Below are positions 1 to 64,000 of a stretch of DNA of 64,000 nt, piece by piece; positions within the stretch are counted from its first letter, which is position 1; each line of letters begins with the position of its first letter. The position numbers and the translations under genes are program-made. The DNA is taken from the IMG/VR virus record IMGVR_UViG_3300042691_015660, one strand, 5' to 3'. The notes beneath the pieces are model-generated. The model did no database searches, was not told the DNA's origin, and was given only the letters and a program-made list of their open reading frames with translations. Source of the DNA: a virus.

Positions 1-2859
1 GATATTGCTAGTAATATTATTCCTGATATAGATAATACTTTTCAATTAGGAACAGGATCTAAACGTTGGAAAGATATTTGGGTAGATACATTACATGCTG
101 ATGCAGTGGTTACCGGAGCCATCACTGTGGCAGGTATTGACATTGCTCTTAGTCAAGGTAACATCTATTATGTAGCAGTTAACGGTGACGATGGCAATAC
201 CGGTGTTCATCAAAACGATCCGTTAAGTAGTATTGGAAGAGCATTAGATTTAGCAAGTGCTGGAGATACAGTTTATATCTATCCAGGAACTTATTCTGAA
301 GCGTTGCCTTTAACAGTACCTGTAGGTGTAACAGTTAAAGGAGCAGGCATAAGATCAGTTACTATTGAGCCTGATAGTGATGTAACAGTAGATGTATTTC
401 TTTTAAACGGCGAAACCACCGTAGAAGATTTAACTATTACTGGTTTTGAATATGATGTAGGAACAAATACAGGATACGCATTTAGATTTGCTCCAAACAT
501 GACTGTAACTAGTCGCAGTCCTTATATTAGGAATGTTAGTATAATTACTGCTGGATCTACAGTAAGGTTAATGACCAATCCTCCAAGCGATCCGAGAGGA
601 TTTTTATCTGGTGATGCTGGTAAAGGTGCTTATCTAGATGGCAGCATTGTAAACGCTGCTAGTCGCGAAGCCAGTATGCTATTTCACAGTGCAACATTTA
701 TTACACCAGGTGTTGATACTATTACAATGACTAACGGTGTAAGGGTCGAATGGTTAAACAGTTTTACATACTTTGCTAACAGAGGTCTATACGCAATAAG
801 TGGTAGTGCAGGGTTTGCTGGCGACGGCAAAACGCGATTAAAAGTTTACGGCATTAGCGCACAAACACTAAATGTTGGTGACACTGTTACAGTAGAAAAT
901 GTCAGTGCTAATCCAGCAACTTCGACAACTGGCACAATCGAAAGTTTTACCTATGCTGCTCCTTATACAAATATTGTTATTGATGGTAAAGTTTCTGGCT
1001 TCGAGGAAAGTTTAAGTCCGCCTGATACAGAAAATCAACAAGTGATTACATTTAGTGGAGGACAGACAGCTAGTCATTTAGCATGGGCCGACTACAGCGA
1101 CTTTGGCGCGGAAGTTCGAAGTATTGCCAGCGCCAGTGTTTATGGAAATTACGGTGCTTACGGTGACGGCGAAGGAGTAATTGCTTACCTAATTGGCACA
1201 AATTTAGCTTACATCGGATCTGGAAGATACTCAGACAATGACCCAATTAATGTTATACAAGCTAATGAAGTTGTAGAATTAAATCGTGCTAGAATTTATT
1301 ATACTAGCGTAGATGCTCAAGGCGATTTTAGAGTAGGTGATTATTTCTTAGTTGATCAACAAACTGGTACAATTACATTTAATCCGACGAGTTTAGAAAT
1401 TACCAGTAGTACTGGGGTGACATTTACTGACGGTGTCAATACTACGCTAGTGACTCCTACTAAAGTTGAGACAGGCAATATAAGAATCAGCGGTAATACT
1501 ATTCAAAGTTTGTCTGGAGGTATTACTCTTACAGCAGCTAGTAATCAGATTACATTTACTAGTAATGCTACTATAACAGGTACAGTTGATTTACAGGAAA
1601 ATTTTACCGTTCAAGGTAACACTACAATAGGTGACTCAGCTAGCGATCTATTAACAATTAATTCTAGAATTAATAGTAATATTGTTCCTAATGCTACTAC
1701 GGCTTATGATTTAGGATCTTTATCAAATAGTTGGAGAAATGTTTATCTAGCACAAGCAGATATAGATAATATTAGAATTAGCGGTAATTTAATTACAACT
1801 ACAAATTCAAACGCCGATTTAGAATTACGTGCTAATGGCACAGGCGTAGTAAGAATACCTAATGATAATCTAGTAGTAAATCAAAATCTAAATGTTATTG
1901 GATCTAGTACCTTAGCTAATACCACAGTTTCTGGAATTTTAAATGTTGGAAGTTTAATCAGCAATTCTACAGTACAAAGTAGCACATTTACCACAGATGA
2001 TATTATAATTCAAGGCAATGTAATACGTACATCATTGTCTAATAGTAATTTAGAATTACGTGCTAACGGTAGCGGAGCAGTTTTATTTGAAAATTTAAGT
2101 GTACAAGGAAGTACTATTTCAGGATTAGTTCCAGGACAAGATTTAGAATTTACACCTAGCGGCTCAGGTGTGTTTAAAATTAATAGTACTCAAGCATTAA
2201 CTTTACCTATTGGTTCTGATGCTCAACGACCATTAAGTCCACAATCAGGTATGATTCGATTCAACAGTACAATAAATCAGTTTGAAGGATATACAGGCAC
2301 CGCATGGATACAATTTGGTAGTGTAATAGATGCTGATAGAAACACCTATGTGATACCAGAACTAAGTCCAGGTTCTAATGAAAATACATTATATTTTGTA
2401 GCAGACGGCAATCTAGCAGCTACATTAGATAGTAATCAATTTAATGTGAACAAGTTGTTAGTTGATCAAATTGAAATTGACGGCAATATTATTAGAACTA
2501 CTAGTTCTAATACTGATTTAGAACTAACACCAAATGGAACTGGAGCTGTAGTAATCGACGGATTTAGAATTACTACAAACACTATAACAAACACAAATGT
2601 AGGTGCTGTAACTACGTTACAGTCTACTGGTTCAGGATACTTTAATATTGTAGGAACTAACGCTGTAGTTATACCATCAGGCACTGACTTTCAAAGACCT
2701 GGTACTCCTCAAGTAGGAATGATGAGATTCAGCACTAGTTTAGGATTTGTAGAAATATATGACGGCGCTGCTTGGATTAGTGTAGCAGGTACAGGATCTG
2801 GTATTAATGCGGATCAAGCGACTGAAATTGCGATAGCGCAAGTATTAATTTTTGGATAA
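1..2859 (+). CDS. Large virion fibre/structural protein with pectin-lyase-like beta-helix (5'-truncated)
   Basis: Frame is open from base 1 (DIASNIIPD...), so the track start at 106 is not the real start. Contains YYVAVNGDD...LSSIGRAL...YIYPGTYSE beta-helix start, an RSPYIRNV motif and YYTSVDAQGDFRVG shared with the 3592 and 7356 proteins, plus repeated 'ISGNxIxTxxSNxDLELxxNGTG' fibre repeats. Confidence 0.7.
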   Translation, partial: DIASNIIPDIDNTFQLGTGSKRWKDIWVDTLHADAVVTGAITVAGIDIALSQGNIYYVAVNGDDGNTGVHQNDPLSSIGRALDLASAGDTVYIYPGTYSEALPLTVPVGVTVKGAGIRSVTIEPDSDVTVDVFLLNGETTVEDLTITGFEYDVGTNTGYAFRFAPNMTVTSRSPYIRNVSIITAGSTVRLMTNPPSDPRGFLSGDAGKGAYLDGSIVNAASREASMLFHSATFITPGVDTITMTNGVRVEWLNSFTYFANRGLYAISGSAGFAGDGKTRLKVYGISAQTLNVGDTVTVENVSANPATSTTGTIESFTYAAPYTNIVIDGKVSGFEESLSPPDTENQQVITFSGGQTASHLAWADYSDFGAEVRSIASASVYGNYGAYGDGEGVIAYLIGTNLAYIGSGRYSDNDPINVIQANEVVELNRARIYYTSVDAQGDFRVGDYFLVDQQTGTITFNPTSLEITSSTGVTFTDGVNTTLVTPTKVETGNIRISGNTIQSLSGGITLTAASNQITFTSNATITGTVDLQENFTVQGNTTIGDSASDLLTINSRINSNIVPNATTAYDLGSLSNSWRNVYLAQADIDNIRISGNLITTTNSNADLELRANGTGVVRIPNDNLVVNQNLNVIGSSTLANTTVSGILNVGSLISNSTVQSSTFTTDDIIIQGNVIRTSLSNSNLELRANGSGAVLFENLSVQGSTISGLVPGQDLEFTPSGSGVFKINSTQALTLPIGSDAQRPLSPQSGMIRFNSTINQFEGYTGTAWIQFGSVIDADRNTYVIPELSPGSNENTLYFVADGNLAATLDSNQFNVNKLLVDQIEIDGNIIRTTSSNTDLELTPNGTGAVVIDGFRITTNTITNTNVGAVTTLQSTGSGYFNIVGTNAVVIPSGTDFQRPGTPQVGMMRFSTSLGFVEIYDGAAWISVAGTGSGINADQATEIAIAQVLIFG

Positions 2860-2864
2860 AATAA

Positions 2865-3194
2865 ATGGCAACTTATTTAAGAACGCGAGTAGTTAAAAAC
2901 ATAGGAACAACCCCAGCAGATGTTATTCAAACTGTAGGGAACAATAGATTTACAGTCATTGGTTGTAATATTGCCAATGTAATTGATAATCCAGTTACCA
3001 TTGACATATATGTCATTGATTCAAGTAGCACTGCTGCATATTATGTTAGAGGATTGACTATACCTGCTAATACTAGTGCTAAAATGATTACTAACGGAGA
3101 AAAATTAATTTTGGCAGAACAGTGTGGACTTAGAATAGTTAGCGACACATCTGATAGTATAGACGTAGTAGTAAGCTACGCAGAAATCGTATAA
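2865..3194 (+). CDS. Small beta-rich virion protein, paralogue of 13060..13380
   Basis: 109 aa, follows a fibre gene directly. Same layout as the 13060 product (T.Y/V...V.ICN...A....I....IVL.....L.V.S....I..VV.G/Y.E). Confidence 0.55.
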   Translation: MATYLRTRVVKNIGTTPADVIQTVGNNRFTVIGCNIANVIDNPVTIDIYVIDSSSTAAYYVRGLTIPANTSAKMITNGEKLILAEQCGLRIVSDTSDSIDVVVSYAEIV

Positions 3195-3203
3195 GGATAA
3201 ATT

Positions 3204-3560
3204 ATGAGCAATTACTTTTTTGGCAGTGATCAGCAAAGCATCTTAGGAGATATACCTAGATTTTTTTATGGGCTAAGAAGAACAGCGCAAGGTCAGCTTT
3301 ATTTAGGCAAAGTTAATCAACTAAATCCTAATGACATTCTTGAAATTAATGTTGCCGGACCAGAAGAAGACAACTTCAACGGATACGAAGCAGGCATTGA
3401 CTTTTATGAAGGCAGAAATATTAAGCATCAGATTGTATATCCTAATTTAAAATGGGAACAATACCGATGGGATAATCGCAGTTTACTGTATTATGTGAAC
3501 GATAATGGCGAATTAATTGTAAGAATTAATCAAAAATATGACTATCCAACTGGCATATAA
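3204..3560 (+). CDS. Hypothetical protein (structural module)
   Basis: 118-aa ORF with AGGA RBS, co-oriented in the fibre cluster. Confidence 0.6.
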   Translation: MSNYFFGSDQQSILGDIPRFFYGLRRTAQGQLYLGKVNQLNPNDILEINVAGPEEDNFNGYEAGIDFYEGRNIKHQIVYPNLKWEQYRWDNRSLLYYVNDNGELIVRINQKYDYPTGI

Positions 3561-3563
3561 ATA
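3556..3563 (+). promoter_or_regulatory. T4-type late promoter TATAAATA
   Basis: Exact T4 gp55 consensus upstream of the 3592 gene. Confidence 0.65.
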
Positions 3564-3591
3564 TTAAAATTAATAGTTTTTTGGGGCTAAA

Positions 3592-6500
3592 ATGGCTGAA
3601 TTTAGAATTAGTAGATTAAAATACACCTGGAAGGGTGAATGGAGTTCTGGAAATGTTTATTTTCCAGATGATGTAATAAACTACGGCGGAAAGGTATATG
3701 TTTGTTTAAGAGAACATAACTCAGAGTCCGGCGGCGGTTTTTATGCTGATTTAGCAGCTACGGTTCCAGGTACCCTTCCACCAGAACCGGCTCCTAGATG
3801 GGAACAAATGATGGACGGATATGCTTGGCAAGGAGAGTGGCAAGCAGAAATACCGTATAGTTTGAATGACTTAGTCAAGTATGGCGGCATTGTCTATCGT
3901 TGTATTGAACAACATACTGCCGATACTTTATTTGGAGTAGATAGTACAATAGAAGCTGATTATGGTTTAGAAAATGATCAAGCAAAATGGACTGTTATTG
4001 CTAAGACAGAAGATTGGAAGTTAGACTGGATAGTTAATCAGCCGTATAGAGTAAATGACATAGTAAAATATGGAGGTATAGTATATCGTTGTATTACTGC
4101 TCATATTTCAGCAGCAACTATAAGTTTAGGTTTAGAGAATGATCAAGGAAACTGGGAGATTGTTCATAGCGGTATTGAATACAGATTTGACTGGACTTCG
4201 CCTTTAAGATACAGATTAAACGATGTAGTAAAATATGGCGCTAGAGTTTACATCTGTACTACTTATCACGACGCTAGTGGGATATTCGATTCTGCTAAGT
4301 GGTCTGTGTATGCTCCAGGATTAGAATACGAAAATCAATGGGATGCTACAACAAGATATCAAATAGGTGATGTTGTAAAATATGGAGGGTATTCATATTT
4401 TTCTAAAACTTTTAATCAAGCATCGATACCTAGTACATCTCTTTCTGATTGGGAATTATTAAGTATTGGTTATAACTTACGAGGTGACTATAACGTAGTA
4501 ACTGCTTATCTAGTAGGCGATGTAGTTAGACGCAACGGTAATCTTTATGCTTGTATAGTTAATTCCACCGGAAATGATCCTACAAATACGACTTATTGGG
4601 AAATCGTTTCAACATCTAAAAAGTGGAGAAATCGTTGGGCATTAGTAACTACTTACGAATTAGGTGATATTGTTACATTTGATTTGTTTGCGTATGAGTG
4701 TATTCAAAGACATACCTCGTCTTCTATTTTACGTCCAGATTTGCCAGCATCATCGAGTTACTGGGCGTTGTTTAGTCAAGGCGATGTAAACAACAGATTA
4801 AGAGAACAAGGCGATTTAAAAGTCTACGGTATAACAGAAGATGGTAGTACTATAGGAAGTACAAGATTACCTATTGGATCGTCTGGAGAAGTTCTTAAAA
4901 GATTAAATGACTTACCTGATTGGTACGATTTAAATGAAACTAATAAAGTATACTACATTAGTATAGACGGAGTAGATGCTGTAGGAAGGGGAACTACACT
5001 TAACTCCCCTTGGAGAACTATTAGATATGCCTGTCAAAATATAACAGGACCAGCCACGGTTCTAATCAAAACAGGATACTATGAAGAAATATTACCGATC
5101 AGCATTCCGGCAGGGGTAGCACTTGTAGGTGATGAATTAAGAAGTACTACTATTGGACCTGCTCCTGGTTATGAAACTAGTAATATGTTCTATGTACGTA
5201 ACGCTTGCGGCATCAGAAATATGACATTAATAGGATTATCAGGCTCTTTAGGACCATTAAATCAATACTTGACTAGGAGACCAACTGCAGGTGCTTACGT
5301 AAGTTTAGATCCAGGCACTGGCACTAACGATTCTAGTGTTTGGATCAGTTCAAGAAGCCCATACATTCAAAATGTAACAACTTTTGGCACAGGATGTATT
5401 GGATTAAAAGTGGACGGGAATTTACATGACGGCGGCAACAGATCTATCGTTGCTAACGACTTCACACAAGTATTAAGTGATGGCATCGGTGCGTGGGTTA
5501 CTAATTTAGGGAGAAGCGAACTTGTTAGCGTATTCTCATATTACGGACATATTGGTTATCTAGCAGAAAATGGCGGAAAAATTCGTGCTACTAATGGTAA
5601 CAGCTCATACGGTACATATGGATGTGTTGCCGAAGGGGTCAGTTTAGCAGAAATTCCTATCACTGGAGTAGTCAATAACAGATCAACAGAAGCTACTGTA
5701 GCTAGTGCGTTCAGTGATCAAGCAGGTGATCAAATTTTAATTTTAGAATACGAACATTGCGGTCAAGATTATAGTGGCGGCGGTACTACATTTTCATTTA
5801 CAGGAGCAGGTACTGGAGCCAGTGCTACAGCCGTAGCAAGGAATGGCGGAGTATCACAAGTGAGAATATATACACCAGGCGACAGTAGTCAAGCAGGTGG
5901 AGGCGGCTATTTAAATGTTATTAATAATGCTCAAGCAGGTGATAATTTAACAATTACTTTATCAGGCAGCGATACTAATACTTTTACAAATTATAATGGC
6001 ATGAGAATTATAATTATAAGCGGTACAGGTAGTGGTCAGTATGGGTATATACAAGCTTATGATGATACAACTAAAGTAGCTACAGTTTATAAAGAATCGG
6101 ATGATACTCCAGGGTGGGATCATGTAGCAGGATTTAGTATTGAACCAATTCTTGATACAACTACTCAATACAGTATCGAACCAAGATTAATCTTTGACGC
6201 ACCGGTGTCGGGAATTAGAGCACAAGGAAGGGCAGTCATAGTAGCAGGCAAGTTAACTTTAATTAAAATTTGGGATTGCGGTAGCGGATATACAGTTGCT
6301 CCAACAGTCACATTAACAGATCCAAATAACACTAGCGAAGCAGTGTTACAAGCTAGAATTAACAATGGAGTGTTAGGACCAGTAAACTGGGTTAGTAGAG
6401 GCAACAATTATCAAACAACATCTACTAGAGTAACAATTATTGGCGCTGGCTTTGCTGACAAGTATCAACTAGGAGATACATTAGTACTAAACAGTGTGAG

Positions 6501-7290
6501 CAGATTACCCGGTCCTGGAGATAATTTAACAATATCAGGCATTAATGATGTAATTTATAAAATTGTGTCAGTGGACAACGTAGTAGGACTCGCTCCTTCA
6601 TTATCAATGAGATTAAAAATCTCTCCAAATCTTGGAATTGAAGAAAGCCCTGCTCACGGAGGTGCTATTATTATTAGACAAAATTATAGCCAAGTTCGAT
6701 TAACCGGGCATGATTTTTTAGATATTGGTACAGGTAATTTTATAGGTACAGATTATCCAGATTTATATAAAGAGTACGGGTTTGTTCCTTCCCCAGAAAA
6801 TGAAGTATATGAAGTAGGTGGCGGTCGCGTATTCTATACAAGTACTGATCAAGATGGTAACTTTAGAGTAGGTGAATTATTTAAAGTAGAGCAAGCTACA
6901 GGCACAGTAACCATCAGTGCCAGTTTGTTTAATTTGGGTGGCTTAGAAGAATTAAGATTAGGGGGAGTAGCCGTTGGCGGTACAGGTACAGTAATTAGAG
7001 AATTCAGCACAGATGCTACATTTACAGCAGACAGCAACAATATTGTGTCGACTCAGCGAGCTATCAAAGCATATATTACTTCTAGAATTAGCGGCGGAAG
7101 TTCTGATGCGTTTACAACTATTTTAACAGCGGGTGTTGTAGTTGTTGGACCAAATCTGATTAGTACTACTACAGGAGATAAGATAGAAATTGATGCTTCT
7201 GTAAGATTTAATAGCCCTCCTGTAGGATCTTTGTTAGCCATGAGTTATTTTTCCAGTTCCTGGGATTCTAATCTAGATTTACAAGACTAA
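3592..7290 (+). CDS. Tail-fibre-like virion protein: 7 CBM5/12-like Trp/Tyr repeats + beta-helix + fibre C-terminus
   Basis: Seven W-x5-Y-xx-(N/G)D-x-V-x-Y-GG-xx-Y-x-C-xxx-H repeats, then pectin-lyase-like 'GDELRST' domain, 'GSGYT.AP.V' repeats and a C-terminal FYTSTDQDGNFRVG block. Paralogue of 7356. Confidence 0.7.
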   Translation: MAEFRISRLKYTWKGEWSSGNVYFPDDVINYGGKVYVCLREHNSESGGGFYADLAATVPGTLPPEPAPRWEQMMDGYAWQGEWQAEIPYSLNDLVKYGGIVYRCIEQHTADTLFGVDSTIEADYGLENDQAKWTVIAKTEDWKLDWIVNQPYRVNDIVKYGGIVYRCITAHISAATISLGLENDQGNWEIVHSGIEYRFDWTSPLRYRLNDVVKYGARVYICTTYHDASGIFDSAKWSVYAPGLEYENQWDATTRYQIGDVVKYGGYSYFSKTFNQASIPSTSLSDWELLSIGYNLRGDYNVVTAYLVGDVVRRNGNLYACIVNSTGNDPTNTTYWEIVSTSKKWRNRWALVTTYELGDIVTFDLFAYECIQRHTSSSILRPDLPASSSYWALFSQGDVNNRLREQGDLKVYGITEDGSTIGSTRLPIGSSGEVLKRLNDLPDWYDLNETNKVYYISIDGVDAVGRGTTLNSPWRTIRYACQNITGPATVLIKTGYYEEILPISIPAGVALVGDELRSTTIGPAPGYETSNMFYVRNACGIRNMTLIGLSGSLGPLNQYLTRRPTAGAYVSLDPGTGTNDSSVWISSRSPYIQNVTTFGTGCIGLKVDGNLHDGGNRSIVANDFTQVLSDGIGAWVTNLGRSELVSVFSYYGHIGYLAENGGKIRATNGNSSYGTYGCVAEGVSLAEIPITGVVNNRSTEATVASAFSDQAGDQILILEYEHCGQDYSGGGTTFSFTGAGTGASATAVARNGGVSQVRIYTPGDSSQAGGGGYLNVINNAQAGDNLTITLSGSDTNTFTNYNGMRIIIISGTGSGQYGYIQAYDDTTKVATVYKESDDTPGWDHVAGFSIEPILDTTTQYSIEPRLIFDAPVSGIRAQGRAVIVAGKLTLIKIWDCGSGYTVAPTVTLTDPNNTSEAVLQARINNGVLGPVNWVSRGNNYQTTSTRVTIIGAGFADKYQLGDTLVLNSVSRLPGPGDNLTISGINDVIYKIVSVDNVVGLAPSLSMRLKISPNLGIEESPAHGGAIIIRQNYSQVRLTGHDFLDIGTGNFIGTDYPDLYKEYGFVPSPENEVYEVGGGRVFYTSTDQDGNFRVGELFKVEQATGTVTISASLFNLGGLEELRLGGVAVGGTGTVIREFSTDATFTADSNNIVSTQRAIKAYITSRISGGSSDAFTTILTAGVVVVGPNLISTTTGDKIEIDASVRFNSPPVGSLLAMSYFSSSWDSNLDLQD

Positions 7291-7320
7291 AATATCCAAA
7301 TTTATGGCTACCAAAAAAAA

Positions 7321-7328
7321 CATAAATA
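7321..7328 (+). promoter_or_regulatory. T4-type late promoter (CATAAATA)
   Basis: 7/8 match to TATAAATA in the intergenic gap. GGAG RBS precedes ATG 7356. Confidence 0.55.
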
Positions 7329-7355
7329 CAATATATTACAATTACGGAGCAGTAA

Positions 7356-10300
7356 ATGGCTGAGTTTAATCTAGGTAGAATTAGATTTGTATGGAAGGGA
7401 GCATGGGTAACTAGCACTTCCTACATCAAAGACGACGTTGTGCGTTACGGCGGTAAAACATATTTGTGTGTGATTGGACACACCGCAGCAGCAGATTTTA
7501 ATACAGACCTAGAAAACATTCCAACTAGATGGAATCAGATGTCTGATGGACAAGAGTGGAAGGGTAATTGGTCAACCAGCACATTTTACAAATTAAACGA
7601 TATTGTAAAATATGGCGGTTATATCTACATCTGTAATGATAGTCATACCAGTGCTGCCACAGCAACATTAGGGTTAGAACAAGATTTGTTTAAATGGGAC
7701 TTGTTTGCCGAAACATTTGATTGGAAAACAGACTGGACTACTAGTACAAGATATAAAATTAATGATATTGTAAAATATGGTGGTATTACTTATATTTGTA
7801 ATCAAGGACATACTAGTGCTGCTACAGCAACATTAGGGTTAGAACAAGATCAAGGTAAATGGGACTTTTTACACAAAGGTATTGATTATTTAGGAACATG
7901 GAGTGGCTCCAGTGTAAGATACAAAATAAATGATGTTGTAAAATACGGAGCAGGTCTTTGGATTTGTACAACTTATCATACTAGTAGTGCTACATTTGCT
8001 GAATCAAATTGGACACAATTTGTCGAAGGTTTAGAATTCAATGACACATGGAATGCGTCAGCAGTTTATCAACCTGGCGACACTATAGCTTACGGCGGCT
8101 ATGTTTACATAAGCAAAACTAATCACACTAATCAAGTACCTACAAGTAATAGTGATGATTGGGATTTATATATCACCGGATTCAAATATCAAGGTGCTTG
8201 GGGACTGCCAAACTTTTATAGAGTAGGTAATGTTGTAAGACATGGAGGATACACTTATGTAGCAGTAGCAGATGCCGAAGCTAGCGGAGCAAATGTTCCT
8301 CCTAACGCAACATACTGGGCACAACTTAATTCTGGTACTGCTTGGAGGGGTCCTTGGGACGGCAATAAAACATATATTTTAGGCGACTTAGTAAAATATG
8401 GTCCTAACAGTTTTATCTGTATTAATCCCCACACATCGTCTACTCCTAACAGACCAGACAATGATACTGCAGGCACATATTGGAATGTATTCACAGCTGG
8501 TTCTGAACTAAGTGTATTAACTACACAAGGCGATTTAGTCTATTATGGCGGCGCCGGACCGACAAGGTTGCCAATTGGAAGAGAAGGCCAAGTTCTAAGA
8601 GTTAGTTCTTCAGCAGCACCGGAGTGGGCATTTTGGGGCATTATAAATTGTATTGCGTATGTCAGTCCAAGCGGTGAAGATTTACCTTGGCCAAATTATG
8701 GACCAACTATAGACAGACCCTTTAAAACTATTCAATTCGCTTCACAGCAAATTGAAAAAGGTATGTTATATCCTGAAGCTTCAAATTTAATTGCTCGAAA
8801 TAGACAATTCATACAAAAAGAAGTAGTGTCGTGGACTAATGCGCAAGTAGCAGGACCTATCTCTCCGTTTACCGGAGCCTTTACTTTTAACTCTGCTAAA
8901 TGCGAAAGAGATATCGGTGTACTTGTTGATGCCATAGTCTACGATCTATCTCACGGCGGTAATAAGCGAATAAGAGATTTCGCTATTTACAACGGCGAAG
9001 AAATAGCTATATTTGCTGTAGGTGAGAAATTACAAACAATCGCAGCCGTTAATTTTGCTCTGTCATTAGTACAAGATATTATTTCAGAAGATACAATTAC
9101 ACCTTATCAAGGAACAGTAACACAGGTTATAGACGCAACCAAAGAACCAGAAACAGCAGCTAGTACAATTGTAACATCATTAATCGGATCTTTGACAGCA
9201 TCAATTAATGCCGTTGAAGATAGTTCTAGTGTGTTTGATTTACAAACGGTCAATTATACAATTAGTGTAAAAACTGGAACATTCAATGAAGTATTACCAA
9301 TTATAGTGCCATCACTAACAGCTATTGTTGGCGATGAATTACGTAGTACTAGAATTGAACCTGCAGGAAGTTTAATAGCAGCAGGAGATGTTACATATAG
9401 CATGGCAGCACTGACAAGACTTGCTGCCATTGTAAGTAATATTGTTCAAAATGTTAGTATTGTAAAAAGTACAGGCAATCCATTAAATCAAGTTACTAGT
9501 AGACCAGCAGGATCAGTAGGATCAGGAACAGCGGCAGCGAATCTGTTTACCACAGCAAAAAATTATATTGATTTTTATGTAAACTCTGTAGGAACTGCTC
9601 CTGCAATGCGAGGTACAAATTACTGGACTACCGATGAAAATTATTACAGGGCTGTTAATATACTAGAAGAAAATAAAGAATTTCTAGCAGAAGAAGCAGT
9701 GGCTTATATTAATGTAACCTATCCTGCGTATGCTGGAACATATGACGAAGCTGCTTGTAAAAGAGATGTAAGAGAATATGTTGATGCTATCAAATATGAT
9801 TTAGTTTATAGTGCCAATGTAGTTGGTAATTACAAAACATTAACAGCAGCAAGACTATATGTAAATGCTGTTAACGGATCTATAGACAAAGATATGTTCT
9901 ATCTAAGAAATGGAACTGGTTTAAGAAATTGTACTACAGCAGGACTAACAGGAACATTAAGTGCTCCAAACATTTACGGAACACGCAGACCTTCAGCTGG
10001 CGCCTATACTAGTTTAGACCCAGGGTGGGGCCCTGATGACGAACGTGTGTGGATTACTCATAGAAGTCCATATGTTCAAAATGTTACTACATTTGGAACT
10101 GCTTGTATTGGATTAAAAGTAGATGGGAATATTCATAATGGCGGAAATGATTCTATTGTGGCTAATGATTTTACACAAGTGTTAAGTGACGGTATTGGTG
10201 CTTGGGTTACTAATCTTGGTCGTGCTGAACTTGTTAGTGTCTTCTCATATTACGGACATATTGGTTATCTAGCAGAAAATGGCGGTAAGATTCGTGCCAC

Positions 10301-13043
10301 TAATGGCAACTCGTCATACGGTACATATGGTACCGTATCCGAAGGCATCGACGTAACAGAAACACCAGTATCTGGAAAAGTAGACAACAGAAGCGTTGAG
10401 GCAAGTATTGAAAGTGTGTTTACCGATTCAGTAGATCAAATTTATAGACTAGAATTTGCCAACGCAGGTATTAATTATAGCACAGCCACATTTACTTTTA
10501 ATGGTCCAGGAGCAAATGCTGCAGCCACTCCAGAATTTAGAGACAACGGTGTCTATTATATTAGGTTAAAAGATTTTGGAGATTCAAGCGGAACTGGTGG
10601 CGCAGGTTATAAAACAATTTCTAATACAGCACAAGCAGGAAATACTACTACAATTACTTTGTCGGCTACCGACACAGCTATTAGTAGTGCCTATGTAGGT
10701 ATGAGGATTTTAATTACCGCAGGTACAGGACTCGGCCAGTACGGTTACATTCAATCATACAACAGCGGAAGTAAAATAGCAACAATTTATAAAGAATCGA
10801 CGGGATCAGCTGGCTGGGATCATGTTAATGCTGGTACAACAATTGCTAGTACATTAGATGTTACCACTGCCTATATTATTGAACCAAGACTGACATTTAC
10901 TAGTCCTGGTTTTACTTCTACAGCAAGGACTATACAAAATGCTGCGTGGGCTGATTCGGTGTTCGGAGATTTAAATGCTACTTATACTAGTGTAGCTTCA
11001 AGTGGGGGATCGGGTGCTGGTGCGGTATTTACTGTAGTTAAATCAGGTAGTTATTACACTACAGTCACATGCACTACACCAGGTTCTGGATATAAAATTG
11101 ATGATACTATTACTATTGCTGGCGCGAATGTAGGTGGAGCAACACCGGCAAATAATATCACAGTAAAAGTTACAAAGGTAGTATCTGGTGGTGTTAATAC
11201 ATTTGACATTAGTGGCACAGCAGCAGGCGGAAGATTTGTAGCTGTAGCAGGTACTACAAGTAGTTACTCAGCAGACGGCGTAACATGGACAGCTGGCGGC
11301 ACAGTAAGTGTGAACGCTATCAAAGTCGCATACGGTAATGGAACATGGATAGCTATCAGTAGTACAGGAACTACTTCTATCAGTACAGATGGCGGTACTA
11401 CATGGACAGCAGGCGGCAGTGCTCCAGCAGGCACTTACACTAATATTGCTTACGGTAATAGTCGTTGGGTAATGATAGGAACTACCACAACAGCAGCTTA
11501 CAGTATTAACGATGGAACAAGTTGGGTAGCAATGACTAGCTTACCAAGTGCTTCGTGGACTAGTGTTGTTTATGGTAATGGTCTATGGGTAGCAGTTGCC
11601 AGTAGCGGCACAACAGCAGCAAGTTCTTCTAACGGAACTAGTTGGACTACAAGAACAATTACTAGCGGCAATTGGGGAAGTGTAACATTTGGTAAAAATA
11701 AATTTGTAGCCTTTCCCGCAGGTGGAACTTTAACTACAGCAGTTTATAGTCTAAATGGAACTACCTGGAGTACTATGACTGTTCCAAGTGCTACTTATAC
11801 TAAGGTAAGTTATGGTCAAGGATTATTTTTTGCTGTTAGTCAGTCTACAGCAGCAGCAACCTCCGAAGACGGATTTAATTGGACTAGTCGTACAATGAGT
11901 ACTAGTGCCAATGGTTATAGCTCTATAGTATTTGGTAATAGTAATAGATCCGGAATATGGTCAGCAGTTCAAGCAGGCGCTGCAGGAACGGTGGCTAGCA
12001 GTACAGTTACGGGTTGTACAACCTACGCAAGAGCATTAGTTACTGACGAAAGAATTAACAGTATCAGAGTAATAGAACCTGGATCAGGTTACAGTAGTGC
12101 TCCTGCGGTAACGATTGTAGATCCAAATAATACTGCCGAAGCAGCTACAGAGGTTCGTAAAGGCGTAGGTGTTTTAGCACAGCCAAACTTTAGCAATAGA
12201 GGAACAGGGTATGAAACAGCACAAGCTTCGGTAACCGGCAACGGAACAATTGATACTTATCAAACTGGTACATTTATTGCTGTTAAGAATCTAACTGCTA
12301 TACCTAGAGCAGGATCTAATGTTCAATTTAGTGGTATTAATGATGTTTACTATAAGCTAGTTAATGTAACTAATCTACTTCCACAAGGAGATAGATATAC
12401 TGCCATTCTACAAGTTAGTCCAGGATGGAATATGGCTGAAAGTGCGGATCACGAAACTGATATTACTATTAGAATTCGTTACAGTCAGGTACGTTTAACC
12501 GGACACGATTTCCTAGATATAGGCACTGGTAACTTTACAAATACAAATTACCCAGGAATACCACTAATTGACCCTGATCCAGATAAAGAAACTAATGAAT
12601 TTGGCGGCGGCCGCGTGTTCTACACCAGTACAGATCAAGACGGTAATTTTAGAGTAGGTGATATTTTTAGTGTTGAACAAAGTACTGGTGTTGCTAGTCT
12701 AAACGCAGAAGCATTTAGTATTGCTGGACTACAAGAATTACAATTAGGCAGTGTGGCGCTTGGAGGTACAGGAGCTACAATTACTGAATTTAGTACCGAT
12801 CCTTACTTTACAGCAGACTCTGACAGTCTTGTACCAACACAGCGAGCAATTAAAGCTTATATTAGTGCTCAAATTGGTAGTGGATCTAGTAGTTTGAACG
12901 TAAATAGTCTCACAGCCGGCATTGTTTACATAGCAGGTGACACAATCACAACGACTACAGGCGCACAAATTAACATAAATACTACGATGAATTTCAACGA
13001 CGGGATAGATGGGTATGCGTTAGCATATAATTTATTCCGTTAA
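7356..13043 (+). CDS. Tail-fibre-like virion protein: 7 CBM-like repeats, beta-helix with two inserted C-x-R-D helical domains, Asp-box beta-propeller
   Basis: Collinear paralogue of 3592 with extra inserts. Six Asp-box/BNR motifs (YSADGVTW, ISTDGGTTW, YSINDGTSW, SSSNGTSW, YSLNGTTW, TSEDGFNW) at about 11.26-11.89 kb. Confidence 0.7.
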   Translation: MAEFNLGRIRFVWKGAWVTSTSYIKDDVVRYGGKTYLCVIGHTAAADFNTDLENIPTRWNQMSDGQEWKGNWSTSTFYKLNDIVKYGGYIYICNDSHTSAATATLGLEQDLFKWDLFAETFDWKTDWTTSTRYKINDIVKYGGITYICNQGHTSAATATLGLEQDQGKWDFLHKGIDYLGTWSGSSVRYKINDVVKYGAGLWICTTYHTSSATFAESNWTQFVEGLEFNDTWNASAVYQPGDTIAYGGYVYISKTNHTNQVPTSNSDDWDLYITGFKYQGAWGLPNFYRVGNVVRHGGYTYVAVADAEASGANVPPNATYWAQLNSGTAWRGPWDGNKTYILGDLVKYGPNSFICINPHTSSTPNRPDNDTAGTYWNVFTAGSELSVLTTQGDLVYYGGAGPTRLPIGREGQVLRVSSSAAPEWAFWGIINCIAYVSPSGEDLPWPNYGPTIDRPFKTIQFASQQIEKGMLYPEASNLIARNRQFIQKEVVSWTNAQVAGPISPFTGAFTFNSAKCERDIGVLVDAIVYDLSHGGNKRIRDFAIYNGEEIAIFAVGEKLQTIAAVNFALSLVQDIISEDTITPYQGTVTQVIDATKEPETAASTIVTSLIGSLTASINAVEDSSSVFDLQTVNYTISVKTGTFNEVLPIIVPSLTAIVGDELRSTRIEPAGSLIAAGDVTYSMAALTRLAAIVSNIVQNVSIVKSTGNPLNQVTSRPAGSVGSGTAAANLFTTAKNYIDFYVNSVGTAPAMRGTNYWTTDENYYRAVNILEENKEFLAEEAVAYINVTYPAYAGTYDEAACKRDVREYVDAIKYDLVYSANVVGNYKTLTAARLYVNAVNGSIDKDMFYLRNGTGLRNCTTAGLTGTLSAPNIYGTRRPSAGAYTSLDPGWGPDDERVWITHRSPYVQNVTTFGTACIGLKVDGNIHNGGNDSIVANDFTQVLSDGIGAWVTNLGRAELVSVFSYYGHIGYLAENGGKIRATNGNSSYGTYGTVSEGIDVTETPVSGKVDNRSVEASIESVFTDSVDQIYRLEFANAGINYSTATFTFNGPGANAAATPEFRDNGVYYIRLKDFGDSSGTGGAGYKTISNTAQAGNTTTITLSATDTAISSAYVGMRILITAGTGLGQYGYIQSYNSGSKIATIYKESTGSAGWDHVNAGTTIASTLDVTTAYIIEPRLTFTSPGFTSTARTIQNAAWADSVFGDLNATYTSVASSGGSGAGAVFTVVKSGSYYTTVTCTTPGSGYKIDDTITIAGANVGGATPANNITVKVTKVVSGGVNTFDISGTAAGGRFVAVAGTTSSYSADGVTWTAGGTVSVNAIKVAYGNGTWIAISSTGTTSISTDGGTTWTAGGSAPAGTYTNIAYGNSRWVMIGTTTTAAYSINDGTSWVAMTSLPSASWTSVVYGNGLWVAVASSGTTAASSSNGTSWTTRTITSGNWGSVTFGKNKFVAFPAGGTLTTAVYSLNGTTWSTMTVPSATYTKVSYGQGLFFAVSQSTAAATSEDGFNWTSRTMSTSANGYSSIVFGNSNRSGIWSAVQAGAAGTVASSTVTGCTTYARALVTDERINSIRVIEPGSGYSSAPAVTIVDPNNTAEAATEVRKGVGVLAQPNFSNRGTGYETAQASVTGNGTIDTYQTGTFIAVKNLTAIPRAGSNVQFSGINDVYYKLVNVTNLLPQGDRYTAILQVSPGWNMAESADHETDITIRIRYSQVRLTGHDFLDIGTGNFTNTNYPGIPLIDPDPDKETNEFGGGRVFYTSTDQDGNFRVGDIFSVEQSTGVASLNAEAFSIAGLQELQLGSVALGGTGATITEFSTDPYFTADSDSLVPTQRAIKAYISAQIGSGSSSLNVNSLTAGIVYIAGDTITTTTGAQININTTMNFNDGIDGYALAYNLFR

Positions 13044-13059
13044 TACAGAGGAAATATAA

Positions 13060-13380
13060 ATGGCATCAGGAAGATTAGGCGCAAATGACCTTACAGTGGC
13101 AACACTAACCACGGTGTACACAGTGCCTGCCAGTACTTTTTCGGTAGTCACAATCAGTGTGTGTAATAGAAGCAATCAAGCAGCTAATATTCGTATTGGG
13201 TTATCTGTTACAGGAACACCAACTACTGCCGAATACATTGAATTTGATACTGAATTATTATCTAAAGGTGTATTAGAACGTACAGGTATTGTTTTAGAAG
13301 CAGCAAGAAACGTTGTAGTTTGGTCGTCCATACCTAATATCAGTGCAGTGGTATACGGCATAGAAACATCAACAACATAA
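13060..13380 (+). CDS. Small beta-rich virion protein
   Basis: 106 aa, GAGG RBS, TTVYTVPA...VCN motif, paralogue of 2865. Confidence 0.6.
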   Translation: MASGRLGANDLTVATLTTVYTVPASTFSVVTISVCNRSNQAANIRIGLSVTGTPTTAEYIEFDTELLSKGVLERTGIVLEAARNVVVWSSIPNISAVVYGIETSTT

Positions 13381-13401
13381 ATAGGAAGTCAGGGGAAATA
13401 A

Positions 13402-13734
13402 ATGGGAAGATATATAACAACAACCGGCACAGCAGGAGCAACGTTCCGTGAAGTCTCTACTAATTATAACGCAGTAGTCAATGATAGAATTTTAGCAACT
13501 ACATCTGGTGGAGCAATTACAATTACATTGCCTGCCAGCGGTGGTCTTCTTGTTAATGATACGATTCAAATCATTGATGTTGGAGCAACATCGGCTACGA
13601 ATAATATAACTGTAGCTAGAAATGGGGCAAAGATTCAGAATATCGCTGATGATTTAACCATTGACACCAACGGTGCGATAGTTACACTAATTTATAGCGG
13701 TGCTACATACGGTTGGATCGTTGCGTCAGCGTAA
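13402..13734 (+). CDS. Small tail-fibre connector-like protein
   Basis: T.GGAITITLPA...D.I.IID......NNITV.RNG..I...LIY.GAT.GW resembles T4 gp34 proximal-fibre repeat units. CATAAATA lies upstream at 13376. Confidence 0.55.
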   Translation: MGRYITTTGTAGATFREVSTNYNAVVNDRILATTSGGAITITLPASGGLLVNDTIQIIDVGATSATNNITVARNGAKIQNIADDLTIDTNGAIVTLIYSGATYGWIVASA

Positions 13735-13752
13735 TAGCTAGGATATTTAAGA

Positions 13753-14982
13753 ATGCCAACATCATTTAAATCACTGGTAGGAACTAAGTCAGAAAATCTT
13801 CTTCCTGGCGAATTTCATTTGGAAAAAGGAAAAATTTGGGCGTACCAACCCAACACTAATCTTACTCCAACATGTTTTTGCTGGTGTCCTCCTACTGGTA
13901 CAGCAGGCGTCGTGGTTATCGATATGTGGGGCGCAGGCGGCAGTGGTGCTCGTATGTGCTGCTGCGGATTTGGGTTACCTGGAAATGCAGGTGCTTACGT
14001 AAGAAAGGTATTTTGTATAAGTGCTAAACAAACATGCTGTACATTTGTTTGTGGAGTAGCACATAACGCCTGTCGTGAAAGTAACTTATGCTTTAGAGGA
14101 TGCTCAGGGCCATCACAAGTTTGCTATTCAGTGGGCTTATGCGGAGAACAAAATCCTAATCCATTAAGTTCGCTGCCAGAAACTATAGATATTAATGGTT
14201 ACGGTGCCGGTGGTCAAGGTATTGCCTGTAGCGGATGCTGCTTTAAATACCAATGTCACACACAATTTGATGGATGTCTGTGCGCACAAGGCGGCAGAGG
14301 CGGTGTCAGTATGTGTAGTACAAGTGAAAGTGCTTGGTGCTGCTTTACATGTCAATGGTTCTGTAGCACAAAACTGAATAATGAAAACTGCGGATTGATC
14401 TGTAACGTACAAAATAGTCACTGTGTATACATGTGCGGATGTACACCAAGTTATATCTATCCAATGTGTTGCTATGCTAACTGCTGGGGATCACCATGCT
14501 GTGTAGCTGAAATGTGTGGCGGAAACTATCGTACAGGACCACAACCTCATATTGCTAGAGGATTTGGTGGTGAAATTAACTGCTGCGGACATTTTAGCTG
14601 CGTGGCATTTATGGCCTGTAATCCAAATAATCCTTGTTGTATTACATCATATATTCCCGGACCTGCAGGTATGTTCAGCAGAGATGGTGTAGTTTTAGCT
14701 GTTTCTCATGAATATAATAACGAATTTAGTAACTATAGTGGTCAAGGTCGTCATCAGCATAACTTTATGGTCAGTGCTGTAAGTCGTAATCCAAGCCAAG
14801 GTATACCATGGGCGTACTGCTGGGGCTTTGGCGGCGGCTGTGGCTGTTACGAAGATTCAGGCTGTTATGCGTATGTTCCTCCAGGACATGGTGGTCACAA
14901 TGCTGTATTTGAAGCAGGTGTAAGAGACCAAGGCGGCAAAGGTGGAAATGCTGCAGTTAGAATTAAATTTATTGCGAGTTAA
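13753..14982 (+). CDS. Cys-rich, Gly-rich adhesin-like protein 1
   Basis: WGAGGSG...GNAGAY...AQGGRGG...GGxGAVRIKF glycine-rich adhesin scaffold. About 47 Cys in 409 aa (hand count). Confidence 0.6.
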   Translation: MPTSFKSLVGTKSENLLPGEFHLEKGKIWAYQPNTNLTPTCFCWCPPTGTAGVVVIDMWGAGGSGARMCCCGFGLPGNAGAYVRKVFCISAKQTCCTFVCGVAHNACRESNLCFRGCSGPSQVCYSVGLCGEQNPNPLSSLPETIDINGYGAGGQGIACSGCCFKYQCHTQFDGCLCAQGGRGGVSMCSTSESAWCCFTCQWFCSTKLNNENCGLICNVQNSHCVYMCGCTPSYIYPMCCYANCWGSPCCVAEMCGGNYRTGPQPHIARGFGGEINCCGHFSCVAFMACNPNNPCCITSYIPGPAGMFSRDGVVLAVSHEYNNEFSNYSGQGRHQHNFMVSAVSRNPSQGIPWAYCWGFGGGCGCYEDSGCYAYVPPGHGGHNAVFEAGVRDQGGKGGNAAVRIKFIAS

Positions 14983-14985
14983 TTA

Positions 14986-15981
14986 ATGCCAACGTCATTT
15001 ACATCATTAGTTAGAGAAAGATTAGCTCAAGCTTTATTCGACGAAGAAAATCTTGAGCAAGGTAAAATTTGGATGTTCTCTGAACCTAATGTGAGAACCA
15101 AACAGTTTTGCTGCGTATGCTGGCAAGCACCGTGTTGTGGTTGTGTAGTATTAGAAGTGTGGGGAGCAGGTGGCAGTGGTGCTCGTATGTGCTGTTGCGG
15201 CGGAGGCATTCCAGGTAATGCCGGTGCTTATTCACGTAAGTGTTTTTGTGTACAAAGAGGTTGCTCGATCACAGGCTGTGTAGGGTTTGCCTGCGGTAAC
15301 GCAGATGCTCTATGTTTTAGAGGTTGTAGCGAACCAACAGGCGTTTGCTGGTTTGGTAACGGCACCGCAGGATGTATCTGCGCTCAAGGCGGTCGTGGCG
15401 GCGCTAGTGTGTGCTCAACGGGTACTAGTTTATTCTGCTGTTTCTTCTTTTTTGGATACTGTGGAACACTAATTAATAGTAATTGTGGAGTTATTTGTAA
15501 TTTTGGAGCAGGCGCCAACGGTGTCACAATCGCCAGTTGTTGTGCTCAAGCCTATGGCGGCGATGTAAATTGTTTTGGAAAATTCAGTTGTGCCGGATTC
15601 TACGGATGCTTGCCAAATTGTGTGTGTAGTCAAGTATATATGGTCACAGGACCTGCTGGATATTTTGGAACAGATGGTACCACATTACAATTTGGTACAG
15701 AAAATGATAACGAGTTTAGTAACTGGTCTGGACAAGGTCACATGCAGTATATTCATGCGATGAATGTCGCCGGAAGAAATCCTGGACAAGGAATTCCAAC
15801 AGAAAGTAAGTGTTGGACAGGCGGACGCAGTTGCGGTTGTTATGAAGCTCAAGGATGTATTGCTTGGCATCCACCAGGATTTCCAGGAATGGCTCCAAGT
15901 CCATGTGCTAACGTAAGAGATCATGGAACACGTGGCGGCCCAGGTGCTATCAGAATTAAATTTATTGCGAGTACAGCATAA
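14986..15981 (+). CDS. Cys-rich, Gly-rich adhesin-like protein 2
   Basis: Same scaffold with shared RMCCCG and CGCYE motifs. About 37 Cys in 331 aa. Confidence 0.6.
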   Translation: MPTSFTSLVRERLAQALFDEENLEQGKIWMFSEPNVRTKQFCCVCWQAPCCGCVVLEVWGAGGSGARMCCCGGGIPGNAGAYSRKCFCVQRGCSITGCVGFACGNADALCFRGCSEPTGVCWFGNGTAGCICAQGGRGGASVCSTGTSLFCCFFFFGYCGTLINSNCGVICNFGAGANGVTIASCCAQAYGGDVNCFGKFSCAGFYGCLPNCVCSQVYMVTGPAGYFGTDGTTLQFGTENDNEFSNWSGQGHMQYIHAMNVAGRNPGQGIPTESKCWTGGRSCGCYEAQGCIAWHPPGFPGMAPSPCANVRDHGTRGGPGAIRIKFIASTA

Positions 15982-16973
15982 TGCCAGTAACATTGACATC
16001 ATTAGTTAAACAAAGATCTAACTCTAATTGGGAAGGAGATATATCCGAAACCAATCTAGAAAAAGGACAAATTTTTGTATTTTCTCCTGGTAATGTGAGA
16101 ACACCTTTTTGCGGTGGATTTTGTTGGCGTGCTCCTGGAACTGGTTGTGCTGTAATAGAAGTTTACGGAGCTGGCGGAAGTAGTAGTCGTATGTGTTGTT
16201 GCGGGTGGGGTATGCCTGGAAACGCAGGTGCTTACGCTCGAAAATGTATATGTGTTACTGCCGGATGTTATGTCACTGGACAAATTGGCTTTAGTTGCGG
16301 TAATGCTGATACAATGTTCTTTAGAGGGTGCTCAGAAGCGACCTGTATTTGTTGGTTTGGTAATGGAACCAACGGGTGTATCTGCGCACAGGGCGGCCGT
16401 GCTGGCTGTAGTATTTGTGCTACAGACGGTAACTGTGGCGGTTATTGCTGTTACAGATCAGTAGGCTATTGCGGAACTAACAATGGCATGGGTAATGGCA
16501 TGGGTACTATATGTAATATAGGTACTACACAGAATTTTATAGCAACTGCCGTAGGCGGTGATTTAAATTGCTGCGGCGGAATAAGCTGTGTGACATTTAG
16601 TTGCAGTTGTCCAACTGCTTCTGGTCGTTGCTGTTATATGGTACATGTTCCAGGACCAGCAGGCGTATGGAGCTGTTGTAATACTCCGTATATTAGCTAT
16701 ACATTTACTGATGATGCTATGGAAGCTCCTATTCCAGGACAAGGCCTACATGGACTCATCGTAGGACTAAGTACTAGTCGTAATGGCACTAAAGGATCGC
16801 CTCATCCTTATAACTGGCGTTCAGATCGTATTTGCGGTTGTTATGAATCTACAGGATGTGTTCCTTATGTTCCGTACGGTTGGGGAGGCGCAGGACTTGC
16901 GTTCTGTGGCGATGTTAGAGATAACGGAGTACGCGGTGGCCAGGGTGCTGTTAAGATAAGATTCTTTAGTTAA
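15981..16973 (+). CDS. Cys-rich, Gly-rich adhesin-like protein 3
   Basis: Same scaffold, about 35 Cys in 330 aa, TAATG-coupled to the previous gene. Confidence 0.6.
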   Translation: MPVTLTSLVKQRSNSNWEGDISETNLEKGQIFVFSPGNVRTPFCGGFCWRAPGTGCAVIEVYGAGGSSSRMCCCGWGMPGNAGAYARKCICVTAGCYVTGQIGFSCGNADTMFFRGCSEATCICWFGNGTNGCICAQGGRAGCSICATDGNCGGYCCYRSVGYCGTNNGMGNGMGTICNIGTTQNFIATAVGGDLNCCGGISCVTFSCSCPTASGRCCYMVHVPGPAGVWSCCNTPYISYTFTDDAMEAPIPGQGLHGLIVGLSTSRNGTKGSPHPYNWRSDRICGCYESTGCVPYVPYGWGGAGLAFCGDVRDNGVRGGQGAVKIRFFS

Positions 16974-16987
16974 TAACAGGAGTATAA

Positions 16988-17617
16988 ATGCGTAAATTTT
17001 TTACGTTTAAGATATCAGACGAACCGTATAAAACAACTACTAATTTGAATAAAACTGTAGATGCTATATATGAAGGTCCAAAATTTTTAGCATTATGTAT
17101 AGATATTTCAACAAATGAAATAAAATACATTGCAAGATCAGGAGAAACTGAAGAAGAACTTCAGTTAACTAACCTAATTGACGATGATCCTAATACCGAA
17201 TTTATTGTTTTAGATGCTTCTGTCAAAACATTTGAAGCGGCATATCTTACAGGATATTACACTCATGATCCTATTCCGGATCATATAGAAACATTGCCAA
17301 CTGGTGAAACTTGGACTTACACATTTTCCGGCGGCGGTATAACTCAGAATTATTTTGGTCAAGATATGTTTTACGTAAACGGAGAATTTACTACTCCTCG
17401 GTTTAGGGAACACGCTATAACAAGAGAAACTATGTTTTCGGGCATACAGAATACTATCAATATGATAAACAGTTCTTTAGCAAACAATGATTATAAACCC
17501 GAAGAACAACAAGCCATAGAAGAATACAAATCGTGGCTTAGTAATTTAGAAACTACTTATCCAAATATAGATCATTGGAAATTACCATTTCCGCCCAGTC
17601 CTCCAAGAATTTATTAA
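16988..17617 (+). CDS. Putative tail-fibre assembly chaperone-like protein
   Basis: Follows the adhesin trio. C-terminus 'QAIEEYKSWLSNLETTYP...WKLPFPPSP' resembles the Y..L.DLP...WP..P ending of phage fibre chaperones. Confidence 0.45.
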   Translation: MRKFFTFKISDEPYKTTTNLNKTVDAIYEGPKFLALCIDISTNEIKYIARSGETEEELQLTNLIDDDPNTEFIVLDASVKTFEAAYLTGYYTHDPIPDHIETLPTGETWTYTFSGGGITQNYFGQDMFYVNGEFTTPRFREHAITRETMFSGIQNTINMINSSLANNDYKPEEQQAIEEYKSWLSNLETTYPNIDHWKLPFPPSPPRIY

Positions 17618-17621
17618 TCTC

Positions 17622-17650
17622 TTGACTCTTAATTAGTCTGGCGCTATTAT
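17622..17650 (+). promoter_or_regulatory. Sigma70-like promoter TTGACT-17-TATTAT
   Basis: Near-consensus -35/-10 with 17-bp spacer in the gap before the GT9-like gene. Confidence 0.55.
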
Positions 17651-17693
17651 ATTAAAAGATATATAATACGCTAGACTTTTTTACGAGGATTAA

Positions 17694-18632
17694 ATGACTA
17701 GATCCAAAGCATTTTTTATCAATGGCGGCGCTGGCCGTGTCATCTGTGCGATTCCTGCTCTTGAAAAATACGAACAAGAGTCCGGCGACAAAGATTTTGT
17801 CATCGTCTGCGAAGGCGGTACAGACTTGTTCAAAGGACACCCAACATTAGATGACAGAACTTACGATGTCTGGCACAAAAACTTGTTCAAAGAAAAGATC
17901 CGAGATAGAGATGTAGTAAGTCCAGAACCTTATAGAATTTGGGAATACTATAATCAACATTGTAGTCTAGCGCAAGCGTTTGATATTGAAATTAACAAAC
18001 AAGGTGTTAGAGAATTGCCTAAACCAAATTTATTCTTGTCTAAGGAAGAAATGCTACATGGAAGACAAGTAGTTACCGAAATTAAAAAAACGTTAAAAAA
18101 AGAAAAATCGATAGTATTTCAACCTTTCGGAAGAGGAATTCAATATATAGATGAAAGTTTTGTAGATCCTACTAGCCGAAGTATTGAGTATAAAGATGTA
18201 AAAGCATTAATTAGAAAATTACAGGAAAATGGATATGCTGTAATTATGATGAGCGAATTAAAACTAGACCTTCGTGAAGAAAAATATAAAGATGATGTAG
18301 CAGCGCCTGAAAATGTTGGGCTAAGACAATGGGCGGCTATTATCAAGTACGCAGATCATTTCTTTGGTTGCGACAGCGTAGGGCAACATTTAGCTTATGC
18401 CATGAATAAGACATCCACAGTAGTTCTTGGTTCAACATATCCTATTAATGTTTCTTATCCTAATGTAAGTACTTTTAATATTTTAGATATGGGCGAAGAA
18501 ACTAGAGAATACAGTCCAATAAGAATAGCACCAGATGAAAGAGTTGATCGTAAACATGAGCATATTATGAGTATGACTCCGGATATTCATGACTATGTGA
18601 TTAATACAATTTTAGGAAAAATAGAAAAATGA
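17694..18632 (+). CDS. GT9-like (heptosyltransferase-like) GT-B glycosyltransferase
   Basis: N-terminal GGAGRVICAIPALE (compare GxxGDxxxxxPAL) and C-terminal FFGCDSVGQHLAYAMNK (compare GT9 DSGxxHLAxA). Confidence 0.6.
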   Translation: MTRSKAFFINGGAGRVICAIPALEKYEQESGDKDFVIVCEGGTDLFKGHPTLDDRTYDVWHKNLFKEKIRDRDVVSPEPYRIWEYYNQHCSLAQAFDIEINKQGVRELPKPNLFLSKEEMLHGRQVVTEIKKTLKKEKSIVFQPFGRGIQYIDESFVDPTSRSIEYKDVKALIRKLQENGYAVIMMSELKLDLREEKYKDDVAAPENVGLRQWAAIIKYADHFFGCDSVGQHLAYAMNKTSTVVLGSTYPINVSYPNVSTFNILDMGEETREYSPIRIAPDERVDRKHEHIMSMTPDIHDYVINTILGKIEK

Positions 18633-20449
18633 CACTAGAGATACCAACAATAAATCTAAAAACAGGCTGGGTGGCAGCTATCGCTAGGGGCCATAATGCA
18701 GGAGTATGCCTACTTAAAGACGGAGAAATTGTTTTTAGCATAGAAGAAGAAAGATTAAGTAGACAAAAGTACGACGGCGGCCCTTATGCTAGTATGATGA
18801 AGATTTTAGAATATACAGATAAAATCGATTATCTTGTTATAGCGCATACTCAATCTTTACAAACTACAGCCGGTCGTGTGGATTATACTGGCGACGATGT
18901 CTATACTGGCTTGGCACGTAAATTAAATTTAATTGATCGTAAAGCAAACTTACATAATCATCCGCAAGTAGTAGATTTTAGCTATATGCATCACAAACTT
19001 CATAGTGCTTGTGCTTTTTATCGAAGCGGGTGGACTGATGCTGTTAGTCTCATAGTTGACGGCGCTGGTACATTTATTCAAATACAATACGGAAATAATC
19101 CTATGACTATATGGGAAGTAGAAAGTATTGTAGATTGTGAATATCCTGCTAATTTTAAAACTCTATACAAACATTATGGAACCTTAGAACCAGTTCCCGG
19201 TATTCATTGGGAACAACTAGAATCTGATAATTTTGGAGAACCAGGTCAATACCATGAAGCGCATCTAACTGATCGTGCTGGAATTGTTAAGGTCTATGAA
19301 GGAGTAACAGAATATTGTGGATTTAGCAGTATTGAAGCAGGAAAAACTATGGGGTTATTTCCGTACGGAAAAGAAAATTCTTTTATTCCTAAATTGTTCG
19401 ACACTAGCTCTAAAATTCCATTAAGTAATCGAAATTTAATTGTGCCTAATTACCCAAACGGATCAAAAGTTAATTCAGAATTATTTGAATTTTTAGATGA
19501 AAAAATTTCCGAAGATACTCCCGACGTCACTTATCTTCAAAGTCGTAGAGATCTTGCGTATGCTGTACAGACACAAACACAAGAGCAAGTGCTAAGACTA
19601 ATTCGGAAAGCTGTAGAGATGACCGGAAAAAATCGCGTGGTAATTAGCGGAGGATATGGATTAAATTGTGTAGCTAACTATTGGTATCTTGAACAATTGA
19701 AAGACGAAGGAATTGAAATTTATGTAGAGCCTATTAGTAATGATGCTGGCACAGCCATGGGAGCAGCTTTATTATTTTGGCACGATGTTACTAAGAATTC
19801 AGAAATACAAAAACTAGATACATTATATTTAGGACCTAAATACAAATATTCAGAAAAAGAAATTCTAGAAAAAGTGAATTATGCCGGCGGTGAAGTAATA
19901 GATGCCACTTATGAAGATGTAGTTGAATTATTATCGAAGAAGAATATTGTCAGCATGTTCCAAGGACGTAGTGAAAACGGCCCACGAGCACTAGGTAATC
20001 GTAGTATTCTGTTCGACCCAACATTTAAAGATGGTAAAGATTTTGTAAACATGGTTAAACGTCGAGAATACTTCCGTCCATTTGCTGGTACTATTTTACA
20101 AGACAAGGTACACGAATGGTTTGATCTTAGAGGCATGGATGAAAGTCCTCATATGATGTATGCTGTAAACTGCCAACCTGGTGTAGCAGAAAAAATACCT
20201 AGCGTAATACATGTAGACGGTACTTGTAGAATCCAAACCGTTACACGAGAGCAAAACGCTCATTTCTACAACCTGATAGATGCTTTCTACACAAAAACAG
20301 GAATTCCTATCTTGTTTAATACCAGCTTCAATTTAGGCGGTGATCCGTTAGTTGAAACCCTGGACGATGCTATTAGCACACTAATACGCAGCGATATCGA
20401 GTTTTTGTTCCTCCCAGAGTACGGAAAATTAATAAAAATTTCTAACTAA
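18629..20449 (+). CDS. Carbamoyltransferase, NodU/CmcH/TobZ family
   Basis: HN...EEERLSRQK, HHKLHSACAFY, VDGAG, GKTMGL, GGYGLNCVAN, DAGTAMGAA, GPRALGNRSIL, KRREYFRPFA, HVDGTCRIQTV, NTSFN motifs. ATGA overlap with the GT gene. Confidence 0.92.
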   Translation: MTLEIPTINLKTGWVAAIARGHNAGVCLLKDGEIVFSIEEERLSRQKYDGGPYASMMKILEYTDKIDYLVIAHTQSLQTTAGRVDYTGDDVYTGLARKLNLIDRKANLHNHPQVVDFSYMHHKLHSACAFYRSGWTDAVSLIVDGAGTFIQIQYGNNPMTIWEVESIVDCEYPANFKTLYKHYGTLEPVPGIHWEQLESDNFGEPGQYHEAHLTDRAGIVKVYEGVTEYCGFSSIEAGKTMGLFPYGKENSFIPKLFDTSSKIPLSNRNLIVPNYPNGSKVNSELFEFLDEKISEDTPDVTYLQSRRDLAYAVQTQTQEQVLRLIRKAVEMTGKNRVVISGGYGLNCVANYWYLEQLKDEGIEIYVEPISNDAGTAMGAALLFWHDVTKNSEIQKLDTLYLGPKYKYSEKEILEKVNYAGGEVIDATYEDVVELLSKKNIVSMFQGRSENGPRALGNRSILFDPTFKDGKDFVNMVKRREYFRPFAGTILQDKVHEWFDLRGMDESPHMMYAVNCQPGVAEKIPSVIHVDGTCRIQTVTREQNAHFYNLIDAFYTKTGIPILFNTSFNLGGDPLVETLDDAISTLIRSDIEFLFLPEYGKLIKISN

Positions 20450-20456
20450 TCCTACA

Positions 20457-20506
20457 AATTCTGCCAGTATAACGATATGCTAAATATAGTTAATATTGGC
20501 AGAATT
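20457..20506 (+). promoter_or_regulatory. Inverted repeat enclosing late promoter GCTAAATA, abutting start codon 20509
   Basis: Arms AATTCTGCCAGTAT / ATATTGGCAGAATT. TAAATA (20481-20486) lies in the loop. Confidence 0.5.
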
Positions 20507-20508
20507 AC

Positions 20509-21633
20509 ATGTTAAACTTTCCTAGTTTTTTTGATCAAGGTGTCCATTCTACACTACGGTTAAAACCCGGTGTTAACTGGTCTCATAAAGGGCAATGGGT
20601 ACAAATTTATAGTTCATTAAATGTTGAAATTGACCGCTGGTACATTGGCGACTTTTCTAGCGTTTCTTATCAGGTTACAATAGAGTACGATAGTCACACA
20701 AAAGAAACTGTAAATTTATCAGTAGTTGCTACACAAAATAGTGTAAATTTAATAGACTACGGAAGAATTGGTACATTAGGTAAAATAGCAGATTTTTCAA
20801 TTGACATTAATGACAGTTACGTATCATTAAGAGCGAATCCAAGTCATATATCATATGACGGAGCACGAGTAATTTTTATTGCCGACTATGCTGAATCTAT
20901 AAGTAGCCCTGTAGCAGCTTCTATAACTAAAACAATTCAAGAAAGTAAATTTTATTCAGAATACGGATTTCAGACATCTGGATTTACTGTTGCCAATGGT
21001 ACACTAAATGTAAATTCGTTAAATTCTACAAACTTAACAGTAGGAACAAGCTTAACAGTAATTGGCGGAATTGTTACAATAACCAGCTCAGGCGGTGTAG
21101 GAAATATAGATAATGTAATAATAGGAAGCATAACTCCAAGAGACGGAACATTCGTAGATTTGACCTCTACTAACACAGCATTTTTATCTGATGTGTTTGT
21201 AAACGGAAACGTTAATGCGAATGCGTACGACAGCATAATAGATTTATCCCCAACAGGAAACGGAACACTTACCATTAATCCAAGTGTAGCGGGATCTATT
21301 AATAATATGACTATTGGTCTTACTACTCCTAGACCCGCTACATTTACAATAACAAATACAACTTCATTAGTAAGCACTACAGGAACAATAACAACTTTAA
21401 ATAGTACTAATGGTACTATAACTACTTTAAATAGTACTACAGGAAATATTACTACAATTAATTCTACAACTATTACAGCAACAAACGTGACTATCAATAA
21501 TAATTTAACAGTTGATAATGTTACAGCAGACGAAGTTACAATTAATAATGCGCCTTCGGGCCCAAACAAAGCAACAAGAAAAGACTATGTTGACGCCACA
21601 GCAGCAGCATTAGCCATAGCACTTGGCGGATAA
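20509..21633 (+). CDS. Virion fibre-like structural protein
   Basis: Thr/Asn/Gly-rich with G.IDNV.IG..TPR repeats, tandem TTGTITTLNS repeats, an ATRKDYVD motif and an AALAIALGG C-terminus. Confidence 0.6.
   Translation: MLNFPSFFDQGVHSTLRLKPGVNWSHKGQWVQIYSSLNVEIDRWYIGDFSSVSYQVTIEYDSHTKETVNLSVVATQNSVNLIDYGRIGTLGKIADFSIDINDSYVSLRANPSHISYDGARVIFIADYAESISSPVAASITKTIQESKFYSEYGFQTSGFTVANGTLNVNSLNSTNLTVGTSLTVIGGIVTITSSGGVGNIDNVIIGSITPRDGTFVDLTSTNTAFLSDVFVNGNVNANAYDSIIDLSPTGNGTLTINPSVAGSINNMTIGLTTPRPATFTITNTTSLVSTTGTITTLNSTNGTITTLNSTTGNITTINSTTITATNVTINNNLTVDNVTADEVTINNAPSGPNKATRKDYVDATAAALAIALGG
21376..21465 (+). repeat. 30-bp coding tandem repeat x3 (TTGTITTLNS)
   Basis: Three degenerate 10-aa units visible in DNA and protein. 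Confidence 0.75.
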
Positions 21634-21644
21634 CGGAGAACTAA

Positions 21645-24600
21645 ATGGCAAAGAAAAGAATTCAAAATTATGTATTTTTACCAGGTACCGCTAGTAGCAG
21701 TAATGCTTATCCTAATGCGTATACTTTACTTGTTAATAATAAATCTTTTATACAAAAAGAAGCTAATACTTACATTAGTAATAGTATAGCTACAGACACT
21801 GCGATTAATTTGAATCCTAACGCAATTGGATTATTAACTAACAATAAAGAATTTTTAAAGAAAGAAATTAGAGCGTACATAGCAGCTAGAGTAGCAGCTA
21901 GTAACGGTCCTTTCGCAGGCTATACATATGATGCCGACAAGTGTGAAAGAGATGTTGGGTATGTCATTGATGCTTATATTTACGATTTAAGATACGGTGG
22001 TAATGAACAAATACGATATGTAGCAGAACAATATTGGTTAGGCGGTACTCCCCAAGTAGACGGAACCAGACAAGCAGAAATTTGGGCGCATACTAAGCTA
22101 AGAGATATTATAACCAAATATGTTTTTACTAGAAGTTTGTATCCTACAGAACAAGTAGCAGGAGTAGTTCAAAGCACAGTTGGTTCTGATGCTGAAACAC
22201 ACATGCAGCAAAGATTAAGTTCCTTATCAGAGGTACTACTAGATGTCATTACTAATGGATTAAGTGTTCTTGAAACTACTAATCTATACCCTAATGCTGC
22301 TAGTCTATTAACTAGAAATAAAGAATTCCTCAAAGACGAAATTACAGCATGGATAGCGACACAAGTAGCAGGAAATATTGCTCCATTTGTAGGGTTTACT
22401 TACGACGCATCTAAATGTAAAAGGGATGTTGGATATGTTATTGAAGCTTACATTTCAGATTTAAAAAACGGCGGAACAGAAAAAACAAGAGAAGCTGCTC
22501 AACAATATTGGTTAGGAGGAGTAGCTCAAGTAGACGGATCTAGAGCAGCCGAAGTAGCAGCACATACAAAACTAAGAGATATTATCGATGATTTTATCTT
22601 AGCAAAACTTCCTTATACTAGTGCGCAGAATCCAGTAGTTACTACTCAAGATGTATCTGGTAGTACTGCTGAAGCAGGAACTACGACTATTATTGCTACA
22701 CTAGCTAGTGTTGTTATTAATACCATTAATTCAGGCCTTATTGCTCTAACAAATTTAAATTTATATCCTAACGCTGCAACCTTATTAACTAACAATAAAG
22801 AATTCCTCAAAGACGAAATTACAGCATGGATAGCGACACAAGTAGCAGGAAATATTGCTCCATTTGTAGGGTATACATATGACGCTGTTAAATGTAAAAG
22901 AGATGTAGGATATATTATTGACGGATATATTTACGACATACGTTATGGAGGGAAAGAAGGAACTAGAGATTCAATAAGTCAATATTGGGTTGGTACTACT
23001 GCACAAGTTGACGGTAATAGACTTCCAGAAGTAGCTGCGCATACTAAATTACGTGATATTATTAATAATAATATTTTACCTAAAGTAGCTTATAGCAGTG
23101 TTCAAAGTCCTGTTACTAGCACACAAAATCTGTCTGGATCAGCAGCTGAATCCGGCGTAACAGCAATAATAACCAGTCTAGCAAGTGTCGTTACTAGTGT
23201 AATAACCAACGGTCTAAATAGTTTACCTTTAGTACCAATTACTCAAAGTCTGCGAAACTTTTCGGGTTACGTGTATGACACTAGTAAATGCGAAAGAGAT
23301 ATCGGATATGTATTAGACGCTTATGCCAATGATTTGCGATTTGGTGGAAATATAGAAACACGATTTGTAGCAAGTAGATACTGGGAATCGGGAGTTCCGC
23401 AAGTCGACGGCGACAGACGTCCGGAAATTAAAACTCACGAGTTTATTAGAGATTTAATTAATAGTTACATTTTTCCGCAGATTGCTTACACTCCCTTACA
23501 AGTTATAGTTTCAAGATACACAAATAATGGTATTACATATGAAACTGCTGCTAGTTCAAGAATTTATAATTTAGAAAATATTCTTACCACTGTGATAGAA
23601 AACGGTTTGTCTAGTATACCAGCAAGAAGTAACGGTGTAACGCAAATTAAGGTACAAGGAAAAATTAATCTTGAAGAAATACTATTAATTACTAATACAA
23701 CTAATAATGAAATTCTTTATAATTTTAGCAGCGCCGATTACGGAGCTGTAGTAGATTATTTTGACACATACAATAGTAACGGATTTAGTAGAGATGACGA
23801 TTATCCAGCATTTCTCCAAACAGCAGATTATGTAACTACAATTACATTAGATATTGATACCAGTACTTGTAGTTCTTCGGATGATATACAAATTTTTGTA
23901 GAAAAGAACGAAATGACCATACGTCCTTGGGACTTTGGTACAGATGCTATTGAACGTATGCGTGTAGCAACACCACAGTCTATGCTTGATGCTGACTTTG
24001 AATACGGGCTACAACCAACAAAATGGCAAGCTATTGGATTGCTCAGACAATACCCAAGCGTATATGAAATTCCAGGAACAGATACTGCAGTTTCGACTGT
24101 AGTTACAGATGCCAGCGTAGGGACAGGAAATGTTGGTGCTAGTTTGATTACAGTTACTACAGCAGGCCCACACGGTTTTACAGTAGGAACTCCGATTACA
24201 ATTAAAGCACTAGCTAACACTATCACTGGGTTCAGCAGAGCAGAAGGTACTTTCTTGGTCAATACTGTACCGACTTCTTCAACGTTTACTTACTATAGTG
24301 CTAGTAAAGTCGGAACATCAAACGGTCAAGTTTTGGCTACTGCTTATACACAATTAAGAAAAGCTTCTTTTTATACAGGAGCTAGTTTAGGAACTCCTTC
24401 TTTTAGCATATATAGTCCAGGAAGTGCTGGAACAATTACTTCAGAGTTCATTACTACATCCGGGTCCGATCAAATAGCATTTATAGGAACTCCTCCTAGT
24501 ATTGGTGCCCCGCTAACAGCTTCTGGAATTAATCCTGGAACACAGGTAACTGGTGTTGTTGGATCTGGCGGTGTAGCAGTACAGACTGGCGCTGCTTCTA

Positions 24601-27600
24601 GTGCTATAATAGGTGATACTACTATAGAAGTAGAAAATGCCTCTGGTATTCTAGAAGGCATGGGTATCGATAATGGAACTGGAACAGCTATTTTTGTAAC
24701 TGGCATATCAGGAACTACTGTTAGTTTAAGTGCTCCATTAGCTGCGCCTAAGATTGGTTCATCAGAAGTTTATACAGGCTTATCAGCTACACTTACTAAT
24801 CCAATTGGTTCAGGTGCGACCTTTAACTTTGCTAGAGTAAACGGATCATATCAATATGTAGGTGTTGCTAATGGAGGATCGAACTATCTAGTAGGTGATA
24901 GAGTAAGAATTCTAGGAAGTCTACTAGGCGGTAGTGATACTACAAACGATATTACTATTACAATTTTAAGTGTAGATAGCGGCGGGTCGGTTGCTAATGT
25001 TGACAGTTCGATTCCTATTGCATTTTCAGGAACAAGTGTAAATGGATCAATAACCTATAGTCCTGTAAGTCAATCGACTACTACAGGATCAGGTATTAAT
25101 AGTACTTGGAATGTAGTCAGAAGTGATACAGGAGATTCTTCAGCAGGCTTGTATTCTGTAACTAATATTAATCCAGGTAGTAATTTTAATCCTGGAGATC
25201 AAATTGTTATTACAGGCGATCTGCTAGGAGGATCAACACCTGAAAATGATTTGTTTATAAATGTTCAAACAGTGGGCGGGTTGGGAGAAATTTTAACATA
25301 CGGAACATTGGGTAGTGCCTTAGGAACCGACACAGTGTTTACTAATTTGTCATGTAGTAATCTTTCTCATTCAGGAGTAGGCGCAGTATTTACAGTTTCT
25401 AGATTTGCAGGAGCGTATACTGCTACAATAACAAGTGGCGGCAGCAACTACAAAGTTGGCAATGTGCTAACTATCACTGGTAGCTCAGTTGGCGGAACAA
25501 TACCAACTAATAACCTAACAATGACTGTTACTCAGATAGACGGTGGAACTGGAGCCATTCAACTTGTGTTAGAATCAGGTAATGCTATATCTGGAAGTGT
25601 ACTTGACTTTATTTCAGCAATATCTTTGAGTGAAGTTACCATAGGAACTATAGCAGATGCTACTTCGATAGCGTATGCTGCTATTGCCGGTATTCAAGTA
25701 GATTTTACTACAGCACACGGATTGGTTCCTGGAGCTAGCATCACTACATCTATTAATAGTAATGGAACTAATCACGGATATGCGGCAGGCCCATTTTTTG
25801 TAGAAAGTGTTCCAACACCAACAAGAATTCGTTACACAGCAAGAACCAGCGGAACAATAGATACATCGACAATATCACTTACAGGAACGGTATACACACG
25901 ATCAGATGCATACTTTATACATAGGCCCTACGACGGCGGCGTACAGTTAGGAACTGGTGGTCCGCAGCATGGTGCTCAAGCAATTCGTATGAGTAAAAAA
26001 TACATTCGTTATCAGTCAGGTAAAGGAGTAATGTACACTACTGGTGCGTTGTTTGCTCCTAGTTATGATTTACAAAGTTTAACAGCAACAGGAACTAGTA
26101 TTGGTTCATACATCACCGTGGTCACCGATGATGTAGATCATGGATGCCAGATCGGCGGAGTAATCAAAATTAAAGGAGTTGTTACTTCTGGATATAACGG
26201 GGAGTATACTGTTACTGATATTATTAATGAAAGACAATTTAGAATACAAGCACAAACTGTGTTAGGAAATGTCTATGCTACTCTATCAGGTCAAGCACAA
26301 ATGAGTCTTGTGCGTTGGCACGGAGCTACTGTAAGGGCCGGCACGTTTGATGAACAAAATGGAATTTTTTGGCAATATGATGGTCAGACTTTAAGTGTTG
26401 GTAGAAGAACTAGTACATTCCAATTAGCAGGCACAGTTAGTATAACTAGAGATACAAATTTAATTACAGGTACAAACACTAGATTTAGAGATCAGTTAAG
26501 TGCCGGCGATAAGATTGTTATTAAAGGCATGACTCATTGTGTTGCTAGTATAGACAGTCAAACAAGTATGACAGTGACTCCTGATTATCGAGGAGCTGTA
26601 GACGCAGTTAACAGCAAACTATGTAAAGTTGAAGACATAATTATACCTCAGGACCAATTTAATTTAGACAGATTAGACGGCAATGGACCTAGCGGATATA
26701 ATGTAGATACATCCACTATGCAGATGATTGGAATTCAATATACTTGGTATGGTGCGGGATTTATTGATTTTATGTTAAGAGGTAGCGACGGTAATTATGT
26801 TTTTGTTCACCGTATTAGAAATAGTAATACTAATACTGAAGCTTATATGCGAACTGGTAACTTGCCGGTTAGATACGAAGTTATTAATGAAGGAGCCAGA
26901 GATAAATTAGCTAGTTCTATTACATCTTCACAAACAACGATTCCGTTAACAGATGCTACCAACTTTCCAAACGAATCCGGAGTAGTATTAATAGATAACG
27001 AACTTGTTGCCTTTACAGGAAAGAGTGGAAATACACTAACAGGATGTACGAGAGCAGCACCTATGACTAATTTTGTAGCAGGAGCATCAAGAACATTTAC
27101 AGCTGGGTCTGCAAATTCACATGAATATAATACTGGAGTAGTGCTTGTTTCTAATACAGTAAGTCCTATTATTAGTCACTGGGGTAGTGCGTTCTTAACA
27201 GACGGAAGGTTCGACGAAGATCGCGGCTACTTGTTTAACTATGCTGCTACAAACGTTAGTATTTCGACAACTAAAAGAACAGCTTTTCTTATTAGACTAG
27301 CACCTAGTGTGAGTAATGCGATTGTAGGAGATTTAGGGGAACGTGAGTTACTAAATCGTGCGCAATTGTTACTAAAGGGTATTGAAATTACAGCAGATAG
27401 TGGTACCGGCGGTATCGTTGTAGAAGGTGTACTAAATCCACAAAATTATCCCGTTAGCCCGTCAGATATTTCTTGGTCTGGATTACAAGGATCAGCACAA
27501 GGTGGCCAACCAAGTTTTAGTCAAATCGCACCTGGCGGTTCGGTAGTCTGGAGTTCAGCAGGCAGTACTTCTGCTACAGCTACTACATTAACATTTCCTA

Positions 27601-28346
27601 CAGGATCTATTACAGCCAGAGCATTAAGTTGGCGTAGTAACAGAAGCCTTCAAAACAATGAAAATTATTTTGCGATTACAGAATCTGATAGGAATACATA
27701 TATAAGTCAAGGACTAGCAGTGGGTGACAGAATTAGTGGTACTGGTATTCCGGCTAATGCTACTATCACACAAATAAGTTTCTGGTACAATGACGGTGTA
27801 TTAGGGCCTCTTTGGTTCGTAGCAATGAATCAAAATGCTAATCAAAACGTAGCTGGTAATTCTACGTTAACTGTAACTAAAGCTTACAATACTACTAATA
27901 CATCTGTGTTGTTCTTCCAAAGCGCAAGTTGGGTTTCTTCTGGAGCAACAACTGGTACTGAAGTAGACGATAATACAAAATACCCAGGCGGTACTTTTGT
28001 GAGCAGTGCTAATGTTCAAAATTATTTTGGCACATCCTACTATCGTGTAACATTTAATCAGTCTAGTATTGGCTCAGCTTTTGTTCCTGGAACTACCACA
28101 CTACAGTTTAAATTTGGTATTCCGCCTTATGCGCAGCCTGGAGAAACTGTATTTTCATTCGTTGCTGGTCCGGGAACAACTAGTGTACTAGACTTAAGCG
28201 AACTTAAAGAACTTACAAATACCACACTAGGCGGAAGAGGAACTTATCCTAACGGACCTGATGTACTAGCTATTAATGTGTATAAGGTAACCGGAGCAGC
28301 GATTAATTCTAATATTGTTTTACGTTGGGGCGAAGCTCAAGCTTAA
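21645..28346 (+). CDS. 2233-aa virion structural protein with four phycobiliprotein-like C-x-R-D helical repeats
   Basis: GGAG RBS. N-terminal ~158-aa helical repeats, central Gly/Thr-rich 'GG.TP.NDL.I.V' repeats and HG(F/L) beta modules, C-terminal beta-rich region. Confidence 0.7.
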   Translation: MAKKRIQNYVFLPGTASSSNAYPNAYTLLVNNKSFIQKEANTYISNSIATDTAINLNPNAIGLLTNNKEFLKKEIRAYIAARVAASNGPFAGYTYDADKCERDVGYVIDAYIYDLRYGGNEQIRYVAEQYWLGGTPQVDGTRQAEIWAHTKLRDIITKYVFTRSLYPTEQVAGVVQSTVGSDAETHMQQRLSSLSEVLLDVITNGLSVLETTNLYPNAASLLTRNKEFLKDEITAWIATQVAGNIAPFVGFTYDASKCKRDVGYVIEAYISDLKNGGTEKTREAAQQYWLGGVAQVDGSRAAEVAAHTKLRDIIDDFILAKLPYTSAQNPVVTTQDVSGSTAEAGTTTIIATLASVVINTINSGLIALTNLNLYPNAATLLTNNKEFLKDEITAWIATQVAGNIAPFVGYTYDAVKCKRDVGYIIDGYIYDIRYGGKEGTRDSISQYWVGTTAQVDGNRLPEVAAHTKLRDIINNNILPKVAYSSVQSPVTSTQNLSGSAAESGVTAIITSLASVVTSVITNGLNSLPLVPITQSLRNFSGYVYDTSKCERDIGYVLDAYANDLRFGGNIETRFVASRYWESGVPQVDGDRRPEIKTHEFIRDLINSYIFPQIAYTPLQVIVSRYTNNGITYETAASSRIYNLENILTTVIENGLSSIPARSNGVTQIKVQGKINLEEILLITNTTNNEILYNFSSADYGAVVDYFDTYNSNGFSRDDDYPAFLQTADYVTTITLDIDTSTCSSSDDIQIFVEKNEMTIRPWDFGTDAIERMRVATPQSMLDADFEYGLQPTKWQAIGLLRQYPSVYEIPGTDTAVSTVVTDASVGTGNVGASLITVTTAGPHGFTVGTPITIKALANTITGFSRAEGTFLVNTVPTSSTFTYYSASKVGTSNGQVLATAYTQLRKASFYTGASLGTPSFSIYSPGSAGTITSEFITTSGSDQIAFIGTPPSIGAPLTASGINPGTQVTGVVGSGGVAVQTGAASSAIIGDTTIEVENASGILEGMGIDNGTGTAIFVTGISGTTVSLSAPLAAPKIGSSEVYTGLSATLTNPIGSGATFNFARVNGSYQYVGVANGGSNYLVGDRVRILGSLLGGSDTTNDITITILSVDSGGSVANVDSSIPIAFSGTSVNGSITYSPVSQSTTTGSGINSTWNVVRSDTGDSSAGLYSVTNINPGSNFNPGDQIVITGDLLGGSTPENDLFINVQTVGGLGEILTYGTLGSALGTDTVFTNLSCSNLSHSGVGAVFTVSRFAGAYTATITSGGSNYKVGNVLTITGSSVGGTIPTNNLTMTVTQIDGGTGAIQLVLESGNAISGSVLDFISAISLSEVTIGTIADATSIAYAAIAGIQVDFTTAHGLVPGASITTSINSNGTNHGYAAGPFFVESVPTPTRIRYTARTSGTIDTSTISLTGTVYTRSDAYFIHRPYDGGVQLGTGGPQHGAQAIRMSKKYIRYQSGKGVMYTTGALFAPSYDLQSLTATGTSIGSYITVVTDDVDHGCQIGGVIKIKGVVTSGYNGEYTVTDIINERQFRIQAQTVLGNVYATLSGQAQMSLVRWHGATVRAGTFDEQNGIFWQYDGQTLSVGRRTSTFQLAGTVSITRDTNLITGTNTRFRDQLSAGDKIVIKGMTHCVASIDSQTSMTVTPDYRGAVDAVNSKLCKVEDIIIPQDQFNLDRLDGNGPSGYNVDTSTMQMIGIQYTWYGAGFIDFMLRGSDGNYVFVHRIRNSNTNTEAYMRTGNLPVRYEVINEGARDKLASSITSSQTTIPLTDATNFPNESGVVLIDNELVAFTGKSGNTLTGCTRAAPMTNFVAGASRTFTAGSANSHEYNTGVVLVSNTVSPIISHWGSAFLTDGRFDEDRGYLFNYAATNVSISTTKRTAFLIRLAPSVSNAIVGDLGERELLNRAQLLLKGIEITADSGTGGIVVEGVLNPQNYPVSPSDISWSGLQGSAQGGQPSFSQIAPGGSVVWSSAGSTSATATTLTFPTGSITARALSWRSNRSLQNNENYFAITESDRNTYISQGLAVGDRISGTGIPANATITQISFWYNDGVLGPLWFVAMNQNANQNVAGNSTLTVTKAYNTTNTSVLFFQSASWVSSGATTGTEVDDNTKYPGGTFVSSANVQNYFGTSYYRVTFNQSSIGSAFVPGTTTLQFKFGIPPYAQPGETVFSFVAGPGTTSVLDLSELKELTNTTLGGRGTYPNGPDVLAINVYKVTGAAINSNIVLRWGEAQA
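22317..22872 (+). repeat. 79-bp perfect direct repeat (22317-22395 = 22794-22872)
   Basis: AATAAAGAATTCCTCAAAGACGAAATT...CCATTTGTAGGGT occurs twice, 477 bp (159 codons) apart. Confidence 0.9.
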
Positions 28347-28789
28347 AGACTGTCGATAATGTCAGTTATAGTTTGGATCTTAGTTTGTATAATTTTATTA
28401 CGCAGACTAAGATCCAATGCTTTGTGTAAAGGTTTAGGTGGTGAGGTGATAGTAAACCACCCCCAAGAACTGTGCTCATTACTTAATAGAGGCACAAATT
28501 CTGTAGGTACTACACAAAAAAATGTATGAAAATTGAACATACTGTCATTACTGACAAAACGTTCTAAAGGAATAGTTTTTTTTATTTCTGGAAGGTATCC
28601 AAGTTCTTCTTCAATTTCTCGTTGAAGCCCTTGCCAAGCAGTTTCTCCAGATTGATTCGTACCACCAACTAACCCCCAATGACCCGAATGTTTGCCTGTA
28701 TTTTTTTGAAGTAATAAAAATCGACGTGTGTCTTTCGAGCAAATCAACGCACCAGAACAGTCTACTAATTCTATAGCTCTAGTCTCCAT
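28343..28789 (-). CDS. NUDIX hydrolase
   Basis: Nudix box GGTNQSGETAWQGLQREIEEELG (GX5EX7REUXEEXG). Confidence 0.85.
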   Translation of the reverse strand: METRAIELVDCSGALICSKDTRRFLLLQKNTGKHSGHWGLVGGTNQSGETAWQGLQREIEEELGYLPEIKKTIPLERFVSNDSMFNFHTFFCVVPTEFVPLLSNEHSSWGWFTITSPPKPLHKALDLSLRNKIIQTKIQTITDIIDSL

Positions 28790-30363
28790 TGTCCCTTCTT
28801 ATATTCGCCTTCAAATGATTTAACCCAGCTTACACCGTTCCATTTATACTGTGTTAGTGTATACATATTTGTCTGATAAAGCAACTGGTCTGAGCTTTCT
28901 TTTGCTGAAAATACTATATGCCATTTAGATCCATCCCACTCAATAATGTCATTAGCATCTGCTATAAAATCGCTGTTATCGGAATTTTTCCAAGCATCTG
29001 GACCGTCTTGATTTAAATTTAATTTGTAAGTTACTGTACTGCCAATCGGAATAGCTGTTGGGGTAACTAGATAGTATATACCGTTGTTATCTGTTCCGCT
29101 GGCTGAGGTAAAAGTACCGTCTACATAAAGTTCGTGACTGTTAACTAAATCAAATTCTATACCTGTGTTTATTCTTTTAGAGCTATTACTAGTTACAAAA
29201 GTATCTATGACACCTCCACCAATACTTTCTAAAATTAGATACCTAGTTCCTATATCAGGATCTAAGCCCGAGCCATTAGGACCATTTTTTGTTGGATCAA
29301 TTATAGCATCAAACGATCCCCAACTAGTCGACAATCTACTAGGACCTTCTATCATATCATTAGTTGGAAAAGTATCCTCGTCCCAGTTTGAAACCATTAT
29401 AGTTTCATCTAATGGATTTAAACTTAGATATCCTACTACCTCACTACCATCAAATTGTAGTAAGTAAAGTTTACTTAACCCTGCTTGATATTTTCCTGGA
29501 CTTTGATCTAGTATCACTCGCCAATTTAACCAAGGACCTGTAGTTCCTCTGTTGGTAATTTTAACATTGGCTTGTTCTACTAAAATATCGAAGTTTCCAA
29601 TAGTAACTTTATCTTGAGACATTACATCACTAAATGTAACCGACCCGGTACCTAAATCCATTCCGAGTCCTTCGATATACGAAAGGTCTCCAGAAATACC
29701 GCCAAACACACTAGATACTACCTTAGTAATTACTCCTAGTTTTTTTACTTTGATAGGAGGACTTAGATAGATAGGTGTTTTTAAATTTAATGTAGCAATA
29801 TCTATTGAAATATTTGTACCTTGTGGCACGGATCTACTACTAAAAGTAACATCTTCTAACTCTACTACCGTCAAACTAGCCCAATCGACATAATTATCTG
29901 TAGTCTGTATTTCTAGACTAGGATTAAAAAAGGTCAGTATTTGTTCTAAAATTTGTAACTTTTGATCTGTGCTAGTACTCCATATATCTACTTTAACTGT
30001 AAGTGTAAAAGGAGTAGGCATTGGTCGTTCAATTGTAAAACTTTGCCCTGGACTACTATTATATTGATTTGTGTCAGTGTCTATATCGCGTTCTCTAATA
30101 TTAATTTTTCCTACAAAAGAAGCATCTGACAATCTACTTCGATCTAAATCTAAATCAGAAATATATACAGCAATCCTTGGAGCACTAGATAACGTGTTTT
30201 CGCTGTTTTGATTTACAATATGAGCTGCCTGTCTATCAGCATCACCATACATTACAGGTACTCTCACAATAGTACCATCACTATACTTAACAGTAAAATT
30301 ACTTAATAATCTAATTATTTGTAGAAGATATCGTCTTACTTGTCCATCGTAAAAATGCAACAT
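28771..30363 (-). CDS. gp15: Tail sheath stabiliser / tail completion protein (T4 gp15-like) with C-terminal extension
   Basis: HFYDGQVRRY...FT....RVPVMYG...APRIAV...PTPFTL...QILEQILTFFNP matches T4 gp15 motifs. Confidence 0.75.
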   Translation of the reverse strand: MLHFYDGQVRRYLLQIIRLLSNFTVKYSDGTIVRVPVMYGDADRQAAHIVNQNSENTLSSAPRIAVYISDLDLDRSRLSDASFVGKINIRERDIDTDTNQYNSSPGQSFTIERPMPTPFTLTVKVDIWSTSTDQKLQILEQILTFFNPSLEIQTTDNYVDWASLTVVELEDVTFSSRSVPQGTNISIDIATLNLKTPIYLSPPIKVKKLGVITKVVSSVFGGISGDLSYIEGLGMDLGTGSVTFSDVMSQDKVTIGNFDILVEQANVKITNRGTTGPWLNWRVILDQSPGKYQAGLSKLYLLQFDGSEVVGYLSLNPLDETIMVSNWDEDTFPTNDMIEGPSRLSTSWGSFDAIIDPTKNGPNGSGLDPDIGTRYLILESIGGGVIDTFVTSNSSKRINTGIEFDLVNSHELYVDGTFTSASGTDNNGIYYLVTPTAIPIGSTVTYKLNLNQDGPDAWKNSDNSDFIADANDIIEWDGSKWHIVFSAKESSDQLLYQTNMYTLTQYKWNGVSWVKSFEGEYKKGQWRLEL

Positions 30364-31658
30364 TATAAATCTGCCTTAGGTCTAAGTGCTTTAGATAAGC
30401 TTTGGCGCTCTGGAACAGTTTCGCCATCAATAGTTATTGTGTTTGTATTATTAACAAATTCAGTTTTAGCAGACTTTCTAGTATCAATATTGGTCATAGT
30501 CATTCTTACATTATCTTCTCGTTTAACCCATCTTGCCCCGTTAAATCTGAATAGTCTATTAGGCATAAAATCAGTTCTTAAAAAATAATCTCCTTCTCTA
30601 GTAGTAGTAGGAAATTGTGTACCGTGACCAAAATCTACGCCATTTTCAGGCAATCCGTCGCCTAACAAGTACCCGTTGTATCCTGAACGAATAGGTCGCT
30701 CGTGTATTCTACTAGAATCCAAAACCGTTGAACTAGCGTCCTCGTCAGTGATATCTGCTGTAGTAAGAGAAGGTTTGCCATCTTCATCTGTAGCCAATGT
30801 ATAATACGATCTAGTATCGTAACCGCTCTTAGGAGCATCTGCTTCTGCTTGAGCAATAATAGCATCGTTAATTTCTATATTTTTATTAAATGTACTTAAT
30901 AATTCTTGTAAAGTATTTCCGCTATAGACACTAAAATAACTAACATTAGTAGGATCGTTTCCTGTTGTTGAATTTGTTACAGTATAAAGAACTCCTTGAT
31001 ACCTTACTATTTCCCCAGCGTTATATGTCCTATCAGGATCATAATCTCCAGCATAGTTTGCGTCTTGATCTGTAGGACGTTTAAGTATATCTGCATACTG
31101 TTGCGTGTCAGAAATTTTCTTTAATTTTAATCTATAAAGGTGTGGCCACCAGGTCATACTAAACCCTTCAGCTGCTCGATTTACATCCTCGACGACAAAA
31201 AATCTAGGCATTGCTTTATCGTAATTGTTTAAAGCAAATTGATCTTTTAAATGAGGAAGTTCTAAAACATCTCCTGCTATGGGTTTTCTTCCTGTAATAG
31301 TTACAAAATCGTTTATATGAACAGTCATATAAACCATGTCGTTATCTAAAAACAATCCAAATTGACTCAGGTTAAAATCTAAATCTTGTACTTGATAATG
31401 CCCACGTATTCTGTAAATGTCTTCGCTATACTTTCTGTCACGATTTTCTAAAAATAGAAGATCCTGTATATTTGTTTCTTTTATAACATCGTAGTGCGGC
31501 TGATCTGCTGTAGCCTGATCTACAGGAGTATTTTGCGGCCCTAGATATTTGTGTAAGTACACATCCGTACCGCCAACAGTAAACATTTCTCTTATTTGGC
31601 GGTCTATAAACTTATAATCGTGCCCTTTTTCAGGGCGGAATAGTGATATACGTGGCAT
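30363..31658 (-). CDS. gp14: Neck protein (T4 gp14-like)
   Basis: E.F..GG.DVY...LSQFGL....D.V.MTV....F......KP.AGDVLELPH matches gp14. Adjacent to gp13 and gp15 homologues. Confidence 0.7.
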   Translation of the reverse strand: MPRISLFRPEKGHDYKFIDRQIREMFTVGGTDVYLHKYLGPQNTPVDQATADQPHYDVIKETNIQDLLFLENRDRKYSEDIYRIRGHYQVQDLDFNLSQFGLFLDNDMVYMTVHINDFVTITGRKPIAGDVLELPHLKDQFALNNYDKAMPRFFVVEDVNRAAEGFSMTWWPHLYRLKLKKISDTQQYADILKRPTDQDANYAGDYDPDRTYNAGEIVRYQGVLYTVTNSTTGNDPTNVSYFSVYSGNTLQELLSTFNKNIEINDAIIAQAEADAPKSGYDTRSYYTLATDEDGKPSLTTADITDEDASSTVLDSSRIHERPIRSGYNGYLLGDGLPENGVDFGHGTQFPTTTREGDYFLRTDFMPNRLFRFNGARWVKREDNVRMTMTNIDTRKSAKTEFVNNTNTITIDGETVPERQSLSKALRPKADL

Positions 31659-31665
31659 AGTACAA

Positions 31666-31681
31666 TATTTAGCGATAAATA
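31666..31681. promoter_or_regulatory. Back-to-back late promoters (GCTAAATA minus, GATAAATA plus)
   Basis: Both motifs lie in the 38-bp gap between divergent gp14 and gp13. Confidence 0.6.
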
Positions 31682-31696
31682 CTACGGGAGATACGA

Positions 31697-32476
31697 ATGC
31701 CAGCTAATGAAATAGGAAGCACTAATCCACAAGAAGTAAAACAAAAAGTATACGATTACTGTCGTGTTATGTTAGGCGATGGTATGATAGACGTGGAATT
31801 AGACCCAATACACTACGAAACTGCTTTAGAAAAAGCTTTAACTAAATTTAGGCAACGTAGTCCTAATAGTGTAGAAGAAAGTTATGTATTTTTAACTCTA
31901 GAAAAAGACAAAAATGATTACGTCTTGCCCCAGGAAATTGTAAATGTTCAAAGTGTTTTTAGAAGAACTCTAGGATCTAGAACAGGGGGAGGTACAGGTA
32001 CAAATTTTGAGCCTTTTAATCTAGCATACACTAATACATATCTACTTAACAGTACAATGTTAGGTGGAATAAGCACTTATTTTTTGTTTGCAGGGTATCA
32101 GGAAATGGTTGGTAAAATTTTTGGTAGTTATATAGAATTTCAGTGGATTCCTACTAGTAAAGTTTTAAGGATACTACAACGTCCTTTTACCGAAGGTGAA
32201 GTTATCATGATGAGATGTCAAAATTATCGTCCTGATTACACAATTATTGAAGACTATCTAGCTAAACAATGGATAAAAGATTATACTCTAGCTACATGTA
32301 AATTAATGCTAGGAGAAGCACGTAGCAAGTTTGGCGCTATTGCCGGTCCAGGCGGGTCCGGTCAACTTAATGGCGGAGATTTAAAATCTGCTGGTAAGGA
32401 AGAAATTGAAAAACTCGAAAAAGAGTTAGAAACATTAGTCGCAGGCGGCACCGGCTATACATTTATTATTGGCTAA
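31697..32476 (+). CDS. gp13: Neck protein (T4 gp13-like)
   Basis: DYCRVMLGDGMIDVELDP...ALEKAL...WIKDYTLA..K..LGE..SKF.....PGG...LNG...K..G.EEIEKLE matches the gp13 pattern. Confidence 0.8.
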   Translation: MPANEIGSTNPQEVKQKVYDYCRVMLGDGMIDVELDPIHYETALEKALTKFRQRSPNSVEESYVFLTLEKDKNDYVLPQEIVNVQSVFRRTLGSRTGGGTGTNFEPFNLAYTNTYLLNSTMLGGISTYFLFAGYQEMVGKIFGSYIEFQWIPTSKVLRILQRPFTEGEVIMMRCQNYRPDYTIIEDYLAKQWIKDYTLATCKLMLGEARSKFGAIAGPGGSGQLNGGDLKSAGKEEIEKLEKELETLVAGGTGYTFIIG

Positions 32477-32477
32477 T

Positions 32478-32834
32478 ATGAAAGTTTACGAAATTATAAG
32501 CGAAGCAAAAGAGAAGAAAATATCCAAAGCTATGAGAGCCAGTGCGCCACACGCCAAGCAATATGATACTATCGATCAATACTATGGCATGTATAGATTT
32601 GGAATAGCAATGGCAGGGTCTCCTGACAAAAAGACACCTACCGAAGGTCCAGCTAAAGACGTACCTGCTGTTTGGATGTACAGTAAAGGCGACGAAGAAA
32701 TTGTCAACAAAGCCGAATCTAATCAAGGAATTTCGGGCAAAACTATAGTTAAACGTGGACCAAGTGAAGAGTTAAAGTCAGTTAACAAAGTCAGTCCTGT
32801 CCCGTCGCGTAAGACAAACAAATATGGTGTCTAA
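32478..32834 (+). CDS. Hypothetical basic protein, possible internal head protein
   Basis: Probable start ATG 32478 (MKVYEIISE), an N-terminus resembling a capsid-targeting/cleavage signal. Confidence 0.5.
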   Translation: MKVYEIISEAKEKKISKAMRASAPHAKQYDTIDQYYGMYRFGIAMAGSPDKKTPTEGPAKDVPAVWMYSKGDEEIVNKAESNQGISGKTIVKRGPSEELKSVNKVSPVPSRKTNKYGV

Positions 32835-32839
32835 TTTAG

Positions 32840-32868
32840 TTGACACTTTAGACAAAATAATATAAATT
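32840..32868 (+). promoter_or_regulatory. Sigma70-like promoter TTGACA-17-TAAATT
   Basis: Perfect -35, weak -10, followed by GGAGGT RBS and the dNMP kinase gene. Confidence 0.45.
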
Positions 32869-32886
32869 ATAGCACTAGGAGGTGCT

Positions 32887-33567
32887 ATGATAGTAGGATT
32901 TATAGGTTTCATTGGATCGGGCAAAGATACTGCCGCAGATTATCTCGTTAATTTCCACGGTTTTAGAAGAGACAGTTTTGCTGCTACATTGAAAGATGCT
33001 GTAGCTAATGTATTCGGCTGGGACAGAACACTGTTAGAAGGGCGTACTAAAGAAAGTAGAGAATGGCGAGAACAGCCTGATGAATGGTGGTCAGAACGTT
33101 TAGGCAAGCCAATTACTCCTCGATATATTTTACAGTACTGGGGAACAGAAGTTTGTCGTAATGGATTTCATAATGATATATGGATTGCTAGTTTAGAAAA
33201 CAAGATTCGAAAAACTCACGATAATGTTGTTATCACCGATGTTAGATTTCCTAACGAAATTAAATCAATTAAAAGTGCTGGCGGAAAAGTATTCAGAATT
33301 AAACGAGGCGCTGATCCAGACTGGTATGACGATGCGTTAGCACATAATCAAGGCCCTACTAATATGCGGTGGGCATTGAGTAAAATGCACTTAAACGAAG
33401 CTAAAATACATGCCAGCGAATACAGCTGGGTAGGCAATAAACACATTGATGCCGAAATAGACAATAACGGAACTATAGACGATTTATACAATCAACTTAG
33501 AAATCAGGTTGAAGATCGCCTTGACGCCATAGAACGCCCTCTTTATGTAGGACTCTCTGACAGTTAG
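32887..33567 (+). CDS. Deoxynucleoside monophosphate kinase (T4 gp1-like)
   Basis: P-loop GFIGSGKDT, SFAATLKD, TPRYILQYWGTE, VVITDVRFPNE, HASE. Confidence 0.88.
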   Translation: MIVGFIGFIGSGKDTAADYLVNFHGFRRDSFAATLKDAVANVFGWDRTLLEGRTKESREWREQPDEWWSERLGKPITPRYILQYWGTEVCRNGFHNDIWIASLENKIRKTHDNVVITDVRFPNEIKSIKSAGGKVFRIKRGADPDWYDDALAHNQGPTNMRWALSKMHLNEAKIHASEYSWVGNKHIDAEIDNNGTIDDLYNQLRNQVEDRLDAIERPLYVGLSDS

Positions 33568-33838
33568 CACACACTGTTTTAAGATTTACTGGACGGCTGT
33601 TAGTTAAATTGCCGTCCACATGAAAAACATTAAACTGTTCTTTGTGTTTACTCTTATATCCACATTTGTCACAAATTAATTTTTGCCTGTAGCCGTCCTT
33701 GTACCACTTAGGTACTCCGTGAGCAGTTCCACCATGTTTAAGACATATCTCACACTTTTTGCGATAATAGGTCTTTCCATTCTTAACATAGTTAACAGCA
33801 GCAGGTCTTAAATTACAAATACACAAAGGTCTAGTCAT
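33497..33838 (-). CDS. Zn-finger/HNH-like protein
   Basis: Probable start MTRPLC at 33838. CxC, CxxC, CDKCG...FHVDGNLTN...NLKTVCANCQ. TATAAATA at 33851-33844. Confidence 0.65.
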   Translation of the reverse strand: MTRPLCICNLRPAAVNYVKNGKTYYRKKCEICLKHGGTAHGVPKWYKDGYRQKLICDKCGYKSKHKEQFNVFHVDGNLTNSRPVNLKTVCANCQRVLHKEGVLWRQGDLQPDF

Positions 33839-33908
33839 AAAAATATTTATACTGGACCTTTTTGTCCCCTTTTCTTTAAGGCATAAGTAGCCAATTTTGC
33901 GTTTTTCC

Positions 33909-33916
33909 AATAAATA
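33909..33916 (+). promoter_or_regulatory. T4-type late promoter (AATAAATA)
   Basis: Upstream of the AGGAG RBS of the sheath gene. Confidence 0.55.
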
Positions 33917-33946
33917 ATAGTAGAACACCAAATTAGGAGATGCAAG

Positions 33947-36900
33947 ATGGCATTAAGTTCACCAGGCGTAGAAGTCAAAGTTATTGACGAATCTTTTTAC
34001 ACTCCAGCTGAACCTGGAACAACACCATTAATTATTGTTGCTTCAGCGGAGAACAAATCTAACGCGGCAGGCACTGGAATCGCTCCAGGCACAACTAAAG
34101 CTAATGCCGGAAAAGTTTACTTACTAACTAGCCAGAGAGATTTAGCAGATACTTTTGGAGATCCGATCTTCAAAACTGATGCTGGTAATAATCCTATCCA
34201 TGCTGGCGAACAGAACGAATATGGATTACAAGCAGCATATAGTTTGTTAGGAGTCAGTAATCGTGCTTTTGTAGTACGTGCCGATATTGATTTATCACAA
34301 TTAGATGCTAATACAGATCCTCCAATCGCTTTACCTTCTAACGGCACACATTGGATGGATACCAGTACTACATTGTTTGGTATTTTTGAATGGAACGGTG
34401 CTCCAATTAGCACCACAGGCGGTCAAAAATTTGCCAATAAAGTTCCCTTAGTAATCACTGATTCAACTAAAGTTGATCTTTCTACAGAAGGTCCTTTGGG
34501 TAGTATTGGTGCTATTGGCGACTATGCCGTTGTGATGACAGATGTAGATTCAGATACACCTGCTTTGACAACCAGTCATCCAGGCACATTATGGTATAAA
34601 AGTAAAGGGAACCCTAACTCAGGTGTTCCAGCAGGCACATGGGTCAATGTAGGCAGTGAAGATTGGCACAAATCTATCGCTGTGGTAGCAGGAACAGTAT
34701 CTAATCCAGCATTCACAGCAGGCGACAATTTTTATATTAACGGTGTATTAATTACTGCCAGCGGAACTACTGTTAGCAGTTTAGCCACAGATATTAATAA
34801 TGCGTTTGGAGTAGGGGCTGGTCCTATCTATGCTCAAGCATATAATAATAAATTAGAAATTTATACTAATGGCATGGCATCAAGTGGGGGCGACAGTACA
34901 CAATCTAATGCTGTTATTATTGCTGCTGGTACTCAAGGAGTTTTAGTTGCTGCTAGTGTTGCATCAAGTTCCTTAGGTATCAAAACAGGCACATATTATG
35001 GTGCTAAAATGCAGATTAGTAAACACACTGAAGTTCCTCAGTGGAAAAGTAATACTACAGGACCTCGTCCAACTGGATCTATCTGGGTTAAAACTACAGA
35101 GCCTAATTTAGGAGCACGATGGAGAGTTAAACGTTGGAATGCATCTACTGAAGCATGGGTAGCTGTAGAATCACCGATCTATTTAAATGGGCATGAAGCA
35201 CTCTTTAATTTAGATAAAGCTGGAGGCGGTACAAATCTTTCAACTGGTGCGTTATACGTTCAAGCAAATTATACCGAAGATAGTGGCACTGATGCTACAC
35301 CTATGTTAGGTAATTTTAAAATTTTTAGAAGAGCAGCAGCCGGAGAATGTTCAATCGTAAGTGCAAAAATCACAGCTTCTACATTTACTAATGCTACTAG
35401 TTATACTTTTAGAATTGCTGAAAGTTTAGTAGGAACTAGTGTATTAGGCGACTACGATGAAGATGGCACATATAGCTTCAAGACAGTAAGCTTCCAAGGT
35501 GCTGGCGCAGCAGATGATAATGCTACACGAGTAGCAACTGCTGTTAATGCTGCTGGATTCAGAAATATTGTAGCAAGTGTTGATAGCCAAAATCGTTTAG
35601 TAATTTCTCATACAAGGGGCGGCGATTTCAGACTAACAGAAGGAACAAATACTCCGTTAGTTGACATGGGATTCACAGCTTATGATTTCGAACCTAGTAA
35701 TAATACATTCGGTACAGGTACCGCTAATCTATCAGATGCTCCTGCTGGGGATCCGCTACATGATTTTGTAGCCAGTTTATGGCATCCTTTAGTTTATGTT
35801 TCTAACGGTGATGCTCCAGGCAGTTTGACAGATGACGGACGTTTGTGGTACAGTAGTGTAATTGACGAGATTGATATTATGATTCACGATGGCAGTGATT
35901 GGGTCGGTTATCGATCAGCTACTGCTCCGTACTTTGCTAACGGCACCGATCCAAATGGTCCAATTGTAGGCGCCACTGTTCCTGAAACACAAAGTGATGG
36001 CACAGCATTAGTAACTGGAGATTTATGGATCAGTACTGATGACATCGAAAACTTCCCTCAAATCTACAGATTTAATAATGAATTAACTGCTCCAATTACA
36101 AAACGTTGGGAATTGTTAGATAAAACAGACCAAAGTACAGAAGATGGTGTTTTATTCGCAGATGCTCGTTATAACACAGCTGGAGCGAATAGTGATGAAG
36201 CAGGCACTATTGTAGATTTATTATCTAGTGACTATGTAGATCCAGACTGCCCAGACCCTGCTTTATACCCAAGAGGTATGTTGCTATGGAATCTACGTCG
36301 TAGTGGTTTCAATGTAAAACGTTTTGTTAGAAATTACGTCGACATCGCTGCTGATAATCCAAGATCTGGTGAAGCAATGGAAGCATACTATCCACATCGT
36401 TGGGTTACATCTAGCCCAAATCAAGGAGACGGATCTGGCAGCTTTGGTCGTAAAGCACAACGGTCTATTGTAGTTAAAGAACTACAAGCCACAGCTAATG
36501 CTAACCAAGATATTAGAGACGATGAAAGTAGAATCTTTAATCTAATTGCTTGTCCAGGTTATCCAGAGTTAATTGGGGAAATGATTAGCTTAAATTATGA
36601 TAGAGGCTTAACAGCACTAGTTATTGGAGATAGTCCGGCTAGATTAACTCCTGATGCTACATCGTTACTAGCATGGGGTTCAAATCAAAGACTAGCTTTC
36701 GAAGATAACGACTTAGGAGCTGTGAGTTTTGACGAGTACATGGCAATGTTCTATCCATGGGGCTTCACTAGCGACAATTTTGGTAACAATGTAGTTGTTC
36801 CTCCAAGTCATATGATTTTACGCACGATTGCGTTAAATGATCAGGTTGCTTATCCTTGGTTTGCTCCAGCAGGTATTCGTAGGGGCGGTATTACTAATGC

Positions 36901-37393
36901 TACTGCGGTAGGCTATGTTGATAGTCAAGAAGGCGAATTTAGATCAGTCGCTCTAAACGTAGGACAACGTGATACACTATACGAACAAAAAATTAATCCA
37001 ATTACTTTCTTAACAGGAACAGGATTAGTTAATTATGGACAGAAAACTCGTGCTAAAGGCGCTAGTGCTCTTGATCGTATCAATGTAGCTCGTTTAGTAA
37101 TCTATCTACGCAGTCAATTAAACAAATTAGCTAAACCATATATCTTTGAACCTAATGATAAACTTACACGCGATGAAATTAAACTAGCAGCAGATAGTTT
37201 ATTGTTAGAATTAGTAGGTCAAAGAGCGTTATATGATTTTGTAGTTGTCTGCGATGAAAGCAACAACACTCCAAGTAGAATTGATCGTAACGAGTTGTAT
37301 CTTGACATCGCAATTGAGCCAGTTAAAGCAGTTGAATTTATCTATATTCCATTACGCTTAAAGAACACTGGCGAAATAGCAGCGTTAGGTTAA
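33947..37393 (+). CDS. gp18: Contractile tail sheath protein
   Basis: LSSPGVEVKVIDES N-terminus. C-terminal YPWFAPAG.RRG, RDTLYEQKINPI, GQKT...SALDRINVARL, FEPND..TR, VCDESNNTP..IDRNEL, EFIYI. Confidence 0.93.
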   Translation: MALSSPGVEVKVIDESFYTPAEPGTTPLIIVASAENKSNAAGTGIAPGTTKANAGKVYLLTSQRDLADTFGDPIFKTDAGNNPIHAGEQNEYGLQAAYSLLGVSNRAFVVRADIDLSQLDANTDPPIALPSNGTHWMDTSTTLFGIFEWNGAPISTTGGQKFANKVPLVITDSTKVDLSTEGPLGSIGAIGDYAVVMTDVDSDTPALTTSHPGTLWYKSKGNPNSGVPAGTWVNVGSEDWHKSIAVVAGTVSNPAFTAGDNFYINGVLITASGTTVSSLATDINNAFGVGAGPIYAQAYNNKLEIYTNGMASSGGDSTQSNAVIIAAGTQGVLVAASVASSSLGIKTGTYYGAKMQISKHTEVPQWKSNTTGPRPTGSIWVKTTEPNLGARWRVKRWNASTEAWVAVESPIYLNGHEALFNLDKAGGGTNLSTGALYVQANYTEDSGTDATPMLGNFKIFRRAAAGECSIVSAKITASTFTNATSYTFRIAESLVGTSVLGDYDEDGTYSFKTVSFQGAGAADDNATRVATAVNAAGFRNIVASVDSQNRLVISHTRGGDFRLTEGTNTPLVDMGFTAYDFEPSNNTFGTGTANLSDAPAGDPLHDFVASLWHPLVYVSNGDAPGSLTDDGRLWYSSVIDEIDIMIHDGSDWVGYRSATAPYFANGTDPNGPIVGATVPETQSDGTALVTGDLWISTDDIENFPQIYRFNNELTAPITKRWELLDKTDQSTEDGVLFADARYNTAGANSDEAGTIVDLLSSDYVDPDCPDPALYPRGMLLWNLRRSGFNVKRFVRNYVDIAADNPRSGEAMEAYYPHRWVTSSPNQGDGSGSFGRKAQRSIVVKELQATANANQDIRDDESRIFNLIACPGYPELIGEMISLNYDRGLTALVIGDSPARLTPDATSLLAWGSNQRLAFEDNDLGAVSFDEYMAMFYPWGFTSDNFGNNVVVPPSHMILRTIALNDQVAYPWFAPAGIRRGGITNATAVGYVDSQEGEFRSVALNVGQRDTLYEQKINPITFLTGTGLVNYGQKTRAKGASALDRINVARLVIYLRSQLNKLAKPYIFEPNDKLTRDEIKLAADSLLLELVGQRALYDFVVVCDESNNTPSRIDRNELYLDIAIEPVKAVEFIYIPLRLKNTGEIAALG

Positions 37394-37408
37394 TAAAGGA
37401 AAAATAAA

Positions 37409-38014
37409 ATGGCAATTACATCATTAAACAGATTTACAGTGCCGCTATCCGGCGGAGAAACACAAGGCACATTGATGCCAAAACTAAAATATCGTTATAG
37501 AATATTTTTCGAAGGTTTTGGCGCCACTGGGTCTAACTCGGAATTAACCAAGCAGGTCCAAACTGCTTCTAGACCTAACGTTAGTTTTGCTCCGCAAACT
37601 ATTGATGTTTACAACAGTAAAATTAACTATGCGGGTAAACACACATGGGCTCCTATTGCGGTTACATTGCGTGATGACGTAACAGGTGAAGTTAGTAGAC
37701 GTATTGGCGAACAGTTACAGAAACAATTTGACTTCTTAGAGCAAAGTTCTGCTGCTAGTTCTAGTGATTACAAATTCACAATGAGCATTGAAATGTTAGA
37801 TGGCGGTAACGGAACTGCTGTTAGACGTTTAGAGCGTTGGGAATGTTATGGATGCTTTATTGTAAGTGCTAACTATCAGTCACTAAGTTATTCTGAAGCA
37901 ACACCACAAACAATCGACTTAAGTATTCAAGCTGACAACTGTATACTAGTACCAGCAGGAGACGGAAGTCCAATCTTTGCTGTAGCAGGACGAGCGTTAG
38001 GTACATTGGCTTAA
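37409..38014 (+). CDS. gp19: Tail tube protein
   Basis: Immediately after the sheath gene. PKLKYRYRI, INYAGKHTW..I.VTLRDD, W...GCFI..ANY..LSY. Confidence 0.85.
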   Translation: MAITSLNRFTVPLSGGETQGTLMPKLKYRYRIFFEGFGATGSNSELTKQVQTASRPNVSFAPQTIDVYNSKINYAGKHTWAPIAVTLRDDVTGEVSRRIGEQLQKQFDFLEQSSAASSSDYKFTMSIEMLDGGNGTAVRRLERWECYGCFIVSANYQSLSYSEATPQTIDLSIQADNCILVPAGDGSPIFAVAGRALGTLA

Positions 38015-38015
38015 T

Positions 38016-38044
38016 AAAAAAAGCAGCGGAAACGCTGCTTTTTT
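38016..38044 (+). terminator. Rho-independent terminator (possibly bidirectional)
   Basis: AAAAAAAGCAGCG-GAAA-CGCTGCTTTTTT. Confidence 0.85.
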
Positions 38045-38092
38045 ATAGGTTTTTATTAACTACGCAGTTAATACTATTAGATAAATATTTTT

Positions 38093-39166
38093 ATGTCCTC
38101 AAAACACTTCGGTCAATTTATAAGCGGTTTAACCAATCCTAAAGGAATCATGGGGGATTTTCGCCACGCTGCGAGATTATTTACCGATGACAATTTAAGA
38201 TTAGCTCCTAAACAAAAATTTCAATTTCATTGTGTGTTTAGTATAAACAACAATGCCTTAAAGACTATTAACTTATCTGAAAGACATAAAAATGAAATTA
38301 ACATGTTGGTTAAGTCAGCAGAATTACCTAAATTTAGTATAACAACTGACATAGCTAATCAATATAATAGAAAAAAAGTCATACAAACAAAATTAGAATA
38401 TCAGCCTGTTTCTATTAAGTTTCATGATGATAACTTAGGAGTGGTAAGAACTCTGTGGGAAAACTACTATGCTTATTATTACGCTGACAGTATAAGTGCT
38501 AAATTTCCTGGGGCTTATAATAGAACAGCGATGCTGAATTATAGCCATATTAGAACTCCATTTGGTTTTGATAATAATAGTTCCTATCCATTTTTTAATA
38601 AAATAACCATTTATCAAATGGCAAAAAAATTCTGGAATAGCTATACCTTAGTTAATCCAGTTATCACTAATTGGAATCACGATAGTTTGGATTATAGTGG
38701 AGCTGCTCCTAGTGAGCAAGGTATGACATTAGCATACGAAGCAGTATATTATGAAAACGGCCAAGTGAGACAAAACGATCCTCCAGGTTTTGGTTTAGAA
38801 CACTACGATACAGTGCCAAGTCCATTAACATTAGCAGGTGGCGGCACACGATCACTATTTGGACAAGCTGGTGTACTAGCTGGCGCTGATGCTGTGTTTG
38901 GAAACGTATCAAGGATGTTAACTAATCCTCAAGAACTAACTCTAGGAAATATTCTTAGCACTGCTGTTCTTGCTACAAATACATACAACAATGCTGGCAA
39001 ATTAAGTAACAGGGGCGTATCAGCAGAAATTACTGGTATCGCTACTGGAGCATTAGGTCGAGTTGCCAATCAAGGAATTAGCGGAGTTAAGGGTACATCC
39101 TTTCCTATATCAGATCCAGGGGGAGGGTCTACTCCTGCTGCGTCACGTAACTTAACAGGAAGATAA
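38093..39166 (+). CDS. Tube-like baseplate/tail-tube initiator (gp48/gp54-like)
   Basis: Tube-fold pattern (LVKSAELPKF...YQPVSIKFHDD...YTLVNPVIT....LDY....MTLAYE), located after gp19. Confidence 0.55.
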   Translation: MSSKHFGQFISGLTNPKGIMGDFRHAARLFTDDNLRLAPKQKFQFHCVFSINNNALKTINLSERHKNEINMLVKSAELPKFSITTDIANQYNRKKVIQTKLEYQPVSIKFHDDNLGVVRTLWENYYAYYYADSISAKFPGAYNRTAMLNYSHIRTPFGFDNNSSYPFFNKITIYQMAKKFWNSYTLVNPVITNWNHDSLDYSGAAPSEQGMTLAYEAVYYENGQVRQNDPPGFGLEHYDTVPSPLTLAGGGTRSLFGQAGVLAGADAVFGNVSRMLTNPQELTLGNILSTAVLATNTYNNAGKLSNRGVSAEITGIATGALGRVANQGISGVKGTSFPISDPGGGSTPAASRNLTGR

Positions 39167-39167
39167 T

Positions 39168-39542
39168 ATGAACGTCAACGGAAATCTGCCTCCTTCTGAA
39201 TCATCAGATAGCGCAGAAGAAGTAAGAAATTTTTTCGATAAATTTTTTACGCACGAAATGACATTCCCAGCAGCACAGATAGATGCTGTTGTTGGATTCT
39301 TTTTAAAAAGAGGCTTTCAAGATCAATCAGCAAAAAGTACGGCTATTATAATTTTAACTCAATGTAGAATAGATAATATAAATCCTTTTGTAGTCGTTGA
39401 TACTCTAAAAAAACTTGACGAAACACAATTAGGGGAAGTTGTTACTCAGATAATGAATTTATACAGAGAAAAAACTTCAGCATTAGGCTATAAAACACAA
39501 ATTATAGAAGAAACTTTCGAAAGCCGCAATATAGCACAATGA
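39168..39542 (+). CDS. Hypothetical protein
   Basis: 124-aa ORF coupled to the downstream gene. Confidence 0.6.
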   Translation: MNVNGNLPPSESSDSAEEVRNFFDKFFTHEMTFPAAQIDAVVGFFLKRGFQDQSAKSTAIIILTQCRIDNINPFVVVDTLKKLDETQLGEVVTQIMNLYREKTSALGYKTQIIEETFESRNIAQ

Positions 39543-39976
39543 GTAAGTTTGCTAACGGAAAATTTACATTAACTAATCCGGACAAGTATGTAGGAAATCG
39601 ACAACCTACTTATCGCAGTAGTTGGGAATTTCACTTTATGAGATTCTGTGACAAAGACCCAAGAATTCTTAAGTGGGCTAGCGAAGCTGTTAAAATTCCT
39701 TATAAAGATCCGTTTACTGGCCGTAATACTGTATATGTTCCTGACTTTTTTATTCAATATGCAGATAAGAACGGAACAATGCAAGTAGATTTAATTGAAG
39801 TAAAACCGCAAAGTCAAACACTAATTGAGAGGGCAGGAAAAAATCGAAACAACCAATTACAATGGGCTAAAAATCAGGTCAAATGGAGAGCTGCCCAAAG
39901 TTGGTGTAGTAGACAAGGTATAAAATTTAGAGTACTAACTGAAAATGATTTATTTGTAAATGGTCGTCTAGGATAA
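39539..39976 (+). CDS. gp4: Head completion nuclease (T4 gp4-like, TnsA-N fold)
   Basis: NPDKYVG...YRSSWE..FM.FCD..P.ILKWASE...IPY...YVPDF...IEVKP...N..KW.AA..WC...G.KFRVLTE. Confidence 0.85.
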   Translation: MSKFANGKFTLTNPDKYVGNRQPTYRSSWEFHFMRFCDKDPRILKWASEAVKIPYKDPFTGRNTVYVPDFFIQYADKNGTMQVDLIEVKPQSQTLIERAGKNRNNQLQWAKNQVKWRAAQSWCSRQGIKFRVLTENDLFVNGRLG

Positions 39977-39984
39977 GTAAGAGT

Positions 39985-40458
39985 ATGAAAAAGTTAGAAG
40001 AAATACTAAACTTACCTGAAAGTAAAAAGATTATTAAAAAAGAAGAGAAAGAAAAAGCAGCAGAAGCGGCTCAGCCTTTACTTAGAGATATTGGTGAATT
40101 TGATAAAATAGCTGCTGCCCTGCCTCAGGTTAAAGGGCTAGGTGATATTAGCGATAAAGAATTCGATGAGTTAGCCCAACGTGCTACAGATGCGTTCGAT
40201 GACTTAATGGATTTAGGTATGAACGTAGAAGCAAGGTATTCAGGACGAGTATTTGAAGTGGCTAGCACTATGCTGAAAAATGCTATTGATGCAAAAGCAG
40301 CTAAAATAGACAAAAAATTAAAGATGGTCGAACTTCAGCTTAAAAAGCAGAAGATTGATCAAGACTCCAAAGTTGACAATGATACAGATATTACAGGTAC
40401 AGGAGTTATTATATCCGATCGTAATAGTCTAATTGAAAAACTTAAGAGTATGAAATAA
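39985..40458 (+). CDS. gp16: Probable terminase small subunit
   Basis: Helical 157-aa protein with RVFEVAS.ML..AIDA and C-terminal II.DRN.L motif as in gp16, near gp17. Confidence 0.55.
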   Translation: MKKLEEILNLPESKKIIKKEEKEKAAEAAQPLLRDIGEFDKIAAALPQVKGLGDISDKEFDELAQRATDAFDDLMDLGMNVEARYSGRVFEVASTMLKNAIDAKAAKIDKKLKMVELQLKKQKIDQDSKVDNDTDITGTGVIISDRNSLIEKLKSMK

Positions 40459-40479
40459 ATATAGTATCGGGATTTACAC

Positions 40480-41106
40480 ATGAAATCATATAAAGAATAT
40501 CTAATAGAAAGTACAGAAGAGAAAAAATACTCTTTTAAAATTAAAATTGCGGGCAATTTACCCGAGCACTTTGAGGACGCTGCTAAAGCAGCTCTCCAAA
40601 AATATCAAGTATCCTCTTTCAATAAAGGAAAGACTACTCCAATTCAAGCTAAATTGGTAGATTTTCCTACTCTAGAAAATATGGAAGTTACTGTATTTGA
40701 AATTGATTTAGATTATCCAACTACTAGTCAAGTTCTTACATCGTATGTTTCAGAACATACTGGAGTAGATCCTTGCTGTATTCGTGTTAGAAGTCTAAAA
40801 GAAGAGGAAGAAGCTGAATTAAACGCACAAAATTTAATTGATACTAACAAAGAATCATTATTAACTAAAGATTATGCTAAAGAAAATAATCAAAACTTAG
40901 TAGGCGATAAACATGTAGCAAGTTTTCTAAAAGAATTATCAAAAACAAGTAAAGAATATCAGCCTACACAATATAAAGGTGTTAACGAAAAGATCTTGGC
41001 TAAGTCATCACCAAAAGAAAAAACATCAACAACTGATAAAGTTGGCCCTGCTAAAAGTGTCTTAAAAGGACTATCAGGTAACCCTAATCCAAGAAAAGGA
41101 AAATAA
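40480..41106 (+). CDS. Hypothetical protein, probable internal head protein
   Basis: N-terminus MKSYKEYLIE resembles the T4 capsid-targeting sequence MKTYQEFIAE. AATAAATA at 40454. Confidence 0.5.
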   Translation: MKSYKEYLIESTEEKKYSFKIKIAGNLPEHFEDAAKAALQKYQVSSFNKGKTTPIQAKLVDFPTLENMEVTVFEIDLDYPTTSQVLTSYVSEHTGVDPCCIRVRSLKEEEEAELNAQNLIDTNKESLLTKDYAKENNQNLVGDKHVASFLKELSKTSKEYQPTQYKGVNEKILAKSSPKEKTSTTDKVGPAKSVLKGLSGNPNPRKGK

Positions 41107-41107
41107 A

Positions 41108-41743
41108 ATGGACTTTAAAGAATTAATGGCTCGCATGGCCGAATTAGATCAACCAGTACAAGAATCAGACAAAGCTGCTAAAGACTATGATGGCGATGGA
41201 GAAGTCGAATCAGGAAAAGACGAGTACATGGGTTCCAAAGATAAGGCTATTAAACAAGCCATGGGTAAAAAAGACGAAAGTCTGGATCAGTTAGTAGACG
41301 AAGTCCAACAAGAGATGGATGAGTGCGGTATGAGTCCTATGAGCATGCCTAGTATGAACAAACAACAAGATAATGTCAGTATGAATATTAGCATGAATGG
41401 TTCAGGCAGCGGCGGCATTAGAGATTTAATGGATATTCTTCGTAATCTTGAAAAAGACGGGTTTGATGATAGCCATAACGACCATAACGACCATGATGAC
41501 GGATTAGATTTGAAGATCGGTAGTCCGGCCTTGATGATGAAAAAAGAACCAGTGTTAGGTGATGAATACGCTAATAGTCCAGATGTACAGATGGGACAAG
41601 GCAACTTTCCACAAGATACAGGCAACGACTTACATCATCCTAAAGGATCTTATCCTGCTGTTGCTGGCGGCGATAATCCTATGGCTCTAGAAAATATTGT
41701 TTCTCGATTAGATAGACTATATAAAGAAGTAAGAGAGAAGTAA
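41108..41743 (+). CDS. Acidic, Met-rich hypothetical protein (possible core/internal protein)
   Basis: DYDGDGEVESGKDE (EF-hand-like DxDGDG), HND repeats, low complexity. Confidence 0.5.
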   Translation: MDFKELMARMAELDQPVQESDKAAKDYDGDGEVESGKDEYMGSKDKAIKQAMGKKDESLDQLVDEVQQEMDECGMSPMSMPSMNKQQDNVSMNISMNGSGSGGIRDLMDILRNLEKDGFDDSHNDHNDHDDGLDLKIGSPALMMKKEPVLGDEYANSPDVQMGQGNFPQDTGNDLHHPKGSYPAVAGGDNPMALENIVSRLDRLYKEVREK

Positions 41744-41761
41744 TAGTGTAAACAGGCACTC

Positions 41762-41787
41762 AAACCGGGCGGTATGCCCGGTTTTTT
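41762..41787 (+). terminator. Rho-independent terminator
   Basis: AAACCGGGC-GGTAT-GCCCGGTTTTTT. Confidence 0.85.
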
Positions 41788-41802
41788 ATTGTAAATAATA
41801 TT

Positions 41803-43401
41803 ATGGCAAGCAAAAGTTTAGATGGTGTTTTAACTAAGAAAGCACATACAAAAGAAACATTTACTGAGTTACAAATTCAAGATTTGTTAGCATGTGCTAA
41901 CGACAAAGACGGATACCACTATTTTACAAGAAATTTCTTTTACATACAGCACCCAGTAAAAGGAAAAATGTTGTTTGTTCCTTTCGCCTATCAAGAAAAG
42001 CTTTTAGACGCATATCACGGACACAGATTTAACATAAACATGCTACCTAGACAAATGGGTAAAACTACCTGCGCTGCCGGATATTTGTTATGGTATGCTA
42101 TGTTTCACCCTGATCAGACTATATTAATTTCAGCTCACAAGTATACAGGATCGCAGGAAATTATGCAGCGTGTGCGATACGCTTACGAACTATGCCCAGA
42201 TCATGTTCGCTGTGGTGTTATTAACTATAATAAAGGTAGTATTGAATTCGATAATGGTAGTCGTATTATATCTACTACAACTACTGGCAATACAGGTCGT
42301 GGTATGTCTATATCATTATTATACTGCGACGAGTTTGCGTTTGTGCCTCCTAATATCGCTGACGAATTCTGGACTTCAATTTCTCCAACACTGGCAACTG
42401 GTGGTAAAGCAATCATTACCAGTACTCCTAACAGCGACGAAGATACATTTGCTACAATATGGAAAGAAGCAAACAAAAAATTTGATGAATTTGGAAACGA
42501 GCAAGACGTAGGTACTAATGGATTTTTTCCTTTTACTTGTAAATGGGACGAGCATCCTGACAGAGATGATGCATGGGCTGTACAAGAACGAAGCAGAATT
42601 GGTGAGGAAAGATTCCGTAGAGAATATAATTGCGAATTCTTAATTTACGATGAAACACTAGTTAGCAGTATATGTCTGGCAGGGTTAGAGGGCAAAAGTC
42701 CTATAATGAATATGGGACAAACTAGGTGGTATAAAAAACCTGACGGTGACCATATCTATGCCATTGCATTAGATCCAAGTTTAGGTACAGGAGGTAATAG
42801 TGCTGGTATTCAAGTTTTTGAATTACCTAATTTTGTTCAGATAGCAGAATGGCAGCATAATTTAACACCTATACAAGGACAAGTGCGTGTTCTTAAAGAA
42901 ATCTTAAAATATATTCAAGATGAAATAGGTGACGAAAATAGTAGGAATATTTATTGGAGCGTAGAAAACAATACTGTTGGCGAAGCGGCTCTTGTTTGTA
43001 TTAGAGACATAGGGGAAGAAAATTTTCCAGGACTATTTGTAAGCGAACCAATACGCAAAGGCCATGTGCGTAAGTTTCGTAAAGGCTTCAATACTACTCA
43101 CAATAGTAAAATTTCTGCCAGTGCTAGGTTAAAATATCTAATAGAATCGGGTAAAATGACCATTAATAGTAAGCCCTTAATCTCCGAATTAAAAGCATTT
43201 ATAGCTAAAGGGATCACATTTAAAGCAAAAGAAGGTGAGCAGGACGATCTAGTAAGTGCTTGCTTGCTTGTTGTAAGGATGAGTCAAGTGCTAGCAGATT
43301 GGGATTCTAGAGTTTTCGACAATTTTAGCAGTAATGAAAGCTTATCTGATGAAGATTTTGAGCTACCAATGCCTATTTTCATTTCCTCTAGCATAGGATA
43401 A
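41803..43401 (+). CDS. gp17: Terminase large subunit
   Basis: Q-motif FAYQEKLL, Walker A LPRQMGKTT, Walker B LLYCDEFAF, ITSTPN coupling motif, nuclease ALDPSLG...DDLVSA. Confidence 0.95.
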   Translation: MASKSLDGVLTKKAHTKETFTELQIQDLLACANDKDGYHYFTRNFFYIQHPVKGKMLFVPFAYQEKLLDAYHGHRFNINMLPRQMGKTTCAAGYLLWYAMFHPDQTILISAHKYTGSQEIMQRVRYAYELCPDHVRCGVINYNKGSIEFDNGSRIISTTTTGNTGRGMSISLLYCDEFAFVPPNIADEFWTSISPTLATGGKAIITSTPNSDEDTFATIWKEANKKFDEFGNEQDVGTNGFFPFTCKWDEHPDRDDAWAVQERSRIGEERFRREYNCEFLIYDETLVSSICLAGLEGKSPIMNMGQTRWYKKPDGDHIYAIALDPSLGTGGNSAGIQVFELPNFVQIAEWQHNLTPIQGQVRVLKEILKYIQDEIGDENSRNIYWSVENNTVGEAALVCIRDIGEENFPGLFVSEPIRKGHVRKFRKGFNTTHNSKISASARLKYLIESGKMTINSKPLISELKAFIAKGITFKAKEGEQDDLVSACLLVVRMSQVLADWDSRVFDNFSSNESLSDEDFELPMPIFISSSIG

Positions 43402-43409
43402 ATATTACT

Positions 43410-45464
43410 ATGGATATGAATCTAAGCTTAATCGCCAACGAATTGTTCGCTAAAATTAGGACACAGTTTCCTAGTATAGAACTAGAGGACGAAAAGTCTG
43501 ACCCTACAGATGAACCGGCCTTAGCACGAAAATTTAAATTTGATTTTAAGAAAAAACATTTAGATTTAGGATCAATAGAAATTGATATATCAGAAGACGA
43601 CGGAATGGTCGTGTTGTTTAGTAACGATATTGTATCAGATCAGCCCGATCGTGTAAAAAAACTATGGTTTAATTTTGTACGTGAGTTAAGAGAATTTGCT
43701 AAACAGAAATTTTTGAATTATCAAATTAGAGACATTGGCTTAAATCAATTAGACAAAAGAGATGGAGAAACGCAAATGACCGAAAGTAAGTTATGGGGAA
43801 CCAGCAAAACCAGTTATCAAGATTTAGGCGAAACAAAAATTATTATTAAGCACACACAGCCTGTGAATCTTAATTTACCTGCTGGAAGAACTATGCATAT
43901 TGAAAGTATTTTCATTGAAAATGATCAAGGGGAGCGTTTCCGTTATCCATATAAACACCTTAATGGCGCCAGAGCACTTGCCCAGCATGTAGGTCATGGC
44001 GGAACTAGTTATGATGATATAGGTACACATATTATTGGACTCAGTGAAGAAATGAGCAAATTAAAAATGTTCAAATCTTACGTCGAACGAAATTCGATGG
44101 TATCAGAGGCTATGAGTGACATTAATAGTAAAGTGATGGAAAGAATACAAGAAGTTAAAAAAGAAATCCATAATTTACAAAAAAGTTCATACTACAAAGA
44201 ATTTGCCGAATCATTTACAGGCAAGTCGAACGAAGAAATCCCAGAAGAAATTATTAACGACTGGGTAGATCGATTAACCATTAAAACATTTAACGAAGAA
44301 CTAAAAAATGTATTCCCTTATATCTATAAACTCGTAGGAGAAGACAATATACCAATTAAAGTTATTAATCCTGAAGATATTGGTGGAGTAGAGATAACAG
44401 ATACTACTGAACAAATCCAAGACGAAATTGACGAATTAGTAGACTTCGAAGGATATCTCAATCGACTAGTCGGTGAAACAGTAGATATTTTTAGTAATGA
44501 TGAAGATCAGCAAGCAGAAGCGGTACAAAAATTGAATGACTTAGTAGGACAAGAATTTCCAGTAGGTCCAGACGGTAGTAATGCTGTAGAAAGTCTTAAA
44601 GACATTATTAATGATGATGAGCTGTTCGATATCTTTAAAGAATTAGCAGATGTAAGTCCTGAAAGTGATGTACGACCTATACTTAAAGATTATATTAAAA
44701 TTAAAGACGAAGAAAACGATACAGATATCTTAAGTAAAGTCAATTTTCCAGAAGGTGGGGAAACACAAGCGGAACCAGCACCAGCAGAAGAACCAGCACC
44801 AGAAGCACCAGCACCAGAAGCACCAGCACCAGAAGCACCAGCTGCTCCTCCAGCTATGCCGATGACACCAGGTGTAGCTATGCAAGAAAATATTAAGCGT
44901 GTAATCGAAAAAGCAAAGAAAGCAGGAATGACAGCCGAAGATACTTTTACTCTATTTGGCGAAGAAGTCACATTAGGTGATGCTATTCAACGTGTTGGAC
45001 TAGATTTAAATGAATTCTTCGGAGACGGTTATAAAGACAGCGGAGACGAAGTAGTTGAGTTCGTTAAGAGTATGTTTGACGAAGAAGGGAATTCGCCAAA
45101 AGGTCCAACTGGTGTATTAATTAGCGTCGAAAAGAAATTCGGCGAAGAAGCACTAGATAAAGCCAAGAGTGTAATGAATGAGCTAATGACACAGGCAGAA
45201 ATGAAACGTATTCAAGAACTAGCAGGCCAAGTTCCAGATCAATCTTCTAACAAAAATGATTATATGGATCGAACACCATTAAAAGCAAATTCTAAAGCTA
45301 ACGGTAATTATATGGATAATAAACCTGCCCAATCAGGCAGCAAAGCAGGAATAGTACCAGCAGGACAATCAGCTCAACCATCGGGACAATCAAAAATAGT
45401 TAATACTAAGGACGATTTCGAAGAAGGAATTGATGCAATGTTGAGAATTGCTGGTTTACGATAA
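43410..45464 (+). CDS. Large acidic hypothetical protein (probable head/internal protein)
   Basis: 684 aa with a PAPEA linker and RIQELAG / MLRIAGL motifs. Late promoter GATAAATA immediately upstream. Confidence 0.55.
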   Translation: MDMNLSLIANELFAKIRTQFPSIELEDEKSDPTDEPALARKFKFDFKKKHLDLGSIEIDISEDDGMVVLFSNDIVSDQPDRVKKLWFNFVRELREFAKQKFLNYQIRDIGLNQLDKRDGETQMTESKLWGTSKTSYQDLGETKIIIKHTQPVNLNLPAGRTMHIESIFIENDQGERFRYPYKHLNGARALAQHVGHGGTSYDDIGTHIIGLSEEMSKLKMFKSYVERNSMVSEAMSDINSKVMERIQEVKKEIHNLQKSSYYKEFAESFTGKSNEEIPEEIINDWVDRLTIKTFNEELKNVFPYIYKLVGEDNIPIKVINPEDIGGVEITDTTEQIQDEIDELVDFEGYLNRLVGETVDIFSNDEDQQAEAVQKLNDLVGQEFPVGPDGSNAVESLKDIINDDELFDIFKELADVSPESDVRPILKDYIKIKDEENDTDILSKVNFPEGGETQAEPAPAEEPAPEAPAPEAPAPEAPAAPPAMPMTPGVAMQENIKRVIEKAKKAGMTAEDTFTLFGEEVTLGDAIQRVGLDLNEFFGDGYKDSGDEVVEFVKSMFDEEGNSPKGPTGVLISVEKKFGEEALDKAKSVMNELMTQAEMKRIQELAGQVPDQSSNKNDYMDRTPLKANSKANGNYMDNKPAQSGSKAGIVPAGQSAQPSGQSKIVNTKDDFEEGIDAMLRIAGLR
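44793..44842 (+). repeat. 15-bp coding tandem repeat x3.3 (PAPEA)
   Basis: CCAGCACCAGAAGCA repeated perfectly. Confidence 0.9.
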
Positions 45465-45499
45465 ATGGCAAAATAAGTCAAAAAAATCTGTTATTTCTC

Positions 45500-45546
45500 T
45501 TGTAAGACTAAATAAAAACGCATACAATACAACGTATGCGTTTTTT
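45500..45546 (+). promoter_or_regulatory. Overlapping sigma70-like promoter (TTGTAA-17-TACAAT), late-like ACTAAATA and terminator-like hairpin before gp32
   Basis: Hairpin AAACGCATAC...GTATGCGTTTTTT spans the -10 element. Confidence 0.5.
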
Positions 45547-45605
45547 GTTTTAGTGGGTACTAGAACAAACTAAAGGCAAATATAGGCTAACAATAGGAGA
45601 TAACC

Positions 45606-46565
45606 ATGGCAACTTTAGCTGAAATTAGAGCAAAATTAAAAGAGCAAGAAACCCGCAGCAGCGGCGAATCAAAAGGCGGAGATAATTCAATCTATCCGTT
45701 CTGGAACTTAAAAGAAGGTTCCGAATCTACAGTACGTTTCCTTCCAGACGGCAATAAAGATAATACTTTTTTCTGGGTAGAACGTTCCATGATCAAACTT
45801 CCTTTCGCAGGAATTAAAGGTCAAACAGAAAGTAAACAAGTCACAGTCAATGTTCCATGTATGGAAATGTATGGCGAAACTTGCCCCATCCTTAGTGAAG
45901 TCCGTGGCTGGTTTAAAGATCCTAGTCTCGAAGCACAAGGTCGTAAATATTGGAAAAAACGTAGTTATATCTTCCAAGGCTTTGTTGTCGAAGATGGTCT
46001 GAAAGAAGACGGTAAGCCAGAGAATCCAATTCGTCGATTCATAATTGGCCCACAAATTTTTCAACTGATTCGTTCAGCTCTGTTAGATCCAGAGATGGAT
46101 GATTTGCCAACTGACGCTGTTAACGGTGTCGACTTTAAACTAATCAAAACTAGTAAAGGCGGTTATGCTGACTATAGCACATCTAAGTGGAGTCGTCGTA
46201 GTCGTCCATTAGATGATAAAGAAGCAGCAGCATTAGAAGCACATGGCTTATTCGCATTGAAAGATTACTTGCCAAAGAAACCCACTGATGTAGAAATTAA
46301 AGTAATCAAAGAAATGTTTGAGGCTAGTGTCGACGGTGAGCCATTTGATATGGATCGTTGGGGGCAGTATTTTAAACCAGCAGGTACAAGTCAAGTAACC
46401 GGTGATCCTAATACTGCTAAGACAGTGTCTAAAGCATCTGACGATGAAGTATATGACGACGAACCGGCTACTACACAATCTACAAGCAAACAAGAATCTT
46501 CAACATCTACATCTAGTAGTAAGGCAGAAGATATTCTTGCTATGATTCGTAACCGTCAAAAATAA
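45606..46565 (+). CDS. gp32: Single-stranded DNA-binding protein
   Basis: VRFLPD, C......CP, YWKKRSY, G.DFKL.K...GGYADYS.SKW. Acidic/Ser-rich C-terminal region. Confidence 0.88.
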   Translation: MATLAEIRAKLKEQETRSSGESKGGDNSIYPFWNLKEGSESTVRFLPDGNKDNTFFWVERSMIKLPFAGIKGQTESKQVTVNVPCMEMYGETCPILSEVRGWFKDPSLEAQGRKYWKKRSYIFQGFVVEDGLKEDGKPENPIRRFIIGPQIFQLIRSALLDPEMDDLPTDAVNGVDFKLIKTSKGGYADYSTSKWSRRSRPLDDKEAAALEAHGLFALKDYLPKKPTDVEIKVIKEMFEASVDGEPFDMDRWGQYFKPAGTSQVTGDPNTAKTVSKASDDEVYDDEPATTQSTSKQESSTSTSSSKAEDILAMIRNRQK

Positions 46566-46603
46566 TTAAGTATAAGTAGAGTGTCTCACTTTACTTTATA
46601 ATT

Positions 46604-47362
46604 ATGGATTGGAAACGAATCGAAGAGGCGCAATGGAAATTGCGCCAACATCCCTTAACAGCTAGACAAAGTATTGGTTGCCTTGAAGATTTAAAGGTCT
46701 TCATGGAAAACCATGTCTATGCTGTTTGGGATTTCATGTGTTTAACAAAACAACTTCAAAAGCATCTGGCTCCTAGTGGTAGTCCATGGATTCCGAAGTA
46801 TTCGGGCGAGTCTCGAAGATGGATAAATGAAATCGTATTAGGAGAGGAAAGCGATATTGCGTTTGACGGTAACGGTTATCTAAGTCATTTTGAATCATAC
46901 ATAGCAGCAATGGATGAAATAAAAATAGACACATCATGGATAAAAAACTGGCCTACTTTAGTTGATACTATCGGCTGGGATAACGCATTAAAGCATCCTC
47001 GTGTACCGAAACCAGCACAGTATTTTATGACACAAACAAAAAGTTTTATAGACAGTGATAAACCATGGATTGTATGTGCTGCTCTTGCGCTAGGTAGAGA
47101 AGATTTACTACCAGAGCAATTTAATTCTGTATTAATTCAATTAAATGGTGCTGAAATTCCGTCGACTATTTTTAAATGGTATCTTGCCAGACATGTGGAA
47201 ATTGATAGTAATGAACATGGACCCGCTTCTAGAAAATTATTAGATGAGTTATGTGAAAAAAACCCTATCCGAGAACAAGAAGCAACGGAAGCAGCGTTAT
47301 TAGCTATTAAGGCAAGAGAAAAATACTGGGATTTAATTATTCAATTAAATTATACTACATAA
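46604..47362 (+). CDS. DUF3050-like heme-oxygenase-like diiron (HDO) protein
   Basis: HPL...FMENHVYAVWDFM.L.K.LQ...PW.P...RRWINEIVLGEESD...SHFE.Y...GREDLLP...YL.RHVEID..EHGP. Confidence 0.75.
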   Translation: MDWKRIEEAQWKLRQHPLTARQSIGCLEDLKVFMENHVYAVWDFMCLTKQLQKHLAPSGSPWIPKYSGESRRWINEIVLGEESDIAFDGNGYLSHFESYIAAMDEIKIDTSWIKNWPTLVDTIGWDNALKHPRVPKPAQYFMTQTKSFIDSDKPWIVCAALALGREDLLPEQFNSVLIQLNGAEIPSTIFKWYLARHVEIDSNEHGPASRKLLDELCEKNPIREQEATEAALLAIKAREKYWDLIIQLNYTT

Positions 47363-48783
47363 TGGCAAATGTAATTCTTTATAGTCAAATAGGCCACAGA
47401 CCAATGATTTGGAGGCCTATTGCGTGTTATACATTAGCTAGGTGGATAGAAGAACACGGGTATACTTGTCAAGTTATAGAATTTACTCATCTTTTTAGCC
47501 CAAGAGAACTTATCGAATATACTGAAATGTTTATAGATAAAGACACCTTACTCGTAGGTGTTAGTAGTACTATGTGGACTAATTATGATGCTAATTTATT
47601 AATGAGACACGCTGCTATCAATGTTCCAGAAAATATAGATGTGGCTATTAAAGAAATTAAATCAAAGTATCCTAAAATTAAAACTGCTATTGGCGGAGCT
47701 GGACAATATGTAAAAGGAACAAAGATTTTTGATTATCATGTGGTAGATCATTTTGGAGAAAACAGTTTATTAAAAATTTTAGACGAACTAACTAAAAAAA
47801 GTATATCGACAAAATTACAACGTAAAAATTTCTCAATTGAACATCAAAGATTTGTTTATAAAGACCATGATTGTGTATTACCAGGAGAATGTTTACCTAT
47901 AGAGTGGGGCAGAGGTTGTATTTTTCAATGTCCTTTTTGTAGAGATCCTAATTTAGGAAAACGTCCAGGAACAGACGAAAAAGATATTAGTTTAATGATA
48001 GATGAGTTCACTGAGATGTATGAAAAGTTTGGTACAACGTCTTACTATTTTTTAGATGAAACATTTAATGCTAATACAGACAGGTTAGAAAATTTGTTAA
48101 AAGTTTATGATAAACTACCTTTTAAATTAGAATTTCTTAGTTATAATAGAGCAGACTTACTAGATAAAAATCCTCACACTCAAGAAATTTTACATAATTG
48201 CGGGCAACGAGGAGCATTATTTGGAATAGAAACATTTCATACCGAAGCAGCAAAAGCTATCGCTAAACCATGGAGTGCTAAAAGAGGAAAAGACTTTCTT
48301 ATCGAGATACAAGAAAAATGGAAAAACACTCACATCGATTGCCACTTTATAGCAGGATTACCTGGAGAGTCTGAAGAACATTTATTTTCTACAGCAGAGT
48401 GGCTTAAACAATCAAATTTAGGATTTTTTTGGTTCATACCTTTATTATTAAATCATAATGAAAGGTATGGAGTTTGGGAAAAAAATTCTTTAAAAGAAGG
48501 AGTTACTTGGCCTGATCCTAATTACAATTTACATTGGGAAAGAGGTGATTGGTCCTGGATTAAAGCGTATAATGTGTCAGCGAAACTTAATAGATATGTA
48601 GATGCGCAGTCTCGAATGGCTATGTGGAGTTTAGGCCCAATTAAGACATTAGGATTAGATTTTGATAATATAGTAAACAAATCGTTTAATGAAATTTTTG
48701 ATCAAGCAGGAGATTTATATGATCATGAGGAAAGACTTTTCGATCACTACAAAGAACTATTAAAGTCACAGGCAGGTAGATAA
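47362..48783 (+). CDS. B12-binding-domain radical SAM protein
   Basis: GRGCIFQCPFC (CxxxCxxC), YFLDETFN, FGIETF, FIAGLPGE. N-terminal Rossmann-like domain ending in AIGG. Confidence 0.8.
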   Translation: MANVILYSQIGHRPMIWRPIACYTLARWIEEHGYTCQVIEFTHLFSPRELIEYTEMFIDKDTLLVGVSSTMWTNYDANLLMRHAAINVPENIDVAIKEIKSKYPKIKTAIGGAGQYVKGTKIFDYHVVDHFGENSLLKILDELTKKSISTKLQRKNFSIEHQRFVYKDHDCVLPGECLPIEWGRGCIFQCPFCRDPNLGKRPGTDEKDISLMIDEFTEMYEKFGTTSYYFLDETFNANTDRLENLLKVYDKLPFKLEFLSYNRADLLDKNPHTQEILHNCGQRGALFGIETFHTEAAKAIAKPWSAKRGKDFLIEIQEKWKNTHIDCHFIAGLPGESEEHLFSTAEWLKQSNLGFFWFIPLLLNHNERYGVWEKNSLKEGVTWPDPNYNLHWERGDWSWIKAYNVSAKLNRYVDAQSRMAMWSLGPIKTLGLDFDNIVNKSFNEIFDQAGDLYDHEERLFDHYKELLKSQAGR

Positions 48784-48792
48784 TCAATTACT

Positions 48793-48821
48793 TTGACAGG
48801 CAACAATTATTAATTTAATAT
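48793..48821 (+). promoter_or_regulatory. Sigma70-like promoter TTGACA-17-TAATAT
   Basis: In the gap upstream of uvsX. Confidence 0.5.
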
Positions 48822-48840
48822 TATATAAAGGAAAAAAAAT

Positions 48841-49890
48841 ATGGCAAAAGCATTCGACTTAACAAAATTTCGCAAAACACTCACAAAGAGTATTGATGGT
48901 CTCGGTGTAGGGTTCAATGATCCTACAGATTGGATTAGCACAGGAAATTATGCTCTAAACTATCTAATTAGTGGCGATTTTAATAAAGGAATCCCATTAG
49001 GTAAAGTAACTGTGTTTGCTGGTGAATCAGGAGCAGGCAAAAGCTATATCTGTTCTGGTAACATTGTAAGACACGCACAAGAGCAAGGTATCTATGTTAT
49101 TCTAGTTGATAGCGAAAATGCTCTTGATGAAAAATGGCTTCATGCTCTAGGAGTTGATACGAACGAGGATAAACTCTTAAAACTGAACATGGCAATGATT
49201 GATGATGTTGCTAAGACAATTAATGAGTTCATGAAAGAATATAAGACTATGGAAGATCGTCCAAAAGTTTTATTTGTTATTGATAGTTTAGGAATGTTAC
49301 TTACGCCTACAGATGTTAATCAATTTGAAGCAGGAGACTTAAAAGGTGATATGGGTAGAAAGCCAAAGGCACTTACGGCGTTGGTTCGTAACTGTGTTAA
49401 TATGTTTGGTAGTGCTAATGTCGGTCTTATCGCTACAAATCACACGTATGCTAGTCAAGATATGTTCGACCCTGATGATAAAATTTCAGGTGGACAAGGA
49501 TTCATTTACGCAAGTTCTATCGTGGTTGCCATGAAAAAACTTAAACTTAAAGAAGATGAAGACGGCAATAAGATTTCAGAAGTTCGTGGTATTCGTGCTG
49601 CTTGTAAGGTAATGAAAACACGTTATGCTAAACCTTTTGAAAGTGTACAAGTTAAGATTCCTTATGAAACAGGTATGAATCCTTATAGTGGGCTAGTAGA
49701 CTTATCTGAAGCAAAAGGCTTACTTAAAAAGGATGGAAATAGACTCTCATTCACTACAAATGATGGAGAAATTATTAAATATTATCGCAAAGAATGGGAA
49801 CGTAACGACGAAGGATGTTTAGATAAAGTTATGGCAGACTTTGCTAATTATAAACCAACTGGAATCGAGGAGCTAGTAGAAGATGAATGA
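48841..49890 (+). CDS. uvsX: RecA-like recombinase UvsX
   Basis: ISTGNYALNYLISG, GESGAGKS, DSENAL, VIDSLG, NHTY, SGGQG..YASS. Confidence 0.92.
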   Translation: MAKAFDLTKFRKTLTKSIDGLGVGFNDPTDWISTGNYALNYLISGDFNKGIPLGKVTVFAGESGAGKSYICSGNIVRHAQEQGIYVILVDSENALDEKWLHALGVDTNEDKLLKLNMAMIDDVAKTINEFMKEYKTMEDRPKVLFVIDSLGMLLTPTDVNQFEAGDLKGDMGRKPKALTALVRNCVNMFGSANVGLIATNHTYASQDMFDPDDKISGGQGFIYASSIVVAMKKLKLKEDEDGNKISEVRGIRAACKVMKTRYAKPFESVQVKIPYETGMNPYSGLVDLSEAKGLLKKDGNRLSFTTNDGEIIKYYRKEWERNDEGCLDKVMADFANYKPTGIEELVEDE

Positions 49891-50128
49891 AAATCAGATT
49901 GCCGACATCTGGATGTTATTCAAAGAATATTTAGATAAAAAGACAATGGATCTAGCAGCAGAAAGATATATTGATTTATTAGCAGATCATGGTGTGAGCG
50001 ATAAGGTAATACAGAACGCCAGCGGGTTCGACGACTCATTAGATGACGCCATTTCATACTATATGGACGAAGAGCCTGATGAAGATGAATATGACGAAGA
50101 TAATTGGGATTATGACGACGAAGATTAA
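49883..50128 (+). CDS. Small acidic hypothetical protein
   Basis: 81 aa with a D/E-rich tail, between uvsX and uvsY. Confidence 0.6.
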   Translation: MNENQIADIWMLFKEYLDKKTMDLAAERYIDLLADHGVSDKVIQNASGFDDSLDDAISYYMDEEPDEDEYDEDNWDYDDED

Positions 50129-50130
50129 AC

Positions 50131-50583
50131 ATGTGGTATTCTAAAGTAAGTAAAGATATATCGTATATTCCTGACGCTGTAGCGTATTTTGAAGTCGAAT
50201 TATTGGCAGCAAAAAATGATAGCCGCATAGCGGGAAATATAGAAAAGGCAGCTGCCAATATGCCTGGAATTGTGGAACAACGATATAGTCAACTTCAAGA
50301 AATTGAAGCTATATTAGAATATCTTAATATAGAATTGCGCCGTTTGAAAAGTCAGCATTTCCGTAAATATCTTGAGAATTATCAAAGAGCGTTGAGCTCG
50401 CGGGATTGCGAGAAGTATGTTGATGGTGAAGCAGACGTAGTTGATTTTGAAAAGATTATCAACGAGTTTGCTTTACTACGTAACAAATGGCTAGGTATAA
50501 CGAAATCACTAGATATTAAACAGTGGCAATTAAGTAATATTATCAAATTACGTGTAGCCGGAATGGAAGACGCATCTTTATAA
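50131..50583 (+). CDS. uvsY: Recombination mediator UvsY
   Basis: Helical protein with EKYVDGEADV...K.LDIKQWQLSNIIKLR.AG C-terminus typical of UvsY. Confidence 0.75.
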   Translation: MWYSKVSKDISYIPDAVAYFEVELLAAKNDSRIAGNIEKAAANMPGIVEQRYSQLQEIEAILEYLNIELRRLKSQHFRKYLENYQRALSSRDCEKYVDGEADVVDFEKIINEFALLRNKWLGITKSLDIKQWQLSNIIKLRVAGMEDASL

Positions 50584-50588
50584 ACCAA

Positions 50589-50596
50589 TATAAATA
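50589..50596 (+). promoter_or_regulatory. T4-type late promoter TATAAATA
   Basis: Exact consensus, 5 nt before ATG 50602. Confidence 0.65.
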
Positions 50597-50601
50597 TCAG
50601 C

Positions 50602-51366
50602 ATGAAAAAAATAGTGCTGATAACTGGTGGGTTTGACCCTGTCCATTCTGGACACATTTCTTATATTCAATCTGCGAAAAAATTAGGAGATCTACTTATA
50701 GTAGGTGTAAACTCCGACGAATGGTTAACTCGTAAAAAGAAACGGCATTTTATGCCTTTAATAGAACGTGCTAATATTATTCGTAATATAAAAGGAGTTG
50801 ATTTCGTAATCGACTTTAATGATAACGATGATACAGCCAAACATGCTATATGGATGGTGCGACAAAGTTATCCTACAGATCAAATTATTTTTGCCAACGG
50901 CGGTGACAGAACAAAAACAAATATTCCAGAAATGGACTTTCTGGATAAAAAATTGGAATTTGTTTTTGGAGTAGGAGGTGAAGATAAAAAGAATTCAAGT
51001 TCTTGGATTTTAGAGGAATGGAAAAGTCCTAAAACAGAACGTCCTTGGGGATATTATCGTATACTTCACGAAAACGGTAAAGAAGTTAAAGTTAAAGAAT
51101 TAACTGTAAATCCAGGTCAATGTTTAAGTATGCAAAAACATGAACATCGAGCAGAGCATTGGTTTATAGTAGAAGGAACTGCCGAAGTTTATACTATTAA
51201 TAGAAGTTCAGATCATGAATTACTAGGTATATTTCATAAACATCAAAGTTTACACATTAAAAAAACAGAATGGCATCAGTTATGTAATCCTATTGACACA
51301 CCTTTGAAAATAGTAGAAATTCAATACGGTAACGATTGTAAAGAAGAGGACATAGAAAGAAAATGA
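50602..51366 (+). CDS. HxGH nucleotidyltransferase (RfaE/TagD-like) fused to type II mannose-6-P-isomerase-like cupin
   Basis: ITGGFDPVHSGH, VGVNSD.WL.RKK, ANGGDR, then ERPWGYY...VKEL.VNPG..LSMQKH.HRAEHW..VEG...EIQYG...EEDI. Confidence 0.85.
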   Translation: MKKIVLITGGFDPVHSGHISYIQSAKKLGDLLIVGVNSDEWLTRKKKRHFMPLIERANIIRNIKGVDFVIDFNDNDDTAKHAIWMVRQSYPTDQIIFANGGDRTKTNIPEMDFLDKKLEFVFGVGGEDKKNSSSWILEEWKSPKTERPWGYYRILHENGKEVKVKELTVNPGQCLSMQKHEHRAEHWFIVEGTAEVYTINRSSDHELLGIFHKHQSLHIKKTEWHQLCNPIDTPLKIVEIQYGNDCKEEDIERK

Positions 51367-52988
51367 AAGTATACGTAGGTTGGGATAGTAGAGAAGATAT
51401 TGCTTATCAAGTATGTAGGAATTCGATTCTAAGAAGAAACGAAAACGTAGAAGTAATTCCTTTAAAACAAGATGAATTGAGAAAATCGGAAATCTATACA
51501 AGAGAAGTAGATCCTTTAAGCTCAACCGAATTTACTTTCACAAGATTTTTAGTGCCGCATTTGATGAATTACCAAGGATGGGCAGTATTTGTAGACTGTG
51601 ATTTTGTTTTCATAGAAGATATTCAAAAACTTTTTAATATGACTCACAACCAAGATTATGCAGTTATGGTAGTTCAACATGAATATAATCCTACAAACAC
51701 TGTTAAAATGGATGGAAAAACGCAACATGTTTATCCAAGAAAAAATTGGAGTAGTATGATTTTGTTTAATTGCGATCATCCTTCTAATAAAATACTAACT
51801 CCTGACGTAGTTAATAAAGCTTCCGGAGCATATCTTCATAGATTTCAGTGGTTAAAAGATGAAGAAATAGGAGCACTCAGCCAAGAATGGAATTGGTTAG
51901 TAGGGTGGTATAAAGAACCCGATCATGGTAAACCTAAAGCTATTCATTATACAGAAGGCGGCCCGTGGTTTCCTAATTACATGCACTGCGAGTATGGTGC
52001 TGTATGGATGGAGGAAAAACACAAATACGTGGAATCGATTAAAAATCCTCCACCTCCACCTAGTCCTTATGAATTAGTTCCAACAGAGATTAAAGAAGTA
52101 TTTGATAGTATTTTAAAATATAGAGTAGACTCTTCAGGCGACTATTATAAAACAACTCAAGACACATTGATAGAAAAAATTAAAAGTATTGAAACTTCTA
52201 ATGTTTTTTCTACAGATTCAGAATATAGATATGAAAGAAAAGGTATGGACTACGACCCAATTTTACAGAATTTTATTTTAGGCGCTGGCGGACAGATTAG
52301 TACCTGGGATAAAATCGAAAACATAAAAGCTCCTGTTGTTCTAAGGGGTATCACTAAAAGAAAACAAATGGCTGCTTGTCGAGAACAAGGTAGAGATTTT
52401 TATTATATCGACACAGGATATTTTGGAAATGCACGTAAAAAATTGTATCATAGGATAACTAGAAATTCTATGCAAAACATCGGCCCAGTGATAGACAGAC
52501 CAGCAGATCGATATGATGCGACGGGAATTAGTTTAACTAAATTTAGACCAGGAAGTAAAATTTTAATTTGCCCTCCAAGTGCTAAAGTTATGGTGTATTA
52601 TAATTTAGACTTAGAAGAATGGATGAAAGAAACTGTTGATACTATTAAAAAATACACAGATAGAGAAATTGTAATTAGACTTAAAAAGCCTAGATCAGAG
52701 CGTGTACACAACGACACAATGGCTATGGCACTTACCCAAGATATACATTGTATGGTTACATTTAACAGTATTGCCGCTACAGAAGCCTTATTACTAGGTA
52801 AACCTGCTTTCACTTTAGGACCAAATGCTGCCCAAAGTTTATGCTTATCCGACTTGAGTCAAATAGAGAAACCATATATTCCTACATTAGATGAAGTTCA
52901 TCGATGGGCGTGTCATTTAGCCTATTCTCAGTTTACCGAAAACGAAATGAGAACAGGTGTAGCATGGAGAATAGTCAGTGAAACATGA
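51363..52988 (+). CDS. Two-domain glycosyltransferase: GT-A + capsule-synthesis-like GT-B
   Basis: VYVGWDSRE, STEFTFTRFLVP, FVDCDF, YPRKNWSS, HYTEGGPW. C-terminal YIDTGYF...IRLK...VTFNSIAATEALLLGKP...LAYSQFT. Confidence 0.75.
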   Translation: MKVYVGWDSREDIAYQVCRNSILRRNENVEVIPLKQDELRKSEIYTREVDPLSSTEFTFTRFLVPHLMNYQGWAVFVDCDFVFIEDIQKLFNMTHNQDYAVMVVQHEYNPTNTVKMDGKTQHVYPRKNWSSMILFNCDHPSNKILTPDVVNKASGAYLHRFQWLKDEEIGALSQEWNWLVGWYKEPDHGKPKAIHYTEGGPWFPNYMHCEYGAVWMEEKHKYVESIKNPPPPPSPYELVPTEIKEVFDSILKYRVDSSGDYYKTTQDTLIEKIKSIETSNVFSTDSEYRYERKGMDYDPILQNFILGAGGQISTWDKIENIKAPVVLRGITKRKQMAACREQGRDFYYIDTGYFGNARKKLYHRITRNSMQNIGPVIDRPADRYDATGISLTKFRPGSKILICPPSAKVMVYYNLDLEEWMKETVDTIKKYTDREIVIRLKKPRSERVHNDTMAMALTQDIHCMVTFNSIAATEALLLGKPAFTLGPNAAQSLCLSDLSQIEKPYIPTLDEVHRWACHLAYSQFTENEMRTGVAWRIVSET

Positions 52989-53904
52989 TAATGTCTATGA
53001 TGTTGTTGTGTATCTTAGTAGTGTGTTGAACATAGCTAAACATCCAAAAAAATTTAGTTGTTTAAATTCATTTGCCGAAGGAGTCAGACGTACAGGTCAT
53101 ACTGTGCATGTTGAAACTCAATATAGATATACTCCTAGCAGATTAGCAGTAATACTAGGATGGGTTACACAAGATAAAAACACACCTAATATACTTTTGC
53201 GTCAACAAATTGTAGATAATCAAGCCCGTCGCGGAAATCATACTATGTGTATTGATGCCAATTGTTGGAAGTATATTGATACACAAAATCAATTTTTAAG
53301 ATATAGTATCGGCGGCCCTTTTTATGATCAAGCAGAATATGCTAATCATAATTCTGGTCCAGAAAAGTGGAATAATATTCAATCTACATTAAATCTTCAA
53401 ATGAAACCCTGGCGTGCTAAAGGAAATCACATTTTAGTTTGTATGCAACGAGATGGCGGATTTAGTATGAAAAATCTTGATCCAATACAATGGTTAGCTA
53501 ACAAATTAGTTGAACTAAGACAACATACTACTAGAAGCATTGTAATTAGACCTCATCCAGGAAAGCCTCAAGATTTTAGTAAATTCGTCGATCCTTATAA
53601 TAATATTTCAGTAATCGATAGTTCAACTATTCCTTTAGTACAAAGCTTACATAAATCTTGGGCAGCAGTGTTTTTTAATAGTTCAAGTGCTGTAGCAGCA
53701 GTATGCGAAGGAATTCCTATTTTTATCGATGATAAAAGTTGTGTAGCATGGGACGTTGCTAATAAAAGTATAAGCGATATAGAAAAACCGCAGATGTTTG
53801 ATAGAGATCAGTGGATATGGAATTTATCTGCTGCCCATTGGACAGACGAAGAAGGATCTGCTGGTGATATCTACAAAAAATTTATACCTTACCTTGGTAT
53901 TTAA
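52978..53904 (+). CDS. Capsule-synthesis (KpsC/KpsS-like) GT-B protein
   Basis: ILVCMQR, IVIRPHP, FNSSSAVAAVCEGIP, DRDQW...AHWT. Confidence 0.6.
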   Translation: MKHDNVYDVVVYLSSVLNIAKHPKKFSCLNSFAEGVRRTGHTVHVETQYRYTPSRLAVILGWVTQDKNTPNILLRQQIVDNQARRGNHTMCIDANCWKYIDTQNQFLRYSIGGPFYDQAEYANHNSGPEKWNNIQSTLNLQMKPWRAKGNHILVCMQRDGGFSMKNLDPIQWLANKLVELRQHTTRSIVIRPHPGKPQDFSKFVDPYNNISVIDSSTIPLVQSLHKSWAAVFFNSSSAVAAVCEGIPIFIDDKSCVAWDVANKSISDIEKPQMFDRDQWIWNLSAAHWTDEEGSAGDIYKKFIPYLGI

Positions 53905-54538
53905 GCACCCAGTCTTTATTAAAAGTTTCTACGACCTTATAATCCCAAGATTCTAAAATCTTTACAGATGGTAAATCAGCCATAGCATCTTTATACTCAT
54001 GTTTTTGTTGTTCTATAACTAAAACTGGTTTGTTTCTCTTAATTGTTTGTTCGGCACCATGAAGTATATCTTCTTCGAGGCCCTCTACATCAATTTTTAT
54101 AAAATCTATATCATTAAAATTGAAACTGTCTAAAGTTTTTAATGGAATCGTACCTTTTCCGTAACTGTTTTTGTCTACATGTGTATGTCCGGTATTTCCG
54201 TGAACAACATTCATGTTTATATAAGATTCTTCTTTGCCTAAGGCTGTTTGGTACATAAAATAATTTGATTTTTTTACATTTTTACGAAAACATTCTATAA
54301 ATTCACTCACCGGCTCAAATGCGATGACTTTTTCAAAAGAATTTACTAAATCGCAACTCCATAATCCTACATTGGCGCCAATATCCAAACAAACTCTTTT
54401 CTTTTCGCACAACGAGATAGCAGCATCTCGTGCCTTCCACTGATATCTTAAAATTCCTTCTTTTTTTAAACTTTTTTCCAGCAATCTTGGAAAATGATCA
54501 TCGTAATCTGGAAACCAGAAGCCATGTGATTCTTTCAT
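53882..54538 (-). CDS. FkbM-family methyltransferase
   Basis: LDIGANVGLWS, AFEP, ALG, TLDSF..DFIKIDVEG.E..IL.GA. Confidence 0.88.
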   Translation of the reverse strand: MKESHGFWFPDYDDHFPRLLEKSLKKEGILRYQWKARDAAISLCEKKRVCLDIGANVGLWSCDLVNSFEKVIAFEPVSEFIECFRKNVKKSNYFMYQTALGKEESYINMNVVHGNTGHTHVDKNSYGKGTIPLKTLDSFNFNDIDFIKIDVEGLEEDILHGAEQTIKRNKPVLVIEQQKHEYKDAMADLPSVKILESWDYKVVETFNKDWVLKYQGKV

Positions 54539-55158
54539 ATTAATTTAATCTCCACTGTACTTCTCTTTTTACCCCGAGGTATGATATTATTAACAACTTC
54601 GAATCCGTCAACACCTATAAAATGGCCTATAACACCTTTAGACCTCAAATCTAACACTATTCTTGTGTTTTCATGACTGTGTTTTAACATCAAATCACGA
54701 TACACCTTAACAGGGTAGTGATGACCACAACTTAACCAAGATGTAATTAAATCAAATTTAATATTTTCTGGTATTTGTATATTGTTACAATCGATTAAGT
54801 GATAATTTTCAGTACCAAATTCTTTTAACTTTTGATCTAAGTAATCTAATCCATGATAAAACAACAAATTAGCCGAATCTACGTTCCATTTACCATAACT
54901 TGCTGTTCCTGGCTTTTGGAGATTAGCAGTATTATCGCCGTCGATTAGATATAGCTCACAATTATATTTTTGTTGAAAAAATCTTGACTCCCAGGCGAAT
55001 CCGCACCCTATATCTAAAATATTTTTTATCGGCTGATTTAGATATTGATCAACTAATTCAAAATTTCTTTGTCTTTTTGCGATGTAACTGGGCGAAGTCC
55101 ATTTTCTCGTCCAGGCTTGACTATCATTCCCATCTATTCTGTGTTCGTTCATTTCCAA
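54535..55158 (-). CDS. Class I SAM-dependent methyltransferase
   Basis: ILDIGCG, YLID, FDLITSWLSCGHHYP. Confidence 0.75.
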   Translation of the reverse strand: MEMNEHRIDGNDSQAWTRKWTSPSYIAKRQRNFELVDQYLNQPIKNILDIGCGFAWESRFFQQKYNCELYLIDGDNTANLQKPGTASYGKWNVDSANLLFYHGLDYLDQKLKEFGTENYHLIDCNNIQIPENIKFDLITSWLSCGHHYPVKVYRDLMLKHSHENTRIVLDLRSKGVIGHFIGVDGFEVVNNIIPRGKKRSTVEIKLI

Positions 55159-55955
55159 TATCCTTCGTGTCTGTCAACTACTAAGTCTGTCGCGAGACTT
55201 TTACCATATTCTTTGCGTTTTCCTTTCAAATGATCAAGATATGCTCCCCAGGCACTGTTAATTAGTGGGTGCCCTTCGCCTGTTATAAGATCTTTTGACC
55301 AATCTACCTCTGTTAAAGGTTGTAATTTTCTAACCGCATCGAATACAAAACTATCATGCCACTCATCTAACTGAAAAATTCCATTTTCTGCGTCGTCATA
55401 GTACTGTTGAAATTGATTTAGGAAGTTTCTAGTGTGTTGGCTAGTCAAGTTCATTGAGTATAAACCACATTCACTAAATTTGCCACCTCGACCAAGAAAA
55501 CATAAGTCGGAATTATTAGGAATTAATGAATCTAGCACAATTTCGGTCACTGGACTATGACAAATCATATCAGCATCCATCCAAATTAAAATATCTGCTT
55601 CGCAATTCGTAGCGCAATGAAAAATACTATAAACTTTGTGACTAAATCTCACAGCATCCCATTTGAATCCTTTACCGGCATCGCGTCTTTTACTTCTCAC
55701 AGGGTCTTGACTGACATCCCCGTTGGCTTTAGGAACATTTTTCCACTTATTTTTAAAATTTACTAGTGATTGACTTGAAGCATGTAAATCTCTTACAATA
55801 AGATTAGGAGCAGATTCGGAAATTTCGCAATCTTCAGCATATACATAAAGATTTATGCTCGCAGGCCAGGAACGAAGATACGTTTTTATAAATTTTTGAG
55901 CATATTGCTCGTATCCTTTGGCATGAAAAGTTGTTACAACTGCATATTTAGGCAT
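55149..55955 (-). CDS. GT-A nucleotide-diphospho-sugar transferase-like protein
   Basis: VVTTF, AVRFSHKVY, IWMDAD (DxD), SECG, EWHDSFVFD, HLKG.RK. Paralogue of 60015. Confidence 0.65.
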   Translation of the reverse strand: MPKYAVVTTFHAKGYEQYAQKFIKTYLRSWPASINLYVYAEDCEISESAPNLIVRDLHASSQSLVNFKNKWKNVPKANGDVSQDPVRSKRRDAGKGFKWDAVRFSHKVYSIFHCATNCEADILIWMDADMICHSPVTEIVLDSLIPNNSDLCFLGRGGKFSECGLYSMNLTSQHTRNFLNQFQQYYDDAENGIFQLDEWHDSFVFDAVRKLQPLTEVDWSKDLITGEGHPLINSAWGAYLDHLKGKRKEYGKSLATDLVVDRHEGYWK

Positions 55956-55964
55956 GTGATCCTC

Positions 55965-55987
55965 GTTAAATACATATATTACTTATC
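55965..55987. promoter_or_regulatory. Divergent late-like promoters (GTTAAATA plus, GATAAGTA minus)
   Basis: In the 38-bp gap between divergent glycan genes. Confidence 0.4.
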
Positions 55988-55993
55988 TTACAA

Positions 55994-56842
55994 ATGAAAC
56001 TATCAATTTTTCCTCGCTTCGGCGCTCAAAATTCGAAATCAGTATTTGCTGCCTTCGAGCAAGGTGCTAAAAAACTTGGTCATGAAGTGGTCGAACATGA
56101 TATAACTGCTGATGTTATGGTTATATGGAGTGTGCTTTGGCACGGCAGGATGGCAGCAAATAAACAAATATGGGACCAGGCAAAAAAATTAGGCAAGTCG
56201 ATAATTGTTCTCGAAGTAGGGTGTCTTAATCGAGGTACAACATGGAAAGTTGGCTTACATCATGTTAATAACAACGGATACTTTGGCCCATCGAATTCTA
56301 TTATATCCGACAGGTCAAGAAAATTAGGTGTACATTTAAAATCCTGGACTATGAAAGGTACTAACATTTTAATTTGCGCTCAGCACACTAAAAGTGAACA
56401 GTGGTCGTTAATGCCTTCCCCTATAGACTGGTTAAAAACTACCATCGACACCATCAAACACCATACAGACAAGCCCATTGTTCTCAGACCACATCCTAGG
56501 GATTGGCAATGGGCAGCAAATTTTTCCTATAAAGATGTAATTGTTAAGATGCCTAAACAGCTACAAGGAACATACGACGATTTTGATTTCGACGCCGACC
56601 TAAAAAACGCTTGGGCTGTGGTAAATCCTAGCTCTAATACCGGAATTTTAAGTATAATCGATGGTGTACCTGCTTTTGTAACTCATGCTAGTCTAGCTGC
56701 TTCCGTAGGCAATCTAGATTTTTCTTATATAGATTCGCCCCAAAGACCAAGACGAGAAGAATGGCTGGAATGGTTGTGTCATACCGAATGGACTGTAGAG
56801 GAAATAGCTTCTGGTGTACCTTTAAAAAGACTTTTTCGATAG
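55994..56842 (+). CDS. Capsule-synthesis (KpsC/KpsS-like) GT-B protein
   Basis: VLEVG, ILICAQ, IVLRPHPR, SSNTGILSIIDGVPAF, REEWL..L..TEWT. Confidence 0.6.
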   Translation: MKLSIFPRFGAQNSKSVFAAFEQGAKKLGHEVVEHDITADVMVIWSVLWHGRMAANKQIWDQAKKLGKSIIVLEVGCLNRGTTWKVGLHHVNNNGYFGPSNSIISDRSRKLGVHLKSWTMKGTNILICAQHTKSEQWSLMPSPIDWLKTTIDTIKHHTDKPIVLRPHPRDWQWAANFSYKDVIVKMPKQLQGTYDDFDFDADLKNAWAVVNPSSNTGILSIIDGVPAFVTHASLAASVGNLDFSYIDSPQRPRREEWLEWLCHTEWTVEEIASGVPLKRLFR

Positions 56843-56845
56843 AAG

Positions 56846-56875
56846 TTGACAAACAACTATTAATTGTTTTATAAT
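56846..56875 (+). promoter_or_regulatory. Sigma70 promoter TTGACA-18-TATAAT
   Basis: Perfect hexamers. ATG 56882 follows 6 nt after the -10 element. Confidence 0.65.
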
Positions 56876-56881
56876 AACTAA

Positions 56882-58057
56882 ATGAAAACAGTAGATTCTT
56901 TTTTACAAGATATCATAAAAAATAATTTTTATCAACCAGACATTTTATGGGAAAATAAAGATAAAAAAATATTGGAAAGTTTGGGTCATCAATTAAAAAA
57001 TGGAGTATTTTTAACTGAGAACCAAGGAAATCTTTTACTTAAAATTTTAACTGACTACAGGGATAAGTTAGAAAAATCTACAACCTCAAGTTTGTTATTT
57101 CTTGAATCACCATTATGGTCAAAAGAATTTAGGCTTCTCGATATTGTCAAAACAATTTTCTTAAAAAAATCTGATTTTTCTGAAATTTTTATAGAATTTA
57201 GTTATAATAAAAAAATTAAAGAGAAGTTATTCAGCCTAACAAAGAGTGTGTATGGAAGTATTGTTCATCATAAAAATAATCTTTATTCCGTACCATTAAC
57301 TGAAAATAATATTTGCTTGTTAGTAGATACCTTCAAAGAATACGGATTTAAATTCGATGAAAAACTTATAAATTTTTATAAAGAAATCGAAGAAATTAAA
57401 AGTAAGTCAGCAGTTACTTTTGATATTACAAAAACAACTAATGTTAGATTACTAGAACAATTACAAGAAGAAATAGGATCAAACAATATATCTTCTACTA
57501 TATTTTTACATGACAGAAAATTGAAATTTCAATACGCTTATACTCAGGTTTTAGAAGAAAATTCTTTAAAAGGATTGATTGCGAAAAGATCGGACGTTGA
57601 TGTTTATATTAATTCCAATTCCTATTCTTTTAAAGATGTATTATCGGCTATAGTTGATTTACAAAGATTTCCTTTATTGATAATCTTTGATTATTATCGT
57701 CCTGACTTTTGCAAAAAACTATTAGATCAAATCCGTCAAACATTTGTTGATTTAGATATTAAAGAAAAAGTAGGAATTTATTTTCGATTAGATAATAATC
57801 TGAATCAAGATTTCAATACAAGAATAGCAGATCTTGGTTACAACACCTATCTTGATTCAGATACACAGCTAGTAGGTCTTTCCAATAAACAATTGCCAAA
57901 ATTTCTTGTTAAAGAAGGTTGGAAACCTAAAGCAGTTTTATGTTTTTCCCCAAGCTTCAAAAATACTAAAATTAATTCGTATTGTGACTCAGTAGATTTA
58001 AAAATTTGTTATTCAGAAAACAAACCTGTATCAGGATTTGATTATGCCATTATGTAA
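56882..58057 (+). CDS. Hypothetical protein upstream of UvsW
   Basis: 391-aa AT-rich ORF. Confidence 0.6.
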   Translation: MKTVDSFLQDIIKNNFYQPDILWENKDKKILESLGHQLKNGVFLTENQGNLLLKILTDYRDKLEKSTTSSLLFLESPLWSKEFRLLDIVKTIFLKKSDFSEIFIEFSYNKKIKEKLFSLTKSVYGSIVHHKNNLYSVPLTENNICLLVDTFKEYGFKFDEKLINFYKEIEEIKSKSAVTFDITKTTNVRLLEQLQEEIGSNNISSTIFLHDRKLKFQYAYTQVLEENSLKGLIAKRSDVDVYINSNSYSFKDVLSAIVDLQRFPLLIIFDYYRPDFCKKLLDQIRQTFVDLDIKEKVGIYFRLDNNLNQDFNTRIADLGYNTYLDSDTQLVGLSNKQLPKFLVKEGWKPKAVLCFSPSFKNTKINSYCDSVDLKICYSENKPVSGFDYAIM

Positions 58058-59510
58058 ATTAATTATAAAAGACGAAGTGAATATCAAATTAGAAGGATTA
58101 CCTGTTGATATTAGACGAAAATTAGTTAATAAATTCAAGTACATAGATCCTACCGCACGATATAGGCCTGCGTATCAACTAGGAAGATGGGACGGATCTG
58201 TGACTCTATTTGGCATGGGCGGTAATGGGTATATTAATCAATTACCTACTATTTTGTCTGTATTAGAAGACTCAAATTACGAAATAGAAGAAATACAAGA
58301 TTTAAGAACTCCTTTAAAATTAAATTTTACCAAAGTAACAAATACATACTGGGCAGATCAAGGTAAAGTATGGGGATCAGGTCATAGATTCGAGGGCGAG
58401 TCTATAATGCTACGTGACGATCAAGTAGAAGTTGTTAATAGATTTATCGAAAATCCCCAAAGTCTACAGGAAGTAGCGACTGGAGCAGGTAAAACTATTA
58501 TGACAGCAACCTTAGCTCAATTGTGTGAACCTTATGGTCGAACTATGATAATAGTTCCTAATAAAAGTTTAGTAGAACAGACAGAAGAGGATTTTCAACT
58601 TGTAGGGTTAGATGTTGGAGTATATTATGGCGATAGAAAAGAACTAAACAAAACTCACACTATATGTACATGGCAAAGTTTGAATATATTAGATAAAAAA
58701 AGTAAAAATAATGAACACGAAATAGTAACACTAGCTGAGTTTTTAGACGGTGTTCAATGTGTTATGATAGATGAAGTTCATATGGCCAAAGCCACAGTAT
58801 TAAAAAACTTATTGACACAAAATTTTTGTAATGCTGCTATACGCTGGGGATTAACAGGAACTGTTCCTAAAGAAGACTACGAATCGGAAATTATTTTTGC
58901 TAGTATAGGTCCTGTGGTAGGAGGTATTACAGCTCACGAACTACAAGAATTAGGAGTATTAAGTAATCTACATGTTAATGTTCTTCAATTATTTGATTTA
59001 CCTGAATTTAAATCATATACCGAGGAATTAAAATATCTAGTTACAAATAAAGAAAGGATGAAATATATTTCATCAACAATTAAGAAAATTTCCGAAACTG
59101 GTAACACCTTAGTTTTAGTGAACAGAATAGACACAGGAAATTTTTTAATAGAAAATTTAGAAGAAGCAGTTTTTATTTCTGGAGAGGTAAAAACAAAAGA
59201 TAGAAAGGAAGAATATAAAGAACATGCTACTAGTGATAAAAAGATTACTGTGGCGACTTACGGTGTGGCCGCTGTTGGCATTAATATTCCTAGGATTTTT
59301 AATCTGGTCCTTCTGGAGCCCGGAAAAAGCTTTGTCCGCGTTATACAAAGCATTGGGCGAGGCATTCGAAAAGCAGAAGACAAAGATTTCGTACAAATCT
59401 GGGATATTACGAGCACCTGTAAGTACGCAAAGAAACACCTTACGGAACGAAAAAAGTTTTACAAAGAAGCTAAGTATCCGTTCACGCTTGAGAAAATAGA
59501 ATGGAATTAA
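58044..59510 (+). CDS. uvsW: SF2 DNA helicase UvsW-like
   Basis: LRDDQ, ATGAGKT, IVPNKSLVEQ, TWQSL, IDEVH, GLTGT, GINIPRI, QSIGRGIR. AGGA RBS favours ATG 58044. Confidence 0.9.
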   Translation: MPLCKLIIKDEVNIKLEGLPVDIRRKLVNKFKYIDPTARYRPAYQLGRWDGSVTLFGMGGNGYINQLPTILSVLEDSNYEIEEIQDLRTPLKLNFTKVTNTYWADQGKVWGSGHRFEGESIMLRDDQVEVVNRFIENPQSLQEVATGAGKTIMTATLAQLCEPYGRTMIIVPNKSLVEQTEEDFQLVGLDVGVYYGDRKELNKTHTICTWQSLNILDKKSKNNEHEIVTLAEFLDGVQCVMIDEVHMAKATVLKNLLTQNFCNAAIRWGLTGTVPKEDYESEIIFASIGPVVGGITAHELQELGVLSNLHVNVLQLFDLPEFKSYTEELKYLVTNKERMKYISSTIKKISETGNTLVLVNRIDTGNFLIENLEEAVFISGEVKTKDRKEEYKEHATSDKKITVATYGVAAVGINIPRIFNLVLLEPGKSFVRVIQSIGRGIRKAEDKDFVQIWDITSTCKYAKKHLTERKKFYKEAKYPFTLEKIEWN

Positions 59511-59511
59511 A

Positions 59512-60018
59512 ATGCAAATATTAACATTAGACAACAAATCCTTTGATTTAAATAATTTACCAGACGATGTAGACGAGAATATGAGATTTAGCGTATTAGA
59601 TAACAGTGATGCTGTCAATCCAGACTTTTTCTTTGTTCCGTTAATATTTTTAGAAAGTTTTAATGCTCCTGCTATGGTATTAAAAATTGGCAACGACGAA
59701 GTTACAATGCCTATTGATTGGAGCATCGCAGTGGGCGATAGTAGCAGTAGTAGTGAAATAGAAATTCTGCCTTTGACTAGCTTAAACGATAGAGGCTTCG
59801 AAGCATTCTGCTTTAATCCGCTAAGTAGTTTTAGAATAGAATTTAAGCCAATAGAGATAGTTAATTTCTATAACGATGTAAAGTGGTATTTTCCTAAAAT
59901 GAAAAATGGACAATTATTAACCGTGCCTCTTAATAATAAAGAAAAACCCTTATGTTCTTACTTTGTCAAAGAAATAAGTAGACAAAGTGAAATTGTACTC
60001 TTATCTAAAATATTATGA
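59512..60018 (+). CDS. Hypothetical protein
   Basis: 168-aa ORF directly after uvsW. Confidence 0.6.
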   Translation: MQILTLDNKSFDLNNLPDDVDENMRFSVLDNSDAVNPDFFFVPLIFLESFNAPAMVLKIGNDEVTMPIDWSIAVGDSSSSSEIEILPLTSLNDRGFEAFCFNPLSSFRIEFKPIEIVNFYNDVKWYFPKMKNGQLLTVPLNNKEKPLCSYFVKEISRQSEIVLLSKIL

Positions 60019-60782
60019 ATAAAAAAATAGCGATAGTAACAACATTCAGCGACGCCGGTTACGAGGATTACGGTAAACTTTTTTTAGAATCTTGTAACAG
60101 ATATTTAAATCCATTAATAGAAGTTATTGTTTATAAAGATAATGTAGACATACCAGCGCAAAAAAATACTAGAATTTTAAATTTAGAATCTAGTATTCCT
60201 GATCTGACAGAATTTAAAAAAAGAAATAGTTTTAGAGATGAAACAAATATTAAGTTTCAATATCAGTCAGTAAGATTTAGTCATAAAGTATATGCTTTGT
60301 ATCATGCTGCTACTACCACAGACGCTAGATATTTAATTTGGTTAGATAGTGACACCGAACTTTATGATTCAGTAAGTCCAGAATATTTTAGAAAATTCTT
60401 GCCAGAAGGAATGTTTGTAGGATATCTAGGTCGAGGAGGCGAAGCTTTTAGCGAATGTGGATTTATGATATATGACTTACACCATCCATATACTAGAGAT
60501 TTCTTTGATAAATTTAAATGGTATTATGACACCGATGAGTTATATAAGTTACGGGAATGGCATGATAGTTTTATTTTTGATGTAGTCAGAAAAGAATTTG
60601 AAAGTACTGGAAAAATTGTAACTGTAAATTTAAGTTCTCATGTAAATAAACATCACTTTAATGCTGTGTTAGATGGATACATTATGCACTTAAAGGGCGA
60701 TAGAAAACATAAAAGAGCCAAAATGATGGAAAAAGCTATGAGAAGGAAGGGAGAACTAGCAAAAGTTAAACCTTCCTGGTAA
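60015..60782 (+). CDS. GT-A nucleotide-diphospho-sugar transferase-like protein
   Basis: IVTTFS, SVRFSHKVY, IWLDSD, SECGF, EWHDSFIFD, HLKGDRK. Paralogue of 55149. Confidence 0.65.
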   Translation: MNKKIAIVTTFSDAGYEDYGKLFLESCNRYLNPLIEVIVYKDNVDIPAQKNTRILNLESSIPDLTEFKKRNSFRDETNIKFQYQSVRFSHKVYALYHAATTTDARYLIWLDSDTELYDSVSPEYFRKFLPEGMFVGYLGRGGEAFSECGFMIYDLHHPYTRDFFDKFKWYYDTDELYKLREWHDSFIFDVVRKEFESTGKIVTVNLSSHVNKHHFNAVLDGYIMHLKGDRKHKRAKMMEKAMRRKGELAKVKPSW

Positions 60783-61565
60783 CTACATTTGATATTCTTC
60801 AACCATTTCTACTATACTAGTGCCATTATTAAACTCTTCAGGAAGAAATTGACTCCATGCTACGTGTTCAAGCCATTTGGATCTGTCAGGCAATTCTATG
60901 TTATTAATCTTGTTCAAGTCCGTGCCCATTAGTAGGCTTGATATAGTGTAATCGATAGTATAGGCAGGATATCCTAACATAATAGCTTCGCAACAAGCCA
61001 TAGTTCTTTCTCCTATTACTGCGTGACATCCCGCTAGATCATCTTGAAATGTTTGCCATCTACTAGGATTTTTACCACCAGGTTTTCTTCGCCATTTTAT
61101 TGGACCATCCCAAATATTTTTAATCTTTTGAGTAAACTCTGGTTGCCAATTACAAAATTCTATACCTGTTCTTTCTGTAAATGTACCTGGGTGCGGTTCT
61201 ATTAACAAGATATATTCGCCTCTTTGTTTTTTCCATTCTTGTATAGATGGGCTTAACGTATACAGTCTTGAATAAGGCGGTGTTCTAAATTTTATATTAT
61301 GACTACCGTTATAAGTGACACGTCTAGTGTTTCTCCGAGGTAAATTATGTCCCCAGTAACCGTAATCTATTTCTATATAATTTAGCCCTCGTTCCACCCA
61401 CTGTTTCACAGGTGATCGAAAACTAGGCCAGACTGATAATAGTATATAATCTTCAGGAACTTCTTTGATAGTGTTGAATTTGCGGGCTCCTATTTTTTCC
61501 CAAGGAACCACTAACCACTCAAACCCTCTTTCTAACGTTTCTAAACAAATGGCATATTTTTTCAT
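60783..61565 (-). CDS. Capsule-synthesis-like GT-B protein
   Basis: EIDYGYW, IKWRRKP, TMACCEAIMLGYP, DRSKWL.HVAWSQF. Paralogue of the 51363 C-terminal domain. Confidence 0.55.
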   Translation of the reverse strand: MKKYAICLETLERGFEWLVVPWEKIGARKFNTIKEVPEDYILLSVWPSFRSPVKQWVERGLNYIEIDYGYWGHNLPRRNTRRVTYNGSHNIKFRTPPYSRLYTLSPSIQEWKKQRGEYILLIEPHPGTFTERTGIEFCNWQPEFTQKIKNIWDGPIKWRRKPGGKNPSRWQTFQDDLAGCHAVIGERTMACCEAIMLGYPAYTIDYTISSLLMGTDLNKINNIELPDRSKWLEHVAWSQFLPEEFNNGTSIVEMVEEYQM

Positions 61566-61578
61566 AATATAATGTACG

Positions 61579-61592
61579 TATAAATATTTATT
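61579..61592. promoter_or_regulatory. Palindromic bidirectional late promoter
   Basis: TATAAATA (+, 61579-86) overlaps AATAAATA (-, 61592-85) around the palindrome ATAAATATTTAT. Confidence 0.6.
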
Positions 61593-61610
61593 TTAAAATA
61601 AGGGTATATT

Positions 61611-61958
61611 ATGAAAGCAGGCAAAGTTTGGGGTCAAACAGAACTATTAGAAGCCAACGGTGTCATGGAGTTTCACAGAATTGACATTAAAAAAGGCGGC
61701 GTATGTAGTCAGCATAAGCATCAATTTAAATGGAACGGATTCTATGTAATCACAGGTAAACTAATTATCCGTGTTTGGAAAAATGATTATGAACTAACTG
61801 ACGAAACTATACTAGGTCCTGGAGACTACACTAAAGTTGCTCCTACTGAATATCATCAGTTTGAAGCACTTGACGATACAATTGCTCTTGAACTGTATTG
61901 GGCAGAATTTGATCACAGCGACATTCAACGCCGTGATGCAGGGTTTGTAAAGAAATGA
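61611..61958 (+). CDS. Cupin-domain protein (sugar isomerase-like)
   Basis: KVWG.TE, CSQHKH..KWNGFYV..G.L, L.PGD...V.P.EYHQF. Confidence 0.75.
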   Translation: MKAGKVWGQTELLEANGVMEFHRIDIKKGGVCSQHKHQFKWNGFYVITGKLIIRVWKNDYELTDETILGPGDYTKVAPTEYHQFEALDDTIALELYWAEFDHSDIQRRDAGFVKK

Positions 61959-62638
61959 AAAAAATTGGAAAGTGGTTTGTTCCAGATGAAGAAAACTTTT
62001 CTGAGACAATTTCTGCAGTAAAAAGCGAAAACTGGTCTTGTAAACGACCCCTTGAAATATCTTTCAAATACGTTAAAAGATTTCATAAAGCTATAGATGT
62101 AGGAACATGGATTGGCGACAGTACTAAAATTATTCAACAAAGATTTTATAAAACTATTGGGTTTGAGGCAAATAACGAGGTATTCAATTGTTGTAAGAGA
62201 AATTTAATAAATTTTAAAAACATCACTTTAAATGAAATTGCGTTGAGTAATAATAATAAAGATAAAATATTTTTCAACGGAGTATCTACATTTTCAGGAT
62301 GGGTTAATACATTAAGTGAAGAAAAAGTTAACGAATGGGGATTATACCATGTAGTTAAAAACAAAGGAAAAGTTAAATGCAGATCTTTAGACAGTTTTAA
62401 TTTTAGAGGAGTTGATCTTCTAAAATTAGATGCAGACAGCCACGAAGGATACATTATCCAAGGAGGTCGAAAATTTTTTCAAAGAAATAATCCTGTGATA
62501 TTATTGGAATATAAGCCAAAGGTGTTGAGACGTCAGAACGAAATTATGCCCGATCCGATGGAGCAGTTAGAAAAAATTGGTTACACAATAATTGAAAAAG
62601 TAGGATCTATTGATTATATATTAACAAGAAATTTATGA
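61955..62638 (+). CDS. FkbM-like methyltransferase (variant motifs)
   Basis: AIDVGTWIG, GFEAN, ALSN, SLDSF...VDLLKLDADSHE..IIQGG, PVILLE. Confidence 0.7.
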   Translation: MKKIGKWFVPDEENFSETISAVKSENWSCKRPLEISFKYVKRFHKAIDVGTWIGDSTKIIQQRFYKTIGFEANNEVFNCCKRNLINFKNITLNEIALSNNNKDKIFFNGVSTFSGWVNTLSEEKVNEWGLYHVVKNKGKVKCRSLDSFNFRGVDLLKLDADSHEGYIIQGGRKFFQRNNPVILLEYKPKVLRRQNEIMPDPMEQLEKIGYTIIEKVGSIDYILTRNL

Positions 62639-63351
62639 AAGTATTATTTACATTTAACAGAAATGACACTACATCATTAATCTGTTTACAAAATTGGTTA
62701 GAAATTTTTAAAGACTACGACATAACCATCGTATGTGATCTATACAATGTATCAAAAGATCCTACACCTGCTTATCTAGCAAATATGCCTTTTAATTTTA
62801 CAGTTATTAATACTAATTACAAATTAGGGGAAATCTTACCTTTTAAAGCTAGAAAAAGAATGCAGGCTAGTGCTAAATTAACCTGTTTCGAACAAGCCAA
62901 ACCTTACAGTCATTTTTGGATGGTAGACGCAGATGACACAATGTTTTTAACTAGAGATTATTCACAAGTTAAAGAAAAAATTAAACGTGTTGAGAAACTA
63001 AGTTTAGAAAAAGATTTTGATGGACTTAGTTTAGATTTTTATAGAGAAACTAATCACGATCATTGGAGTTTTGGATTAAGTTTTTTAAAAAGTAATATAA
63101 ATTTTGATTTATTTAAACAAGTAACTCCGGAAGATACAGACGTTACTCCAGGATTAACTAAAAATTTAGATAGCTGGTTTGACATATTAAGAAGAAGAAA
63201 AATTCTAAAATTAGAAAGTTATGTTTTTGACAATATACCATTTCAACATAATGTAAATCCTATGTCTGCTCCTATGCATGGTATATACTTATGGAATAAT
63301 CGTATTCTGAATGGAGTTGGACCTTTAAAATCAGATGTAATTAGTATATGA
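62635..63351 (+). CDS. Hypothetical, possible GT-A-like protein
   Basis: FWMVDADD DxD-like motif, inside the glycan cluster. Confidence 0.45.
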   Translation: MKVLFTFNRNDTTSLICLQNWLEIFKDYDITIVCDLYNVSKDPTPAYLANMPFNFTVINTNYKLGEILPFKARKRMQASAKLTCFEQAKPYSHFWMVDADDTMFLTRDYSQVKEKIKRVEKLSLEKDFDGLSLDFYRETNHDHWSFGLSFLKSNINFDLFKQVTPEDTDVTPGLTKNLDSWFDILRRRKILKLESYVFDNIPFQHNVNPMSAPMHGIYLWNNRILNGVGPLKSDVISI

Positions 63352-64000
63352 ACAATTTACACATAATAGTACAAGCAGGCGGCCGGGGAAGTAGACTACG
63401 ACATCATACATGGAACAAACCCAAATGTCTCGTTAGTGTAAGAGGAAAACCCTTATTATATTATTTGTTTGAAAAATTTCCTCAGGCACATTTTCATATT
63501 ATTGGAGATTATCTGTTTGATCAATTAGAGAAGTATCTTCAAACAAATGATCCGGGCGTGGAATATACACTTATACATTCTACTGATAAAGGTACTTGCT
63601 CAGGCATTGCCCGGGCGTTATCAACTATACCTAAAGATAGCGAACTTATTTTAACATGGAGCGATTTAATTATTGGATCCTTGCCGCAATGGCCTGATAC
63701 GGCATTACCTGTTATTTGTACTACTAGAGCATTCACATGTCGCTGGACTTATCAAAATAATATATTAATTGAAGAACCTGGATCAGAAGGTATAGCAGGA
63801 ATTTTTTATTTTAAACGTGCCGAATATTTTCCTGAACCTCCAATTCAAGGCGAGTTTGTTAAATGGGTAAGTAAAAATATTTTAAAATTTGAAATATTAG
63901 AATGTAATGACTTAGAAGAGCTAGGCGATTTTACTACTATTGAAACACAAAATGATAGATCCGGTTTCAGTAGATTTTTTAATGAAGTAAAAATTTTAGA
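63348..64000 (+). CDS. Sugar/choline-phosphate nucleotidyltransferase (NTP_transferase family), 3'-truncated
   Basis: Not in the ORF track. ATG 63348 gives MNNLHIIVQAGGRGSRLRHHTWNKPKCLVSVRGKPLL (AGGxGSRL...KPK signature). Open to the window end. Confidence 0.85.
   Translation, partial: MNNLHIIVQAGGRGSRLRHHTWNKPKCLVSVRGKPLLYYLFEKFPQAHFHIIGDYLFDQLEKYLQTNDPGVEYTLIHSTDKGTCSGIARALSTIPKDSELILTWSDLIIGSLPQWPDTALPVICTTRAFTCRWTYQNNILIEEPGSEGIAGIFYFKRAEYFPEPPIQGEFVKWVSKNILKFEILECNDLEELGDFTTIETQNDRSGFSRFFNEVKIL

Follow-up and report, generated by a model that had tools for sequence, protein, structure and literature searches.

Structural gene and repeat domains

The stretch of viral DNA analysed here, referred to as the window, comprises 64,000 nucleotides of IMG/VR record IMGVR_UViG_3300042691_015660, from an uncultured phage of marine type. 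An open reading frame encoding a protein of 2233 aa (P0001; Table 1) lies within its structural module, flanked on one side by genes for baseplate- or tail-fibre-like giants (106-13043) and on the other by those for gp15, gp13 and the sheath. Profile searches against PHROG matched residues 664-1796 of the encoded protein to phrog_5838, annotated as 'virion structural protein' (E 3.5e-272), and the repeat region described below to phrog_4527 (2.1e-51), phrog_5342 (3.6e-36) and phrog_701 (2.5e-30), all four being families of tail-fibre or baseplate giants of T4-like cyanophages. Residues 700-2233 matched 161 records by tblastn, cyanophages nearly throughout, with 47-48% identity over 84-89% to a 'virion structural protein' of Synechococcus phages S-CAM1 and S-CAM3. 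Judged by the PHROG and RefSeq annotations of its homologues, and by gene position, the product is a putative virion protein. It is present on one further contig, of 30 kb, in ENA, and comparison of the repeat region and 20 kb of the window with 50,697 phage records by megablast returned no match, nor did IMG/VR yield any when searched with exact 40-mers.

A sequence-only reading of the DNA had described four helical repeats of ~158 aa at the N-terminus, each with exactly one cysteine. The description holds for repeats 1-3, whereas repeat 4 is without the first ~21 profile positions, that is, the N-terminal helix. Individual domains score 231-270 bits against the repeat HMM, and identity to repeat 1 is 37-55% for the others, 34 columns of the alignment being invariant. 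The single cysteines (Cys100, 258, 417 and 549) are encoded by codons 21942, 22416, 22893 and 23289, as had been proposed, and the next is residue 742, in agreement with the claim that the first ~730 aa contain no other. A single cysteine in each domain, with no others before residue 742, argues against intradomain disulfides. All four are set in the pattern K-C-[EK]-R-D-[VI]-G-Y...D-[LI]-[RK]-x-G-G, which was not found elsewhere in the six frames of the window. The motif spacing of phycocyanin alpha, which the same reading had given, proved to be real, with the Cys, Arg and Asp of the repeats aligning with Cys84, Arg86 and Asp87; CpcA has K-C-x-R-D-[IV]-G-Y at the Cys84 site and equal spacing to the later G-G. 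CXRD, located on helix E, is the bilin-attachment motif of phycobiliproteins (PBPs) and of BBAG-1 and BBAG-3 (PMC10151467).

Table 1. Features of the giant structural gene, with positions in the window
Feature	Position	Strand	Basis
Giant putative virion structural protein P0001, whole ORF, 2233 aa	21645..28346	+	ORF list, PHROG match, gene position
Orphan copy of the repeat's first helix, residues 20-51	21702..21797	+	HMM positions 2-33, i-E 1e-3
Phycobiliprotein-like repeat 1, residues 54-210	21804..22274	+	Repeat HMM, 270 bits; repeat alignment
CXRD motif, repeat 1 (C100-E-R-D103)	21942..21953	+	Aligned to phycocyanin alpha Cys84-x-Arg86-Asp87
Phycobiliprotein-like repeat 2, residues 212-369	22278..22751	+	Repeat HMM; copy used for structure model
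CXRD motif, repeat 2 (C258-K-R-D261)	22416..22427	+	Motif search, repeat HMM
Phycobiliprotein-like repeat 3, residues 372-528	22758..23228	+	Repeat HMM, 268 bits
CXRD motif, repeat 3 (C417-K-R-D420)	22893..22904	+	Motif search, repeat HMM
Phycobiliprotein-like repeat 4, residues 524-659, without first helix	23214..23621	+	HMM positions 22-157, 231 bits
CXRD motif, repeat 4 (C549-E-R-D552)	23289..23300	+	Motif search, repeat HMM
C-terminal three quarters, repeat-free	23622..28346	+	tblastn, phrog_5838, phrog_1645

Conservation and distribution of the repeat family

A chance origin of the repeats is excluded: at E<=0.001 their profile recovers 1121 representative proteins, and at E<=1e-30 still 368 of these. 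Proteins of the family carry between 1 and 34 tandem copies, are 2000-6400 aa in length and are annotated as tail fibre, baseplate wedge or structural proteins. Conservation of the cysteine across homologues, fixed beforehand as a test of the sequence-only reading, was examined in ~1508 copies of the repeat, taken from 150 proteins with a mutual identity of only ~25%: the Cys is retained in 97% of copies, the Arg at +2 in 97% and the Asp at +3 in 99%. The family also has near-invariant residues of its own that are absent from PBPs, namely Asp at Cys+14, Tyr at Cys+30, one Asn and one Gln, and no His is found among its conserved residues.

Among isolated phages, the repeat occurs only in baseplate, tail-fibre or 'structural' giants of cyanophages, which infect marine and freshwater picocyanobacteria. 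With tblastn the repeat matched 163 phage records, every one of a Synechococcus or Prochlorococcus phage, and the named BFVD matches are Synechococcus phages without exception, whereas a search of 301 cyanobacterial genomes found no strong member of the family. The phage of the window was considered as a possible T4-like cyanomyovirus and this assignment was rejected: its TerL shares 55% identity with that of the Pseudomonas jumbo phage PA5oct versus 32-36% with those of 25 cyanomyoviruses, and its sheath protein is nearest to those of Phosso, Atu_ph07 and PA5oct. Since both proteins resemble those of jumbo phages of heterotrophs, a bilin-rich host for this particular phage is only inferred.

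Sequence homology to phycobiliproteins

A profile built from the four repeats alone gave weak matches to phycocyanin alpha (E 0.17-1.6; nine of ten hits). With a profile of 148 diverse repeats, the top PDB match was a CpcA chain, phycocyanin alpha 6jpr_A, at E 9e-5, with profile positions 6-64 aligned to residues 37-104, and about 34 of the 37 hits were PBPs. When the same profile was aligned with 26 CpcA and CpcB sequences, hhalign returned a probability of 94% (E 1.4e-7) over 95 columns. In a six-frame scan of four whole cyanobacterial genomes it matched only ORFs of 164-196 aa; the one match that was mapped falls within the cpcA locus, and the remainder are taken, by size, as PBP genes. Helices B to E of PBPs (PF00502) align in sequence with those of the repeats. 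Neither the full-length protein nor residues 1-740 alone gave a listed match to Pfam PF00502 itself at a cutoff as loose as E<=1; compared with PBPs, the phage repeats carry the extra invariant Asp and Tyr and score under the Pfam threshold. Taken together with the fold described below, these data indicate that the four domains are very probably divergent PBP homologues, nearest in sequence to phycocyanin alpha.

Predicted fold

The AlphaFold2 model of repeat 2 (residues 207-374; pLDDT 95.4, pTM 0.90) has a globin-like fold. In a Foldseek search of the PDB with this model, the matches listed at ranks 1-50 were all of PBP type (TM 0.46-0.60), mostly native proteins plus two engineered derivatives, with E-values of only 0.01-0.17. 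The exhaustive VIA search placed allophycocyanin, phycoerythrin and ApcE bilin domains in the top seven positions (Z 13.6-11.1), followed by sensor globins (Z about 10), and a fold search of the ESM Atlas found only generic sensor-globin regulators of the RsbRD_N type (TM 0.6). Prediction of a single repeat, which had been set as a check on the proposed phycobiliprotein-like, globin-fold nature of the domains, thus yielded a model whose best PDB matches are PBPs, and together with the PDB profile match and hhalign it supports that proposal.

PBPs are cellular antenna subunits, free proteins of ~160-185 aa, encoded in cyanobacterial or plastid genomes, that form alpha-beta pairs and assemble into rings through an N-terminal X-Y hairpin, whereas the phage domains are tandem repeats inside a 2233-aa structural protein. 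In both structure and profile alignments the X-Y helical hairpin is missing from the repeats; these alignments begin at PBP residue ~26-40, and each repeat has only ~10 residues ahead of its first long helix. The phage repeats would therefore not form the canonical alpha-beta pairs of PBPs. The stretch from helix F to helix H is also longer than in PBPs by ~30-40 residues, some of which form a short beta hairpin.

ApcE resembles the phage protein in that a PBP-like domain is embedded in a large multidomain protein, and its bilin attachment is autocatalytic; ApcE 4xxi_A superposes on the repeat 2 model with Z 12.1 and an rmsd of 2.3 A over 113 residues (Z 11.1-11.7 for full-length chains). However, ApcE is a cellular antenna component with a single PBP-like domain followed by linker repeats of another fold, while in the phage protein, which is viral, the PBP-like domain is itself the repeat unit. 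The RsbR N-domain, globin-coupled sensors and photoglobins share the overall fold with the repeats (Z 8-11) and show that a globin domain can be used as a signal-input module, but these non-heme sensor globins have no CXRD, give no sequence-profile match and fall below PBPs in fold score.

Bilin enzymes and cpeT

It had been suggested that the repeats could provide an acceptor for the products of phage bilin-synthesis enzymes. Such a link is unsupported: across 15 phages, heme oxygenase and ferredoxin-dependent bilin reductase showed no co-distribution with the repeat, and both enzymes occur in P-SSM2 and S-SSM7, which lack it. The accompanying observation that the window encodes no visible bilin enzyme or lyase was borne out, an HMM of 11 phage CpeT sequences finding nothing in its six frames and Pfam scans of about 40 of its ORFs revealing no heme oxygenase, bilin reductase or CpeT.

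A different pattern was obtained with cpeT. Among 27 phages sampled, all 16 with cpeT have the repeat and none of the seven repeat-less phages has cpeT (table 16/4/0/7; Fisher one-sided 3.7e-4, a raw count that ignores kinship). On the TerL tree each trait changes three times, and since this leaves only three independent cpeT-repeat pairs, for which a sign test is not significant, the association is a lead as opposed to functional evidence. In S-PM2, S-RSM4 and S-CAM1, which form a single clade on the same tree, cpeT is located about 1-1.5 kb upstream of a giant gene with the repeat, in the same orientation. What cpeT does in phages has been called unresolved (PMC3037559), and the benefit of cyanophage bilin genes unclear (PMC2984593).

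Do the domains carry a bilin?

The N-terminal quarter of the 2233-aa protein is made up of four globin-fold, PBP-homologous domains belonging to a large, phage-specific repeat family. That a linear tetrapyrrole is still bound by each domain is a little short of an even call; by analogy with their relatives, we tentatively propose that it is. The bilin would be joined by a thioether to the invariant Cys, and its propionates and pyrrole nitrogens would be held by the Arg at +2 and the Asp at +3, an arrangement shared with PBPs and with the self-attaching BBAG globins. The pigment would be supplied by the infected cyanobacterial cell and attached either autocatalytically or with the aid of a phage homologue of CpeT-type lyases, so that the virion would bear a pigmented fibre. 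Against this proposal, the Asp, Tyr, Asn and Gln peculiar to the family could close the pocket in a polar network that also uses the Arg and Asp. The best precedent for the way in which the phage domains might work is provided by BBAG-1 and BBAG-3, to which several bilins become attached with no lyase involved (Rockwell et al. 2023, PMC10151467). By description they are likewise distant PBP paralogues outside the antenna that have kept CXRD; however, they are single-domain cellular proteins encoded beside heme oxygenase and pre-PcyA genes, whereas the window ORFs scanned include no such genes.

A chromophore-free role is also a substantial possibility, although it falls somewhat short of an even call. 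According to this explanation a captured host PBP gene came to encode a rigid helical 'bead' for extending fibres or baseplate appendages, and the Cys, Arg and Asp, with the Asp, Tyr, Asn and Gln specific to the family, stabilise the apo fold as a buried polar network or through an inter-subunit disulfide. Tandem copies numbering up to 34 in fibre-like giants would have the look of a purely structural spacer, and the range of copy number, protein size and annotation across the family agrees with such a use, as do the loss of the X-Y hairpin and the four additional near-invariant residues that PBPs do not have. A model of two tandem domains is confident (pLDDT 91.0, pTM 0.76), although a rod-like packing of the pair does not follow from it. 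The bilin-making phages P-SSM2 and S-SSM7 manage without the repeat, and the literature searched is silent either way on pigment in cyanophage particles. On the other hand, a small residue kept for structure alone should drift to Ala, Ser or Val, but Cys is found in nearly all of the ~1500 copies; the residues of the PBP ancestor that have survived best are precisely the three that touch the bilin (PMC10151467); and the isolated phages that carry the family all have bilin-rich hosts.

If the domains do bind bilin, the likeliest use would be light sensing that gates adsorption, with shielding as a second possibility. In its fullest form, which we regard as unlikely, the virion would bear a biliprotein array acting as a photoreceptor on the baseplate or fibres, loaded by the cpeT product as lyase. 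An array of this kind would explain the light-dependent adsorption of cyanomyoviruses. S-PM2, P-HM1 and P-HM2 require light for adsorption, whereas P-SSM2 and P-SSP7 adsorb in the dark (PMC6628666), and the repeat is present in the former three phages and absent from the latter two; these data, from few phages, fit the photoreceptor proposal.

It is improbable that the Cys/Arg/Asp/Asp/Tyr site binds instead a metal ion, heme or a host surface ligand, the domains serving as receptor-binding modules. Globin folds bind varied ligands, the family has invariant acidic and aromatic residues of its own, its proteins are annotated as tail fibres and the phage backbone of the window is like that of phages of heterotrophs. 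However, the conserved set offers no His for heme ligation, the conserved triad serves bilin binding in the nearest relatives, and the repeats are conserved and internal or N-terminal, whereas receptor-binding domains are usually fast-varying and at fibre tips. Convergence, in which a generic sensor-globin or helical-bundle repeat with neither common ancestry nor bilin shares the short C-x-R-D-x-G-Y by accident, is about equally improbable: RsbR-type and globin-coupled sensor globins (Z 9-11) score little below PBPs, the ESM Atlas returned RsbRD_N-type regulators, Foldseek E-values are weak, PF00502 gives no score and AlphaFold may favour PBP geometry owing to the motif, but the similarity rises with profile diversity (from E 0.17 to 9e-5), spans 60-95 columns, far past the motif, is recovered by the AlphaFold-independent hhalign, puts PBPs in the first seven places of the exhaustive fold search and, in whole cyanobacterial genomes, picks out only ORFs of PBP size, including the one mapped to cpcA.

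Significance

In line with the sequence-only reading, no earlier description of PBP-like domains in phage virion proteins was found in the literature searched. Work on the BBAGs widened the PBPs to bilin-binding globins of heterotrophs (PMC10151467). What appears to be new here, no description having been found, is a phage-specific branch of the PBP superfamily, repeated up to 34-fold in virion giants, in which the bilin-binding triad is the best-conserved feature. The repeats and their retained attachment motif suggest that there may be phage particles that carry bilins. If the domains prove to be apo, a photosynthesis protein of the host would still clearly have been taken over as a component of the virion. 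If they are chromophorylated, they would constitute the first known pigment or photoreceptor of a virus particle, small self-contained biliprotein tags could be obtained from them, and the reason why cyanomyoviruses carry cpeT and bilin genes would become directly testable.

Repeat architecture and homology to phycobiliproteins

The sequence-only reading had described four tandem phycobiliprotein-like domains of about 158 aa, each with one Cys, in a phage virion protein. A hidden Markov model (HMM) of the repeat bore this out and put the domains at the start of a giant putative structural protein; repeat 4 is without its first helix, and a stray copy of that helix precedes repeat 1. Repeats share 37-55% identity with repeat 1, and their Cys codons lie where that reading had placed them, at residues 100, 258, 417 and 549, with the next Cys at residue 742. 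Each sits within K-C-[EK]-R-D-[VI]-G-Y, followed by D-[LI]-x-x-G-G, and a six-frame search of the window gave no further copy of the motif.

Locations of the repeats and associated features
Feature	Location	Strand	Basis
Giant ORF, 2233 aa	21645-28346	+	repeats at its start
Orphan first helix	residues 20-51	+	repeat HMM
Repeat 1	residues 54-210	+	repeat HMM
Repeat 2	residues 212-369	+	repeat HMM
Repeat 3	residues 372-528	+	repeat HMM
Repeat 4, without first helix	residues 524-659	+	repeat HMM
Sheath, 1148 aa	33947-37393
TnsA-like protein	39539-39976		E 3e-22
Large terminase	41803-43401
gp32	45606-46565
DUF3050 and radical SAM proteins	46604-48783		DUF3050, E 1.8e-69
RecA/UvsX homologue	48841-49890
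Cytidylyltransferase-cupin fusion	50602-51366		CTP_transf_like and mannose-6-P isomerase C-terminal domains
Sugar/modification-type genes	17694-20449, 51363-52988, 53882-55158, 61955-63998
cpeT and giant, S-PM2	163952-177267
cpeT and giant, S-RSM4	162121-177047
cpeT and giant, S-CAM1	62808-75592
15 annotated tRNA genes, S-PM2 (RefSeq NC_006820.1)	168556-170625

Searched against the PDB, a profile of the four repeats returned phycocyanin alpha as nine of ten matches, at only marginal significance (E 0.17-1.6). A profile of 148 diverse repeats gave a significant best match (6jpr_A, E 9e-5), with phycobiliproteins making up about 34 of 37 matches and profile positions 6-64 aligned to phycocyanin-alpha residues 37-104 (helices B to E, a stretch that takes in Cys84, Arg86 and Asp87); such strengthening with a more diverse profile is the behaviour of real remote homology. 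Over 95 columns, comparison by hhalign with a profile of CpcA and CpcB sequences drawn from cyanobacterial loci gave a probability of 94% (E 1.4e-7). When four whole cyanobacterial genomes were scanned in six frames, the sole matches to the repeat profile were ORFs of 164-196 aa, one within the cpcA locus and the remainder taken, by size, to be phycobiliprotein genes. The Pfam model PF00502 did not detect the repeats, which fall outside the curated family.

The AlphaFold2 model of the repeat, predicted from the 148-sequence alignment and no templates, was confident (pLDDT 95.4, pTM 0.90), as was that of a tandem pair (pLDDT 91, pTM 0.76). Among the Foldseek matches listed (ranks 1-50 in the PDB), only phycobiliprotein-type proteins were found, namely phycoerythrin, phycocyanin, allophycocyanin, cryptophyte biliproteins, the ApcE bilin domain and two engineered phycobiliprotein-derived fluorescent proteins, with TM-scores of 0.46-0.60 and E-values of only 0.01-0.17. 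An exhaustive structural aligner run over 48,161 chains placed phycobiliprotein-family members in the top seven ranks (Z 13.6-11.1; ApcE, rmsd 2.3 Å over 113 residues), followed by non-heme sensor globins and globin-coupled sensors (Z ~10) and by ordinary globins (Z 6-8). Alignments start at phycobiliprotein residue 26-40, indicating that the X-Y hairpin, which mediates alpha-beta pairing in phycobiliproteins, is absent from the phage repeats. It is concluded that the repeats are divergent members of the phycobiliprotein/bilin-globin superfamily, outside the antenna family proper, and the fold and homology proposed from sequence can be accepted with high confidence.

Distribution of the repeat and affinities of the phage

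Among 1.84 billion representative proteins, the four-repeat profile matched 1121 at E<=0.001, of which 368 passed E<=1e-30. Nearly all are very large (1500-6400 aa) and contain as many as 34 matched stretches apiece. About 1500 copies from the best 150 proteins share a mutual identity of only ~25%, and yet the Cys, its conservation being a point raised from sequence, is kept in 97%, as is Arg at +2; Asp is found at +3 in 99% and at +14 in essentially every copy, and Tyr at +30 in 98%.

A tblastn search of 50,697 phage genomes with two repeats returned 163 records, every one a Synechococcus or Prochlorococcus phage, whereas none of 301 cyanobacterial genomes gave a strong match to the profile that scored E 1e-10 to 1e-31 in phage genomes. 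Named structure matches in BFVD were all Synechococcus phage 'tail', 'tail fiber-like', 'long tail fiber' or 'structural' proteins. The repeats of P-HM2 lie within a 4454-aa 'gp7 baseplate wedge' protein, and those of S-PM2 within a 3792-aa 'short tail fiber protein' and a second giant. The S-PM2 record annotates 15 tRNA genes, under one locus tag, inside the 3792-aa frame, which is free of stops, so their coordinates or tags look misplaced. No earlier description of phycobiliprotein-like repeats in phage virion proteins was found in the literature searched.

The large terminase of the window shares 55% identity with Pseudomonas jumbo phage PA5oct and 50% with Sinorhizobium phage Phosso, but only 32-36% with 25 cyanomyoviruses, and a classical cyanomyovirus identity was rejected accordingly. 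The sheath is closest to those of Phosso, Atu_ph07 and PA5oct, which places the backbone in the PA5oct/Atu_ph07-like T4-related jumbo group. Outside the repeats, the giant matches a virion structural protein of Synechococcus phages S-CAM1 and S-CAM3 at 47% identity, and several structural giants have modules in common with marine cyanomyoviruses. From these structural modules we infer a putative picocyanobacterial host, and the combination is suggestive of mosaicism, or of a cyanophage lineage still to be isolated. The cytidylyltransferase-cupin fusion hints at cyanophage affinity, given that cyanophage core virion proteins include a 'putative citidylyltransferase', T4-GC190 (Sullivan et al. 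2010).

Elsewhere in the window, a DUF3050 protein, which also weakly matches the 'Iron-containing redox enzyme' family (heme-oxygenase-like), is paired with a radical SAM protein between gp32 and the RecA/UvsX homologue. Sugar/modification-type genes, abundant in the structural region (GT9-like and GT8 glycosyltransferases, a carbamoyltransferase, two FkbM-type and one other methyltransferase, a nucleotidyltransferase), may modify the virion or host surface. The TnsA-like endonuclease N-terminal domain protein, among small ORFs directly upstream of the terminase, is a candidate homing or mobile endonuclease.

Light-dependent adsorption and phage bilin genes

P-HM1 and P-HM2 show no adsorption in the dark, in contrast to P-SSM2 and P-SSP7 (Liu et al., PMC6628666). 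The repeat is present in all three light-dependent adsorbers (S-PM2, P-HM1, P-HM2) and in neither dark-adsorbing phage, consistent in five of five; since the light-dependent phages group in one larger clade, the link is a hypothesis as opposed to evidence.

The proposal that phage bilin-synthesis enzymes supply the repeats was not supported. Of 27 cyanophage genomes scored for the repeat and cpeT, 15 were also scored for ferredoxin-dependent bilin reductase (FDBR) and heme oxygenase (HO); in these, the distribution of the two enzymes was not tied to the repeat, and P-SSM2 and S-SSM7 encode both but lack the repeat. The gene cpeT, which encodes a CpeT-type lyase homologue, does track the repeat in the 27 genomes: all 16 cpeT-positive phages carry the repeat and none of the seven phages without it carries cpeT (raw Fisher test, ~4e-4). 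Four phages have the repeat and no significant cpeT, three of them with sub-threshold candidates. A CpeT-like gene is also listed by Sullivan et al., by column order apparently in P-SSM7. However, a TerL tree of 25 of the scored phages gave three changes per trait and only three independent contrasts, so that the association is not significant once relatedness is considered.

In S-PM2, S-RSM4 and S-CAM1, long-form cpeT lies ~1-1.5 kb upstream of, and in the same orientation as, a giant gene with the repeat; the three form one clade, and the adjacency thus counts once. Between the two genes lie a 2OG-Fe(II) oxygenase (S-PM2), a small ORF (S-RSM4) or a 199-aa ORF (S-CAM1), and the giants, of 3700-4500 aa, have a common N-terminus, M-P-L-T-R-L-D-N-L. 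The window yielded no cpeT, HO or FDBR. Of the bilin-related genes, cpeT is the one that merits follow-up.

Prospects for bilin binding

Arrays of up to 34 tandem copies look like structural spacers, and the extra invariant polar residues of the repeats, missing in phycobiliproteins, could fill the cleft; both count against bilin binding. In its favour, the residues best kept from the phycobiliprotein ancestor are the three of the published Cys-x-Arg-Asp (CXRD) chromophore motif, and the known carriers are phages of bilin-rich hosts. The repeats share this motif with the bilin biosynthesis-associated globins BBAG-1 and BBAG-3, which attach bilin without a lyase (PMC10151467). The single Cys per domain, so widely kept in divergent copies of extracellular proteins, points to a chemical role. 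Judged from sequence, then, attachment of a chromophore to the virion repeats may be regarded as plausible, if at slightly less than even chances.
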